Source: Microthyrium microscopicum
Lineage: Eukaryota
Assembly: GCA_010405405.1 (NCBI GenBank)
Contig: MU004241.1
Coordinates: 1 to 64,000, forward strand
Direction of reading: 5' to 3'
Length of the DNA stretch: 64,000 bases
Under the pieces are notes generated by a model. That model saw only the letters and a list, made by a program, of their open reading frames with translations, did not search any database and had not been told where the DNA came from. Position numbers and translations under genes: made by a program. Shown in pieces: positions 1 through 64,000 of this stretch. Positions within the stretch are counted from its first letter, which is position 1. The number at the start of each line of letters is the position of its first letter.

Positions 1-20
1 CCTAACCCTAACCCTAACCC
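1..20. repeat. Telomeric repeat (CCCTAA)n, chromosome end
   Basis: cctaaccctaaccctaaccc at the very start, the C-rich strand of the TTAGGG telomere, followed by a degenerate 'aaacc'. Confidence 0.9.
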
Positions 21-25
21 AAACC

Positions 26-3000
26 ATATCTTTTACTTATAATACATCTCTATAACTATATTAAAATTTACGTATAGTTTAAAGAATATTTCCTTACTTA
101 GTAAGCTTCTCTATAAACTAATATCTTTACTTATAATACGTCTCTATAACTATATTAAAATTTATATATAGCTTAAAGAATATTTTCTTACTTAGTAAGC
201 TTCCTTACGAACTAGTATCTTTGCCTATAATACGTCTTTATAACTATACTAAAATCTATATATAGCTTAAAGAATATTTTCTTACTTAATAAGCTTCTCT
301 ATAAACTAATATCTTTACTTATAATATATTTCTATAACTATACTAAAATCTATATATAGCTTAAAGAATATTTCCTTACTTAGTAAACTTCTCTATAAAC
401 TAATATCTTTACTTATAATATATTTCTATAACTATACTAAAATCTACGTATAGCTTAAAGAATATTCTCTTACTAAATCTAGTAAGCTTTTCTATAAATT
501 AATATCTTTACTTATAATATATTTTTATAACTATACTAAAATCTATATATAGCTTACTTAAAGGAAGATATTATAAGTATAGTCCTTTTAAAGAATATTC
601 CTATACTAAATTTAGTAAGCTTCTCTATAAATTAATATCTTTACCTATAATATATACTTATAACTATACTAAAATCTATATATAGTCTACCTTAGGAGAG
701 ATATTATAAGTAAGTAGTCCTTATAAAGAATATTCCTTTACTAAATTTAGTAAGCTTCCTTATAAATTAATATCTTTACTTAAAATATAACTTTATAACT
801 ATACTAAAACTTATATATAGCCTACTAGACTCTTTTAAGTAAGCTATAGTATTAAATAAAGGCGCTATCTTACTAAATATTAATAACTTTATTATAAATA
901 AAAATAATTTCTACTACTAAAATAGAAGTTTAGAAGTTTAGAAGTTCTTAGAGTAGTATAGATTAGTAGTAATATACTATAAATTAGATATAGTAGGTAA
1001 TATTATTAAGAGTAGTATACTCCTTTAGGCTTACTATTAGATTAAATACTAATCTAATCTAGATATTAATTATTTAGTTATACTTATAATATTTATATTA
1101 TAAGCTATAGTAATAAGTTAAGCTAATTTATAAATTTCTATATATTTACTCTATTAAATATTAGATTTACTTATCTTACTTAGGACTTTTATACCTACTT
1201 TTATTAAATTCTATTTATTTTAAATTAATAGTTTATTTTATTTTATAATTCTATATCTTTTAGCTTACTTATATCTTAATTTAAATATTATTTATTATAT
1301 AAGATATTTACCTAATACTTTTTAAATTTTAGATATCCTTCTCTTAGTAAGTATATAAGCTATATTAAATTTCCTATACCTATTTAATATTTAATAATAG
1401 TAGATAGGAAGGAATAATATAGTAGGCTTTATATTTAAATTAAATAGCTATAGAAGTATACTATACTAGAAAATATAAGATTAAGAAATAGAGAGAGCCT
1501 TTTAACTAAGAAAACTTACTCTATAGTAATAGAACGTTATTTTTAAAGTAATACTTACTACTAGATTATTAAGATTTAGTATAGTAAGACTATATAAGTA
1601 CAAAACTACTATATAGTATAAGCTTAAATAATTACTATAAATTCTATACGATTTTAGGTTACGTAAAATAATAATTATTTAGCTAAATTAGCTAATTAAT
1701 TTTTCTATTCTTCTATAAAAGAACTAAAAAGTTATTATTTTCTTACTTATCTAGCTCTAGATATAGCTATAAAGTAGCTTAGGAAGACTTAGGTATATAT
1801 ACTACTTACTATATAAACTAGCTTAGTACTACTTAAATATAATAACTAGATTAAAGTTATAGTCTTACTCTTCCTTAATACTAAAAAATCTTACTTTACT
1901 AAACCTTTTCTACTATAATTCTATTACTTAATTATATTAGTTATACTTAATTTAATAAGAGAAAATGAACTTATATATAATTTAGCTCTATAGAATTATT
2001 ATATAGTAGTGCTAACTATCCTAGTACTAATCTTATATTATTTTCTTACTTTTTTTATATTCTTTATAGTATAGTATTTTATAATAGTAGGCTAGCCCCT
2101 TAGATATTTAAGTATAGATATATTTTATAAAATAATTAGTATCTATAAGGAATACTTATATATTTAGTATTAGTAGTTCTACTAATTAGTAAGCTAAATA
2201 GTATATATAATAGTTTAGTACGTAAGCTAAGGAATATAAGCCTACTAAAACGTAACTTTACCTTATATAATATATATAGAGAAGTCTAAAATACTCTATA
2301 TTAATGTCTTAAAGCTTACGTAATTACATTAAAAGCTAAATATTACTTTTAGGGATATAAATTAGTAGTAGAGAAGCGTTAAAAGACGTCGTAGCTAAAG
2401 GGATAGAAGTCTTTAGTAACTTAGACTTACTAAAAGTTAGTAAGGTAGTTATAAGTAAAAAGGACAACGTACTAAAATAATATTATTTAGTAAGGAATTA
2501 CGTCCTTCTTGCTACTAAGATATAACACCTAACTTAAAAGGATAATATATACAAAAGGAACAATACTACTAAAGGAATATTATAGCTAAAGCTTACCTAT
2601 AAAGTAATTTAGTAAGGAACTACTACTACTAAGCTTTACTAAACTTTACTATAATTATAAATTCCTAACTATACTTTTATTTTTTTAAGGAAGAAGCCTT
2701 ATAGTATTTACCTTAATTAAAACCTTTATATAGTATTATTTTATTTATTAAAGCTATTTTAGGAGAAATATTATAAGTATAGTCTTCCTAAAGAATATTT
2801 CCTTACTAAATTTAGTAAACTTCTCTATAAACTAATATCTTTATCTATAATATATTCTTATAACTATACTAAAATCTATATATAGCTTAAAGAATATTTC
2901 TTTACTTAGTAAGCTTTTTTATAAACTAATATCTTTTACCTATAATACGTCTCTATAACTATACTAAAATCTATATATAGTTTAAAGAATATTTCCTTAT

Positions 3001-6000
3001 TTAATAAGCTTTTCTATAAACTAATATCTTTACTTATAATATATCTTTATAACTATACTAAAATCTATATATAGCTTAAAGAATATTTCTTTACTTAGTA
3101 AGCTTTCCTATAAACTAGTATCTTTACTTATAAGTAATACGTCTTTATAACTATACTAAAATCTATATATAGCTTAAAAAATATTTCTTTACTTAATAAG
3201 CTTTTTTATAAACTAATATCTTTACTTATAATATATTCTTATAACTATACTAAAATCTATATATAGCTTAAAGAATATTCCTTTATTTAGTAAGCTTTTC
3301 TATAAACTAATATCTTTACTTATAATATATCTCTATAACTATACTAAAATCTATATATAGCTTAGAGAATATTTCCTTACTAAATCTAATAAGCTTTCTT
3401 ATAAATTAATATTTTTACTTATAATATATTTCTATAACTATACTAAAATCTACGTATAGCCTACCTAAAGAAAAATATTATAAGTATAGTCTTTCTAAAG
3501 AATATTCCTATACTAAATTTAATAAGCTTCCTTATAAATTAATATCTTTATTTATAATATATATCTATAACTATACTAAAATCTACGTATAGCCTACCTT
3601 AAGAGAGATATTATAAGTAAGTAGTTCTTATAAAGAATATTTCCTTACTAAATTTAGTAAGCTTTCTTATAAACTAATATTTTTACTTAAAATATAACTT
3701 TATAACTATACTAAAACCTATATATAGCCTACTAGACCCTTCTAAGTAAGCTATAGTATTAAATAAAGGCGCTACCTTACTAAATATTAATAACTTTATT
3801 ATAAATAAAGATAATTTCTACTACTAAAATAGAAGTTTAAAAGTTTAGAAGTTCTTAGAGTAGTATAAGTTAGTAGTAATATATTATAAGTTAGACGTAG
3901 TAGGTAATATTATTAAGAGTAGTATGCTTCTTTAGGCTTACTATTAGATTAAATACTAATCTAATCTAGATATTAATTATTTAGTTATACTTATAATATT
4001 TATATCGTAAGCTATAGTAGTAAATTAAGCTAATTTATAAATCTCTATATATTTACTTTATTAAATATTAGATTTACTTATCTTACTTAAGACTTTTATA
4101 CCTACTTCTATTAAATTCTATCTATTCTAAATTAATAGTTTATCTTATTTTATAATTCTATATCTTTTAGCTTACTTATATCTTAATTTAAATATTATTT
4201 ATTATATAAGATATTTACTTAATACTTTTTAAATCTTAGATACCTTTCTCTTAATAAGTATATAGGCTATATTAAATCTCTTATACCTATCTAATATTTA
4301 ATAATAGTAGATAGAAAGGAATAGTATAATAGGCTTTATATTTAAATTAGATAGCTATAGAAGCATACTATACTAGAGAATATAGAATTAAGAAATAGAA
4401 AAAGCTTTTTAACTAAGAAGACTTACTCTATAGTAGTAGAACGTTATTCCTAAAGTAATACTTACTACTAGATTATTAAGATTTAGTATAATAAAACTAC
4501 GTAAGTACAAAACTACTATATAGTATAAGCTTAAATAATTACTATAAATTCTATATAATTTTAAATTACGTAAAATAATAATTATTTAGCTAAATTAGCT
4601 AATTAATTTTTCTATTCTTCTATAAAAGAGCTAAAAAGTTATTATTCTTCTACTTACCTAGCTCTAGATATAGTTATAAAGTAGCTTAAAAAAACTTAAG
4701 TACGCGTACTACTTACTATATAAACTAACTTAGCGCTACTTAGATATAATAACTAGATTAGAGTTATAGTCTTACTTTTCCTTAATACTAAAAAATTTTA
4801 CTTTACTAAATCTTTTCTACTATAATTCTATTGCCTAATTATATTAGTTATACTTAATTTAATAAGAAAAGATAAACTTATATATAATTTAGCTCTATAA
4901 AATTATTATATAGTAGTACTAACTATCTTAGTACTAATCTTATACTATTTTCTTACTTTTTTTATATTCTTTATAGTATAGTATTCTATAATAGTAGACT
5001 AGCCTCTTAGATATTTAAGTATAGATACGTTTTATAAAATAATTAGTATCTATAAGAAATACTTATATATTTAGTATTAGTAGTTCTACTAATTAGTAAG
5101 CTAAATAGTATATATAATAGTTTAGTACGTAAGCTAAGGAATATAGGCCTATTAAAACGTAACTTTACCTTATATAATATATATAAAGAAGTTTAAAATA
5201 CTCTATATTAATATCTTAAAGCTTACGTAATTATATTAAAAGCTAAATATTACTTTTAGAAATATAAATTAGTAGTAGAAAAGTATTAGAAGACGTTATA
5301 GCTAAAGGGATAGAAGTCTTTAGTAACTTAGACTTACTAGAAGTTAGTAAGATAGTTATAAGTAAAAAGAACAACGTACTAGAATAATATTATTTAGTAA
5401 AAAATTACACTCTTCTTACTATTAAAATATAACGCCTAACCTAAAGGAATAATATATATAAAAGGAATAATACTACTAAAGGAACATTATAGCTAAGGCT
5501 TACTTATAAGGTAATTTAGTAAAGAACTACTACTACTAAGCTTTACTAAACTTTACTATAGTCGTAAATTCCTAACTATACTTTTATCCTTTTAAGGAAA
5601 AAGTCCTATAGTATTTACTCTAATTAAAACCTTTACGTAGTATTATTTTATTTATTAAAGCTATTTTAGAAGAGATATTATAAGTATAGTCTTTCTAAAG
5701 AATATTTCCTTACTAAATTTAGTAAGCTTTTCTACAAACTAATATTTTTACTTATAATATATTCCTATAACTATACTAAAATCTACGTATAGCTTAAAGA
5801 ATATTTCCTTATTTAATAAGCTTTTTTATAAACTAATATCTTTTATCTATAATATATTCTTATAACTATACTAAAATCTATATATAGTTTAAAGAATATT
5901 CCTTTACTTAGTAAGCTTTTTTATAAACTAATATCTTTATCTATAATATATCTTTATAACTATACTAAAATCTATATATAGCTTAAAGAATATTTCCTTA

Positions 6001-7220
6001 CTTAGTAAGCTTCTTTACAAACTAGTATCTTTACCTATAATACGTCCTTATAACTATACTAAAATCTATATATAGCTTAAAGAATATTTTCTTACTTAGT
6101 AAGCTTCCCTATAAACTAATATCTTTATCTATAATACGTCTTTATAACTATACTAAAATCTATATATAGCTTAAAAAATATTTCCTTACTTAGTAAGCTT
6201 TTCTATAAACTAATATTTTTACTTATAATATATCTTTATAACTATACTAAAATCTATATATAGCTTAAAAAATATTCTTTTACTAAATCTAGTAAGCTTC
6301 TCTATAAATTAATATTTTTACTTATAATATATTCTTATAACTATATTAAAATCTATATATAGCCTACCTAAGGGAAAATATTATAAGTATAGTCCTCTTA
6401 AAAAATATTTCTATATTAAATTTAGTAAACTTCTTTACGAATTAATATCTTTACTTATAATATATATTTATAACTATACTAAAATCTACGTATAGCTTAC
6501 TTTAAGAAAGATATTATAAGTAAGTAGTCTTTATAAAGAATATTTCTTTACTAAATTTAGTAAGCTTCTTTATAAACTAATATCTTTATCTAAAATATAA
6601 CTCTATAACTATACTAAAACCTACGTATAGCTTACTAAACTCTTTTAAGTAAGCTATAGTATTAAATAAAGGCGCTACCTTACTAAATATTAGTAACTCT
6701 ATTATAAATAAAAATAATTTTTACTACTAAAATAGAAGTTTAGAAGTTTAGAAGTTCTTAGAGTAGTATAAGTTAGTAGTAATATACTATAAGTTAGATA
6801 TAGTAAGTAATATTATTAAGAGTAGCGTACTCCTTTAGGCTTATTATTAGATTAAATACTAATCTAATCTAGATATTAATTATTTAGTTATACTTATAAT
6901 ATTTATATTATAAGCTATAGTAGTAAGTTAAGCTAATTTATAAATTCTTATATATTTATTCTATTAAATATTAGATTTACTTATCTTACTTAAGACTTTT
7001 GTACCTACTTCTATTAAATTTTATCTATTCTAAATTAATAGTTCATCTTATTTTGTAATTCTATATCTTTTAGCTTACTTGCATCTTAATTTAAATATTA
7101 TTTATTATATAAGATATTTACTTAATACTTTTCAAATCTCAGATGCCCTCCTCTTAGTAAGTATACGGGCTATATTAAATCTCCTACGCCCATCCGATAT
7201 TTAATAATAGTAGATAGGAA
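26..7220. repeat. RIP-mutated subtelomeric tandem array, ~2.9-kb unit, ~2.5 copies
   Basis: Anchor 'ataaaggcgct' recurs with ggcgct at 861, 3768 and 6671 (periods 2907 and 2903). Extreme AT/TpA enrichment, no ORFs, copies differ mainly by transitions. Confidence 0.95.
2770..3740. repeat. ~94-bp minisatellite block inside each subtelomeric unit (also ~26-830 and ~5680-6640)
   Basis: Motif 'tatctttacttataat...ctataactatactaaaatctatatatagcttaaagaatattt' repeats; in the first block 'tatct' falls at 122, 216 and 310 (94-bp period). About 9 units per block, some longer variants. Confidence 0.9.
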
Positions 7221-7399
7221 AACGGGAAAGCCGCAATGATTTGAGGCTGGCAAAGCGAAGGAGGAGTGTCCATACGCACTCTCTGGACTGACCATACTGA
7301 CATTGGTTAATAGTTACCGCGTGGCCAGCAAGAAAAACCTGGAAAATTCAAGACCTTAGACGTTAACGCTCGTTAGCATCGGAACGACAATCCTCGAGA

Positions 7400-9372
7400 C
7401 TTGAAGCTGACTCTCTTGAGGGTTCTCCGCCTGCGTATTTGAGTCTCGCACCGAAAAGGCTCAAGTATGAATGGTATTTCCTTTCCACTGCATTCAGTAC
7501 TATATCAATCACAGCATCGGGATCGTACGTCAAGGCAAGGCTGTTCTATAAATGGTTTCAAGGTTCGTAAAACTGCGTTAACAGAAGTCATGCTTTCCAA
7601 TCACTTACGACCGTGAGAGTCAAACCGATATTGCAAGAACATGAGTTGGTTCAGTGTATTTCTAATGTTACCTTTCTTGGGACCAACATGCGCCCTGGAA
7701 ATGACGTATGGGGTCGTAATCTAAACTGTATGGATACACTTCACTATGACTTTCCCGCTTTGAAGACCAGTTGAAAGAGACAGTCAAATTTGAAAACAGT
7801 TGGCTCACCCAAAAAGTTGCTACCACAGCTCTCGCCATTAAACATGTCGCCACGGCGGTCATTTCGTGGAAAACTCAGCTTGCAGAAAGATGTTCAGAAA
7901 CTACCGATAAGTTGACGTTAGAATATAATGCTTCTGTGCCTAAGATTTCCGCACAAGAAATTCGCATGCAAGAGACACAATACGCATTCAAGCAGTTGAT
8001 AACCAAATTCGAAACGGCTGCTAGAGATCACGTCGAGCGGGAAGGTCTGGGCTCTGTCGCTGTATCTCTTGAAAATACATTGATGTTTACTCCACGGGTG
8101 AAAGAAGAAAGCTTCCATGTCAGGTGTTGCGCTGCATTAAACACCAGTTCCTCTGCTTGAGTATTCTTTGATAAGATCAAAACTGCAGCAGCTGGAAAAG
8201 TCGATTCGAAATATATATTCGCAAGTGGACTGCCATATACGTCTCAGCAGATGACTTCAAAACTCGGGTCAATTCATTGTTGAAAACCCCGAGAACCGCA
8301 CCAGATAGTAAAGAATTATCCAGCATTGACAAAGACAAGTGAGTAGGATTAAGCCTTTGCGTACCACCTTTTGCGACTGTCGGTGTATATTCTTTGCTGC
8401 GTCTCTGTCGAACAACAGGCAATGCAACATCCAATGTTGTAGCGTTGCGTGCCGTCGCAAATGACTGAGACTTCCAGATTATATCCATGTGTTGACGCCT
8501 GCAACTCGGTGTCTAATGCCTATTGAAGAGCTATGCGTGGACGTCTGCGCGAGCGGCTGAGGCCATAACCCTCCACATACTTAGAAAATCATGCTGACTA
8601 ACATTTTACATATTCATAGAGCTTTGTGATACAGATGAGCTGAGGCAAAACTCTGAAGAACTTCGTGGGCATTGCAACTCCTTTACGGCTCTCATTTAAG
8701 AGTACAGTACAACCAGCGGCTTCCTCAGTGATCCAAAATGCAAGCAGATCTAAAAAGCATAACCCGACAACTGGCCAACATGAACATCACTACTCCCGAT
8801 CAAGTTGACTCATCCCATTGCCTGTACCTGTTCCATCGGTTTTACGCGGAGACCTACAATAGTCAGAAGCTTCAGCTACTTTAGGAACCTGCAAGTACGG
8901 CCAGAGGTCTCCGTGCAATCAACTAGGGGCTCGATGACTACCTTCTTCCCGGTTTTGAGTTTGAATCTCTTGGTTATATCCCAATTGACACCCTGCTGGA
9001 AGAAGCAAGGATTCTTAGGAGCCAGCTTGATCGCTATCAAAAGGACGAAAGGTACAATCAAGTCGTGGCAACTCGCTTCAAGTTGTATCTCTCGTCTGTT
9101 TATCCGTTTTTCCCGGAAGATGTCTAAGGGCAGAATAAAAGTCCCAAGCCAAACGATGCTCAATAAGTCGATAGAGAGAAACTGGATCCACAGGAACAGG
9201 ATAGCCGGAAGAAAGGTCATTGCTTCGATTTCGATGGCACTCTGCGCATGATCTGGAAGTGCAACGCGCTCAGCGATGGTCGGCGAGATGTTCGCATGAA
9301 CAGCTTCTCCGTCTATTTTGAGGGGCTGTATTCCAGAGTCGCCCTGGTGAACCCGAAGATTAGGCAGTGAAT
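7400..9372 (+). pseudogene. Decayed coding sequence of unknown function
   Basis: Protein-like reading stretches (ORF 7771-8160; a frame across ~8800-9372 reading ...DDYLLPGFEFESLGYIPIDTLLEEARILRSQLDRYQKDERYNQ...GHCFDFDGTLRMIWKC...) interrupted by several stops. No family recognised; boundaries approximate. Confidence 0.35.
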
Positions 9373-12300
9373 CTTTGCACCACATTGAATGGTATCATCT
9401 CAACTGTAGTCTGCCAGTTGATCGCATGTTCTCCTTCTTTCCTATGACAGGCAAGCTCAATACTGCTGTCGTGAACGAGTCAGCTACCCAGGCCGTATCT
9501 GACAAAGGCGTTAAACACTACACTCGCTTCATGCTGTCTCCATTTTTAACCTAGACGGTAGAAGTCGTCCAAGACGATGTCGATTTGTCAAGTGATACCA
9601 ACATCAGGATGGAACATGAGATTCATGATCGAGCCAATACGGGCAACCTTAATAGTAACATGTATTAGTGGTGAGGATACCGATAGACTCATTCTGAGGA
9701 TATTGTTGTCGATGCTGAGAAGCTGAACTGTTTGCCGGTAACAGGATGGCAACGACGAAGACTATATGTTGTACTCGAAAGTGACTGAGTCTTATTCGAT
9801 CATCTAGCTACTGAAATTGAGCTTGACCTTCTGACTGCGCTTTATACCAGTCGAAATCTGTTTGCCTCTCTCAATTCAACCTGCTAAGTTGTCTAACGAT
9901 GTGGGTCAATTGTCTCGCCGTTCATTACGATTGACCTTTCGCCGGCGTCAATGCTCTTTAGAAATTGGTCTCCGCGTAGTAACATCATGAGCTAGAGACT
10001 ATGCACGGAAATACAAATGACTGATGGAAGAGTTTTACGATACAGTTTGGCCTAGATTACTGCATTATTCGACCCCTTCATTCATGGAACAGAGCGTTGA
10101 GTGGGCTCATTTCCCACCAGTTCGTGCTCCCCTTTCCTGATAGAGATGGGTACGACGGCTGGCCACCAAGTGCTCCGCAACCCTCGTTTCTGTTCCCTCT
10201 GATATGCTCCTTCATAGCTTGATCAACCCGACCTCCATGGAAAGTCGCAACTTCTACCAATTCAGTAAGCTGGCCAGATATGTATTTGATACTAAATTGT
10301 CCTGTGATCATCCAGATATCTACTATATGAATCGCCAAGATGAATCGGTATAGCCAATGAAAACATCGGGAAAGCATCAGTTGATGCCTAGTGGTTCATA
10401 ATGCCTATTTCACATATCTGACTGTGCTATTTGGCTGCTTGATCCGAGCGATATACAGCAAAGGTACCCCAACCCATATTTGAATCATGCAGGTGCTCAT
10501 CGCGAATCCATCATAACGGTATACGCAACTAACTGTCAGAAGCTTGACCAAATGAAGAGAAACAACCCGTTTGAACATTACCAATCTCACGATGAATAAT
10601 CTCTCTCACCTTAGCAGTGAAATCAAAAGATATAGCCGAGCGTAAAAAGTTTTCCTAGTGATAATAATTTACAGGCGACTTGAGGGCTAGGAAAATAAGA
10701 TCATCTCCATACTATCGCACTCTACTGGCTTCCTCTTTCCTTCAAAGGGTGTATTCCAAGTGGGGATTGTGTCGTCTTCGGTCCCCCTACAGTCCCAATC
10801 CGCCTTATGAGGTCTTTTCCCAGTTCGATTGTTGAAGGACTAACCCGAGAAGTATAGTTGAATCCCTTCCAATCTTATCCAAAGTAGCTCAAATCGACAA
10901 TGCCATGGGAGAGAATGGGCGTCTTTCGGGATTTGTGAGATGTTGGGGCTCGCATGGGTCTGGAATAAGGAATAGATGTTAGCTAGAAAAGGCCCTGGAG
11001 CAGAGTACAAATTTGTAGTCACAGCTTGTTGCAAGGCAGGAGATATCAGTTCTATGTACCTACGTATAACAAGTTGTACTGGAACACACGCCAGTGCCTT
11101 GACCGCTTCTCGGATCCAAAAGAATTGATGTTGGTTTGCATGGCTTCGCGGTCACTAGAATAGAATATTTCCCAACTCCATCAAATTTGGCCTTCTGAAT
11201 CTGTCCCGAGGAAGTTATTCGATTTTCATGGTTTCCGGTGTCTATAGCAAGCTTTCTATGCCGCAGTGGCTATCGGAGCGACTAGAGACGCTCGCCAAAG
11301 AATGGGGAAGATATTCGCGTGATTCCAGAGCGCTATTGGGAAAGCGCATTGTGGCTCGGCGAGATGACGCGAATATTTTCCCGACGCTGGCTGCTGTCTT
11401 ATGCTTCGCAATCCAAGCATGTCTAGCCAGTCATAATCTATACTTTCTTCATCTTGAGACCGTTCGTCGACGACTCACATGGGAGCCAGTGATGAAATCA
11501 GTTCCCTTTCCGGGCCGGCCGAATTGACTAGAAGATGTGCAGCATATAGCACTGATCCAATTTACGAAGGCATGAACAAAGACCCGCAACTAGCTCATAA
11601 ATGCTCGAAGTGATTATGAAAGCTGATACTCAGCCCGATATTGATCACGCTTTCCTCTTTTCCGTGCGCCCTTCCTTTCCTCTCCTCGATGAAACTCTAT
11701 TCGGGCAAGCTGATGCGCTTCGCTTCGTCTTAAAAACGAACTGTAAGAGGAGTTCTACATGACATGCCCAAAAGAGGTTGACCGACGGTTCTACGTCAAG
11801 AACATCAAATCTTAAGCCACTAGTATGTAAGTTGCCATTTGTTGAGGAGAAGGCAAAGCGATTGACACTTCTCATTCTCACTGGTATATGATGAGCGGCT
11901 GGTTATAGTTTCGTTGCCCGTATTACTTTCTGTCGATCGTGTCTTTTGGAGATGCATCACCGGCTTCTAGAGTCATCGCTTATCATAGAAGAAATTTCTT
12001 TAGGCAATGAATATCAGACATGTCTGGAGCATTGCTGAACTGTCACACGACCTGAAAGCGAATAGAGAAACCAATGCTATGTCCAGGCTTTGTGGCTAGC
12101 TCAGATTGCTCGCATACGCATCAACCAATGATACAGTCTGGCCGGTACAGTATCAAGGGCGATGATTGTCGCTGACGACCTCACGAGCTGCGAAGAACAG
12201 AATGTTAGCCCCAACGAAAGTGTCAAAACAGAATGATCAAACGGGGTGTCGCACGTAATAAGTGATGATATCATGATGGAGGCCTAGTTCTCTCTCGGGA

Positions 12301-12580
12301 GATAGCTTTCAGACCTAAGTACTACATCAACTATCATCTTGAACCACCAGGAGGCTCAACTATCAGCGTGATCCAATGAAGAAGAAAGGTAGCGGCCAAT
12401 AAAGCACTCGATAACAGAGGGCCGCGCCTGGGCACCATTAAAATTGATGGGAGTACACCTTTTGTTCTGCGATGCAGTTGGGTGCTACGGAGTAGGTTAT
12501 GGCGACTTCGTCACGAATTAGAAGCAGCGGAAAACGCAGACAGAAAACGCAGACACCATTGAACTAGTAAACATACAATT

Positions 12581-13995
12581 TCAATCTTCGAGACCTGGAT
12601 ATGGAGGATCCTCTCCAATCTCCCTGTAGGTCTCGTTCAGTCGTTGTCTCATACCCTCCAGCATTACTCGACCAATTCTCTCACCTTGATGATGACGGAA
12701 CCACTGGCTGCATGGGCCCTCCGATACCAATTGCATTATTGCTGATTCAGTATTACCTGCTGTGTTCGGCGGTATGTACCTAATGAAAGTTCCTTGCGTG
12801 GTATTCCAGATATCGACTCCAGTGATGATTGCTCGGATCTCAACTGTGGGTGACAACACGTTATAGGTCAGTGTTGTTTCGATCGAGGAGTCGCGCGCAA
12901 ACGCAAGGCTGTATGTCATGCCGGGGTTTCCAGCGTCGCCACAGATGGCGGTTTTGCACCCGTCAGAGACATCAAGCTGATTAGGACGGACCCTGATATT
13001 GTCGAAGGCGGCGATCAGAGAAGAAGGGGTGGGATGATTTGCTAGATCTTCAAGTTCCTTAATACGAAGAGCCTGCGGTGTGCTCTCTGATTGACCGAGC
13101 TGTAGCCTCTGGATCTCTTGATCTTTTTCAGAGCAGCTGTGTGTGATGGTTTCGAGATTTCCTTCAAGTTCTAAAACCCGTGCCTCGATGGACTCCAGCG
13201 TATGAAGTTTTTCCCTCTGAGTTTGGCAGATCTCACGAAGGCTTCGAAGTTCTGCAGACTCGGCATCGCTGAGCGAGTTCGAGTTTGGGGGAGCGCCTGA
13301 TATCGGTCAGTGGCTATCAAATGTAATGGCTTCCATGACAGTCGGACAGAATCGTTATCTCTGGGAGCCATCGACTGCGATGGAGACCATCGCAGTCGCG
13401 GACAGAACCGTCATCTCTGGGAGCCATCGACTGCGATAGTTTCCATCGCAGTCGCGGACAGAACCGTCATCTCTGGGCGCCATCGACTCCGATGCTTTCC
13501 ATGGCAGTCGCGGACGGACTCGTTATCTCTGGGGCCCATCGACTGCGATGGTTTCCATGGTAGTCGCGGACAGAACCGTCATCTCTGGGAGCCATCGACT
13601 GCGATGGTTTCCATGGCAGTCGCGGACAGATTCTTACCTTGATTTTGAGCTGCAGCCAACTGGTATTGAGACTTGATCTTCACCACAGCGCGTCCTAGCT
13701 CTTTGATTCCCCATCCGTGAGAGTCTTCTGGCATTCCAATCACAGCGTACAGGTCGTCGGTCGTTTCATCATCCTCTGGCTTCCAGAACTTGTCATCATC
13801 AACTTCGGCGCCAAGAATCCCCAATGCTACTAAATCAGGTACGACTGTGTGGAGGGCCTGCTTCGCTCGGCTTGCAGCACCGCTGGTTGTGGCGCGCGAC
13901 TGGGTCAGCTTGATCAACTCAGCAAGCCTTTCTCCCTTCGCAGTAACTCGGTCCGAAAGGCTCAAACTGGAAAGATTTTGTTGATGCGCCATCAT
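12581..13995 (-). CDS. Orphan coiled-coil protein, ~357 aa, 2 exons (13995-13638, 13296-12581)
   Basis: ORFs 13579-13995 and 12581-12919 join in frame across a GTAAG...CTGAC...CAG intron (13637-13297). Exon 2 is open throughout and has a heptad-like segment (ELRSLREICQTQREKLHTLESIEARVLELEGNLE). Confidence 0.75.
13335..13630. repeat. Intronic 56-bp minisatellite, ~5 copies, each with an internal hairpin
   Basis: 'gtcgcggac' at 13395, 13451, 13507, 13563 and 13619. The unit contains cgactgcgatgg-NNN-ccatcgcagtcg (12-bp stem). Confidence 0.95.
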
Positions 13996-14081
13996 GAAGC
14001 TGATTCAGACTTGTCGAGGCGTTGTGGGCCAGATCGGGAAGGGCGGTGGATTATTGTCAAGTTGAGTTTTCTGGCTTCTTC

Positions 14082-14147
14082 TTTAGGATGTAGCGACTCT
14101 GAAGTGGCCGCAGATCGAAGATTTGTCGTCTGTGGCAGAGTAAAATC
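14082..14147 (-). promoter_or_regulatory. Shared upstream element, copy A (inverted repeat of 16332-16397)
   Basis: Reverse complement matches 16332-16397 at 61/66 nt. Ends ~87 nt upstream of the ATG at 13995. The repeat is certain; the regulatory role is inferred. Confidence 0.6.
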
Positions 14148-14671
14148 GTGCAATGGCCCAGAGAGAAAGGGAAGCAGACAAGCAAGACGCAGGCATAAAA
14201 GTCGTGGGGCAAAAACTTCGAAGGACACAGCTTGGAAGATACCAAAAAGGAAGGAACAAAACCCAAACTTCCCCAAGTAAAACATCAGCAGCCATAAAAA
14301 CTACCCTCCAGCTAATCTCGTAACGAGCCGCGTTGCGCTCCAAAACGCATTTCAGGAGGCATAGAAGCTCATCATCATCTTGATCCGCGTTGAGAAAGAT
14401 TAGCGTAGTAGATTGTAGGTACTATGTGACTAGTATGAAATTTATCCCCTCTTGCATTACCCCCCCAGGCCGGATCATAATTGCGACTATAACGAGATTT
14501 GATACTTTTGAATGCATTACGCCACACCTTTGAACCTGATTCATCCGCACAAAAACATGATATGAAGCCACCACCCGCTTCTGGGTTCACTCCGCCTGAG
14601 ATACCGTAACTCCCATCACGCGCGAAATGAGGTCGCCGAGCTTCCTAATGGAATGGGAGCAGAGATTGGCG

Positions 14672-15670
14672 TCATTCGGCCTCGTCGGTGCTATCGGTGG
14701 GAGGATTGGTCCAGGTCAAGCCGAGCTCAGATGACCAGTAGACGCAATGATGCCCGTTGCGTTCGCAGAAATCACACGGGCCCAGCTGATTTGTCCATGG
14801 GTAAGACGCTGAGCCTCGGTTTTTGGAGTGGACCTTCACGCATTTCGTACGGTGATTGAGGTTCACCTGGTAGTTGTTCTGAGCCGTGATATGACTCATG
14901 CCGGCAAGGACCTCGATTAGATCATTGGAGAGGATGGTTTCACCTTCAAGCCAGACTGCTCGATCTGTGTGCGTCATGGAACTCCAGCCGTGAGGTACAA
15001 GCATGGAGACATGAGTAGAATTGCGTAGGCTTGCAGTGTTTGCTGTTGCTGCAGGGACGGCTCTTCTTCTTGGGGTCGCTTGGGTTCTTTGGGTCTGAGT
15101 ATTACCCGTTGTGGCATTGCCGTTCGAGGCACGCGATTGCTGTAAAAAGGGACGTCGAGGTGTGGGTCCCATTACATGGGCTCCTGTCATAGTCGGCAGT
15201 TCACTGCTTGGTGGCTGGGTGCGTTGGCGTAATCTGGAAACATGCTGAGCTCCTTCGTCATCCTCTTCGTCCTCCTCTTCTTCTTCATCAGTTGCCTCTC
15301 TCCTCCTCTTCTGACCTGGAGTCGGGCCAGGCTCGTGGCCAAGTGATCTCAACTGCTGCTTCAAGGCATAGCATTGTGTCTCAAGTTCCCCGATTCGGCC
15401 ATCTCGCTGGACAACCTGCTGCTGCAGCTGCCGAATCCCTTGTCTGAACTGCTGCTCTTTCGCATCATACCAGACCCGCTTCTCTTTGCGGTAGCTGACG
15501 ACCCTTCTCAAGACTCCAGCCAAATTATCGCTCAGGTTTGTTACATCCATCATGGCCTGGGTTACGAAGGCTTCGTTAGGTCTGGACCAGCCTTGGCCCT
15601 TTCCCAATCGGTTGGAGATGTCACGGAAATCCCGGAGGTGGTTCGTCAGGGAGTCGATGATGTGATCCAT
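14672..15670 (-). CDS. Orphan protein, 332 aa: coiled coil, basic (KRRR) plus acidic tract, C-terminal Cys/His putative zinc-binding domain
   Basis: Intact ATG-to-stop ORF; C-terminus CVKVH...CDFCERNGHHC. Confidence 0.75.
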   Translation of the reverse strand: MDHIIDSLTNHLRDFRDISNRLGKGQGWSRPNEAFVTQAMMDVTNLSDNLAGVLRRVVSYRKEKRVWYDAKEQQFRQGIRQLQQQVVQRDGRIGELETQCYALKQQLRSLGHEPGPTPGQKRRREATDEEEEEDEEDDEGAQHVSRLRQRTQPPSSELPTMTGAHVMGPTPRRPFLQQSRASNGNATTGNTQTQRTQATPRRRAVPAATANTASLRNSTHVSMLVPHGWSSMTHTDRAVWLEGETILSNDLIEVLAGMSHITAQNNYQVNLNHRTKCVKVHSKNRGSASYPWTNQLGPCDFCERNGHHCVYWSSELGLTWTNPPTDSTDEAE

Positions 15671-16331
15671 GGCAGCTGCAATCGAGAGGATGCAATGGGT
15701 GGGAGGAGACTTGCTTGGAAGGAGAGGATCTGATGAGACGAGAAGCCGTGGTCGGTGGTCACTGTATGGTAGGCCAGCGAATCTGGTAGTAGCAAAGGCC
15801 CTTGCTCGGAAGAAGAGGATCTGATGGGAAGAAGGAGTTTCGGTTCGTGATGGTTTGCGTCGTAGGCCAGGAGCCCTTGTGGGAGCCAGAGAACTCGATG
15901 CCGATTATGGCATTCGAAGGGACTTGAGAAGAAGGACAAGATCACAGAGAGAAGCTTTATGGTACTGCTGTGATTCCAGGTGATGCTGACGATTGGGTAA
16001 AAGGTCAGGCTCGCCTTCGAATTGAGGGGCGAGTTCTGGGCGTGCTGCCATTCGCAGCCAATTCTTCTGGCGATACTAGAATTGCAGCATTGCTGTGGCC
16101 AGCTCAGAGGAAGTTACACCCCTCTTGGTCCTGGCAGCAACGACAGCCTTGTTGGTGGGGGATGGTGGCGGCTCTTTCTTCTGATCATGGCACTCCTTTC
16201 CTCTGATCATGGCGGCTCTTTCCTCTCACCGCGACAGTTCCGCCTTCCCATCACCCCAACAATTCACCTTCTGGCCTTTGACTGGCACTCTTTTCTTCTT
16301 TTTGCTTTGCTTCCTCTTTGGGCCAATTCGG

Positions 16332-16397
16332 GATTTTACTGTGCCACAGACGACAAAGTTTTGATCTGCGGCCACTTCAGAATCGCTACATCCTAAA
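16332..16397 (+). promoter_or_regulatory. Shared upstream element, copy B
   Basis: Inverted copy of 14082-14147, ending ~39 nt upstream of the ATG at 16436. Confidence 0.6.
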
Positions 16398-16435
16398 TAG
16401 CTCAAAGCTCATTGCATCCCCTCAATCCAGTAGCC

Positions 16436-17876
16436 ATGGAAGCAGCCTCGACAACTCCACGATTCTTCTGCAAAGAGCAAGAAGCAATGCACCAGGCCTT
16501 CACGACTGGAGGTATGATGACTGCCTGACTACCATAGCACTACCATAACTCACGAGAAACAGGGTGTCAAGGCCTAATTGATTATCTTTTCCTGCTAGAT
16601 CAAGAGATCTGGCCCCCCGCTACGGAAACTCCTCTTTTGATAGCGCTTAAATCTCCGTCATCCCTCCAAACCACGGTGGCTATGATGAACGAGATCTTAC
16701 TCTCCATTCCGAGCAGCGTCATAGAGTCCCTCATACTATGCGCTCCGAATTTCAAGGAGAACTTGTGGCTGCTTCCGAAGCCAATTCAGCCAAGGCTGAC
16801 TGGACCACCTGACCTAGGACGGAAGCCTTCTGGTGCGCAATCCAAACCTCTTCCTACTTGGAGTAACTGGCCTTGCATCTACATTGTTTCCCACGCAGAT
16901 CACACCAGTAAGGCTCCATCCCGTGACGTTTACGAGAGAGCCCACCAGAGATTGATTGGTATGTCAAGATCGTAGCCATCGAACTCGACAGAAGCCCTCG
17001 AAGCGGAAGGCACACCACTGACAGTAAGCAGATTACTCTAGAAATCAAGATGAGATCGACCCAGCCTCGCAAGGTGAGGCTCGCAAGATGCGGTCGAAAA
17101 TCGATAACGCCATAACTACGGGCAGCTCAAAAGGTGAACACAAGTATGCCGCCACCGACGCTGATCAAAAGACGTGGCGCGCTTGGTGCAACGGGTTCGA
17201 GAAACGACTGAACAGCATGCCTGTGACAGATGTGACAAGAAGTCAGCCCCTTCCCTGGATTTTATCCCACGTAGGATACACGCACGACGCACCAAAGAGA
17301 AGCGTAGATCACGGAAGACAGATCAACAGTAATCGCCTCATGAATGGGACCGAAGCTGCTGTCCTCGTAGAAGAGGGGCAATGGCGACAGTCCTCCATGC
17401 AGTTCCAGGTTCTATGCCACATGCCTTCACAGTATCATGCCACGATAGCCGAGCACATAATCTCGTTGATCTCATTTTCTTACTGCCAGTTTGGAGGCTT
17501 CAACTACGCCATTGGTGGCAAGCACATCTACAGTGCATCACGCGTGCCTGGATGGTTCTACAATCTTGTGGCGAAGAGGATCAAGTCTTCGGAAGTCTAC
17601 CATGAGAATGAAGAGCTTGAAATCAAGCTGGCAGACGCCAAAAGGCAAGCGGCCCAGGCCAAGGAGGCCGGGGAGAAAAGGTTGGCAGACGCCAAAGTTG
17701 TTGAAGAGCAGGAGGCTGAGTTGAGACGGCTCACCGAGCAAGAAGAGGCGCTGGAAACCATTCTAGCCAATCTTGAACAGAACCATGATCCGGATGTAGC
17801 GGTATTGGCAGTGATGGATAAACTCATTGGGTGCTTGGAAGACTTCATCCGTGAGGAGGAGGAGCTAGAGTTGTGA
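16436..17876 (+). CDS. Putative GIY-YIG-like nuclease with C-terminal coiled coil, ~426 aa, 3 exons (16436-16511, 16599-16958, 17032-17876)
   Basis: Two GT-AG introns with branch sites (CTAAT, CTGAC) join the ORFs in frame. Motifs in order: PCIY, HVGYT, KR..DH, IAEH, GGFN, resembling GIY / YIG / Arg / Glu / Asn of the GIY-YIG fold. Gene model is firmer than the functional call. Confidence 0.6.
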
Positions 17877-18119
17877 CCGGCGGCGAAATGATGGCGAGCT
17901 GTGCCTTACAGGTGGAGGACTTCTACTGGTGCTTGATAATGAGCAGGTTATCGGACTAAGTATGTAAAAATGGTTCAATGCGTGGGAAGAGTCAGAGGTA
18001 GCAATAATCATCATAACAGCGCAAGGTTGCGCGTTCATTGTTCATTACTGACAAGAACTCAATGCCGCCGTGGCAGCCCATTACTAACCCCATCATTCTA
18101 CGCAAAGCTTTCGTAACCC

Positions 18120-18684
18120 TCAAGCCATCGAGGGAAAGAGGTTGACGATATCCGTGCTGACGGTTGCCTCCTCGAGCGCAAGCCTCAACTCATCGAGCTC
18201 CACGAAATCACCCTCTTTGTAACCTTCACCAACGATATTCTTGTTCCAATCCTCCTCAAAGCAAGCAAAATCCTGAGTGATCTTGGCGCTGAGCCGGTTG
18301 CAGGCTTCTCGGGCTCTCGAGATGGTTTCCGCGAAGAAGACGGCGCGTTGCGCAATGCCGCGATAGCGCTGTTCAGTTGCCCACAAGGTGTTCTGAAATA
18401 AAGTTAGCACGGCCTTCCTTACTTGATTGCTCAACGGAGATACTAACATCGTCTGGCGCGCATGCGAGTTCGACTTGTAGTTTCTTGAATTGCTTCGCGA
18501 GCTCAGCATAGCGGCCAATTTCCGCTTGCATTCGAACCTTGCGCTCGTTGAGCTGATCGAGGGGAGTTGGCTCCGGTGTGGTGAAGGCAGTTTCGTCATG
18601 GTTCTGTGGTTTGGTCTCGTTGTGAGGGCTCTGCGCATCGGGCGATACGCCAGTTTCGATTTTTGTAGGGTCGGCGTCGGCCAT
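18120..18684 (-). CDS. Orphan helical protein, ~169 aa, 2 exons
   Basis: MADADPTK...APDD joined to NTLWATEQRY... by a 55-bp intron 18447-18393 (GTTAGT...GCTAAC...CAG). Confidence 0.7.
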
Positions 18685-19444
18685 GGTGAATGGGATTGAT
18701 GGTTTGGAAAGTTTTCGTGTGAGGGAGTGCAGGTGGTAGAGTTGAAGGTTTTGGAGCGACTTTGCGTGCTGCAAGTGGGGGGATGAATTCGGGCCCCGGG
18801 CACCCTTTTAAAATTGCACTGCTGAGGCGCGCGGGTTTTGTGGCAAGTGATTGCGCTGCAGCTCCAAGAGGAAAGTACGAAAGAGCAAAACTTGACCTGG
18901 AAAGAACGAAGGTCGACAGCAAAAAGCGATCAAAGCCACCTCAGCTGTAACTCTCTTTTTGGTCTCGTGGCTCACGAATCGAAAGCCACCTGCAGTTTTA
19001 TAGAGGTGCCATCAGTTCAAAGTGAATGGTGGGACCAATTTCAATTTAATGGCGCTACAGAGGTACGCCCTTGTAGCCAATCCACCAATCAAAGCATGAT
19101 CACTGTGATTTTGACAACGCCCAGCAAAGCTTATTTCAACGACAATTCACCAGAAACGCGGGAAATTGTAAGCAACGAGTCGTGGAGGAGAAGGATTATC
19201 AAAGCAAGCAATTATTAGAACTAGAAAAGACTTTTAACCAAGGACGAGTCCGAGGCTTCTACGGAGTGCCACTAAAGAAAAGAGCAGAGGCATCCAACCG
19301 AACAGAAGTTTGCTGCATGCAGCATCATTGTACTCCGCCCCTTGATAAGAGGCTAAGAGCTGGAAGCCAGTCGTGATTCAACAAGTAGGAATCACATCAC
19401 TGCTATCACAAGTCCAGCATCTTGTCGTCCAAAAAAGCAACTCT

Positions 19445-20470
19445 CTACCAACCCTGAGATTTCAAAACCTCGTCAACCTTCTTGAAGTGGATGTCAATGG
19501 TTTTGAGTCCCTCCTCAACGGCTTTGACATTCGACACACCGGCGATCTGAATGAAGGCTTCCATTCTGTCGGAGCGTGTGGTCAGCATCGAAGTGGCCTT
19601 ATCAATGACACCTAGTTGGTCATCTAGATTAACCTATTGAGATTGTTAGCGGCTGGCTTATCAGGACTCTGAAGGACTTACAATCCCCCGATAGCTCGTG
19701 TCGAGTGGCGGCAGGTCAGCCGCAGACCGCGTCACTGCTGATACGGCTCTGGAGAACGCTGCATCATGCTGGGTGGTCTTGCCAATCACAGCCGCCCGCT
19801 TTTCATAGCGAGAAGGCTGGACAGGTCCTGGCTTCTGGTGTGCGGGAGACTGGGCTAACGGCTGCTGAGTAACCGTGGGTTGCTGAAAGGTTGAAGTCCA
19901 ACTCTGCTGGTGCTGTCCAAAGGCATTGGCAGAAGACAGATCTTGCTGAGGTTGGGTTGAATCGAAATACGGACTAACTTGGCTCATGCCAAGACTCTGA
20001 CCTCCTCCTTGAGTCGGGATGGATTGCGGCTGCTGACGCGGAGCTGGAGTCAACGACGCCGGACCACGGCTCGTAGGGATCTGAGGATGGACTTGAGGCG
20101 TCTGGGAGTTGGAGAGTGTAAGTGGCGATGACTGACCAAGTTGGCGACGGCTAGCTTGAGTATTGCGAACCGAGGAGGGCCCAGACTCTACCTTTTGACG
20201 CTTTTGATTTTCGAACTTGCTGTGATCAATGGGATAGGCCTGAGGGTCTCGCTTGGCACCAGGAGTAGACAGAATTCTATTTCATATGGCAAGTATTCGA
20301 GTGGGATGAGTCGATCGAAACTGCTAAGAAGATGGATGGTCTTCCACGACCTGTGTCAGAAGTTCTCTAATACCCAGGTGATCACGGAGAGAACCCCTTT
20401 CTCAATACTAGAGCTGAGCGGAAAGAAATCTTCCTCGTACATTACTTTACCGTCCGTCTCCTTGTCAAAG
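19445..20470 (-). pseudogene. Q/P/S-rich orphan gene, 5' part disrupted
   Basis: Frame of ORF 19661-20053 extends upstream but meets TGA and TAG near 20285 and 20325. An intron (~19681-19634, GTAAGT...GCTAAC...TAG) leads to a last exon VNLDDQLGVIDKATSML...KSQGW*. No start codon found. Confidence 0.55.
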
Positions 20471-20616
20471 CTATAATTGTTAGTTTATATCATTCACAGG
20501 GAAGGAAAGGACAATACAATGAATTAATAGCGTCAACTATAGTTTACGAGATAGTACGAATCTCTAACTTTTAGAGTAAGATACTTCTACGCCAAAATAT
20601 ATTCCGGTAAGCGCTG

Positions 20617-22109
20617 CTAATACGTAGCCAAAATACAAGTAAAAGTGCCCACCCATAGCGCAATCAATGATACAGACGATGGGGACAGCACTGAAGCAGC
20701 AGATTTTGCAGGGGTGGACAAAGCAGAGCTTTCACCAGCCGCTTCAATTGGTGCCCATGATGAGCTGGGTGAGCCTTGATACTGACTTCCAGCTGGATTG
20801 GATTGAAGTCCGGGCGCGTGGCCTGCACCCTGGGTCATATATTTTGTTGCCAGCTGTGGAATGACTGGCAGTGAAGCGTTGACTTGCCAATTGGCCCCTT
20901 CAGGTGGACAAGCACTAGCTTTGTTTTCCGGTTTGTATCCTCCATTTCCTGAGGGCATTGGTGTGCTGTTAAAGGCGCTTTGAAGTGCAGCGAAGTCGGG
21001 TCTTGCCTTGACACTGGCTCCATTGATATCAACCACTCCATACCCAGCCCCAGGAAAGTCCTTTGAAAAGCCCTCCCAGGAATATTCGTAAACAAGCCCA
21101 CCGGAGTAAACAGGCGTCATATCAGAGGAATACAAGGGAGCCACATCACTGAAAATTCGTGGTTGAACTTTAATGCAGCCATACTCAGACAAGCTTTCGT
21201 ATGAAGTTAGAGACAGAGTCTTCTGGGAACATGTTTGCACTTACAACATAGGGGCACTGTAGTTGTTGAAGAGCTTGACTTTACCAGCCCATGTAGAGGC
21301 TGAAAATGATTGTGGACCACACCAAGAATAATCATTGAAACCGATAAAATCAGTCCTTACTTTATCTGGTCCACAGTTGAGATATGTGGCTATTTCATAG
21401 TGCGTTTCTTCAACATCTGTTGCTGCGTAGCCTACTGGAATCGTTCTGTATTTTCGAGCTGCAATGTACGCCTTCATATCTCGAATTAAAGCTTTAATGT
21501 AGGGAGCGGACCAAGTCTCTGTTTTTGTGATCACTTCATTGGCGGCGAAAAAGGCTAGAAGGTTGTCGTATTTGGAAAATGTGTCTATTGTTGCAAAAAC
21601 GCTCTGCAAGTAGACGTCACTGTAAGATCTTCTCATCGTCTCACGGTCTTGTCGATTGAGTGAGTACTTGGGAGAGTTGACGTCGACTGCCAGATATATG
21701 CCAGCATCTGCGAGTTGTTTCATGCAATCATCATGGTTGGCGGAGTTGTCGACTGTGTAGACTCGGACAGTGTTTATGCCCAATTGCTGGAACTTCTGAA
21801 TGTCGCGTTTGCATCCAGCGGCATCTGCAAGCGGATCTTTCAAACCACCTTCACCGCCTGAGCCTGACATTACAATGTCAGCATGTAAAACCATGGACGC
21901 GGATATGCATACCAGGTTGATAATCCAGTCCACGAATGTAAAATCTGTTCTCTCCAGCAAAGAACGCTACCGAGATAATCAGCGAAATCAGTCTAAGATG
22001 AAAGTCTGGACAAACCATTTCCCTTGACGGCTATGGGTGGAGTACTTGCGCCGGCAACATGGTATCCAAAAGCCCAAATGATTGCAATACGTGTCTTGAG
22101 AATCTTCAT
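20617..22109 (-). CDS. GH72 beta-1,3-glucanosyltransferase (Gas/Gel family, no X8 domain), GPI-anchor type
   Basis: Signal peptide MKILKTRIAIIWAFG..., RFYIRGLDYQPG, DPLAD...C.RDI, GINTVRVYTVDNSANHDDCM, FAANEV, NDYSWCG, SEYGC, YSGGLVYEY, hydrophobic C-terminus; three short introns. Confidence 0.93.
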
Positions 22110-23169
22110 AACGGTCTTTGGGCGTTGTTTCACAAGAAAAATTGGTCGTTATCAGCACATAGAAGAAGAAAACGGAAATACAGAGAGAAGCTCACGAGGC
22201 AAAGTGCTGAAGTATTTCTATGAGATCCACTCATCATGTCTATTCTTGTCAATATAATTTTGGAGCCTCGGAATCCTTTGACAAGGAATAAAGATCCTTC
22301 CAATATAGAGTTGTGGGCTGAGTGGATTTAGCTGTGCGGCGTAGTTGATTTAAACTTTGACTCGCTTTTGGACAAAAATGTACTGCATCTTAAGAAACGC
22401 AAGCTGACCAATTCAACAACAAGAGTAGATGAACGGGGCGTACTCGGGTAGTTGAAGATAGGAGCATATTATACGGACGGGTAAACATCCCGTAATGGCG
22501 ATGCCATGGACTCGCAGGGTCAAATACGGTACCTGGCTGGAGGCTAGAAGGCTCCTGGAGGATTCGTTCTCGTAAAGACATCTTAAGCCTTCAAAATTTG
22601 ATAGGGAAGATGTTCTGAACATGAAGTTGAGTCATATAACCCTGTAGCTGAGTGTTGTTCTTTTTGGGAATATCGGTAATGGCAAGTGATAACGTTAAGG
22701 TAAATCCTTTTCCGACATGGAATTCATCCGCGTTTATGCTCTATTAAAATCCCGGAAAGACATCCTCGACCGACTGGAGTAGCCCAATGATGACTCCGCG
22801 TGGACAAAGGAGTTGTAGGAGAAGCGAGACTACCTCTCCGCGAGAAGTTGCCATCCGCAGTGCTCAGGCAACAAGCTTGCATTCTTGATTCGCTATGCTA
22901 TATCTCAAGCCTGACCGTTCTCAATTCCGTCCGACTGCTACCTCACCTCACACTCTGCAGAAGTTATGCTTTTGTGTCTTCCGTACAAGGAAGTAGCTCT
23001 AACCAATAGCTAAGCCTGGTGTAGGCATAGGATTGACTCGATTGAGGCAATTGCTTAGGACCTAGGATATCACCCGGCTCTCTTAGCAATGGCTATAAAA
23101 AACCGATAATGTAAGTGAACAGGTCAAACAGCTTCTGGTTTTGAACGCCGCTACCTAAAATCATCTAGA

Positions 23170-23852
23170 ATGTTACTCAAACATCTTTCATGCTTGGTCT
23201 CAACCATTTTTTTATTTCAGCAAAAAATCTCAGCATATTCAATTGTTACAACTCGACTACCATTGCCGACGTATCGGTCCCTGACACGGCTCTATTTAGA
23301 GCGGCAAGAAAACTCGCCTGTGCCAACTTGAAGGAGTCGACGGTCAATCATGCAACGAGAAGCTGGCTCTTTGCACCCATTCTGGCAAGTATCGTCCCCA
23401 CTTTCTCTAGGATCAATCCAGAGTCTTTGGCCATTGCCACGATTCTCCACGATCTCGGCCTCGACCATAGCAAATTTGTGTCCGGCGACAAACGGTTTGA
23501 AGTCGATGGAGCGTTTGCCGCAAAGGCACGGCTGTCTGACCAGCAAAAAGCAGGTATCACGTGTAGAAAGGATGATTATCAATTGCAGCTAATATGGGAC
23601 ACAGCCGCTCTTTACGCTGAGCCAAGCTTCTAACAACACAAAGAGCCAGTGGTTAGTGCTGTGAGTCTGGGAACTCCCTGTGACTTTGGTGGACTAAATA
23701 CGGATATCACGAAAACTTTGACTTGGAACCAATACAACGCTGTGGTTAAATTATTCTTGAGACTCGGCTTCTTCGAACCTATGACTGATAATATCAAAGG
23801 CTTCTGTGTAGAGAAAAAAGGGTTGTATACAGTATGCAGTGCAACAATCTGA
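23170..23852 (+). pseudogene. HD-domain metal-dependent hydrolase (cyanamide-hydratase-like superfamily), disrupted
   Basis: NHATRSWLFA, ILHDLG, DKRFEVDGA motifs. In-frame TAA at 23631-23633, reading continues QHKEPVV...; ends prematurely. Confidence 0.7.
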
Positions 23853-25074
23853 CTGTCCAAGGAATGAGAACTCACATCGCTTCAGATAAATGGCAAGTGC
23901 AAGTTAGCTACAAATATGTTTCTGGACCCAAATCGGCTGGAAAATTGCAACTCGATTTGTCTATCAGTCAAACTTTATCTTGATCGAGCGAGTACAACTA
24001 ACGGCATGCCGACAGTCTTCTCTATCTCTGCAACAAGCTACCTATGGGATACGATCGCAAAGATGAGTAACCGTGCTTAGCATGGTGATATGTATGGAAA
24101 GTTAGCAGGGAACCATTAGTGATTCGTACTTCAATGAAGACCGTAGTAGCCCCATATTTACCAGACAATCTTCTCGATTTAGCCTTCTTGATCCAGCTTT
24201 CAAAACTTACGCTGGGGAAGGTCAGAGATTCATGACCAAAATAAGTTCTACCGGTCAGTATTAATACCATACAACTCCACCCTCTCAATCGCTAAGTTGA
24301 GTGATACAGGCATCTTCACTGTAAGTCATATCGCATGAGGAGTAGCAAAAACGATCAGGAGAAACGTCAGCGACGAATAAATCACTGTATCGTATAAGAA
24401 TCATTTTTGCGCTCTGCCAATCATGGTCCAGAGAATTCTAATGGCCCTGGCAGTGATATCCACTGTATGTCTCGAACTGACGGTGTAGGTTGTACCCCTA
24501 TCAACGCAAGCGAATAAACTATTCAAGCCTAGATGTGTGGCTACCTACCTACCTCTCAGAGCATTCGCCAGTTGAAGATGCTGAGTCGAAGTGAATAGGT
24601 ACAGCTTCTCAACTTGTGCAGAGATTGGAAGTCAGAGGTGGTCTCATTCCTTCAGCTCTCCTCGAATTGCTGTCTTACCTGAACGCCGCAGTTTGGTGGA
24701 TTCTAGCTGGTAAAATGTGCATACTTCTACAGTATTGATTCAAGCATCGACACAACTCATTGGCCATCAGCTTCGGGTTTGAACACTAGGGTGTCCGTTG
24801 TTTTCCGATCCTTCGATTGAGCGCGATTGATAGAGAGTCTAGATCTAAAAAGTAGAGAAGCTGATTTCAAAATTTTTGTGGTGGCGTTTGACTAGCGTTG
24901 ACCGCTCAGCCTTACCGCTCAGCCTTATCGCTTAAGCCCGAAACACCAGGTAAGTTTGGCATTCAGACATACCTACTCTTATTGATAGTTGAGTAGAGCT
25001 GTAGTCTTTCACGATATATGTCTTCTTGCCTTCTCTTGTGATCATCCATTTATCTATGAAAGAGTCAACCCAAT

Positions 25075-26706
25075 ATGCCTTCCTCATTAGATTCATCACC
25101 GTCCTCATCTCTTGACAACTTAGACAGTGGCATCAACGCTGCAAAATTAGAGTCAGCCAACCGCTTTGTCCGCTGGAACCTGTTATTCATCTTAATTATC
25201 TTCGTCTTTCTTTTGTTTCCAATATGGCTGCCTCTTATTCCCCACATCAACCAAGTAACCAACATCGCTATCATAATCATCATCGGCCTTTTCCAACTTA
25301 TTTGGCTTGTAGCAACCATCTGCGCCATTCGTCGAACACTGGCCATTAACAGTCGAATCAAGCTCAAGAACATAAAATCCCAGGATGTCGAATCAGCCGA
25401 AACCGCCGCCGAAAACTACTCGACCATTCGTCATATAGTTGCCATGACCTTGTATAAGGAACCCATGAGCGTACTGTAAACCACATTGGACTCTCTCGTG
25501 CAACAAAAAAATGCAAAGTCTTGCCTCTCTGTCATTATTGGCATGGAATGCCGCACACCTGACAAGGAAGCCAAACGTGATCAAGTTTACGCCGAATACA
25601 AAGGCAAATTTCTCCGTCTCATTGTCACTTTCCACCCTTCGGACATTCCGGGCGAAATTGGCGGCAAGTGCTCCAACATGAACTACGCCTGCCGCCAAGG
25701 TCTGAAGATTCTCCGTCAAGATGCAGACTACAACTATGAAAAATACGAACATGTCTTCACCAACTGCGACTGTGACGCCGTTTTCGATCCCGAATACATG
25801 CTGGAGCTGGAAGCCGAGTACTCAAAGTTGGAACACGCTGATCGCCACTCATCCATCTGGCAGTCCATTATCGTCTACAAGCGCGACTCCATGCCCTTCT
25901 TTGTTGACGTTACTGGTGTTTTGCGTACCTTTTTCTTTATGGGCGTTTTGATTCCCTGGAACATCAATCCCATGTCTCATTACTCTCTCAGCGTTAAGCT
26001 ATTGGAAGAAGGCGCTTTTACCCACCCAGCCTATCAGATGGAGGATATCATTGCCTTAATTCGTTATACCATCATGACACAACGAGAAATCCGCATCAGG
26101 CCTTTGAATCTCATTTCGATCAACGGTCCGACCTCTGGCGCCAATTATGCAGATGGAGTTCGAGAGTGGGCTCTTCAAATTCGCCGATGGACCATTGGCG
26201 CCGGCGAAGTCTTTCACTACTTTATCGTCAAGACTTACCGGATCCCTGGGCTCTATCTGTCCATCAGCTGGGCTAGTCGCTTCTTTATCTACTATGGCCT
26301 CGTTCTCTGTGCTAGCGCCATCTTTTCTGTGTTTTCCGCCATCATTGTTCAGCTCATTAATATTGTGGCTGCCGAACACGATCGACTTTTCATCAGCGAT
26401 TCTCTTTTTTCAACCATTTGCTTCATCTTTTTAGGAACGCAGTACGCGTTTCTGCTCATTGTTACTGTCCTTGTTCGCTGGATTCTACCTGTGCCTGGTA
26501 ATAGCAATCAAAATTACAACAAGGGTCTTCGAGGGGTTGCAAGAGGTCTGTGGCATTGGGTTTTAATGTTACCAACCATTACTGCCTACAGCTTTGTAGA
26601 GCTCTACTCCTTTTTGGAATTGGGGTTTAGAGGCAAGGATGTTTGTAAGCATAATGCTGCCAATAAGAATAACTTGATCCTTACAAGCAAAATGTCAATT
26701 GGATAG
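25075..26706 (+). pseudogene. Intronless membrane-bound processive GT2-like glycosyltransferase with a single in-frame stop
   Basis: ORFs 25075-25479 and 25486-26706 share a frame, separated only by TAA at 25477-25479. N- and C-terminal TM helices, HP.DIPGEIGGKCSN, DCD, MED, QIRRW (D,D,D,QxxRW-type signature). Confidence 0.75.
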
Positions 26707-26904
26707 TTTGGAATCTCCGCTAGTAGAAATATGAAGTGTAGATAAAAGTTGAATCAAAATGTCTCGCTTTCCAGTCATTTGCTTGGCCTAAGCACCGTCG
26801 AGCTGTACAAGGATGGTAGTGCATTTGCGATTGCTTGGGACATCTTGCTCTTAATAGCAGTACAAGTACTCCTCAAGATTAATATTAGATTGCCTCTGAT
26901 TGTA

Positions 26905-27681
26905 CTATACTCCAACGGTAGAGTGTTTTGCAACTATCGGAGTCAACCATTCCAGGTATCCCTTCAAATTACGTCGCAGGCTTGCAAGAAAATCCAACAC
27001 TATAGGCCGCGGATATTCAGCATAACGCATTGCAAAGTCCCGATCGTAGCCGCCTTCGAAAAGCGGCAGAAGAGGATTCCATATGAGATGTACTCCACGT
27101 AGCTCGGAGAAAGGTCCAAGATTCCAGTGAATTACATGCATCGTTTTGACTTTATGTTGACTATCAATGCAGTCAAAACGCATGATTCTCCTGACTCCTC
27201 TCTTCATGAGATGAAACTGTCGCAGAGTAATGTGGCGAAGTTGATAAGGCTCCATGGCAAGAAAAGTAGCAATTCTTCGAGTCCATGGGATCCAACGACC
27301 TTCGGGCTCGATGAGGTAAAATTCGATTTCCATCTTCCGCACAAGACGAAATGTTCGAGGCAAGTCTTTTTCGTTGTAGATTTTATCATTCCAAAGATAA
27401 AGTGTGCAACCCCATATCTTCAAATGAAACGTTGCCGATCCATACCATATACCTATGGCTTCGTTATAAACGGTGCGGTTCACTCGAAGTATAGCAGGAT
27501 AGCTAGGCTGCCCATCCGTTCGAAGTTTGGGAATTGAAGATAACTGGTGAAGCTGGCTAGGTACAGCAGAGTTGGGAATGAGGTGTCCATAGACCTCGAG
27601 CCGAATCTCAATGGGTAAGTGTAGAAACGATCGAAGTGGTTGTGATTCTTCAGCATTCCGAGCTTCTTGGCCATCTCTCAT
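26905..27681 (-). CDS. F-box-like domain hypothetical protein
   Basis: SFLHLPIEIRLEVYGHLI followed by PAILRVNRTVYNEA..IWY, a pattern typical of fungal F-box-like N-termini. Confidence 0.65.
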   Translation of the reverse strand: MRDGQEARNAEESQPLRSFLHLPIEIRLEVYGHLIPNSAVPSQLHQLSSIPKLRTDGQPSYPAILRVNRTVYNEAIGIWYGSATFHLKIWGCTLYLWNDKIYNEKDLPRTFRLVRKMEIEFYLIEPEGRWIPWTRRIATFLAMEPYQLRHITLRQFHLMKRGVRRIMRFDCIDSQHKVKTMHVIHWNLGPFSELRGVHLIWNPLLPLFEGGYDRDFAMRYAEYPRPIVLDFLASLRRNLKGYLEWLTPIVAKHSTVGV

Positions 27682-28514
27682 TGTAGACTAGATGGAAATT
27701 TCAGTCCGTGTGCTTCTTGCGCTGTGAGCTTCTCGGACGATTGCCATCTGGTAATGCTGACAACTTGTGGTCTATTCTATGGCCATAATGATAGAATAGA
27801 CTAGCTGCCTGTAAAATGTAGCCTGGGGCCACTACTAGCAGCAAAGGCGCGATGAAAAGATTCAAAATAAGAAGGGGAGAGGTGAGGTGAGTGATAAGGT
27901 AGCGCGAAATCGATGAGAATAGAGGATAAATGGAATGGTGGGGCTGCCCCCGTGTTTATGGACGATTTTCTTGAACCCCGATTACGATGACAAAGAAAGT
28001 ACTACCTACTTTAGGTCATTGCTAGTAGATTATTGGTAGTTAATACGGTAGAACGTCAAGACCTAACTCTAGGTATAACTAAGCCGCTTGGTTCTTTAGA
28101 GATGAAGTCAATCACGTACTCCTTTCTACCAATTAACAGCATTGTTTTGCTCTACCTACATAAAGTATCTTCATGCTTAAGTACCAGCATCTAAGTCGGC
28201 CCCTTTGCACCATTGTCACTTACCTTATGCCATCCTTCTAGTGATATCCCGAGCGCTGACCTTGTTCTAAGATTCATCTTCGCCGCCAACAAACAGAATC
28301 TAGACCGTTAACGACGGAACATAGTCCATAAGCGCACTAGCAGGTGAGGAGGAATGAGTCGTACCGCGCAACAAATGCACCTAGACAGATAGTAGGGAAT
28401 GTATTGATATGGTAATGAATGTGTTGATATAGTAATGAATGTTCAGTGTGAGCGTCCCTATTCCACCTTCCTTATGGTCATGATTATCAACCAATCCTGC
28501 TAATCAAAACAATA

Positions 28515-29876
28515 CTAGCAATCAGGAAGATCTCCAAGTTCCATCATTAGTGATGCTTCTGTTTTTAGATAACTTGACACTTCTCCAAGAGTATAGATTT
28601 TGACAACGCCCCTGCACTTCATATCACCTGGATGATCAGTTGCAAGAAACAGTCCCGGACGTCCATTTCGAGTCCCCAGTAACTTAAACCAGGTATCTCC
28701 ATCAGCGGGTGTCCAAGTCGCAATCTGATCGAAAGGGATATTTTTAGACTGGTGTGCTTCCTGTATCATCTTTACACTTCCTGCTTGGGCAATTGGGTGT
28801 CTCCAAAGGTATTGCAGTTTGCTGATATCTTCTTTTCCCCATAGTTGATATATCAATTCGGAGTTGGGCAATTTGTTTGTCCCTGGGACGTCCAGATCGT
28901 TTTTCTTACTATCCGAAAATGTTACCAGAGAGATCTTTTCGGTTTTGGATTGGAAAAGCGTGATTGTTGAGGCCTTCTCTGTGTCCACAGTGCCATCAAT
29001 CTGAGGTTTGCCTTTGGAAGTGAGCGACAAAAACTGCCAATCTTGGGCATTCATATCGAGATTGAAATGATCTGCCATGGTTTTGGTGTATAAAACATGT
29101 GCCATAGTATCCAGTGGATCCTCTGACCTATGTATCTCCTCTGGATCATCCACATTAGGCCCTCGATTCTCCTGTCTCAACCTGTATCGGTCTGTCCAAG
29201 ATTTATAGACGACGTCTGAAGCAGAATTACTGGAGCCCTTGACGTGTGCGTCCAGCATTTTCTGATAGAACTCTTTCCCTTTGCTGAGATATTCAGGGGT
29301 TGGTAGAATTTCGTTGATTCCAGGATTTTCGTCAACCTCGGGATTGTCGTCAAGCTCAATATCATCCTCTAATCTAATGTTAGGAAGTGATCCATCTGAG
29401 CTGGCCACTAAACCATCCGATGGGACCGAGGGAGCTATCTCGGGAGGAGGTTCAAAGGCGCTCGACTCTCCACTCCCAGTTTGTGCCCCATATCCATCTT
29501 GAGCACCTTCTTCGCCCTGCGCTCCATCTCCTCCCTTTGGTCCACTGCTTGGACCTTCTCCGCCTTTTGGTCCTTTGGGGCTTTCTGGGGCATCTGCTCT
29601 GGGTAGCAGCAATGGGATAGGTACTCCATATCTTCCATGTCTAACACAATCTGCGGCTTCGTATTTACAATTTTCGTCTACGTCGTGATCTATGAGGCAC
29701 TGTATCAGCGTTGTTATACCCTTGATCGTGAAAACGCATCACTTACCTTGGTCGAAACAAGTAGCATTAAAGGCATCCCTTTTCAGAACGCAATTAACCT
29801 CCAAAGGCGCCGAGTTGATGAAAACCTTTCCACCTAAGAAGGCCCCGAGACAGAGAATAGAACTTGAAATCCTCAT
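28515..29876 (-). CDS. Secreted uncharacterised protein, 2 exons (29876-29747, 29689-28515)
   Basis: Signal-peptide-like MRISSSILCLGAFLG..., KR site, 57-bp intron restores frame, G/E/P-rich linker, C-terminal domain with WFKLLGTRNG...TDHP (resembles the LLGTPNG motif of a common fungal secreted family). Confidence 0.75.
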
Positions 29877-31045
29877 TGTCCAAGGTTGATTGGGGTCTCT
29901 TTTATGTTTTAGCGATTTGATAGCCAAGTAACAGGAAAAGCTCGAAGTACTTAGATATAATCGTGAAGTCGCTTGAGTGCTTGAATAGTTTTTATCCCGC
30001 AAAGAAACGTGAGAGAAATGCCAGCTTTTATAATCTTCAGCCCTTTTCTCATGATCCTTGCCCAAAGGCAAGTTGGTTGCAATCAAATGCTCCTATTGAA
30101 GTCAGTACGGCCTGCAATATGCCTTGTCTCCAGTCCTCGGATGGTATACTGACAAACGGAAACCAACATAAACATTTGGGGACGGGCGTTAAGCACACAA
30201 TGTTCATGGTGCAAAACTGACATGTTGGCCCGGCGCGTATTCAACAAGAGTAACATGTTCCAGTTATTCCTAGAGAGTTGGTATCTGTTCAGACGCTGGT
30301 GTTGGTGGATGATTAGGACCTGGAGTAGGATCTAGACAATGTGCTTGAAAATCACTGAGCGCTGCCCATCTCAGGATCAGGATATATGCCAGAAATAGAG
30401 CTTCAGTCAGGCGAGAGCGAAAATCAGCCGTGAGATGGCCATCCAGGGATTCAGATGTTGGTACAAAGTCTGACTTCGCGAACTGAAAGCTTGCTGTTGG
30501 TTTGCGCCGCAAGTCAGTTTTTGGCGTAGCATACCCTGCCACACGTACTCTCGGTGTTGGTTAGAGTATTATTGTACCACAGAGCAGTTTCTCAAGCACT
30601 ATCATTGGCACGTCCAGTTGGCTTTTCGACAATATGCTCTGACATGAACAACATACGCGCCAACAATGGTACTTCGCATGAAAAACACAAGCCCAAAATC
30701 CTGAGAAAATGGCTCCTAGATAATGAAGTTGGCGCGTATTGCGTCCGTATTCCAATCTCAGTATCAGCGGCTTGGTAAAATTGTCAGGTCCTGTTGGAGG
30801 TTCCTCTGGTAAGTAATTGTTGAACCTACGTTGAAAGTTCGTCACAACATCAGTGAGCCTTGCTGTCGAGAGGGTTTCAGCATGAGTATAAATGATCAGC
30901 TTCGTCTCTTCAGCTGCAATTGTACAAGTTTCAGCTCTTCTCCTTCAATCAAATCAAATCGACTCTCTTCAACATTCTACGCGTCGGCGGAACAGCTATT
31001 GAATCTTATATTGGCCATTGTTGTTGGATTCCACCATCTGTCACC

Positions 31046-32200
31046 ATGGCATCAGCCGCATTCAGCGTTATTACTACTGGTATCTCCATGTATCCCATGT
31101 TCAAGGCGATGACAGAGCCCAACAAAGCGGAGGCCACGTTGGTCAAAATCACCCTTGGATCTACAGGCTTGAACCGGGACCCTGGATCCATGGGCGGGAA
31201 TATACCGCATGTTTCCGTATACGCCGATGATGGTGTTCTTATAGGACGCGCGAAAGGCAACAGTAAGAAGAATTGGACACCTGGATCAACATATCCAGTT
31301 TCTATTAACCCCGAACATGGCCAACAAGGAAAACAGGCCACATACGTTACTGTAGCTGCCGCAGGGAACGATGCAATCTGCATATCGGGAATCTCTGTTG
31401 CCTGGCCTGATGGCTCGGATCCTAGAGGGTGGCTAGGTGATATGGGCCAAAATTGCACTGATGTGGGCTTATCGGCGGCAGAAAGTCCGTACTGGGCCAA
31501 CTCCAACACTCAAACTGGCTCAGATCCATCACACAAGTCGAAATGCATTTGGCTTGATGGTGACAAAACCGGTGGTATAGCCACTCAAGCCATTGGACTT
31601 CACATTACGGACTTTGGTCGTACTGACGGAGCTACTGACGCAAATGGAGAACCTCTACGAAATGCGGTAGCAAAACAATGGACTGGGAACAGAGACCTAT
31701 TCTGCAAAGCCAAAGCTAGAATGGGCTTTTACGACACCTTCTTCGCTGATAGCTTTCCCCTTGTTTATCAGCCACCGTTAGAGTTCAACGACAATGGAAC
31801 TGACAAAGACGTGGGCATGGTACTACATCATTACACAAATATCGATCCCGAACTACTCACGCCAGCTCGCAAGCGACGAAATGCGGCACTTCCGTCCTTC
31901 AACGTTACGAGCTCTTCACACCGAAATCTGGTTCACAGCCATCATGCAGGGCATAGTGCTGTGGAACTTTGTCTTAGCAAAACATCAGTCAGTCCGGATT
32001 TTGTTTCCCATGCGGAAGGTAAATTTTGCGATATGGCAACCAAAATTATTTGGCCCTTGTGCCTGGGACAGACTGTCGTGGGGTGTTTCAACGCGACTTC
32101 CAACCAACTGATCCCGGACGCAACTAGGCTTAACAAAAGGGAATTGGAGCAGGTAAACGCTTCGGCAGATGACATGTATTCTCATATTCTGCATTGGTGA
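31046..32200 (+). CDS. Cys-containing fungal uncharacterised protein, probably extracellular
   Basis: Long ORF with GGNIPHV, DAICISGI, WLGDMGQNC, CIWLDGD, SAVELCLSKTSVSPDFVSHAEGKFCDM, plus KR dibasic sites. Start codon uncertain. Confidence 0.75.
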   Translation: MASAAFSVITTGISMYPMFKAMTEPNKAEATLVKITLGSTGLNRDPGSMGGNIPHVSVYADDGVLIGRAKGNSKKNWTPGSTYPVSINPEHGQQGKQATYVTVAAAGNDAICISGISVAWPDGSDPRGWLGDMGQNCTDVGLSAAESPYWANSNTQTGSDPSHKSKCIWLDGDKTGGIATQAIGLHITDFGRTDGATDANGEPLRNAVAKQWTGNRDLFCKAKARMGFYDTFFADSFPLVYQPPLEFNDNGTDKDVGMVLHHYTNIDPELLTPARKRRNAALPSFNVTSSSHRNLVHSHHAGHSAVELCLSKTSVSPDFVSHAEGKFCDMATKIIWPLCLGQTVVGCFNATSNQLIPDATRLNKRELEQVNASADDMYSHILHW

Positions 32201-32532
32201 TATTGACTACATCGTTGAAGTGGGAGCTGTGCGCTAGAGTAGCATCTGTTCGTCATTGGGAGGTTTAATGGGTCTCTAGCCAAAGGTTGTATCTTCTTTC
32301 GAATCCGAAAATACCCTGTAGGCTATAGTCCTTTGCATTTGAATAGTATTCCATCTTTATTTTCTCGTAGGTATAGTCGGGAAAACCATTGCTTCCTAAC
32401 CATGAATAAAGATATTTAATGTAGCCTGCACGGACGAGGAAGGTGAACAAAAGGATTATCTAGAGGGTTAAGATATTGTTTTAGAGTTTGCTAACTGTTG
32501 GAAAACAGGTAAATGCGATATTATCCAGAATT

Positions 32533-33399
32533 TCATTCCTTTACCCAGCATCCTGCATACCCAACCTCAACCTTTGTTGGTATCGATCCATCTTTGTATG
32601 CTGAGTCGGCCAGGTATTGAGCGCAATGATTTGTGTGATATGGATCGGTGATAACCGTGTCAAAAGCAGTCCGTTCTTCAAACAAAACAAGGAATTGTTT
32701 CTTCCACATCACTGCGCAGTGATTGATATGATCCCGGAGTGAAGTCCAGTAATAATTGAGCTCCAGCATTTGATCCACGGAAGTCAATCTTTGCGTCAGA
32801 TTCCTGTCTGCAAATGCCTCCCAACTGTGATCTTCTTGGTAATCTTTGATGAACTTCTCGTCGTAGCAGATAGCGGGTACCCAGTTGTTTAATAGTATAT
32901 CGTATTTGCAGCCTTCTCTTCTTGCTTCTTCCACTGTTCCATCACCACATGTCAATTTCCTGGCGTTTGTAGTGACATTGTGGGACGAATCCGAGGTGAA
33001 TGGCTTTTTCGAGGCGTGATTCATGTGCATATGATGATGAGGCTCTCCTACACTGACGGACTTTTCTGGTGTCGAGGTGGGGAAGGAGGTAATGTTGGGA
33101 CGGATATCCGCCACGATTGGCGCCTTTGCTGGAGCAGGTGTAGATGCAGATGAAGGTGCAGAATGCGATGTGGCAATAAAAAGTATTATCATCCAGCCTA
33201 ACGAAGTTACGGCGAAGACTAGGGCGTGAGAAATTAGTCTTGAGCGTCGACCTTCTGCTTGGCGAATGTGACGATTCGGTAAATCGATAGACGATGCATT
33301 GGAATAATCCAAAAATGGCTGCTGCTCGGTATCTTTACTCTCCAAAGACATGGCGAATCGAAGTGGTGACCGGGGATGAACTTGGCTTCGACTTGGCAA
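32533..33399 (-). CDS. UstYa/DUF3328-like membrane-anchored oxidase
   Basis: One N-terminal TM helix, CG..VEEARREGCKYDILLNNWVPAICYD, two HxxHC motifs (HINHC, HTNHC). Confidence 0.75.
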   Translation of the reverse strand: MPSRSQVHPRSPLRFAMSLESKDTEQQPFLDYSNASSIDLPNRHIRQAEGRRSRLISHALVFAVTSLGWMIILFIATSHSAPSSASTPAPAKAPIVADIRPNITSFPTSTPEKSVSVGEPHHHMHMNHASKKPFTSDSSHNVTTNARKLTCGDGTVEEARREGCKYDILLNNWVPAICYDEKFIKDYQEDHSWEAFADRNLTQRLTSVDQMLELNYYWTSLRDHINHCAVMWKKQFLVLFEERTAFDTVITDPYHTNHCAQYLADSAYKDGSIPTKVEVGYAGCWVKE

Positions 33400-35049
33400 T
33401 GCTTAAAGTCAATAGAATTTCATCGACTCTTATGAAAATATTGGGGCCGGAAAGCTTAAGGAGTCTTGTCATATAGTCCAAGTATCTTGGAAGATTGGTT
33501 TCATATATCATCTACATGGATCATAATGCGTCGTCATTACTCTTTTGACATCTTCTCAGCCACTAAATCATTTCCATTGCGATCAATTAGCCATAACCTA
33601 GTAGTTTTGGGACCAACGAAAAGCCTTCGTGCTCTTTTTGTATCTTCATATTACTTTTTGATACAAGCGGAACAATGAATAGCATTAGGTCGAGAAATCC
33701 ATATGCTGGCAGACCAGTGGTGTCGGAAAAGTCGGCAGTCTCTTTCAAGTAAGATTTAGGGCGAAAGCAACATGCTATCCGGATATAAAGCTAGCTTCAT
33801 CACTAATTTGAATTATATGTTTAAGTTTGGTACCCTGCGAACCTATCAAGTCTCGCTGAAGCCCCAAAAGTTCCTGGAATAGCATCCAAGGATTGGGCTT
33901 TGAACTCATTCTTTGTATTCTAGTAATTTCTAAGCGAATCGCAGCCCGTGATGTGAAAACTCACATTGACTTAATCAAATGCACTACGGAAGGGTCCAAA
34001 TAAACCATAATAATCTGGAGTTTGGTCTATCCCTTCCTCTTCTGTCACTGATTTCAAGGTTTATGGTCATTGTATATTGTTAGAACCGGGTATGTGGAAA
34101 TTTAAATAACAAGTTCCGTTTTCACGAGATTCAAATCACTCCTTCTTACCTGATGGCAGAGCCATGATCTTTTTCAATGTATCAATTTCAAAGAGCCCTT
34201 GTGCTAGCTTTCATCTGCAACTAAATATTCTCTGTTCTGTGTTCGACAAGCACCATTCGAAAAAAAGCGGACTCATGGATACTACAGCATGTACGTAAAG
34301 TTTGATATAACGGGTAGGCAGCTTAAGATGTCATTTTGGGTGTAATAACAAAATGGAAAGTTCAGTCTGCGAATTTAGCCCGCAGTGACTGCAAATCTTC
34401 TTTTGCTCATTCATGCTCGGCCTTATTCATCATTCCACTAGATACTCTCAATAACTGATTGTCCATGAGTTCATTTCTTGCTCACCTTAAGCACGAACAT
34501 TGCAAATCAGCTGTACAGAGCAAAAACTCTTAATTAGGACTTCGCAGCAGGCTCATATAACGGCGCATTACCGCCAACCCCGCTCAAGATAAGAACTTCT
34601 AAACTTCTAAACTTCTAAACACGTTACTATATTACTATATTAGCGACGTTACCCTATTACTATATTACTATATTACTCTTTAATCTTTAGAGCTCTAGGT
34701 TATTAATTATAAATAATTATAATTCTATCTTACTACTTAGAAGTTATTATATTTATATTAGGATATATCTTTCTAATAAGTTAATATAATTATATATATA
34801 TTATATAATAATTAGTAGGAAGTATAAAGTATAAAGTATATAAATAATTACTAAACGTAAGTTTATATTACTATCTAATAAATAGGTATATATATATATA
34901 TCTACCTAAACTAATTAAGTATCTATCTCTTTCTTAGAGTTATTCCTTATACTTTTTACTTTATTATCTTATCTATAATAAAATACTAGGCCTTACTCCT
35001 ATTAATTTAGAGTTCTATTAAGATAAGATTAAAAATCTTATTATAAAAT

Positions 35050-36710
35050 AGTTTTTTACTTATTTAAAAGTTATATATTAGCTAAAAGAAAACTATAATA
35101 TTAATATTACGCTAAGTATACTACATTAGAGGATTAAGTAATAAAAGATCTAACGCTTTATAACTTCTTTATTAGAGTACTATAAAAAGCTTAAGAAAAT
35201 AATAAAATTCTTATTTTATAATAAGAATAGTAATAAAGATAAAATACTCTTTACTCTTTAAACTATAGAATATTTAATAACTATATAAACTTTTTAGCAT
35301 TATTAGTAAAAGCTTAGTCTTAAACGCTACTATAAGTTTACGTTAGATAAAGATTTTATAATAGCTTACTACTAAGATAAAGTAATAGTTCTAGCTAAGC
35401 TTTATAGAGCTTATTTATTAGTATCATTATATAGCTATTAAGCTCTAGCTACTAGACTTTATAAATATAAATACTTAATTCTAGAGGCTTAGATTAATTA
35501 AATTTAATAAGATTTAGATCCTATTAATATATAAGCTTACTAGAGATAAAAATATTAAAAACGTAGCAAATATAGGACTAAAGGCCTAAACTATATCTAG
35601 TTAATTAATAGGTATAATAAACTTAAAAAAGTAGGAATTAAAATTTATAGCTATATTAACGTCTATTTATAAAATATAATCTAGTATTATATTAGTATAT
35701 TAAATACTATAAGTATAAGTTATTTATATTAGTACTTAGATTAGTTAACTATTAATTTTATAATTTCTTAGTTTATTTACTTAGATTAAGAAGGCAAAAT
35801 TATAATACTTATTAACGCTTATTATAAGTTTATAAAGGCTCTAGAGTATAGAATTTCTTTCTTAGATTATTATTTATATAAAACTAGTATTATAAATTAA
35901 AGGATTAAGCGCTAGTAAGGAAGCCTTAGTAAATTAGTATTAACTAAATAGTAAGTAAGTTATATAACTACGTATACTTAAGAGTTAGTACTAATATAAT
36001 AACTTACTAGATATTCTTTAATAAGCTAGTTAATAAGGGTTTTTATTTAAAAGATAAACTTAAAGACTAAATTATAATACTAGCTATTTACCTTTCTATC
36101 TTATAGTATATAGTAAAGGAATTTATTAATAACTAGAATAACTATAAGATTATTAATAATAAGAAAAAGTAACTATACGTAGTAAATAGTAAACCTTAGT
36201 ATCTATATACTTTTCTTTAAAGAGCATAAAATATAGGCTTAGTTACTAATTTAGTAGTACTTTAGGCTAAGAAAGTAATAGTAGAAAACTAGGATAAGGA
36301 CGCTTTTTTACTACTTAATATACTTTAATAGTATAATAAAAAGCTAGATATAATAAAATTTAATTTTAATAGTAACTCCTTTAAAATAAAAGAAAATTAG
36401 TATAATCTAATAAACTTATATCTTAGTTACTATCTTTACTTATAAAGAGTAATTAGTTACTATATAGTATTAAGTAATGCCCTAATTCTAGCTACTCTTA
36501 AAAATCCTTAAGGTAATAAAGCTTAGATTAGAGATTACCTAAACTACCTTATAGTTTAGGAGATATAGAAGGCTATAAATAAAGATAATAAAGATAGTAA
36601 TATTATAGAGTTCTAGGCTACTATAGAATATATAGGACTTAGCTATCTTAATAATAATTAATTAGAGGATAATTTTAATATTAATTTAGCTAAAGAAGAG
36701 AAAATTTAAG
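35050..36710 (+). pseudogene. RIP-mutated IS3/IS481-type (integrase-core) DDE transposase
   Basis: From 35583 it translates GLNYI*LINRYNKLKKVGIKIYSYINVYL*NII*; reversing transitions gives GPNYIWSIDGHDKL..GI.IYG.IDAYSR.IIW. Later YLD*EGK (RSDRGGE) and SIIN*RIKR** (ST.NQRIERWW, ~35887-35918). Boundaries approximate. Confidence 0.8.
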
Positions 36711-39700
36711 TTAGTAATATAGAGAGCAAAAGTAATATAGAAGAGGAGCTTTAGTTTATATTTAGGCATTTTAATTAATAATAATAATTTATAATGATTT
36801 TATATACCTTAATTACTTTTTAAAACCTTACTATACTAGTAAAGCTTAATACTATAAGGTATATTATTAAATAAATAGTATATTCTCTTTATATTAAGTA
36901 ATTAAAGATTTCTAAGTCTCTTAAGTCTCTTAAATTTCTTAAATCTCTTAAGTCTCTTAAAAAGAATAATATAGACGTTACTTAAATTTTTAGTTTTTTT
37001 CTTTATTTTTAATAACATTAATAATAGAGTAAGGGCCTATAGTAGTATTAGGCTTAGTACTTTTAAGTACTTATTTTATTATTATAAATAGCGTATAAAT
37101 TAATTATAATTAAGTAACTAAAATATAATATCTAAAGTGCTAGGTACTTATAAGTATATCTCTTAAAAGAGTTATTCTTATGCCTTTAGTTATATTTATT
37201 AACCTATAAGAGCCTAGGTAAAGATAAATAAAAGATAACTTAAGGCTTTATATATTACTACTATTAGTACTATATATAATTAAAAACCTAGATAATATAA
37301 TTAAGGTTTCTAACTCTAAAACGCTATTATAACTATAGTAATATATTAAATAAGAGCTTTTTTTTATTAAGATAAAGGAATATAATAATATTTTATTATA
37401 AAATTTAAGTAATAAAAGAACTTTAGATAATTTTATTAAAGCGTAATATAGTTAGAGAAGCTACTAGAACTACGTAGAATATAGATTAATAAATGCTATA
37501 GTAAAGCTAGATTCTATTATATAGAAGATTTAATAAAGCGTATTAGTAATTCTTAAAAAAAAAGGTATAAGATTCTATTAAGATATAAGTATAAAAACTT
37601 ATCCTAGTTTAGTTTTTAAAATAACTCTAATATAAATAGAATAGAAAGTAGAGATCTATTTTTATATTATTAACTATAAAACGTAGAGTAACTATATATA
37701 ATTTAACTTTATTAAAGAATATTATAAGTAGCCTAGTTATTAGGATAGCTTATACTAATATATATAATAGCTTTAGTAAATATAAACCTTTTTTAGGGTA
37801 ACGTTAAGAATATTTAGAACTTTATTTATAAATATTTAGCTTCTTATTTAGACGATATAATACTTACTAACTATAATAAAGTCTTTATTTATAGTAAGGG
37901 TATCTAAAACGTTAAACTTACTAGTAAAATTAAATTAAGTAAAGAACTTATAGGTTACGTATTCTTAAAGAATAAGAAGAGTAAGGCTTTAGGCTTTCTC
38001 TTAAAGTAAGGAGAGCCTTCTAAGATTAGCCTTATTAATAGAATATATAATATTATTAAGCTAGCTAGCATTACTATAAATAAGTTTATTAAAAGAGCTA
38101 CCTTTAATATTAATAAGGAGAGTTAACTATAAATTTACTTAATTATATATAAGTATTAAGAAATTATTCTAGACTTTAATTCTAATACGCTTACTTTATT
38201 AGTATCTACTTTAAAGACTTTAAAGGTACCTACTCTAAAGACTTTAAAAGTATATTAGTAGCTACTCTTAGAATAAACTCTTTTAAGACTTAGGTTAGAT
38301 AAAGCTATTAAAGCTAATCTAGGTACTTAAGTAAAGCTTAAGAAAGTTAAGCTTAATATAGATATCCTTAAAAAGATAAAAGCTACTATACTAGAAGCTA
38401 AGTAAATTATAAAGAATCTATAAATAGTAAAGAATTTAGTAGAAGATAAAAATAGATAAGGCCCTAAGTCTATTATAAATAATAAAGATAATAGCCCTAA
38501 TAATAATAAAAAAGCTATAGCTAGTAGTAAAGATAATAATTCTAATGCCTTATTGCTATTATTAAGGACGTTATTTTAGTAACTAAAAGAGAAGAAAGCT
38601 ACTAAAGAAGAGAAGAAAGCTACTATTACTAAGTAAGAGAAGAAAACTACTAAATAAGATATATAGAAGTAGGCTATATTTTAGGTTAAGTTATTAGAGA
38701 ATAGTATATCTACTTACGCTTTCTAATTTTATAAAGTAGTACTTACTTTAGTAGATAAATAAGTAGCTATAGTTATTAAAGTAAATATTCTTAAGGTAGC
38801 TAAGGCTAACGTAGTAGTAAAGAAGTATAAGGGGCATAGAGAAAAGAATATAGAATATAGACGTAGAAATAAGAAGTAAGGTAGCGTTACTTAGTTATAT
38901 TAAAAAGCTATTTAGATATTTTTACTTATTTAATACTTATTATAGTTTTATTATACTTATTTTACTCTTTTTTTTACTAATTCCTAAATAATTAAGGTAG
39001 CGTTAACTTATTAATAATTACTTAGTAAATACTTTCTTTACAAACTTAGTAGGAGTTCTATATATAATAAATATAATGCTATCTTAATTTAGTAAAGAGG
39101 CTAGTAAAACCTATAACTATTACTAGCCTATTATTTCTAACTCTATTAGTAGAATTACTAATTTAGAAAGAATATATTAAATACTTAGCTAAAAAGTAAG
39201 GAGTAAGCGTAGAGAACTTATTAAGGTTTCCTTTTAATAACGACGCTACAACTAGGATTAAGTTATATTTAGTAAATAGATCCTACGTTAGGCTTACTAA
39301 ATTATAAGCTACTTATAACTTAACTAGACTTTAATAAACTTTAGTTTCTTAAAATAATTATTTCTTAAAGTTAATTAAGTAATCTTCTATTAAGCTTTAA
39401 GTATTACGTCCTTTATACGTAGACCTTAAACTTAAATAGGACTAAATCTTAAGAAGAGTTAACGCCTTTCCTAAAATAGAATTAACTAATTTAACAATAT
39501 ATTCTTATATAGGTACTATACATATACTATAAAAGAATAAGTAACTAGCTTATTAAACTATTATATTTCTTCTTTATTTTACTAAACTAATGCCTTTATA
39601 ATACTTAAGCAGTTTATTAACTTATAGGTTAAACCTAAATAAACGTTAGTAAGTATAATAATTAATATAATTTATTAAGTAGAAGTTATAAAACGTAGTA

Positions 39701-40021
39701 TAAAAAACTACTATATAAAGATAAAATAGTTAAGAAATAAGCTTAAGGAATTTACATAATATTGCTATAAATACTACTAGAACTAGAACTACTAATTAAA
39801 AATTAAATTAATTAAAAGTAGTACTAAACTATAAATCTAGAGGCTAAGGAAGTTATTAGTTAAGTATTAATATATTTCTATAAAAAATTAGTTATATTTC
39901 TATTTAATACTATTAGCTACTTACTAAGATATATAATAATAGTCGTTAAGCTTTAACTCTAATTCTAATAAACTTTCTTAGGTTGCTAGTTTGTAGAGGA
40001 GTTATAGTCTTATTTGAGGTA

Positions 40022-43000
40022 TAGTGTTATTAGGGTTATCTTTACCTACTCCTTAAAAATATAAAATAGAGCTTTAGGCTGTAATTAGGTGGATCTACGA
40101 GTAGAACTAGGCGTTATAGTACAAATTTGTAGGGCGCCTCCTAGTCGCGGCCTATTAGTAGCCCCTAAAAACTATTCTTTCTAAATACTACATCTTGGGT
40201 CGCTATTAAAGCTGTACTAGTAATACAGATAGCGGAATAGTAGTATTTAATTACTGCTTATTCCTTACTTTAAGATATCTTAAATAGGTAGTATTCCTAT
40301 TAGTTAATAGCGTTTAAAGCTCTTTAATAGTAATTGTATCTTAACGGAGCTAATTAGGCTATAATCTTGAGTTAGGATCTTAAAGATATTAAAGCTAAAG
40401 TAAGTAGAAGAGTAGTATTCCTACTAGTAGAGTTAAAGATCTAGAGTTAAAGATATTAAATAGCATAGGATTATTAGCATTAAGGGCTAATTATTAATAA
40501 TTATATCTTAAGATTAGATAGAATAGTAAGCTTATATAATTATTAGAGAGCTATTCTAGAGTTAATGAAGTAGTAATAGCGACGACTATAAGATATCTTA
40601 TTAATATAGTCTAAAATTATTAAAATATATCTATTTAACGTTATCTTACCTTTAATAATTCCTTAATATCTTCTATATAACTTCCTACTACTCTTTTAGT
40701 ACTAAAATACTTCTTAATACTATAGTTTATACTTATTAGGTCCTTAGTCCTATCTAATCCCTAAACCGCTATATCTCTATGCATACTATAGGTAAATACT
40801 ACTCTCTAGTACCTAAAAAGGCTATTAGGTAGTTATTTAAGATCTATATAGACGTAGGTAGAAGTCCTTTACTAAAAATGCCTATACTTACCCTAAAGGC
40901 TTTAGTAGCATCTTATCTTAGACATCCTATTCCTATATCTTATATAGCGCCTATACTATTGCTTATTATCTTTCTAAGTAATGTTAATATAAATACTATT
41001 ATTCTTGATTGTTTACTAATATTATTAGCTTCTTAGGTTTAACTAGCTAAGTGTCCTTTATAATAGGATGCTAAGACTTAAGATATCTTAGAATATGCTA
41101 CTAATAGATTATAACTTTAAGATATTAATATTACTTAGCCTCTTTTAGTTAAAGAGACCTAAAATATGCCTAACGCTACTTAAGATATTGTTTATAAGCG
41201 TTAATATAGCCTAGACTACGTCTAAGAGATGTATTTACCTAGAATTGCTACCTAAAATGCTATAATGGATAGCGCTTAGCATCCTAAGATATTTTTACCT
41301 AATTCTAGCGCCCTAGTTCCTTAGATTAACTCTACGCTATTACTACTACTAGTACCTAAATTCCTTCCTAAAATTACTATTATTACTAAGATCTAAAAGT
41401 AAAGAATGCTTATAGTTAAGAATAAATTTAAATAGTATCTTCGCTAGAGCTTAGTTAAAGGCTTTAAAAAGACTTAGGACTAGCTAAATTTGCGCCTTAA
41501 AGAATAAGGAACGATGTATAGTTCTTCTATCTTAATTTAGACGTTTTTAAAGTAAAAAATAAAGAGAGGGACTAAAGATCTTTAATATAGCTTTAGTATT
41601 AATTTAGGCTTAAGCGATAGGGAGCTTAATAGTATTCTTACTTTAATTTAGCGCTAAATTACTTACTAGTATTAGACTAATTTCTATAATAACTCTTAAC
41701 GTATTAGTAATCTTAAATAGAAGATTATATTTAGTATTACTAAGCTTAAATGCCCTCCTTTAGCGTTAATAATAGTAATAGAGATATTAGAATAAGTAGA
41801 TCTATAGTATAAAGAATATTAATAGCGTATTAATTCCTCTTTAGAATTTATAAAGTTAGTAAGGGAATATCTCTATAAAAAGGAGAAATGTCTAAATTAC
41901 CTTAATGGAGAGTACTACTAGAAGGATCCTTATAATAAATATATTTTCCTTAACGCTATAGATTTAAACGAATAGGCCTAAAAGATAGTAAAGGGTAAAT
42001 GTAATATTAAAATACTACCTAATATAATGATAATAAGGCTCTTAGAATCTATAGCTATTTAATAAGCTTACTATTAGTATAAAATAATAACAATATTAAA
42101 TTTAAATTTATAACTTATTAATATTAATATTTATTATAATTAAGAGAGCTTAAACTTACTTAGTAGGTCGTCTAATAGGCTCTTTAGTAGCTAGAGCTAG
42201 CGTACGTGCTTAGCATCTTTACTACCCTATAGTAATATTCCTATAGCCTTATTACTACCTTTAGGGCCTCTATTAGTAACAAAATACTACCTAGAGAAGG
42301 AATTTACTAAGTTTAAGAGGTAGTTCTATAATAATTTGAGCTTTAGGTAGTATTTAGTATTTAATCGTATTATAGAAGCCCTTAAAGCAAAAGGATATCG
42401 TTTAGGGCGGGCTATAGGGCATAATTATACCTAGTTTAAGTAACTTCTTAGTAAGGAGCTAATATTTAGGATTAATAATATACTTAAAATTTGTAAGGAA
42501 ATTATTACTAATTTTTGTTAGTATTATACTTATTAGAGTAGGCTTCTTAACGATACTAATTCTAAACTATCTAGATAGGAATTGTAATAGTAATAGTTTA
42601 ATATTAAATTCTTATTATAGTATAAAGAAGTTAGGATTAGAAGTAATAATTAAAGCTATTTCCTAGATATTTCTACATAACCTTAGACTCTAAGGGATTT
42701 TATTATTCTTTATAATATAATCGCTATATTGAATATACCCTTTAGCTTACTTTCTACTAGGTACTCCTTTACCTAAAACTTTAATTCTAATCCTTAAAAA
42801 CTGCTTAAAAGATATAGAATTCTTGTAGGTATACTACTAGTAGTTATTTATCTTTAACTAGGCCTTTAAATTACTAAAAAACTCTTTAATGGGATTAAAA
42901 TCTAGGTAGTAAGGTAGTAGGAATTCTAATCGTACCTTTATAGCCCTAAATATCTTATAGATAACTTTACTATAATAAAAGGACGCATTATCTATAATAA

Positions 43001-44009
43001 TAATACTTTAAGGAAGAGGATAAAGCTAATAGATATCTAGAAGCTTATTCTTACACTACTAGGTAAAACTATTACTATTACTATTAGCTTTATAGATATC
43101 TACTAATAGGATACTATTAACACTATATACTAGTAGGATATTATACTATTTAGTAGTATTACTAATATTCTTTAATTTTTACTTATCTAACGCTAAGAAG
43201 CTTTTAATATTTAGTTTAATACCTAATTTACTCTATCTTATTATTCTTAAGACGCTAGCGATTCTATACCTTGCTTTATTTACGAAGATAAGCTATTTAG
43301 AGGTATATTTTAATATATAAATATAGTATTTGTAATAAGCTTTAGTAGAGCGCTAGGCGGTAATAACTTTTAACTATAAGATATAAGAATACGTTACTTA
43401 GTATTACTTTATTACTAATCTTCTTTTTAGTATATTTATACCTATTTAGGACTTAAGAGATAAGGGCCTAGCTCGTTACAATACTAAAGGTACTCTAAAT
43501 AAACTTATATATCTTAAATTATATTAAATTAGGTTAGTAAAGGAGGTATTTAAACAGCGTAACCTATATATTATAATCTAGTATTAGTAGAGAACCTAGA
43601 TGTATCTTTATAGGTTTAAAAGATCCTCTAATCCTTAGTATTTGACGCTAGTATTTAATAGTATCTTTATAGTATTTAATAGCTCTAGTAATAAATAACG
43701 TTAAGTAGCTAAGATTAATTATGTCCTTTACTTATTTTTAGCAGTGAGCTTTAAGACATGCTAGCATATTAGAGTATTGTTTATTATAGTATTAAAACAC
43801 TAAAAATTAAGATATTTAATAAAGATTTAGCTTTAGGATTAATAATAATGTAATTTTAGAAGAGGATAGAGTTAGTAAGTTTAATCTAAGGGGCTACACT
43901 GCTAAATTTATATACTAACGTACTCTTTAGATCCTTCCGCCCTCTAATTAGGCCCTAAAGTACTATTTTATAAATTTAGGAGGGGGGGAAAATAATCCTA
44001 ATAATACTA
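40022..44009 (-). mobile_element. Nested ~4-kb Tc1/IS630-type element with TA TSD
   Basis: Imperfect ~65-bp TIRs (left tagtgttattagggttat...tataaaatagagctttagg; right reverse complement tagtattattaggattat...tataaaatagtactttagg), flanked by TA at 40020-40021 and 44010-44011. Slightly less AT-rich than the host element. Confidence 0.75.
42760..43740 (-). pseudogene. RIP-mutated Tc1/IS630 DDE transposase
   Basis: Minus strand reads LIFVNKA (FVDEA, ~43280), IIIIDNASFY (MDNASFH, ~42985), VRLEFLLPYYLDFNPIKE (LPPY.PDFNPIEE, ~42900). Boundaries approximate. Confidence 0.8.
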
Positions 44010-47000
44010 TAAATATAATATTAGTTAGTAGGAAATAACTTAAGGAGGGTTAATAAAGTTAATTATTAGGCTACTAGGTGCTTAAAGATAAGAGTAGTAA
44101 GCTCTTTAATATTTAGACTATATTCTTCTAAGACTCTCTAATTAGGAGTAACTTTATTTTTTCCCTTATGCGTAATATAGTTATCTATATCCTTATTATT
44201 AAATTTATAATAGCGCTCTAACTACTTCTCGCTATTATACTTATAAAAAGGGTAGCTTTTATTAAAGTTAACTTTTTAAATTAATTACTTATTTTCTTCT
44301 TATTCTATCTTTACTCTATTTATCTCTTTTAAAGCTCTTAAAGATACATTAATTTTTTTAGCGTTATTTAAAATGTAAATAGATTAGTAATACTCTTTTT
44401 ATTTAATACTATCTATCTAAATAAAGCTTATCTTAGCCTTGCTTATATTTTTAAGAATTTTTCTTACTTGCTTTTACCTTTTAGAAGATTTAAGTTACTA
44501 AACTTAACTAATAAGCCTATTGTATTACTATTGCAATCTATATATATTTTTATCTTCTCTACTTTTGAACGTGTCTTAAAAATATCTAACTTCTCTTTGT
44601 TATTTATATAGCGCTAAAGGTCCTTATAGAAGGGCATTAAGTAAGATTCTTTAATTTAATATTATATTATATTAATTTATATCTAGTTATTAGTATTAAG
44701 GACTTAATTAAATCTATAACCCTTAGAGTAAATATTATTAAGATAATATATAGGACGAAATAAAGCTTATAAATTCTTAGCTACCTCTTAGTAAACTAAA
44801 AGAGTAGCTAGAAACGTATAAGCTTTATTTATTTTAAAGACTTTTTAGCTAAATGCTTCTATATTAGAATGTTTCATAAAGTAGTAACTTTAACTATAAA
44901 GTAAGATCTAGAGAAAGTTATATCTATATTAATTTATAATTTTAATCTACTCTTCGTCCTAGATAATATACTATTAAAAGGTATATTATACTAAAAGAGG
45001 ATTAAATTTAACTTATATATACTACCTTTAGTATTTTTAAGTCTTTATCTTTTAATATTAGACCTTAACTACCCTCTAGGTAAATTAAGAGAATAATTAG
45101 GGTCTAATATAGCTCTAGAAGAGCTAATACCTACCTAAATTAGAATTTTTGTTAGTCTAATATTAAGTTAGTATTCTTTTTAATAGTAGGAGGAAGTAAA
45201 TAAATTCTTACTTATTAGTTATCTTATTACTAATATATATTTCTTCTATATAAAGTATTATCTTAATTAATAATATAGTAGGTAGAGATCTAGTACTTTA
45301 TTAGTATATATATAATAAAGTTCTTAGTAGAGATATACTATTATATTAGATATAACTATCTTTCTAAAAAAAAGTACTACTAGCTATACTCTAATTAATA
45401 TCTATAATATATACCTAAGTTTATAATTAGCTTTAACTTATTAATATAATACTATTCTTATAAATAGAAGACTTTCTAAAAAGATAAAAGAACTAAATAT
45501 ATAATAAGTACCTAGGGTAAGCAAAGTAGTATACTTACTTTACTATTTTAGGCATAGTAATAATAAATAAAAGTAAATATATTAAAAAATAACTACTAAA
45601 ATAAATAAGAATACTAAAAGTAATCCCTACTATTTTAAAGCAAATTAATAAATAATAAAGTAAATTTAGGACTTACTCTAAAGCGTATATTATAAGCTTA
45701 AATCTAGCAAAGAATAGCTTATAATATACTTTTTGTATTTTTATTTTTATTAGTTATAATATATAAAATATAAGCTTATTATTCTATATCCTTAGATATC
45801 TTAAATAAACTCTTAATTTATTCTTAAAGTCGTTAATTATTACTAGGTAATAAAGTAGATAGATACGTAAGCCTTATAAGTTAAAAGTTTAATTACTTAG
45901 ATTTTATAATATTCCTTTATAAATAAGCGTAACAACTAGTTAGTAATTACTATAGCTAGTAATATATTTTTAGATATTAGCTAACTCTAAGCTACTTTTT
46001 TACTACTTAATTATCTAGTATTTAGATATATACTATAGTTACTACTTCTATCTACTAAGGACTAGCACTTTTTAACTTAAGGAGAATACTACTTAAATAA
46101 AGATATTTAGAAGTAGTTAACTAGCCCGCCTCTATATATTAATAAACTAATAATAATATTTATTAATATTTATTTACGTTATTTAGTATATATTAATAGA
46201 AAGTATATTCCTACTTTTTTTATAATATACTACTAATTATATATTAAGTAATAAAGTTTCTCTATTTTTTTAGAGGCTTCTATATCTATATTCTTTTAAT
46301 AATAATATTTACTACTTTAGATTAATAATATATACTAAGATTTCTATTTAAGGAAAAATTAGGTATATCTAAAGTATAACTACTAGCTAATAAATAATAT
46401 AGTTAAATTACCTTAATAAAGCTACCTAGAGTCCTTACTTAATAAACTTAACCTTTTTAGAAAAGATATATACTTTATACTAAAGTAAAGAGTATAACCT
46501 CTATTATGCGTTAGGGCTAACGTATTAAATATGCTTATTAATATTAAATTAAAATAGAATTACTTTTTGTAGATAGAAATACTCTTAGTAAAATTAAGAG
46601 CCTATAGTTTATATAAATTAATAATCCTATAACTTACTTATATTATTTATATTATTCCTAATATAGTACTTATGCTTCTTAAGGATACAAGGTAGTACAT
46701 AGAATTATCTCTATATATAATAATAATAAGGCTATAATAATATTAGAAAGTCTTTAGAGAGCTTAATTTAAATAAAAATTATAGTAGAAAATTATAGTAG
46801 TTAGCTTTAGTTTTTAGGCTTTATCTTTCTTTTAATTATTAACTTACTAGTATTTAGTTTAGATAGTATTTAAATAATATACTAGTTTTTAACTAACTTT
46901 CCTCTATATTATAAAATATAAGCTCCTTTAATATATAGAATAACCTAATTACTATACTCTAGATTAGAGTATAACTACTACGTAAGTATAATAAGTTATA

Positions 47001-48076
47001 TAGAATTATAGCCTTAAGAAAGTATTATTAGTAAAATAGATAAAGAAAGAATAAGATTAGACTTAAAAAGTATACTAAAATTATTTTATTATAACTAGTA
47101 AGCCTATTTATAAGATAAAATCTCTAAATAAGAAGGTAATTAGTTATTATTAATAAGCCTACTATAGATAATAGTCTATAATAAGCTATAACTAATAAAG
47201 GGTAGTAATATTATTTATATCCTATATATAGTATCTCTAAGTAGTAAATAGTTATAGTATTTAGTATAACTAAAATACTAATTAATTAATAGTTAAAAAC
47301 TATTTATATTACTATAAATTAACCTAGCGTAATATAATATATTAATATAGAACATATTAACATTAAAGATATTAAGACTTTTTTTTAAAAGAAAAAAATT
47401 AATATAAAAAATATCTTACTATTTTAATCTTCTCTAGAAAGCGTATTAAAGAAAGATAACTAATAAAGTATAATAAGATATTTTTAATAATAAATACTAA
47501 AGTATAAATAGTTATAAAGATTATTATAATATTATTACTCTAAAAGGGTTTTAATATTAATTAAAATTTACTAAAATACCTTTATAGTAATTTTACTAAG
47601 TATTAGTATAAATATACTACTTAATAAGCTTTATTATAAAAAGCTTTACTTACCTAAGTAATACGTAGTATTAAATAATATTACTTAGTAATAAAAAGGC
47701 TTTATAGCTATTTTAGCTAGTTAATACCTATATATCTAGAAAACTAGACTAAGTTATAGAAATAGGTTAGATTAGTAATCTCTACTAGTTTTAGCTACCT
47801 TAAAGCTAAGTAATTATTAAATAATATTTTAAAAAGTAACTATAAGTTATTCTTTTTATTTTACTAAAATAAATATATATAATAAGTAAAATAATATCTT
47901 AATCCTTTATATAATAAATAAAATAATATCTTAATCCCTTATATAAAGTATTTCTCTATAAAGAGTAGATACCTTAACGTATTCTAATAGGTTATTTATA
48001 GAGCGCGCGCTATAAGTAAAATACTAAGCATTTTACTATAAAGTATCTTACTATATATATTTTCTTAAGTAGTTTT

Positions 48077-49662
48077 TAGAAAGGAATAGTATAGTAAGCT
48101 TTATAATTAATTTTACGCGCATAGAAGTATACTATACTAAAGAGTATAGGATTAAGAGTAAAGAAAGCTTTTTAGCTAAGAAAGCTTACTTTATAATAGT
48201 AGGACATTATTCCTAAAGTAATACTTATTATTAGATTATTATAGTAAAACTACGTAGATATAAAACTACTATATAGTATAAGCTTAAATAATTACTATAA
48301 ATTCTATATAATTTTAAGTTATGTAAAATTTTTTAAATAATTATAGATAATATTTTTTCCTTCTTTTATAAAATAGCTAAAAAAAAATTATTTTTTTACT
48401 AACTTAGCTCTTAATATAGCTATAAAGAAACTTAGTAAGATTTAGGTACGTATACTACTTATTATATAAACTAATTTAGCGCTACTTAGATATAATAGCT
48501 AAATTAGAGTTATAGTCTTTCTTTTACTTAATACTAAAAAATCTTACTTTATTAAACTTTCTTTACTATAATTCTATTGCCTAATTATATTAGTTATACT
48601 TAATTTAACAAAGGAAGATAAACTTATATATAATTTAGCTCTATAAGATTATTATATAATAGCGCTAACTATTTTAGTATTAATCTTACGTTATTTTCTT
48701 ACTTTTTTTATATTCTTATAGATATAGTATTCTATAATAGTAAGCTAGCTCCTTAGATATTTAAGTATAGATACATTTTATAAGATAATTAGTATTTATA
48801 AAGAATACTTACGTCTCTAGCGTTAGTAATTCTATTAATTAGTAAACTAAATAGTATATATAATAATTTAGTATATAAGTTAAGGAATATAGGCTTACTA
48901 AAACGTAACTTTACCTTATATAATATAAATAGAGAAGTCTAAAATACTCTATATTAATATCTTAAAGCTTACGTAATTACATTAAAAGCTAGAAATTACT
49001 TTTAAGGATATAAATTAGTAGTAAAGAAGCATTAGAAGACGTTATAGCTAAAGAAATAGAAGTTTTTAGTAATTTAGACTTACTAAAAGTTAGTAAAGTA
49101 ATTATAAGTAAAAAAGATAACGCGCTAAAATAATATTATTTAGTAAAGGATTACGCTCTTCTTACTATTAAGATATAATACCTAACCTAAAAGGATAATA
49201 TATAAAGAAATAACTTAAGAACCTATAAAAGAAATAATACTTTAAAAGAAATATTATAGCTAAGGCTTACCTATAAGCTAATTTAGTAAAGAATTACTAT
49301 TACTAAGCTTTACTAAACTTTATTATAGTTATAAATCTATAACCTTACTTTTATTCTTCTAAGGAAGGAGCTCTATAGTACTTACCCTAATTAAAATCCT
49401 TAAGTAGTATTATTTTATTTATTAAAGTTATTTTAAAGAAGATATTATAAGTATAGTCTTTCTAAAGAATATTTTCTTACTAAATTTAGTAAGCTTCTCT
49501 ACAAACTAATATCTTTATTTATAATATATCTCTATAACTATACTAAAATTTATATATAGTCTACTAGACTCTTTTATATAAGCTATAATATTATATAAGA
49601 GTACTACTTTACTAAATATTAGTAACTTTATTACAAATAAAGATAATTTCTACTACTAAAAT
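48077..49662 (+). repeat. Right arm of the transposon, homologous to the subtelomeric repeat unit
   Basis: Colinear with ~1405-3830 (e.g. 'taaagtaatactta(c/t)ta(c/t)tagattatt' at ~1544 and ~48214; 'aaaacgtaactttaccttatataatat' at ~2247 and ~48900) but with only one minisatellite unit. Confidence 0.9.
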
Positions 49663-50197
49663 ATAAAAAATAATTATTACTAAAAATACTATCTAGAGAT
49701 AGCCCTAACTAAGAGTAGGGTAGAATAGATATTAGAATTATTATTAACAAAGGCTAACGTCGCTAATATAGTAATATAGTAACGTATTTAGAAGTTTAGA
49801 AGTTTAGAAGTTTAGAAGTTCTTATCTTAAGCGGTGTTAGTAGTAATGCGCCGTCATAGGCTCACGCATTCCATAATGGCCAATAGTAGTATCAACACTA
49901 TAATTTATAGACCATTGAAGAAGCCACTAAGCTACAACTCTACCATTCCACTAATTAGATTCCTAAGGAAAAGCTCGCTAGATGCTAAAAGTATTAGAGC
50001 ATAATCATTAAGAAAAGAGTAGATCTAATTCTTAAACACCAACTTTTTACAACATCACGCTATTGCATTAGTATGACCTCAAAAATAGCATAGTTAATAA
50101 ATAGGATATGTCTCATTTCAATCTCTCCATATTGCACGCAAGACAACACCAATAGATTATCAAAAGACTGCAGAACCTCCTCCAGTCTCCTTGAGTC

Positions 50198-51364
50198 CTA
50201 AATTCCTTCATCCCAATTGTTTAGCATACTTTCAATCAGAACATGAATTCTGAAAGCATCTTGAAAGGATGCTATACTGTTTGATTTGTCATCTGCTGCA
50301 AATGCCTCATAGACCCTCCCAATGTTTCTGGCAGGCATTGGAAGATTATCCAGCTCGTTCTTCTCAATTGCTATATCCTCCACAACACCCGTCTCCCGGA
50401 TGTGTAATCGTATTGGAAATCCTTCGGTTCGCACATTCAATAAAATGCTGTCCGCGGCGATCTCGATGTCACCCTTTTCACCTGCAATCCGCCAAAGAGC
50501 TTTCGGATCGAATGGAGGAGGATATCCACCTTGAATATGTACCGAAAGTAGAGCTCCAGTTTTTAATTTTGCCTGGAGTAAAATCTGGTCTGGAGTGTTT
50601 TTCTTTGCAACTCCCACCACTTTCCTTGTCGCCCAGGAATCCACTAGTTTTACTTCTGGGAATTGTGTCGCAAGCAGGCTTTGAACTGTTTCAATCTCTC
50701 CCAGAGTGTAGAGAAGATAATCGATAGCTACACGCAACAGGCATGAGCTAACTTCAGGAATAATCAGGGAGGGATGCTTACTATGACCGAAATGTATGGT
50801 CAATATGTTACCACCAACTTCTCTCTGAGTCATGTAAGAAACCGATTCGCTCTCCTCGGCACCACCATTATGAGTATAGCCGTACAAGGTGCTGCTCAGG
50901 ACCTTTCCAATTGTTCCGTCGTCAATGATTTTCTTGATCTTTTGGATGACTGGACTCGCTCGAGCTTGTAGACCAGCCATTGTTCGACTTCCCGACTTTT
51001 CTGCAGCCTCTAGCATTTCTTTGGCTCTAGCTTCATTCGCAGCTAGCGGCCATTCACAGAAAGCGGCTTTAGCTTTTCTCAAGCTTGGGAGGAGTAATGT
51101 GTCGTGAGTGTCAACTCGTGTGTTGACAACGACCAAGTCAACATTTGCATCATCAGCAAGCTCTTCAGGGGATCCATATGCCTTGGTGTCCGCGGAAAGG
51201 CCAAAAGCCTTGATAGCGGCCTCTGCATTGCCACGAGAAGAATTGCATAATGCTACAATCTTGTAATGAGGCGACTTTTGTAGATATGGGAGATGTGCGG
51301 AAGCAGCCCAACCTGTGCCTGTGGCTTTTGCCGACAGGCCAATAATTCCTACTCGAATAACCAT
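50198..51364 (-). CDS. Gfo/Idh/MocA-family NAD(P)-binding oxidoreductase (Gal80-like)
   Basis: IRVGIIGLS...WAASAHLP, VDLVVV, FCEWPLA, GGNILTIHFGH; 54-bp in-frame intron 50781-50728. Confidence 0.9.
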   Translation of the reverse strand: MVIRVGIIGLSAKATGTGWAASAHLPYLQKSPHYKIVALCNSSRGNAEAAIKAFGLSADTKAYGSPEELADDANVDLVVVNTRVDTHDTLLLPSLRKAKAAFCEWPLAANEARAKEMLEAAEKSGSRTMAGLQARASPVIQKIKKIIDDGTIGKVLSSTLYGYTHNGGAEESESVSYMTQREVGGNILTIHFGHSKHPSLIIPEVSSCLLRVAIDYLLYTLGEIETVQSLLATQFPEVKLVDSWATRKVVGVAKKNTPDQILLQAKLKTGALLSVHIQGGYPPPFDPKALWRIAGEKGDIEIAADSILLNVRTEGFPIRLHIRETGVVEDIAIEKNELDNLPMPARNIGRVYEAFAADDKSNSIASFQDAFRIHVLIESMLNNWDEGI

Positions 51365-52215
51365 TTTAGGATCTGAAAATTGAGGAATCATAAGACTATA
51401 AGAGTGAATGAGCCGAATTTAATTTTTAGCAAATACCCCACACCTTATGGCTGTAAAACTCGCAGGATTGCACCATACTAGTAATCCACAACATTTGTCT
51501 GTCGCTTACAAATTCCAGATGCTGATAAATCACGACCGGACTTGATCACTGAAGGGCAGTAATTTGTGACCAACAATATCTTTATGCTGAACCAGCCGGG
51601 GATTTTGCGTCTCATACACGAGCAATAATTCAAAGCATTTAAAAAGTGCGGTGGGGCTCAAAAAGGAACAACACAACAAATTATCGGAGTTGTAAGGGAT
51701 GGAATTACGTTGCGTAGCAAAGCAGAGTTATGGAGAGAACCTTGGAAGGTGCTTGAGAAACAAAGATTCTAGCTACACAGGTGATCGGTTCAAAGGAACA
51801 AAAAAACCTGCATGTAGAACCATCTCAGAAGCGCAAAATGAAACTGTACCCGCAAGTTGTAGCATTAATGTAACGTGTCGACGTTTCCACCACCTGGGTA
51901 AGTGAATCGTTTTTGTTCATCCGCTAGCATGTTTCGTGGACTACCATGAGGAGAAATAGACTGCCATTTCCGTACATGGAATGGATCAAATATAAGCTTG
52001 ATGCTATATTGCATTGAGAAAATGTGGTACTGCTACAAGCAGAGGTTTTCAAAATGAGTTCTCAGTATAGCATATTGAAAGGGCGAGATATATTTGAGAT
52101 CAACGGTAGAGACCGAGACAATACTAGAGATGATCTACCGCCCTTTCTCTCATTCCACCACATCCAGTTGAGTTGTTATCGAAACTGGCTGACCTTCCAA
52201 TCGAATCATGCAAAT

Positions 52216-52728
52216 CTAGTTCTGAGCACAAACGACACCAGTGGCACCAGAATGCTCGCAATGAGTTCCGGCTTGGCAGGTACCAACTTGAGTTACAGTG
52301 ACACCATCCGCTCCACAAAGTGCAAGACCGATCCAGTGGCCGTCCTATGTACCAGTATTGATTAGCATGAATTTGCAATGGGGGCTGCCTAAGTGTAACG
52401 AGGTGTAAGTTCATGATGATGGCTGCTGCAATCTCAAGCTGTCGGTGGAGGTATATCAATCTTTCGATTGGCACATCGAATACTCCAGTGATGCATCAGA
52501 GCGCCAGTAGTATTGGGGGTTCAGCGATCGAGTCAATATTGACACGTGGAACTAGATGCAGATATTGTTCGTGGGGAATTCTTACAGGTTGCGGGTTCGC
52601 TAATTACCAGTTAGTTTTGGTAATTCATTGCAAATGAAACACTTACAGCAAGCGTACGCTCCTGGAGTGCATGCTGCCGAGAGACCAGCGAGCATGGCAG
52701 CGCAAAGTGCGAAAGTTTGAAAGAGCAT
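52216..52728 (-). CDS. Small secreted cysteine-rich protein, 74 aa, 3 exons (52728-52647, 52599-52586, 52344-52216)
   Basis: Spliced product MLFQTFALCAAMLAGLSAACTPGAYACSNPQPDGHWIGLALCGADGVTVTQVGTCQAGTHCEHSGATGVVCAQN*. Canonical GTAAG donors, CTAAC/CTAAT branch sites, 6 Cys in the mature part. Confidence 0.75.
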
Positions 52729-54142
52729 GGTGGTTTGTATAGCGGGTATTGATGGGAGTACCAAAAAGGTTGATTGAATGTCTTGAAGGGGAATTGATTT
52801 GAAGTGGTTATGTGATTTAAATCTTTCCATTAGCGAAAACGAGCACTTCTTATACTTTTTGAGCTTAGAAAGTCTTCCCCTCATTGTATGACTATACTCG
52901 GTGCTCCCCGAGATCTTCACGGTGGGTTGATCCTACATCCACAGCTTGTGTAATGGAATTTACCGGTTGGTGCCGAAATCCATCCTCCTTCCAATTCAGA
53001 TGTCACCTTCGTGAAGCAGGATTCGATAATGACGCGGCTCATGTGTCTCGACGTGCTGTAATCCGATAGGCAGCATCATATCTGCGTGCTAAAAAATAAT
53101 AATCTTGTTCTCTTACCACCGGCGGTTTGCCAAAGAGAATCTCCGTTAAGCTTTTGCAAGCGTGAAGATGGCTGGCTGTTCAGTGCTCATCGTACGATGT
53201 ACGATGTAAGATATCGGATGCAACATTGAATCTTTGACGATCGAAAGTTCCCGAGCCAATCATGTCCAAGAGCAAGACCCATGAAGTTGGTCTTACGCCT
53301 GTGGTGATCGTGTCCTTGACCGATGAGTAGTCGATCTTTTCTCATAAACACTGTTTGCCGGCTTGGCTTGGAGGATTCAGGATCGGAAGCCAAGTCGAAT
53401 AATATACCTGCGAATTTACGGAGTGCATCATGCAGTTTATTGGGGCTGATTTCTCTTAGTCTGGTTGATTGATGCCGTCAACCAGTAAGACATCTTGCAC
53501 AGTGTTGGACAACGAAGCATAACAGTATGAAGCATCGTCCTCGAAACAGTGATGGGAGTTCCTTGGTAGCTTACCTCAAAATTCATCTTTTCTCTATTGA
53601 TAATAATGCTTTGTCTAAAAATTCTCCAATAATTAGGAGACAAACAGTACCACGAATTTGTCCAAATGAAGCTGCAGCGGCAGATCACGACACTGGTCGG
53701 TTGTTATATATATCTTTGTACAGGCTGACTCTTGAGACCAGGCATAATAAGCAGTTTGTGCTGAATGAGACAAGTAGAGCAGCAGCAAATCATTTCAGAC
53801 TTCCCGACCTAGATCAAATTGGGAGTTGCTCGCACGAGAGCTTGGTTTTGAACTAGAATCCACAAAAAGTATGTTGCCAACTGGAGCGAGCAGAGTGTCT
53901 CCTCGGATTTCACATACTCACAATTCCCAGGATGAAACTTGGCTACAAGAAATATCGGCTTTGCGCTGTAGAAAGGAGCGTTCGAGTGGCCAAATTGACT
54001 CTGGTAGCTTAAGGGAGACAAGTAAGTGATTAAGGTAATTAATATTAGATGGAGTATTAAATCAGCGAAATGCTCTCTACGACATCCCCAACAGGAACCC
54101 TCGCCCAGATAGTGGAACATGTATAAATCAGAGTAACATTGC

Positions 54143-57100
54143 TCATGTGTGGTAAAGTCCCCACGCAACAGAGACCTGGCCATTATTTCCGTTACAGGCC
54201 ATGTTTCCCCCAGCTCCGACCTTACCGTTTGAAGCAAATTGCTGAACTGAAGAGTTGATGAGATCGACGATATCTTGTGCACCAACACTAAAATCAACAG
54301 ATCCCTCGCCTGTAGACCCTTGAACTCCAAAGGCACAAGTTCCAGCCTGGACAATCTGATGCTGCTCATGCACAGCGGCCTCCACTTCCCACACGCCTTG
54401 CGTCCCTACTATATTGGTTACGATTTGCTGGCAATCGGTTGTAAGAGGCGAAGCATCGCTAGTTGCGCCCACAAACGTAGAAGTTCCACAGAGGTTCGGA
54501 CTAGCGGCCACAACACAAGGCCAGTTTGCTTGAGTCTGCGTGCTCGAGTCATCGTATGCGGTGAGCGCCTCCTCGGGACTGCATACAGGAATTCTGATCA
54601 TACCAGCCGTGCTTTCTACTCCACCAAGAAATCCATCGAAGATGGTCCGGACGGAGGGATCTGCTATTGGACCCCCATTCGCATTACCGTTAGATACATA
54701 ACTGTTAACAGCTCTAGAATCACTCCGTCAGCTAAGGCTTCTCACAATTCACTCCAATGACCCAGGCTTACGCCATGACTTACCCAGCGACAATCACATC
54801 ACGAGTGAGGCCTCCCCAAACAGATGTGTCTCCGGTGAGAGTTGAAATTCCGGGTGGAGAAGTGAAGGGGACCTCGGGACAGCGTCCATCCACGGGATTG
54901 GAACATGTATTTTGGTCGATGTTTGTGATAGGCGAGACCAAATAATACAGCTTTGTTCCCACACATGAAGAAGTGGCATGCATTGTTTCTGTCGACATGT
55001 AACGACTGAGAGGGTCGACAGTACCGCAGGAGTATCCACTGTCAATGATGAAAGGATGATAGCCGGCCGCCCCCCAAAGTTTAGGAACTGAATATGCGAA
55101 AAAGGCCTTGGCTACGTACAAATCAAGTTGCGCATAAGTTGGGGGAAAGGGAATGCCACTCTTGCCACCCGAGCCAGTAATGAGTGAGCCGTTCGAGATT
55201 AGAGCCGTGAGAATTTGAATGGAAGCGCCAGATCCATTGAATAACGTAGCCAACGCCTGTTCAGTAGAATTGCCCCAAGCGTTTATAACCTGACCCAGGT
55301 ATGCAGAAAAGGTATTCTGGTCGTCCAATGTCCAATCACCACTTTGGTAGACAAGTTAGCAGCTTTCACACTTTGAATCCAGAACTGTGTTTGATAAGGA
55401 AATAACAGTAGTGACTTACGATTTTTGATCAGCTACTGCATCCTTGCCAGCCGCTAACGAGGCGGCAATGAGTGCAAAAGTAACATCCTTAGCAGTGTCT
55501 ACACCATTAGGGTTACCCTCGAAGGCAGGCAAGTCTCTAATGACTAGAAGAACATGAAGTTAGCATCGAACTGCAGAACCACTATGAGATCTAGCAGTGA
55601 AGTCTGCGAGCTGCTTACAGGAATTGAATAGCGGAGCAACGGCCGCGCCAACTCCCAAGGTGATAAAGTCTAAAAGAATCTGAAGCCATGTATTGTCCTT
55701 GGGGGGAGCCACCGGCGCAAAGGTGGTTTCAAAAGACGGGAAGCTTGGCTCGAAGGTTGCAGCAGTTTGCAATATTGCATTGTTGATGGTGGCGTACATC
55801 TGCGGGTATCTGTTAGATCCAAAAAAAGCTTCTTGAACTTGTTGCGTAAGGATCATTACACGTACCTCATGGATCATAACAAGAGAATTCCATAGTTCAT
55901 AAGCTACAGCGCCAACATTACCCAAAGGACCGGTTGTCGTTTTACATTCCACGGTTTGATCGCAGTTGCTGAATTCGGTTTCCGAACCACAATTCGTGTT
56001 TTCTTGTAAGTTCAGAGTGTTTGCCACCGACTCGCTGAAGGATAACGATGTATGACTGTCAACATTAGTCCACTGATTGATTACATCATTCCAAGCATCA
56101 CTGCCATCCATCTGGCTCCATCGCTGGGCTGGAGACATTGATGCTTGGTACACGACAGCCGAATCTGTGCATGTAACCTGGGTCCAATTGCCAGTCCGCG
56201 TGCCTTTATTGATTGGGTCTATTCCAGACTGAACATCTGAGATAAATTCCGTCCATGAGCTTGCCGGGGATGGGGGATCATTGTAGGCCTGCAGGTCGGT
56301 AGCCCAGTCTGTGGTACCGCCCATGTTGAGCCCCATATACAGGTTGTGTCTCGAATTCTTGACATCATCGGCCATCCACCCAACCCATTGATTGCCGTCG
56401 TATACCAGTATATTTGTTTGACTGCTCTCATCAAGGTAGTTGGAATTAACGCGACTGGGATTATTAATGATATCCTGAATCTCAGCGTTGCTAATGTATC
56501 CAGCTGTGCCGGTACACGGGCCTTCAGCAGCATTGGATTGTGTTTGGCCTCCGGTGTAGGTGCACTGCTCGGTCGAGCAGCCGGGATCAGACATTTCAAA
56601 TGACCGGCCATAACTGGTGACGCCAACGATAACCTGATTTGACGGCACACCCGCTTTTGTGATCTGGAATGTCAAAGTCAGTATGTTCTTGCCGAGGACC
56701 ATCGAAACATAATTCCTGCAAATTTTGACCTTCAGTGCTTTGGGACATGCTCACCATTGCCAAAGCGGTCATCGTTTCAGTCAGGTTGACATCACTACGA
56801 AGACAATTTCCTCCAGGGCAGCCTTCTTGTGAGTTCGAATTCGTTGAATCCCACTATGAAGCATTAGCATTATGTCAACCCATGATGAGGTGGGTCCTCG
56901 TACTTGACCATGCAGATCATATGTCATGTAAACGATATAATCTATGATCTTGGCGATTTTCGCAATAGGATAGCCTTTCAGGTACCAGTAGGAGGAAGGC
57001 GCGGCGATTGAGACGGTTTTTCCAGGGAGCAAACTCTTCAGAAGCGTGAGAAACTGCAAATAATTGTCACCATCAGATGGATCCGCGGGCGGAATGCCGG

Positions 57101-59103
57101 GAATATCCGGAGCCTGATTGTATTGGTCAGTGAAGTGTCGCGAGGGTGAAAGAGAGATGCGTCGTGATAAGTACTTACCCCAGGATACTCCCAGTCAATA
57201 TCAACGCCATCAAGACCGTTTTCGTTGATGAAGTTTGCAATGCTTGTTGCCATGGCCTGTCTGTTGGTAGATGTGACACCTTCGCGGAAGATGGTGTAAG
57301 TGCTTGGATCAGTGGAGAACGTCCAGCCACCAAATGATAAGACTCTTTTGGTTCCTGTCATTGTCTTGAATCTCTGAAACTCGAAGGAGCTCAAAGAATC
57401 TCCCAGGTCAACTTGGTAATCAGGCGTGAGAGCACCAAAGCCGAAATGTAGGTTCGTGTATCCAGAGCTAATTTGCCAGGCATCCTGATACAAGCAAGGG
57501 CGACTAAGGCCAAAGCCTTCATAGTAAGCAACAGTTCTGTAGATAGCAGGAGGTCCACTTGATACAACATCGGTGCCACAATTAGATATACAGCCATTAG
57601 TTCCTGGCTGGGCAGTGCCTGGAGCTCCAGTGTTCGTGTCTGTGCAGAATTCGGCCGTTACTCCACACTGCCAAAAGTTATGTCAGCTCTAAATACTTTC
57701 TAAGACAAGATAAATTTTGTTCCACTTACTTGTCCCCATACATCACAGCAGGCATTGAGCGGACAAGGGTTGAGCGTAGAGATATCCGTTCCAGCTGCTG
57801 GTGTTTGAGTCCCCGGCATGGTCGGCCCACATAGAGCATTGGCGACAGCAGCTGGCATAGGGGGATTGCCTGAACTCAAGCAAATGATGATACCTGCATA
57901 GAGACTGGAGCATCCATTCCATGACCAGGTTTTAGAGTTAAAATCGTTAAGTTGATCAACTGTTATGCTATTGGCAGCGGCGATACCAGCGCAGTAGTCT
58001 CCACTTTGAACAGTATATGTTGCGCAAGATCCGTCTCCATTGGGTTGTGGAGCGTAGTTTGGGAGTGACCCTGATGAACAGCAAACATGCTGGCCAGGCT
58101 GTATGTCACTGCAAATATTGGGGTCGGAGTTGTATTGAGAAAACTGATCTGTTGTGATACCGCACTTTTGCGACAAAGAGTAACAGCCATCGCCAGATAC
58201 AACCTGGATGGCAGTACAATCGTCACGACGTTCTAGGCGTCCGGACCAGCGCCTCAAATTTTGCGGTGAAGTCAGGTTGAACTTGAGACCAGTTGTGTTT
58301 GTGATGTTGCTTGGAGCCAGGATCAGCGGAGTGGTGAGATGAGCAGGGCCATTTACTTCGGTACTATTGTTGAGATCGAGACATTTTGCATTGGCCCATG
58401 ATTGGATTGCAGCTTGTATTGGCCCAAAAGTTGGGTTACTGGTAGTCATCAATCCGAAGACGTGATCTCCATCGTTGCCAGCTTGGCACAGCTGCAGTGC
58501 CACACTTCCAGTGGTTCCAGACATGGAAGAAAGGCTTCCATCCAAAGTTTGAAGGGCAAAGGCGCCGGTTTCTTCGTATTGGAGGCCTTTGCCAATATAC
58601 AAGCCAACAGAAGTTGTGCCCGACCGAGCGAACATGATGAGAGGTTTGGTGGAAGATCCATAGCCACCGGCAAGATAATCACCCATCTGTCTCGAAAGTG
58701 AGCGAACATGCGCTGTAGAAAGCCCGCCATCGGGCCAGGTACCAAGATGGTAGGTAGCATTGATGGTTGTTGCGGCGCGGGAGTTTGTGATATTGGGCAA
58801 ATTCTCCCAGTCCGGGCCATAGGAAGAGCATGAGTATATCCGATGAAGGGCATCGAACTTATCCACTGGGTCAAAGATAGAGAAGGCGCAGAATTGAGTT
58901 TGTTTGCACGACTCAGTCTGCTCCAGGTTATGATATAAAGACCAGTTGCCCGGACTAGGTCCTGCGATGCTGCAGCGCCCTGGACAAGCATTCAAACCAT
59001 TGTAGCCCGGGCTTGCTGGCTTTCTCAGGCCAGGCTGGCCAGAGACTATAGAGGACAGCAAGACTACCGCCCCAAGGCCGGCTTTAAACCAGTAAGGGTT
59101 CAT
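54143..59103 (-). CDS. Subgroup C (killer-toxin-alpha-like) GH18 chitinase: signal peptide, 2 LysM, CBM18, GH18, C-terminal Ecp2/Hce2 domain; multi-exon
   Basis: VVSGDGCYSLSQKCGIT and VQSGDYCAGIAA (LysM), CPLNACCDVWGQ (CBM18), LSFGGW, LDGVDIDWEYPG (DxxDxDxE), YMTYDLHG, GGTTDWA, and CGTSTF...SPLTTDC...GTCAFGV...VGAQDIVDLI...GNMAC (Hce2). Confidence 0.92.
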
Positions 59104-61713
59104 TACAGCCAGTGAGCTGCGTGAAGGCGAGTGATGATGACAAATGGTAAGACAAAAGAGATGAAGAAATGACTGTTAGGGATAAGGTAGGTCGATAATC
59201 CGCAGGAAAGGTTCAATGAATGACAAAGGGTGGAAAGAACCTGAACTCAAGTTGCTGCGGTTCTTGCCCTCGAGCAATCCATTGCTTTTAAAGACGGCTT
59301 TGAAAATATTTTTCTCATCCTTGGGCTGTCAGGTCTTTTGTTGCCTAATGGAGTGTGCTAAGCCTATCGGCAAGTGACTAGGAGCCACGATGCCACAATG
59401 TACATTTCTCAAGCTGAATTTGACGATATAGCGCCCAAGTAACAAGTGTGAGCCGACTGACTGGTAAATTCAGGGGCTTCTTCGCATATTGAACCAAACA
59501 ATCCTCATGAGGTAGGGACAAGATCAAGCCTCGCGGTCGCCTTGGACAAAAATGAGCTATACAGTTGGTTCATCGTGCAGTATAATTGCTTGAACCATCG
59601 TAGGATCTGACGGACAAAATCAAGTTCAGTTGCCATTATTGTAGTCAGGTCATGCTAGATTAGGACTGGCTGTAGAGTAATCACAACTCCTGGAACCACC
59701 AGGATTGAACAACGGTTTGGAGGTTTTTAGAATCCTTCGAGGCATTGGATGCAAGCTTGCAATACAACCCAACGCCTCGCAAGCCCCTTGTTCTGTCGAT
59801 CACTGTCTTCTCACCTGTTGACAGACCAGCGTGTTGGTATGAGGCTATGGTATGGCAGCTAAGTGGCCAAAAGTCAACCACCCAGCCTGCTGAGACAATG
59901 CCATTCATGATTACATGAATTTGAGGCGGTCGAGCCTGTCAACGCAAATCCAACCACTCGATTAGTCGGCAGAGTGCGCCAAACCTTCATTGCACTAAAT
60001 CCTCCATGCTTCGAATGATTGTGAGAGTTGAACAGTCACCATATGTAGCAGGTCTCGGGAAGCGTGCTGTTAGGAGTCAAGCTTGCTCTTCGAGGGCTAT
60101 TGGCGGTTTCCGCGAGGGTTGAGAGAGGTTGAAAGCTGTTGGCGTGGTTTAGTGGGCACCAACCAATCTCGTTCACTCGTGAAATAGAGAACGCGAAAGG
60201 GAGTCGGTTACTGGGCGATTGCGAAGAACTGAACATAGAGTTGGCTCCCGTCAAAATTGAAAGACCAATATCGCGTGGTTCCAGAAATACGAAAAAGATG
60301 GCAGGGTACTTGCATAGTCGGGTTAGACGGTATACCTCCAGCCATACAGCCATACAGCCATATTGAATGACCGGAATACCCTCTGGGCTCTGAGGCAGTA
60401 TCGCAGGAGTTGTGTGAAGGTGTGAGGTTGGAAATTAGTGCGGCACAGGACTCTGAAATTGAGATCGTCAAGAATAAACGCGCAATTCAATGGATACGCG
60501 CGCACATGGCTGCGGAACTGTCCGTTTGGCGCTAGCCTGAGCGACGACTGCAATGTTTGGCTTCTCCACTTTCTCGTTTCTTCAGCCTCCAGAAATCACT
60601 TTGAAAATTGAAGGATGTTTCGAGTCTCAAGCAACACGTATTCACGTACCTATGTACCTACTAGTACATACAGTATAGTATATATGAGGTTCATCTAGGT
60701 AGGGATCTACCAGGTAGGATAATAACTTAGCCGCCGATCGCCCCTCGACGAATACTCTACGTGTTATGATAGCACGATATCAACGTGATGGAAGCCTCTG
60801 CATAATACCAATAATCCGATAGCATATTTTCAAAGGTTGGATTTGGAGACAGGATTTACCAACGGCTCGCTTATTTCCCACGACAGACCTAACGCTAGAG
60901 TAGATATGCAGCCATTGCCACGAGCGCGTCTTGGGTGACTTAGGCTTGACAGAACATTCTACTTTTACTGGTAATTAACTAATTATACACAATCACCGGA
61001 TTGTCTCCCCTGTCGCTCTGCAAATGATCGCCAATGTGCCTACGCCTATCGGGTGGCGTTGCTTGTGCTCCTTTTGCTGTAGACGACTGGTGAAGCGGGA
61101 AAACAAGCATTTGCCCAGCTGATCAAGCGCCATGTTTATGCGCCACAATTTCAACGTCCCATACGCATAACAGTCTATACACCTTCACGAGATAAGATGC
61201 GTGCTGCATGGGGTTCGTGCCCCTTAAGCGCACCTGAACTTACTCCAAGCACGGCAGAGCAAAAGAATTATTCAGTGACCGCACAAGCCATGTCGTGATA
61301 TTGATAAGACTCCAAATCGGGTCCGATCACGTCGGCATTTTGAGCTACCTGTCCTACCTACACAATTCAGTCTTGTCAATTATTTCGAGGCTCAACATTT
61401 CTTTCGATCGATTCAGGCTTGACCGTCTCCTTTGAGAGACTCCGCCAACAGAATCGCAGTTTCACAGTCGAAATCCTGTAAGTACCCTTCAGCCGTGACA
61501 GTAATAAGACGCATCAGGCTAGTCCAAACTTCGAAAACTCTTATATGTCATTTCAAGGTCGGGAGACAAATATCAAAGTTTTTACATCTATGTTGAGTTG
61601 AAACTAAATTTTCATAGATCCTCCATCAATCACAGCACAAGACTACTCCACTTTATCTTTGAGTGTATCTGTGTAGTACGCAGACTCTCGTATTTGTCAC
61701 ATCCAGCACAGTC

Positions 61714-62544
61714 ATGCTTAGCTCAAGCATTGTACTATGGTCTATAGGGACTATACTACTCCTATTACCCTGCTGGTCCGCGGCGCAGCCAGCAATATCG
61801 TTTCCAACCATCGTAGAAGTCGACCTGATGTTCCCCCGAAACGACACCTATGCGCCCAATCCGCTCATGCCCGTGGTTTTCGCTATCCAGCAGTCCGTAA
61901 TTGCCAAATCTCTCAATATAGGCCTGCTATGGGACCTTGGTCGACTAGATGCCAGTGACAACACAACCTCCAGCGGTTACAAAATATACGGAAACCCCAT
62001 CAACAGCCAAAATAGCACCATCAATGACACACCACTATATGAATACGATATAATGTACAACATGACCATTATTGAAGGTACCTGGTGGTTTCGCTGGATT
62101 CTGTCAACCGAGAATTGTTCAATGTTTCTAGCGAATGGTTCCCAGCTTCCCAACCATGACCTTTGGAATACGTTGATCTTCACCACGAAGAACGGTGCAA
62201 AACAGCCTGACTTGGTAGATACCACAGCCGGCAACGACATTTGCGCGAGTGCCGAGAGTTTTACCTTCAATGTGACCGGTTTGTCGCACGAAGGCAACGG
62301 TAGTGCTACGTGTGCTGTTCTAGCTTCTTCGGCTGCTTCACCTGCTCCCAACCCATGCGCTGCCCAAATGAACTCGGCGTACGCTTCCAGTGTTTCTGCG
62401 GCAATTACGCGGGATGCTTGTGGACTACCAACTCCGATAGTGAGCTGTCCTCCTGCCAAAAATGAAGGGATGAAGACAATGCTATTCGGGGGCGCTGTGT
62501 GGATTACGGGAGCGCTAGCTTGGTTGATGCATGGTACTTTATAG
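61714..62544 (+). CDS. Secreted, probably GPI-anchored protein resembling the DUF7136 family
   Basis: Signal peptide, VEVDLMFPRNDTYAP..LMPVVFAIQ motif, Cys-containing C-terminal half, hydrophobic tail. Confidence 0.8.
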   Translation: MLSSSIVLWSIGTILLLLPCWSAAQPAISFPTIVEVDLMFPRNDTYAPNPLMPVVFAIQQSVIAKSLNIGLLWDLGRLDASDNTTSSGYKIYGNPINSQNSTINDTPLYEYDIMYNMTIIEGTWWFRWILSTENCSMFLANGSQLPNHDLWNTLIFTTKNGAKQPDLVDTTAGNDICASAESFTFNVTGLSHEGNGSATCAVLASSAASPAPNPCAAQMNSAYASSVSAAITRDACGLPTPIVSCPPAKNEGMKTMLFGGAVWITGALAWLMHGTL

Positions 62545-62887
62545 ACAGTAATGTAACACTGAAATTACTTGTCCAACAGCTCAGCTTTATCATTTCCAGA
62601 AGGCAGTCATTGCCTGTGATTGATCCGAACAGTAAGCTTGAGACGTCGAAAAGAAAGGGGTAAAGTGTAAGGCCAGTCCAATTTTTGCCAGAAAATGGCA
62701 TGATTGATCACACTTGATAGCATGCCTGCCAACTAGTTTCGCAATATGTCCCAGCTCCAGATATGATTTCCAAGCCACTATATTTTTGGTCTTCAACGCA
62801 CAAAGTAGTCAAATAGTCTACAAGCAAGTGCTGTCTAGGGGTATCTTGAACGCCGAAAGTGCTCATGAAATTGCAACAAAATGCTCC

Positions 62888-64000
62888 TCACCTCTTCCCC
62901 TTCTTCTTTGTTTTCGTTTTCCCAACAGGCGCTGCATGCCCAAGCTCATCGAGGTGGCTGAAGAGTTGTGTTCTAGAAGGAAAGCCTGCACTGCATTTTG
63001 CGCATACAAAAGGCATGTCTATTCCAGTACCTGACCCTGATGCCGCGCCTGTGTCTTTAGCAGCTGCTCGTTTTGCGCGCTTCTGGGCGGCTTTACCGAG
63101 CTTTGGGGCAGATGATGATGCTTCAGCAGGCGTGTCGAGAGTGGAAGGGGAATTGAATGTCGATTCGACTTTTGATCGTGGAGCATATTCATCGTTGGAA
63201 GTCTCCTCGTCCTCATCGACTTGTGTTGTCCCATCGCTGTGGTTTTTTTCACCTTCCCGGTCCTCGTCCTTTTCGTCCTCTTCGGAATCACTGATACTGT
63301 TATCTTCCATGTCGAGCTTTTGCATGTTTTCCGCCACGTCTTCTTCATGTTCATCTTCGATATTATCGTTTAAAGGATCATCATCAGTATCTTTTTCCAT
63401 GGCAGTCGCCTTGCCTGTTTCCGTGTCTTGTAAATCAAGTAAATCGTTTTCCTTTTCCATGCGTCTCTTTAGGGAAGACAACGCTTTCTGATGCTTTTTG
63501 CTTTTTTCATGGGCTTCCCACTGCTTTTCACTCTTGAACGTCTTGTTGCAAGCCACACACTCAAAATGTTCTACTTCGTCCTCTTCCTCTTCGCTTTCTT
63601 CTAGTTCATCTGCCTCCTTGGCTTTCGCCCAGTCCGGAATTGCGTCGCCCATCTCCTCGAGCTTTTTGGCTCGTTCTCGTCTGGACTTGGCTGCCTGAGC
63701 CTGTGCGGCTTCTCTCAATGCTTTTTGACGTTCCGCGTCCGTTTGAAAGTTGGGTTTATATCGAGGATCTCGTTTTCTCACGAATGCAACCAAGGTACGA
63801 ACAGCATCATTGAATTCTCTTATTGCGTCTTCCCGGGCTTTCGCATTCTCCTTCTCCATAGCTCGGCGGACGCGACGGTCAGGTGCCTCAGTAAGATTCC
63901 AGCGATCAACCCAGAAGTACGTTTTGGTGGTGGCAAAGCTATTCCAATGAGCATAGAAATCTTTAACCACACCATCGTAGGCATCCTGCTTATCGCCAAA
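62888..64000 (-). CDS. JJJ1: J-protein co-chaperone of the Jjj1/DNAJC21 type, 3' part (5' end outside window)
   Basis: FYAHW.SFAT.K, APDRRVRRAMEKEN, FNDAVRTLVAFVRKRDPRY, two C2H2 fingers (CVACNKTFKSEKQWEAHEKSKKH; CAKCSAGFPSRTQLFSHL...H). Confidence 0.88.
   Translation of the reverse strand, partial: FGDKQDAYDGVVKDFYAHWNSFATTKTYFWVDRWNLTEAPDRRVRRAMEKENAKAREDAIREFNDAVRTLVAFVRKRDPRYKPNFQTDAERQKALREAAQAQAAKSRRERAKKLEEMGDAIPDWAKAKEADELEESEEEEDEVEHFECVACNKTFKSEKQWEAHEKSKKHQKALSSLKRRMEKENDLLDLQDTETGKATAMEKDTDDDPLNDNIEDEHEEDVAENMQKLDMEDNSISDSEEDEKDEDREGEKNHSDGTTQVDEDEETSNDEYAPRSKVESTFNSPSTLDTPAEASSSAPKLGKAAQKRAKRAAAKDTGAASGSGTGIDMPFVCAKCSAGFPSRTQLFSHLDELGHAAPVGKTKTKKKGKR

Follow-up and report, generated by a model that had tools for sequence, protein, structure and literature searches.

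Architecture of the terminal array

At the left end of the window (the whole stretch of DNA analyzed, 64,000 nucleotides) a telomere adjoins AT-rich repetitive DNA reaching to position 7220, which raises the question of what this DNA derives from and by which events it came to form a chromosome end. Positions 26–7220 consist of 2.5 head-to-tail units with a period of 2,903–2,907 bp and a GC content of 20%. When 1–7300 was compared with the window by BLAST, 26–4317 matched 2929–7220 at 91.5% over 4,296 columns and 26–1410 matched 5836–7220 at 91.0%; a repeat search again gave a spacing of 2,907 bp and located third copies at 48.1–49.7 kb, within a 15.3-kb element. Each array unit is composed of an element-colinear part of approximately 1.5 kb, a 94/133-bp minisatellite, a right-end TIR and then a 423-bp piece. 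Head-to-tail units, one novel junction and a last unit running on into unique DNA identify the locus as a segmental tandem array.

All three units lie on the + strand. The distal unit Z (26–1404; repeat search and BLAST) is cut inside the minisatellite and carries 94-bp repeats at 26–556, 133-bp repeats at 455–826, tail homology at 699–927, a TIR end at 928–981 and a flank copy at 982–1404. Unit A (1405–4311; repeat search and BLAST) is complete, with interior-like sequence at 1405–2885, 94-bp repeats at 2789–3460, 133-bp repeats at 3366–3732, tail homology at 3601–3834, a TIR end at 3835–3888 and a flank copy at 3889–4311. The innermost unit B (4312–7220; BLAST and short-read contigs) is likewise complete, the corresponding segments being 4312–5792, 5696–6363, 6264–6639, 6497–6737 and 6738–6791, followed by flank at 6792–7220 that continues into unique DNA. 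Spacings of the minisatellite repeats are 94, 98, 94 and 94 in unit A and 94, 94, 94 and 94 in unit B, with TRF copy numbers of 6.8 and 7.0. Since repeat count and register are shared by units A and B, the minisatellite probably predates the 2.9-kb duplication.

Transposon sequence accounts for approximately 85% of the terminal 7.2 kb, in agreement with the description of this chromosome end in a first-pass annotation, and the array codes for nothing. Genes for a GH72 glucanosyltransferase and a 2EXR/DUF7730 protein are found nearby and indicate a fungal origin; the locus probably represents the left end of an ascomycete chromosome.

Relationship to the 15.3-kb element

The element with which the units are colinear occupies 34556–49858 (+ strand), is RIP-degraded to 22% GC within GC-normal DNA and is bounded by TIRs of approximately 100 bp (34556–34655 and 49751–49858), whose arms show 85% complementarity over 87 nt and 97% over 62 nt, as befits a TIR element. 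If the TIRs end in YATA, both element ends are flanked by the direct repeat GGCTCA, although the target-site duplication can also be read as TA or as a 4-bp YATA. A Pfam domain scan covering the minus strand of the element detected a remnant of a DDE_3 transposase domain of Tc1/mariner-IS630 type at 42849–43157 on that strand, with stops read as X (PF13358, E 8.8e-08, 32.6 bits against a cut-off of 28.6), and no other domain. Tc1/mariner-IS630 elements are about 1.3–2.5 kb long and generate a TA duplication, whereas this element measures 15.3 kb and TA is one of three readings of its duplication. The DDE_3 remnant may belong to a nested insertion; a search for nested TIRs around it gave none that were convincing.

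The part of the element colinear with the array units is 48077–49666 (+ strand). By BLAST, 1405–2885 and 4312–5792 matched 48077–49559 at 84.5% and 84.8%, respectively, and 699–927 matched 49440–49666 at 86.5%, as did 3601–3834 and 6497–6737 likewise, bearing out the proposal that the 2.9-kb units are colinear with approximately 48077–49662. Units and element differ by 166 transitions, 35 transversions and 40 gap columns over 1,462 bp, and a 125-bp element segment (49667–49793) is missing from the units. These transversions, gaps and the missing segment indicate that the array donor was a different member of the family.

The TIR-like end previously reported in every unit was recovered by a search for the motif GTTTAGAAGTTTAGAAGTTCTTA allowing up to three mismatches, which occurs seven times in the window against a mean of 0.01 in shuffled sequence. 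Three occurrences are in the array, all on the + strand, at 928, 3835 and 6738, within the TIR ends listed above, and the other four are overlapping matches at the ends of the 15.3-kb element, at 34590/34598 (− strand) and 49794/49802 (+ strand). The last ~20 nt of the unit TIR are identical to the element terminus save for RIP-type transitions, and homology ends there. The same search, at the same threshold, detected no left-end TIR in the array, ruling out an origin as tandem complete elements.

The flanking piece and the boundary at 7220

Behind each of the three arms lies a copy of one 423-bp piece foreign to the element, at 982–1404, 3889–4311 and 6792–7220 (the last including the junction block), and the innermost copy continues into unique DNA of 45–50% GC. 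A sequence of two independent insertions followed by exchange is ruled out by the presence of this one piece behind every arm. In 7221–64000 the piece has no specific match, only matches of 61–66% dispersed across the AT-rich element in both orientations, a distribution attributable to composition rather than homology. This fits the earlier claim that some 430 bp of each unit are absent from the element, since no specific match lies in the 15.3-kb element, and the run of the third copy into unique DNA at 7220, also claimed previously, is seen in BLAST. With a TIR end at 6738–6791 succeeded by flank that leads into unique DNA, the suggested insertion of a related element near 6790 is supported as well. 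Judged within the window, the 423-bp piece is probably host flank, and at 16–21% GC it is so AT-rich that its original, pre-RIP nature is unrecoverable; RIP has reached saturation here.

A shared junction and its probable single origin

The passage from flank to element interior is marked by a junction block, TAGGAA, at 1405–1410 (+ strand), where the BLAST alignments overlap by 6 nt; the same junction occurs at 4312–4317 as TAGAAA. The two internal junctions align base for base save for transitions, and this identity suggests that a single join came first and was then multiplied by homologous amplification. The letters proposed earlier for a microhomology junction, tag(g/a)aa, are indeed present, as taggaa at 7215–7220 and 1405–1410 and as tagaaa at 48077–82, but the microhomology is certain over 2 nt only and extends to 6 nt if the one G/A mismatch is a RIP change. 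A junction match of at least 2 nt has a chance probability of 0.16–0.29 and one of at least 6 nt a probability of 0.001–0.01, so that, with only the 2 nt counted, the match does not exceed chance expectation. Duplication by transposase is ruled out because the junction lies 2.4 kb inside the element and not at its terminus.

RIP signature and its edge

Between the interiors of units A and B there are 121 transitions, no transversions and no gaps over 1,481 bp, and between the whole units 259 transitions and 2 transversions; in the three-copy alignment all 178 variable columns are transitions (C/T, G/A). TpA/ApT is 1.64 in the array as against 0.68–0.77 in GC-normal DNA of the window, (CpA+TpG)/(ApC+GpT) is 0.05 as against 1.22–1.37, and three CpA dinucleotides common to A and B are left. 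Copies differing by transitions, with CpA nearly gone and TpA in excess, indicate that the array was formed first and RIP came later.

RIP is confined to duplicated DNA. Across the edge at 7030–7220 (+ strand) GC content steps through 0.20, 0.22 and 0.33 and reaches 0.52 in unique DNA, the final jump falling at 7220, exactly where repetition stops, and in the innermost copy the outer ~190 bp have been largely spared. In the last alignment bin derived states are shared by Z and A in 15 cases, found in Z in 6 and in A in 3, shared by A and B in 1 and present in B alone in none. The accessible part of a study of direct repeats describes a higher RIP propensity on the inner sides of the repeats, where they adjoin the linker (10.1101/344036).

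Telomere and distal truncation

The telomere repeat occupies 1–25 as the C-rich strand, (CCCTAA)n, with the irregular end CCCAAACC. It adjoins position 26, which is equivalent to 2929 and 5836 and is thus minisatellite-internal in units A and B. AAAC at 21–24 is common to the telomere side and to units A and B, leaving the telomere/array boundary ambiguous within 20–26. A search of the window for further telomere motifs found none beyond 6–23, and no interstitial tracts separate the units. The distal unit therefore reads as the product of a break inside the minisatellite that was healed by telomere addition, presumably by telomerase. For Magnaporthe oryzae, terminal truncation and de novo telomere formation on 1–4 nt seeds are described in the accessible part of one report (PMC7367193).

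Proposed history and alternative explanations

We consider it probable that the whole history ran from insertion through minisatellite growth, join, amplification and RIP to breakage and healing. A TIR DNA transposon related to, but diverged from, the 34556–49858 element would have inserted with its right end at the present 6791 and its body telomere-ward, and a 94/133-bp stretch near that end would have expanded into the minisatellite. One illegitimate join, made by end-joining or template switching at 2–6 nt of microhomology, would then have fused the host sequence at the present 7220, which lies 429 bp beyond the element's end, to the 48077 equivalent, 2.4 kb within the element, so that right arm and flank were duplicated in tandem. 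From these two units at least three could have arisen by unequal sister-chromatid or homologous exchange or by BIR; the array is compatible alike with unequal exchange, BIR and rolling-circle copying as routes of amplification. In later sexual cycles RIP would have mutated each copy independently, down to 20% GC, halting sharply at the duplication boundary and sparing the outermost ~190 bp. A break in the distal-unit minisatellite, before or after RIP, would have been healed by telomerase with loss of the rest of the element and of any further units. This account starts from direct observations, namely the unit structure, the common junction, the telomere adjoining mid-unit sequence, and the RIP signature together with the edge effect that it shows; the order of minisatellite growth, join and amplification, and the mechanism of the join, are likely to have been as given. 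The overall interpretation of the first-pass annotation holds, though it had overlooked RIP divergence, minisatellite expansion and distal truncation with telomere healing.

The position of the array directly at the telomere, its head-to-tail order with a single junction type and the de novo-looking telomere junction of the distal unit would also suit a scar of telomerase-independent end maintenance, in which telomere loss was followed by repeated extension, through microhomology-primed BIR or rolling-circle copying of a circle of arm plus flank, and by later re-capping by telomerase; the accessible part of PMC7367193 describes arrays at fungal chromosome ends that were extended by BIR. However, interstitial telomere tracts such as those of yeast Y' or MoTeR arrays are absent, the founding join points away from the telomere, which a simple internal tandem duplication would produce too, only 2.5 units are present, and nothing sets the array apart from tandem duplication plus unequal exchange. 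We regard such a scar as unlikely, and its fuller form, a natural ALT-like survivor in which arm and flank were copied repeatedly by microhomology-primed BIR or rolling circle before telomerase re-capped the end and RIP froze it, as decidedly unlikely.

That the 423-bp piece is part of another RIP-degraded repeat or of an element variant, with the unit made up of repeat DNA alone and 7220 the edge of an old repeat island, is improbable. Its origin is unreadable and it is as AT-rich as the element, and run X5, from another organism, has short near-identical pieces including 953–1087; yet element-family homology stops exactly at the TIR terminus, the piece shows neither a specific match in the 15.3-kb element nor an inverted TIR, and repetition ceases at the very base where GC rises to 52%, as RIP after duplication predicts. 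The X5 data cover 0.06 of words in 24 short pieces, most of which continue into unlike sequence (a 0.73 share of the X5 material placed on the window), indicating short common stretches rather than the same locus; they are no evidence of the array in X5, and the absent cover over 7201–9000 carries no weight. Unit number, order or telomere join made by the assembler would be a concern in that repeats near contig ends are error-prone and, among the contigs listed, none spans the telomere junction or the junction at 1405. The copies nevertheless diverge from one another at about 9% of their positions, with differences of the RIP type, and are therefore three real loci rather than a single copy collapsed or expanded. 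Copy-specific short-read contigs free of differences exist as well, and contigs showing 0 differences bridge 7220 (three contigs) and 4312 (one contig); an assembly artefact is very improbable. Unit number and order rest on the assembly plus these contigs, depth being unusable as copy number, and runs X1–X3, which like the other runs consist of short-read contigs, represent one sample, probably the assembly's own source, and add no independent support. A 1019-to-1199 joint in read contigs was disregarded, its sides being 21 nt long in AT-rich sequence.

Comparison with known systems

The favored history, a tandem duplication of arm and flank later mutated by RIP, combines processes that are all known in fungi; the array is a fairly ordinary example and involves no new mechanism. 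Subtelomeric tandem-repeat expansion by unequal chromatid exchange is described for Magnaporthe oryzae in the accessible part of PMC7367193. As far as that part goes, the two systems share head-to-tail subtelomeric units altered by unequal exchange or BIR and a telomere at an internal break, whereas MoTeR arrays are retrotransposons with TTAGGG tracts between them and the present array is a DNA-transposon arm plus flank free of such tracts; the events recorded here are also ancient, predating RIP, unlike those observed live in M. oryzae. Yeast Y' elements (type I survivors) are common to several ends, encode a helicase and have telomere tracts between units. The array resembles them in its tandem kilobase-size units at a chromosome end, but the tracts typical of Y' and MoTeR arrays are absent, the motif being found at 6–23 only. 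Alternative Ac/Ds transposition in maize yields tandem direct duplications with junctions at transposon termini; here too the duplication includes a transposon end and flanking DNA, although in the array the flank is connected to the element interior, 2.4 kb from the element's end.

In Neurospora-type ascomycetes RIP-mutated transposon relics form AT-rich subtelomeres. From what is known of Neurospora comes the idea that the array, if it has any present-day role, may act as a buffer, AT-rich and prone to heterochromatin, that separates the first genes from the telomere. Those subtelomeres and the array are alike in being AT-rich and non-coding, with transition-only divergence and CpA depletion, beside TTAGGG telomeres. 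The steps behind one fungal chromosome end can be read cleanly from the array, with RIP acting as an internal clock that places duplication first; the locus is of value as an illustrative case and as a marker when isolates are compared. Where the Neurospora-type relics are dispersed, the array repeats one transposon arm plus flank locally, in three tandem copies, and its outer edge is a natural record of RIP stopping at a repeat boundary.

Structure of the subtelomeric array

The first 25 nt of the window are telomere repeat of the C-rich strand (CCTAACCCTAACCCTAACCCAAACC), a motif found nowhere else in the 64 kb, and the adjoining region, 26-7220, has a GC content of 20% compared with 45-51% in the next 27 kb. 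BLAST of 1-7300 against the window and a repeat search resolved 26-7220 into 2.5 head-to-tail units, a shortened distal unit Z (26-1404), unit A (1405-4311) and the innermost unit B (4312-7220). The array period is 2,907 bp, with the Z-A spacing of 2,903 bp due to a 4-bp indel. By BLAST, 26-4317 matches 2929-7220 with 91.5% identity over 4,296 columns, and 26-1410 matches 5836-7220 with 91.0% identity.

A complete unit begins with approximately 1.48 kb colinear with 48077-49559 of a TIR element degraded by repeat-induced point mutation (RIP) at 34556-49858, the 15.3-kb element (84.5-84.8% by BLAST). This is followed by a minisatellite that has both 94-bp repeats (5.6 copies in Z, 6.8 in A and 7.0 in B) and 133-bp repeats (2.7-2.8 copies per unit), the source stretch of which, element 49428-49696, is present there about once. 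Approximately 230 bp matching element 49440-49666 (86%), a right-end TIR and a closing piece of 423-429 bp beyond the TIR complete the unit. The TIR motif GTTTAGAAGTTTAGAAGTTCTTA, allowing up to three mismatches, gave seven matches in the window (shuffle mean 0.01), three on the plus strand in the array and four, overlapping, at both ends of the 15.3-kb element. The final 20 or so nucleotides of the unit TIR are those of the element terminus (…GTTGGCGGTAATGCGCCGT) save for G-to-A and C-to-T changes, and similarity between unit and element ends at this terminus. All three units lack a 125-bp piece (49667-49793) that in the element separates the tail homology from the TIR repeats. No sequence elsewhere in the window matched the closing piece specifically, and its only matches, scattered at 61-66% on both strands of the AT-rich element, reflect composition. 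The first-pass annotation had described 2.9-kb units colinear with an element arm, each with a TIR-like end and a piece of approximately 430 bp from outside the element, and these observations are confirmed.

Five sequencing runs were found, all as short-read contigs, and matches of at least 97% were kept; four of the five came from one sample, probably the source of the assembly itself. Copy-specific contigs with no differences were present across the array, the junction at 4312 was spanned by one 95-nt contig and 7220 by contigs some 6.3 kb long. All these contigs, combined with the finding that the copies diverge by 9%, make it unlikely that an artefact collapsed or expanded the repeat, a conclusion concerning the copies rather than unit order or the telomere join.

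The 15.3-kb element and its relatives

The element is a sharply bordered block of 22% GC in GC-normal surroundings, has TIRs of approximately 100 bp and is far larger than the usual Tc1/mariner elements. If the TIRs end in YATA, GGCTCA lies directly at both ends (34550-34560 and 49855-49865); this would make a target-site duplication of 6 bp, for which 8 bp (allowing for RIP), 4 bp and TA are other readings. A minus-strand Pfam scan with stops read as X gave one match, a DDE_3 transposase domain at 42849-43157 (E 8.8e-08), with no domain in the left half of the element, and this DDE_3 remnant may be nested inside the element.

Alignment of the units with the element over 1,462 bp showed 166 transitions, 35 transversions and 40 gap columns. 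The transversions and gaps indicate that the donor was a different, already diverged family member, and the right-end TIR arms likewise agree with the earlier proposal of a related element as array source. Loose ends of read contigs identified additional members of the family in this genome, some with the 125-bp piece and some with a less mutated TIR tail. The 125-bp piece appears in other same-genome copies at a loose end at 3831, and contigs depart from the array within the TIR repeats, at 942 and 6756, and run into a TIR tail that is far less mutated (…GAAGTGGCCAGGGTTGGC), indicating that the genome contains family members less affected by RIP.

Origin of the junctions

In unit B the closing piece continues directly into GC-normal unique DNA at 7220 (…GATAGGAAA|ACGGGAAAGCC), and in units Z and A it gives way to sequence from the element interior (…GATAGGAA|GGAATA…), the element at 48077-82 reading …TTTTTAGAAA|GGAATAG…; these junction sequences agree with the first-pass description. 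Both internal junctions represent a single junction, pointing to one founding join followed by homologous amplification. The proposed microhomology at this join, the block TAG(G/A)AA common to flank and element, was upheld in part. As RIP changes G only to A, the G at 1408 is ancestral, and consequently only 2 nt of microhomology are certain, rising to 6 nt if the donor carried G at the equivalent position. In simulated joins the probability of at least 6 nt was 0.001-0.01 and that of at least 2 nt was 0.16-0.29.

A second independent insertion is ruled out by the presence of the same 423-bp piece behind all three arms, and a transposase-made junction by its location 2.4 kb inside the element. 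Tandem whole elements are similarly ruled out, as the array is without any left-end TIR. The tentatively favoured route of amplification is a single illegitimate tandem duplication and then unequal exchange, and the earlier interpretation is supported.

RIP divergence and order of events

Comparison of units A and B revealed 121 transitions, no transversions and no gaps in the 1,481-bp interior part, and 259 transitions and 2 transversions over the whole units. In a three-copy alignment of 1,379 ungapped columns all 178 variable columns were transitions. The array has a TpA/ApT ratio of 1.64 versus 0.68-0.77 in GC-normal DNA of the window, and a (CpA+TpG)/(ApC+GpT) ratio of 0.05 versus 1.22-1.37. 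These data indicate that the units were identical when made and that RIP later mutated each independently. Just three CpA sites remain common to A and B, and by context the 259 differences comprise CpT (155), CpG (46), CpC (34) and CpA (24); RIP of the units probably came in several rounds. Minisatellite register and copy number are equal in A and B, indicating that the 94/133-bp expansion is older than the 2.9-kb duplication.

The last 190 or so alignment columns (7030-7220 in B) include 25 variable columns, with the derived T/A state shared by Z and A in 15, confined to Z in 6 and to A in 3, shared by A and B in 1 and never confined to B; in the other columns derived states are shared about evenly by the three unit pairs (26, 24 and 21). 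GC content of copy B rises through 0.20, 0.22 and 0.33 to 0.52 past 7220, and in the same columns of Z and A stays at 0.12-0.18. For Z and A, the end of the flank is embedded in long homology running across the junction; for B, it marks the outer limit of all homology. This pattern shows that the units were already arranged as they are now when RIP acted on them, and that the flank end was formerly GC-normal. It also fits a statement in part of a preprint on Neurospora direct repeats (10.1101/344036), that RIP propensity is higher on the sides of the repeats that face inwards, toward the linker.

Unit Z at position 26 aligns with 2929 of A and with 5836 of B, both of which lie in the minisatellite. 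Left of this point A and B read …TTTTTTATAAACTA and Z reads (CCCTAA)n CCCAAACC. As AAAC at 21-24 is common to the telomere-side sequence of Z and to units A and B, the telomere/array boundary is placed only within 20-26, and a short telomere seed at the break is possible. The Z end resembles a terminal break healed by de novo telomere addition, events that would have taken away the remaining element and any further distal units.

Neighbouring sequence

The ORFs close by code for GH72 glucanosyltransferase, 2EXR/DUF7730 and GFO_IDH_MocA/Gal80-like oxidoreductase proteins; in combination with RIP and the TTAGGG telomere, they indicate a filamentous ascomycete. The GH72 gene (20617-21966, minus strand) lies in two adjacent open frames covering profile positions 45-242 and 244-312, probably reflecting an intron or frame change. 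A 2.3-kb segment of GC-normal DNA at 14082-16397 has 95-nt inverted repeats (86% complementary, starting TTTAGGATGTAGCGA) and contains a 410-aa ORF (14672-15904, minus strand) with no Pfam match; no clear target-site duplication was seen, and the segment may be a second, un-RIPed TIR element. A 56-bp tandem repeat in GC-normal DNA at 13343-13686 (5-6 copies, 85-91% identity) overlaps open frames on both strands.

Comparison with other fungi

The account now extends beyond the first-pass annotation to divergence of the copies by RIP, prior expansion of the minisatellite, and truncation and healing of the end. The array has no coding capacity and its present role is likely passive, as AT-rich, heterochromatin-prone DNA. 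Passages of a Magnaporthe oryzae study (PMC7367193) report direct observation of truncated ends at which telomeres formed on seeds of 1-4 nt, and of subtelomeric tandem repeats expanding and contracting via unequal chromatid exchange or BIR. The component processes are all known in fungi, and the array is thus a further example of them, of modest interest.

Follow-up and report, generated by a model that had tools for sequence, protein, structure and literature searches.

A RIP-degraded 15.3-kb TIR transposon, possibly of the IS3EU/GingerRoot superfamily, and a related tandem array in Microthyrium microscopicum

The 64,000-nucleotide stretch of Microthyrium microscopicum DNA analyzed here (positions 1 to 64,000 of contig MU004241.1, hereafter "the window") contains a heavily AT-rich block, which raises the question of whether such a block is one transposable element and, if so, to which superfamily it belongs and whether its length is its own. 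The initial annotation described it as a giant, possibly cargo-carrying IS3EU-like transposon that has terminal inverted repeats (TIRs), a 6-bp target-site duplication (TSD) and a ~4-kb nested insertion. Our analysis indicates that the block is almost certainly a real, single TIR transposon, with IS3EU/GingerRoot as its most likely superfamily (probability about 0.5).

Ends and RIP boundaries of the element

The features that define the ends are as follows:

34550..34555, no strand: left TSD copy, GGCTCA, read directly and the same as 49859-49864
34556..34654, + strand: left TIR, 99 nt, begins TATAACGGCGC
34594..34620, + strand: octamer array in the left TIR, AACTTCTA x3.4 (8-nt period and 100% matches in Tandem Repeats Finder)
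49752..49858, - strand: right TIR, 107 nt, ends GCGCCGTCATA
49787-49820, within the right TIR: octamer array, TTTAGAAG x4.2 (Tandem Repeats Finder)
49859..49864, no strand: right TSD copy, GGCTCA, read directly

As it stands, the host element occupies 34556-49858 (15,303 bp, nested element included), starts with TAT (TATAACGG...), ends with ATA (...CCGTCATA), and lies in an intergenic site ~340 bp downstream of a Gfo/Idh/MocA oxidoreductase gene, counted from the gene's 3' end. Its two TIRs are identical at 92 of 99 aligned bases (five transitions, two transversions and one 8-nt indel), and an inverted-repeat search recovered the pair with arms 87 nt long (85%) and 62 nt long (97%). The ~100-bp TIRs with TAT...ATA termini and the exact GGCTCA on both flanks thus stand as first described. 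An 8-bp TSD (CAGGCTCA / TAGGCTCA, with a RIP change) was considered and dropped, since the ends would become unequal by two bases.

The RIP signal follows the same limits. TpA/ApT is 1.6-1.7 within the element vs. 0.69 in the flanks, (CpA+TpG)/(ApC+GpT) is 0.07-0.23 vs. 1.35, and CpA+TpG drops from 13-18 per 100 bp outside to 0-4 inside, switching exactly at the TIR ends. Heavy RIP therefore began and ended exactly at the element boundaries, in line with the degradation reported initially.

Both TIRs contain short arrays, previously read as a heptamer, (TTAGAAG)n; the unit is in fact 8 nt, and the extra copy noted at the right end is present (3.4 vs. 4.2 copies). Across the window the octamer-array pattern matches at 10 places (0.09 expected by chance), all confined to the two TIRs and to three sites within a tandem array at 1-7220. 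Scanning the whole window yielded none inside the element away from its ends, which argues against two small adjacent elements, and we infer that the arrays are putative transposase-binding repeats. The one match to the pattern in a metagenome scan (L001) was set aside as chance, having nothing else in common with the TIRs and lying beside Rpb2 (RNA polymerase) and DUF5757 genes.

Could an AT-rich isochore simply be bounded by an inverted repeat and a 6-mer match that both arose by chance? The one point for this reading is the lack of a recognizable transposase (see below), and the reading is effectively refuted by the BLAST match between the TIRs (E 6e-24), the low probability of a 6/6 flank match (~1/4096), a RIP boundary that falls within 100 bp of each end, and the related ends in the tandem array. 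The host element is a DNA transposon of class II (cut-and-paste), now dead, inactive and degraded.

A nested transposon and a former coding region

The interior of the element holds one recognizable insertion:

40022..44009, - strand: nested Tc1/mariner-type transposon, 3,988 bp, inverted repeats ~75-140 nt
40020..40021 and 44010-44011, no strand: the nested element's TA target duplication, read directly
42849..43157, - strand: relic of the nested element's DDE_3 transposase (Pfam PF13358)

This ~4-kb insertion, already recognized in outline, resembles Tc1/mariner elements in its TA duplication, in its ends (inverted repeat pair 40011-40088 / 43944-44020 by BLASTn), which begin TAGTG and are consistent with a RIP-mutated CAGTG, and in a DDE_3 domain that exceeds the Pfam cut-off (32.1 bits vs. 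28.6 when stops are read through as X; E 3.7e-6 on ORF 42861-43007). Typical Tc1/mariner elements are shorter. Pfam searches of the 72 stop-free ORFs of at least 28 aa from 40000-49860 returned seven ORFs with any match at E<=1, of which DDE_3 alone was credible and the other six (E 0.013-0.45) were treated as noise. As the nested element is less RIP-mutated than its host (GC 26%, index 0.23), its arrival probably postdates the onset of RIP in the host. Subtracting it leaves 11,313 bp, matching the ~11.3 kb first estimated.

To locate former genes, we scored purine/pyrimidine 3-periodicity (score D), a signal that RIP transitions cannot alter, against the 99th percentile of 400 shuffles. Windows above this null were found in the left arm (4/16) and in neither the right arm (0/17, maximum D 20.7) nor the tandem array at 1-7220 (0/22), and defined two segments:

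35840..37009, + strand: former coding segment A, with codons starting at remainder 2 mod 3, D=35.6 vs. a null 99th percentile of 27.2
37551..38900, + strand: former coding segment B, codon starts divisible by 3, D up to 46.6, + strand higher

Segment B has the strongest periodicity of the whole element. Internal tandem repeats have periods of 9 and 27 in segment A and of 24, 21 and 27 in segment B, all multiples of 3. The left arm thus held ~2.5-3 kb of coding sequence on the + strand, reading inward, at 35.8-38.9 kb; this block, starting ~1.3 kb inside the left end, is the sole coding-like signal outside the nested element. The periodicity test is poor at telling strands apart (the true frame ranked best in only 12/18 training ORFs), and stop-codon density as a frame guide is confounded by strand composition. 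Long minus-strand ORFs at 37.9-38.9 kb were rejected as pyrimidine-rich artefacts.

BLAST in a purine/pyrimidine alphabet, tried as a RIP-proof dot plot, was discarded after a shuffled control gave 307 "hits", its E-values being meaningless. The two known inverted pairs stood at the top of its list.

The identity of the lost genes was sought by homology. Pfam searches of six read-through frames of 34556-40257 and of 44012-49858 gave no family at E<=0.5 in either arm, and the four coding-like segments gave one noise match at E<=10 (RST, E 0.076). Segment B had no match at E<=0.001 in a HMMER search of 1,835,955,588 proteins, and segment A none at E<=0.01 in a word-indexed protein search with candidates limited to proteins of 214-683 aa. 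An rve or DDD/E transposase domain was absent by Pfam from all frames searched in both arms, so the integrase-core relic placed near the left end by the initial annotation is not supported; what lies there is a former coding region. RIP limits the sensitivity of such searches and may have erased the transposase signal; the method alone does not account for the miss, because read-through recovered DDE_3 in the nested, less mutated element.

This coding block, directed inward from near the left end, also sits where the tyrosine recombinase ("captain") of Starships usually lies. We nevertheless regard a small Starship-like element as very improbable: no DUF3435 or other recombinase matched by Pfam in the left-arm frames and coding-like segments, 11 kb is below reported Starship sizes, and ~100-nt TIRs with internal binding-site-like repeats and a clean 6-bp TSD are typical of DDE transposases.

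The right arm, the tandem array and the size of the element

The right half of the element and its relative elsewhere in the window comprise:

44012..49751, no strand: right arm, 5.8 kb, no coding signal, rich in tandem and palindromic repeats
48051..49666, + strand: segment common to the right arm and the array, ~84% identity with each 2.9-kb unit (BLASTn, alignment)
1..7220, + strand: tandem array outside the element, with a period of 2,907 bp and 92% identity between units

The terminal 1.8 kb of the right arm recurs in this array, whose units each carry the right-arm homologue, a shortened right-TIR-like end, and 94-bp and 133-bp repeats in amplified form; such units would have arisen by amplification of the arm along with ~430 bp of adjoining sequence. 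The 94-bp subterminal repeat goes from ~1 copy in the element to 6-7 copies per array unit. The array reaches past the left edge of the window, and, as the only other relative of the element in the window, lacks the element's left end. Recurrence of the right arm at 84% identity implies that the family is multi-copy. While the element itself is ordinary, the right-arm-derived tandem array is the less expected part of this locus.

These observations bear on whether the length of the element is intrinsic. The element could instead have been a small TIR transposon, perhaps a non-autonomous one, that several later insertions enlarged; the Tc1/mariner-type element would be the only one of these still recognizable, and there would be neither a giant family nor cargo. 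One nested insertion is proven, and the right arm (5.8 kb) lacks both coding periodicity (0/17 windows) and any Pfam family, abounds in tandem and palindromic repeats, and has a terminal 1.8 kb that acts as an independently amplifying unit in the array. Conversely, neither arm contained a reverse transcriptase, gag or non-DDE_3 transposase domain, BLASTn gave no long LTR-like direct-repeat pairs and no further inverted pairs accompanied by duplications, the element's own ends have no copies in its interior, and the right-arm part shared with the array reaches right-end-like sequence there too, so it belongs to the family. On balance, we consider such a swollen element a possible but lesser explanation.

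The proposal of a large cargo-carrying family fares worse, with a single ~3-kb coding-like block on the left outside the nested element and a right arm that looks non-coding and repeat-rich; an element that was both intrinsically large and a carrier of passenger genes now seems unlikely. We give similarly little weight to an ~11-kb intrinsic IS3EU-type family in this RIP-competent ascomycete, with genes confined to its left third and a repeat-rich, non-coding right arm that would seed satellite-like DNA.

Superfamily and relation to known elements

IS3EU/GingerRoot elements usually have a 6-bp TSD and TA..TA termini (PMC10045372), and the IS3EU families of rusts have TIRs >30 bp with TAYGG..CCRTA ends, as described in PMC12730594. 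The host element shows a 6-bp TSD (known from one complete copy in the window), TA..TA and TAY..RTA termini, and TIRs of 99/107 nt; its terminus, TAT(G/A)ACGG, fits TAY but lacks the GG/CC of the rust families. Since a 6-bp TSD, TA..TA termini and long TIRs are the published signature, IS3EU/GingerRoot is the favored superfamily, a call made from the ends and the TSD length alone because the searches revealed neither an rve nor a DDD/E domain. The IS3EU assignment of the initial annotation is therefore plausible but unproven: the TSD and termini fit, whereas a search for the defining DDD/E transposase did not find it.

That same absence leaves some room for a RIP-dead TIR transposon of another superfamily with 6-bp TSDs, be it hAT6-type, a shortened Polinton/Maverick derivative, Dada or an undescribed one, which we judge somewhat unlikely. 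Polintons have 6-bp TSDs, TIRs of at least 100 bp and AG..CT termini. The host element shares with them the TSD length, the long TIRs and a total of ~15 kb, but 4 kb of that length is a nested foreign element and its termini are TA..TA. Six read-through frames per arm gave no polymerase B, integrase, ATPase, protease or capsid signal by Pfam (at RIP-limited sensitivity), and 11.3 kb without a trace of polymerase B, ATPase or capsid is a poor fit, though RIP could hide genes. Ends of hAT elements follow YARNG, which the terminus (TATGA/TATAA) does not match, and TIRs of 99-107 nt are long for hAT. Dada targets small RNA genes, and the window contains no tRNA or Rfam match. hAT families having TSDs of 6 bp are reported (PMC12730594); no hAT domain was found in six read-through frames per arm (Pfam, limited sensitivity).

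Under the favored IS3EU/GingerRoot assignment, a DDD/E (RNase-H-fold, integrase-like) transposase encoded by the left former coding block would have bound the octamers in both ends, excised the element and joined it to a target cut with a 6-nt stagger, repair of which would have produced the GGCTCA duplication. With more than one copy of the family present, RIP in sexual cycles would then have turned most CpA/TpG to TpA and ruined all genes, and the Tc1/mariner-type element would have inserted later.

More generally, this locus illustrates that, in a RIP-active fungus, the exact limits of a transposon can be made out within an AT-rich isochore though no gene survives, and that a RIP-immune purine/pyrimidine periodicity test can still place lost genes. 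If array formation recurs genome-wide, it is tempting to see the family as a source of new AT-rich tandem-repeat blocks, beyond being a RIP target.

Large multi-gene IS3EU-type elements have already been described from fungi, namely REP9/Styx (7.9 kb) and families of rusts (~9.3 kb). Rust and Tuber IS3EU families carry TET/JBP genes, and the 9,258-nt consensus of IS3EU-1_PGra begins TATGG (PMC12730594, Table S1). The host element shares with IS3EU/GingerRoot and these rust and Tuber families the TA..TA termini, the 6-bp TSD, TIRs >30 bp and a comparable size class; the rust and Tuber families, in contrast, are defined by a DDD/E transposase and have identified passenger genes (TET/JBP, alpha-kinase), neither being recognizable here. 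REP9/Styx of Zymoseptoria tritici, IS3EU-related and with 6-bp TSDs (PMC8232023, PMC10853768), makes the initial statement that this superfamily is little characterized in ascomycetes an overstatement. As described in these sources, it has 43-bp (or 36-bp) TIRs, four intact expressed genes, an rve-domain transposase placed beside IS3EU by a tree, and 6-bp TSDs in 33/36 copies (PMC8232023). The element described here, likened to REP9/Styx by description only, differs in its length (11.3 kb), its TIRs (99/107 nt) and the lack of a recognizable gene. Both have an ascomycete host, TIRs with a 6-bp TSD and a length greater than a transposase alone requires, and both are targets of RIP; if genome-wide copies confirm an IS3EU-type enzyme, a larger, long-ended family would join the few IS3EU-like elements of ascomycetes.

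Ends and extent of the host transposon

The host element, a 15,303-bp RIP-mutated transposon, begins TATAACGGCGCATTACC... at 34556 and ends ...GTAATGCGCCGTCATA at 49858 (both read directly), between inverted ends (TIRs) delimited by global alignment:

34550-34555, GGCTCA, left copy of the 6-bp target-site duplication
34556-34654, left TIR, 99 nt
49752-49858, right TIR, 107 nt
49859-49864, GGCTCA, right copy, like the left directly flanking the element

Across this alignment 92 of 99 aligned bases are identical, with 5 transitions, 2 transversions and one 8-nt indel (E 6e-24 for the pair in BLASTn), while a repeat finder returned two pairs of arms with a mutual offset of 8 nt (34556-34642 / 49772-49858, 87 nt, 85%; 34594-34655 / 49751-49812, 62 nt, 97%). 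With positions fixed by the TIR ends, the chance of a 6/6 flank match is ~1/4096. The structural core of the transposon proposed in the initial annotation (TIRs, termini and GGCTCA on both sides) was thereby recovered in full, as was its extra internal repeat unit on the right; the repeats called heptamers there have a period of 8 rather than 7 (AACTTCTA x3.4 in the left TIR, TTTAGAAG x4.2 in the right, both 100%).

Allowing ≤3 mismatches, this octamer-array pattern has 10 matches in the window vs. 0.09 expected by chance, confined to the two TIRs and to three places within block 1 (an AT-rich tandem array at the window's left edge), with none internal to the host element. BLASTn found no LTR-like direct-repeat pairs in the window; a composite of two smaller elements is ruled out, there being neither an internal octamer array nor such direct pairs. 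A four-unit AACTTCTA array in metagenome contig L001 (8001-8032), neighboured by RNA polymerase Rpb2 and DUF5757 genes, is a chance match in an unrelated contig.

Base composition and dinucleotide indices
Inside the 15,303-bp element, nested insertion included: GC 20-26%; TpA/ApT 1.62-1.71; (CpA+TpG)/(ApC+GpT) 0.07-0.23
Flanks: GC 47%; TpA/ApT 0.69; (CpA+TpG)/(ApC+GpT) 1.34-1.37

Counted in 100-bp bins, CpA+TpG goes from 13-18 through 4 to 0 across the left end and climbs from 1-3 to 13 at the right, so that the RIP-mutated zone equals the extent of the host element, as expected if the transposon itself was the duplicated unit that RIP recognised. Two features lie beyond its right end:

50201-51418, minus, Gfo/Idh/MocA oxidoreductase with a Gal80p-like C-terminal domain; 3' end ~340 bp from the element, with an apparent intron or frame disturbance in the ORF translation
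55563-59175, minus, adjacent ORFs encoding a LysM domain and a fragment of a chitinase-like glycosyl hydrolase (family 18), a chitin-related pair ~6 kb from the element

Nested element and former genes

BLASTn detected an internal inverted pair (40011-40088 / 43944-44020), and junctions read directly delimit the nested element that separates the left and right arms:

40022-44009, nested element, 3,988 bp, with TA on each side (40020-21 and 44010-11)
42861-43007, minus, 49-aa ORF matching Pfam DDE_3 (E 3.7e-6)

Its ends begin TAGTG, consistent with a RIP-altered CAGTG, and the DDE_3 frame with stops as X scores 32.1 bits vs. a cut-off of 28.6 (profile positions 34-135 of 146). Given these inverted ends, TA duplication and DDE_3 match, the element is of Tc1/mariner type, and the ~4-kb nested insertion noticed initially is borne out, at a length that is long for this superfamily. 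RIP is milder than in the host (GC 26%, index 0.23 vs. 0.07-0.09), which fits a later arrival. The nested element makes up 26% of the total length; removing it with one TA leaves 11,313 bp.

RIP causes transitions only and leaves the purine/pyrimidine string unaltered, and a test on that string is therefore immune to it. We trained a fourth-order, phase-specific model of the purine/pyrimidine string on 18 flank ORFs (≥200 aa each); in leave-one-out the true frame scored highest in 12/18, the main confusion being the antisense frame, which makes periodicity detection good and the strand call moderate. For 900-nt windows the null of the D statistic (400 shuffles) peaked at 30.4, with its 99th percentile at 27.2.

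Windows with D >27.2
Left arm: 4/16 (starts 36056, 37556, 37856 with D 46.6, and 38156), + strand higher
Nested element region: 4, including 42356 (DDE_3 region, D 39.6, minus strand) and counting 43556, which reaches ~450 nt into the right arm
Right arm: 0/17 (maximum D 20.7)
Block 1: 0/22 (maximum D 20.3)
Ordinary flanks: 40/132

A finer scan resolved the left-arm signal:

~35840-37000, segment A
~37640-38900, segment B, in a frame different from that of segment A
after segment B to ~39700, weak third segment

Tandem-repeat periods within segments A and B (9/27, 24, 21/27) are all multiples of three, as would be the pattern for coding repeats; two left-arm arrays outside them have period 22. 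From the D windows, the finer scan and these periods, former gene(s) of ~2.5-3 kb lay near the left end, oriented inward. Within the nested element, ~40.6-41.8 kb shows borderline periodicity (D 24-27) apart from the DDE_3 region, and may once have carried a second gene.

Six-frame Pfam searches with stops as X returned no family at E≤0.5 in 34556-40257 and none in 44012-49858, the recovery of DDE_3 serving as positive control for read-through on RIP-mutated DNA, albeit from a less degraded element than the host. Segment B (450 aa, stops read through) matched none of 1,835,955,588 proteins at E≤0.001, and segment A none at E≤0.01 among 8,000 scored candidates, all proteins of 214-683 aa. At E≤10, the four coding-like segments gave RST alone (E 0.076), dismissed as noise. 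The "integrase-core relic" first reported near the left end is thus a gene relic in the right place, with no integrase core in the Pfam or protein searches; the identity of the gene(s) is lost.

Right arm and its relative in block 1

The right arm is non-coding and repeat-rich, with neither a periodic window nor a Pfam family. No passenger gene is visible; the extra length, from which a cargo-carrying family was first suggested, is the nested transposon plus this arm. Degenerate tandem duplications occupy 44768-45311 (about 290 bp) and 47046-47681 (270-340 bp) in this arm. Like the short palindromes it has at 44758-44830 and at 44932-45020, they could be leftovers of small foldback elements.

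The final 1.8 kb of the arm is found again in block 1:

1-7220, block 1, AT-rich RIP-mutated tandem array, period 2,907 bp, units 92% identical, at least 2.4 units running off the window's left edge
1380-2885 and 4287-5792, matches to 48051-49559 (84%, BLASTn)

The subterminal part matches at three block 1 sites (BLASTn). Every unit contains a homologue of the right arm, a 94-bp repeat (x5.6-7 vs. ~1 copy in the host element) and a 133-bp repeat (x2.8), followed by (TTTAGAAG)x3, TTCTTA, GTTAGTAGTAAT and a run equal to GCGCCGT with a transition at every G and C. These sequences correspond to the outer portion of the host element's right end, with a difference in the last four bases; the copy is without ~110 bp of the host's inner sequence, and ~430 bp more precede the next unit. 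The last ~430-bp copy is RIP-free beyond ~6990: CpA/TpG are intact in the closing 230 bp (6990-7220) and mutated in the two upstream copies, which is RIP fading at the repeat edge. Where the array stops, at 7220, a stretch of ~30 bp is similar to the beginning of the unit, pointing to unequal recombination at short homology.

The simplest reading takes block 1 for another member of the family, in which the right part and adjoining DNA were tandemly duplicated and later RIP-mutated; the left end of this member falls outside the window, and a GGCTCA-type duplication is seen at one copy only. By this comparison the family, or at least the right arm, is multi-copy, which explains why the host element underwent RIP.

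Possible superfamily and published fungal elements of that type

Dada-like elements target RNA genes, and the window contains no tRNA or Rfam RNA, which speaks against a Dada-like host element. Polinton termini are AG..CT and hAT termini YARNG; the host element matches neither. A hAT origin would accommodate the duplication, families making 6-bp duplications being among those described (PMC12730594), and duplications of 8, 7, 3 or 2 bp are given there for other fungal lineages. Rust IS3EU elements have inverted ends >30 bp and termini TAYGG..CCRTA, and one consensus, a single row of Table S1, is 9,258 nt long and begins TATGG (PMC12730594). The host element fits IS3EU/GingerRoot in its 6-bp duplication, TA..TA termini and long ends, but its terminus reads TAT(G/A)ACGG vs. 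the rust TAYGG. Placed by its ends and duplication rather than by the transposase that defines the superfamily, it would belong to IS3EU/GingerRoot with a probability of about one half.

Among ascomycetes, REP9/Styx of Zymoseptoria is described as a 7.9-kb, four-gene element with 43-bp ends and an rve transposase closest to IS3EU (PMC8232023, PMC10853768), REP9 having 6-bp duplications in 33/36 copies (PMC8232023). In rusts and in Tuber, IS3EU elements come with TET/JBP and alpha-kinase genes (PMC12730594). Whereas no passenger gene is visible in the host element, REP9/Styx and the rust and Tuber elements have identified genes; with these in print, fungal elements of IS3EU type that are large and carry passengers are already on record.
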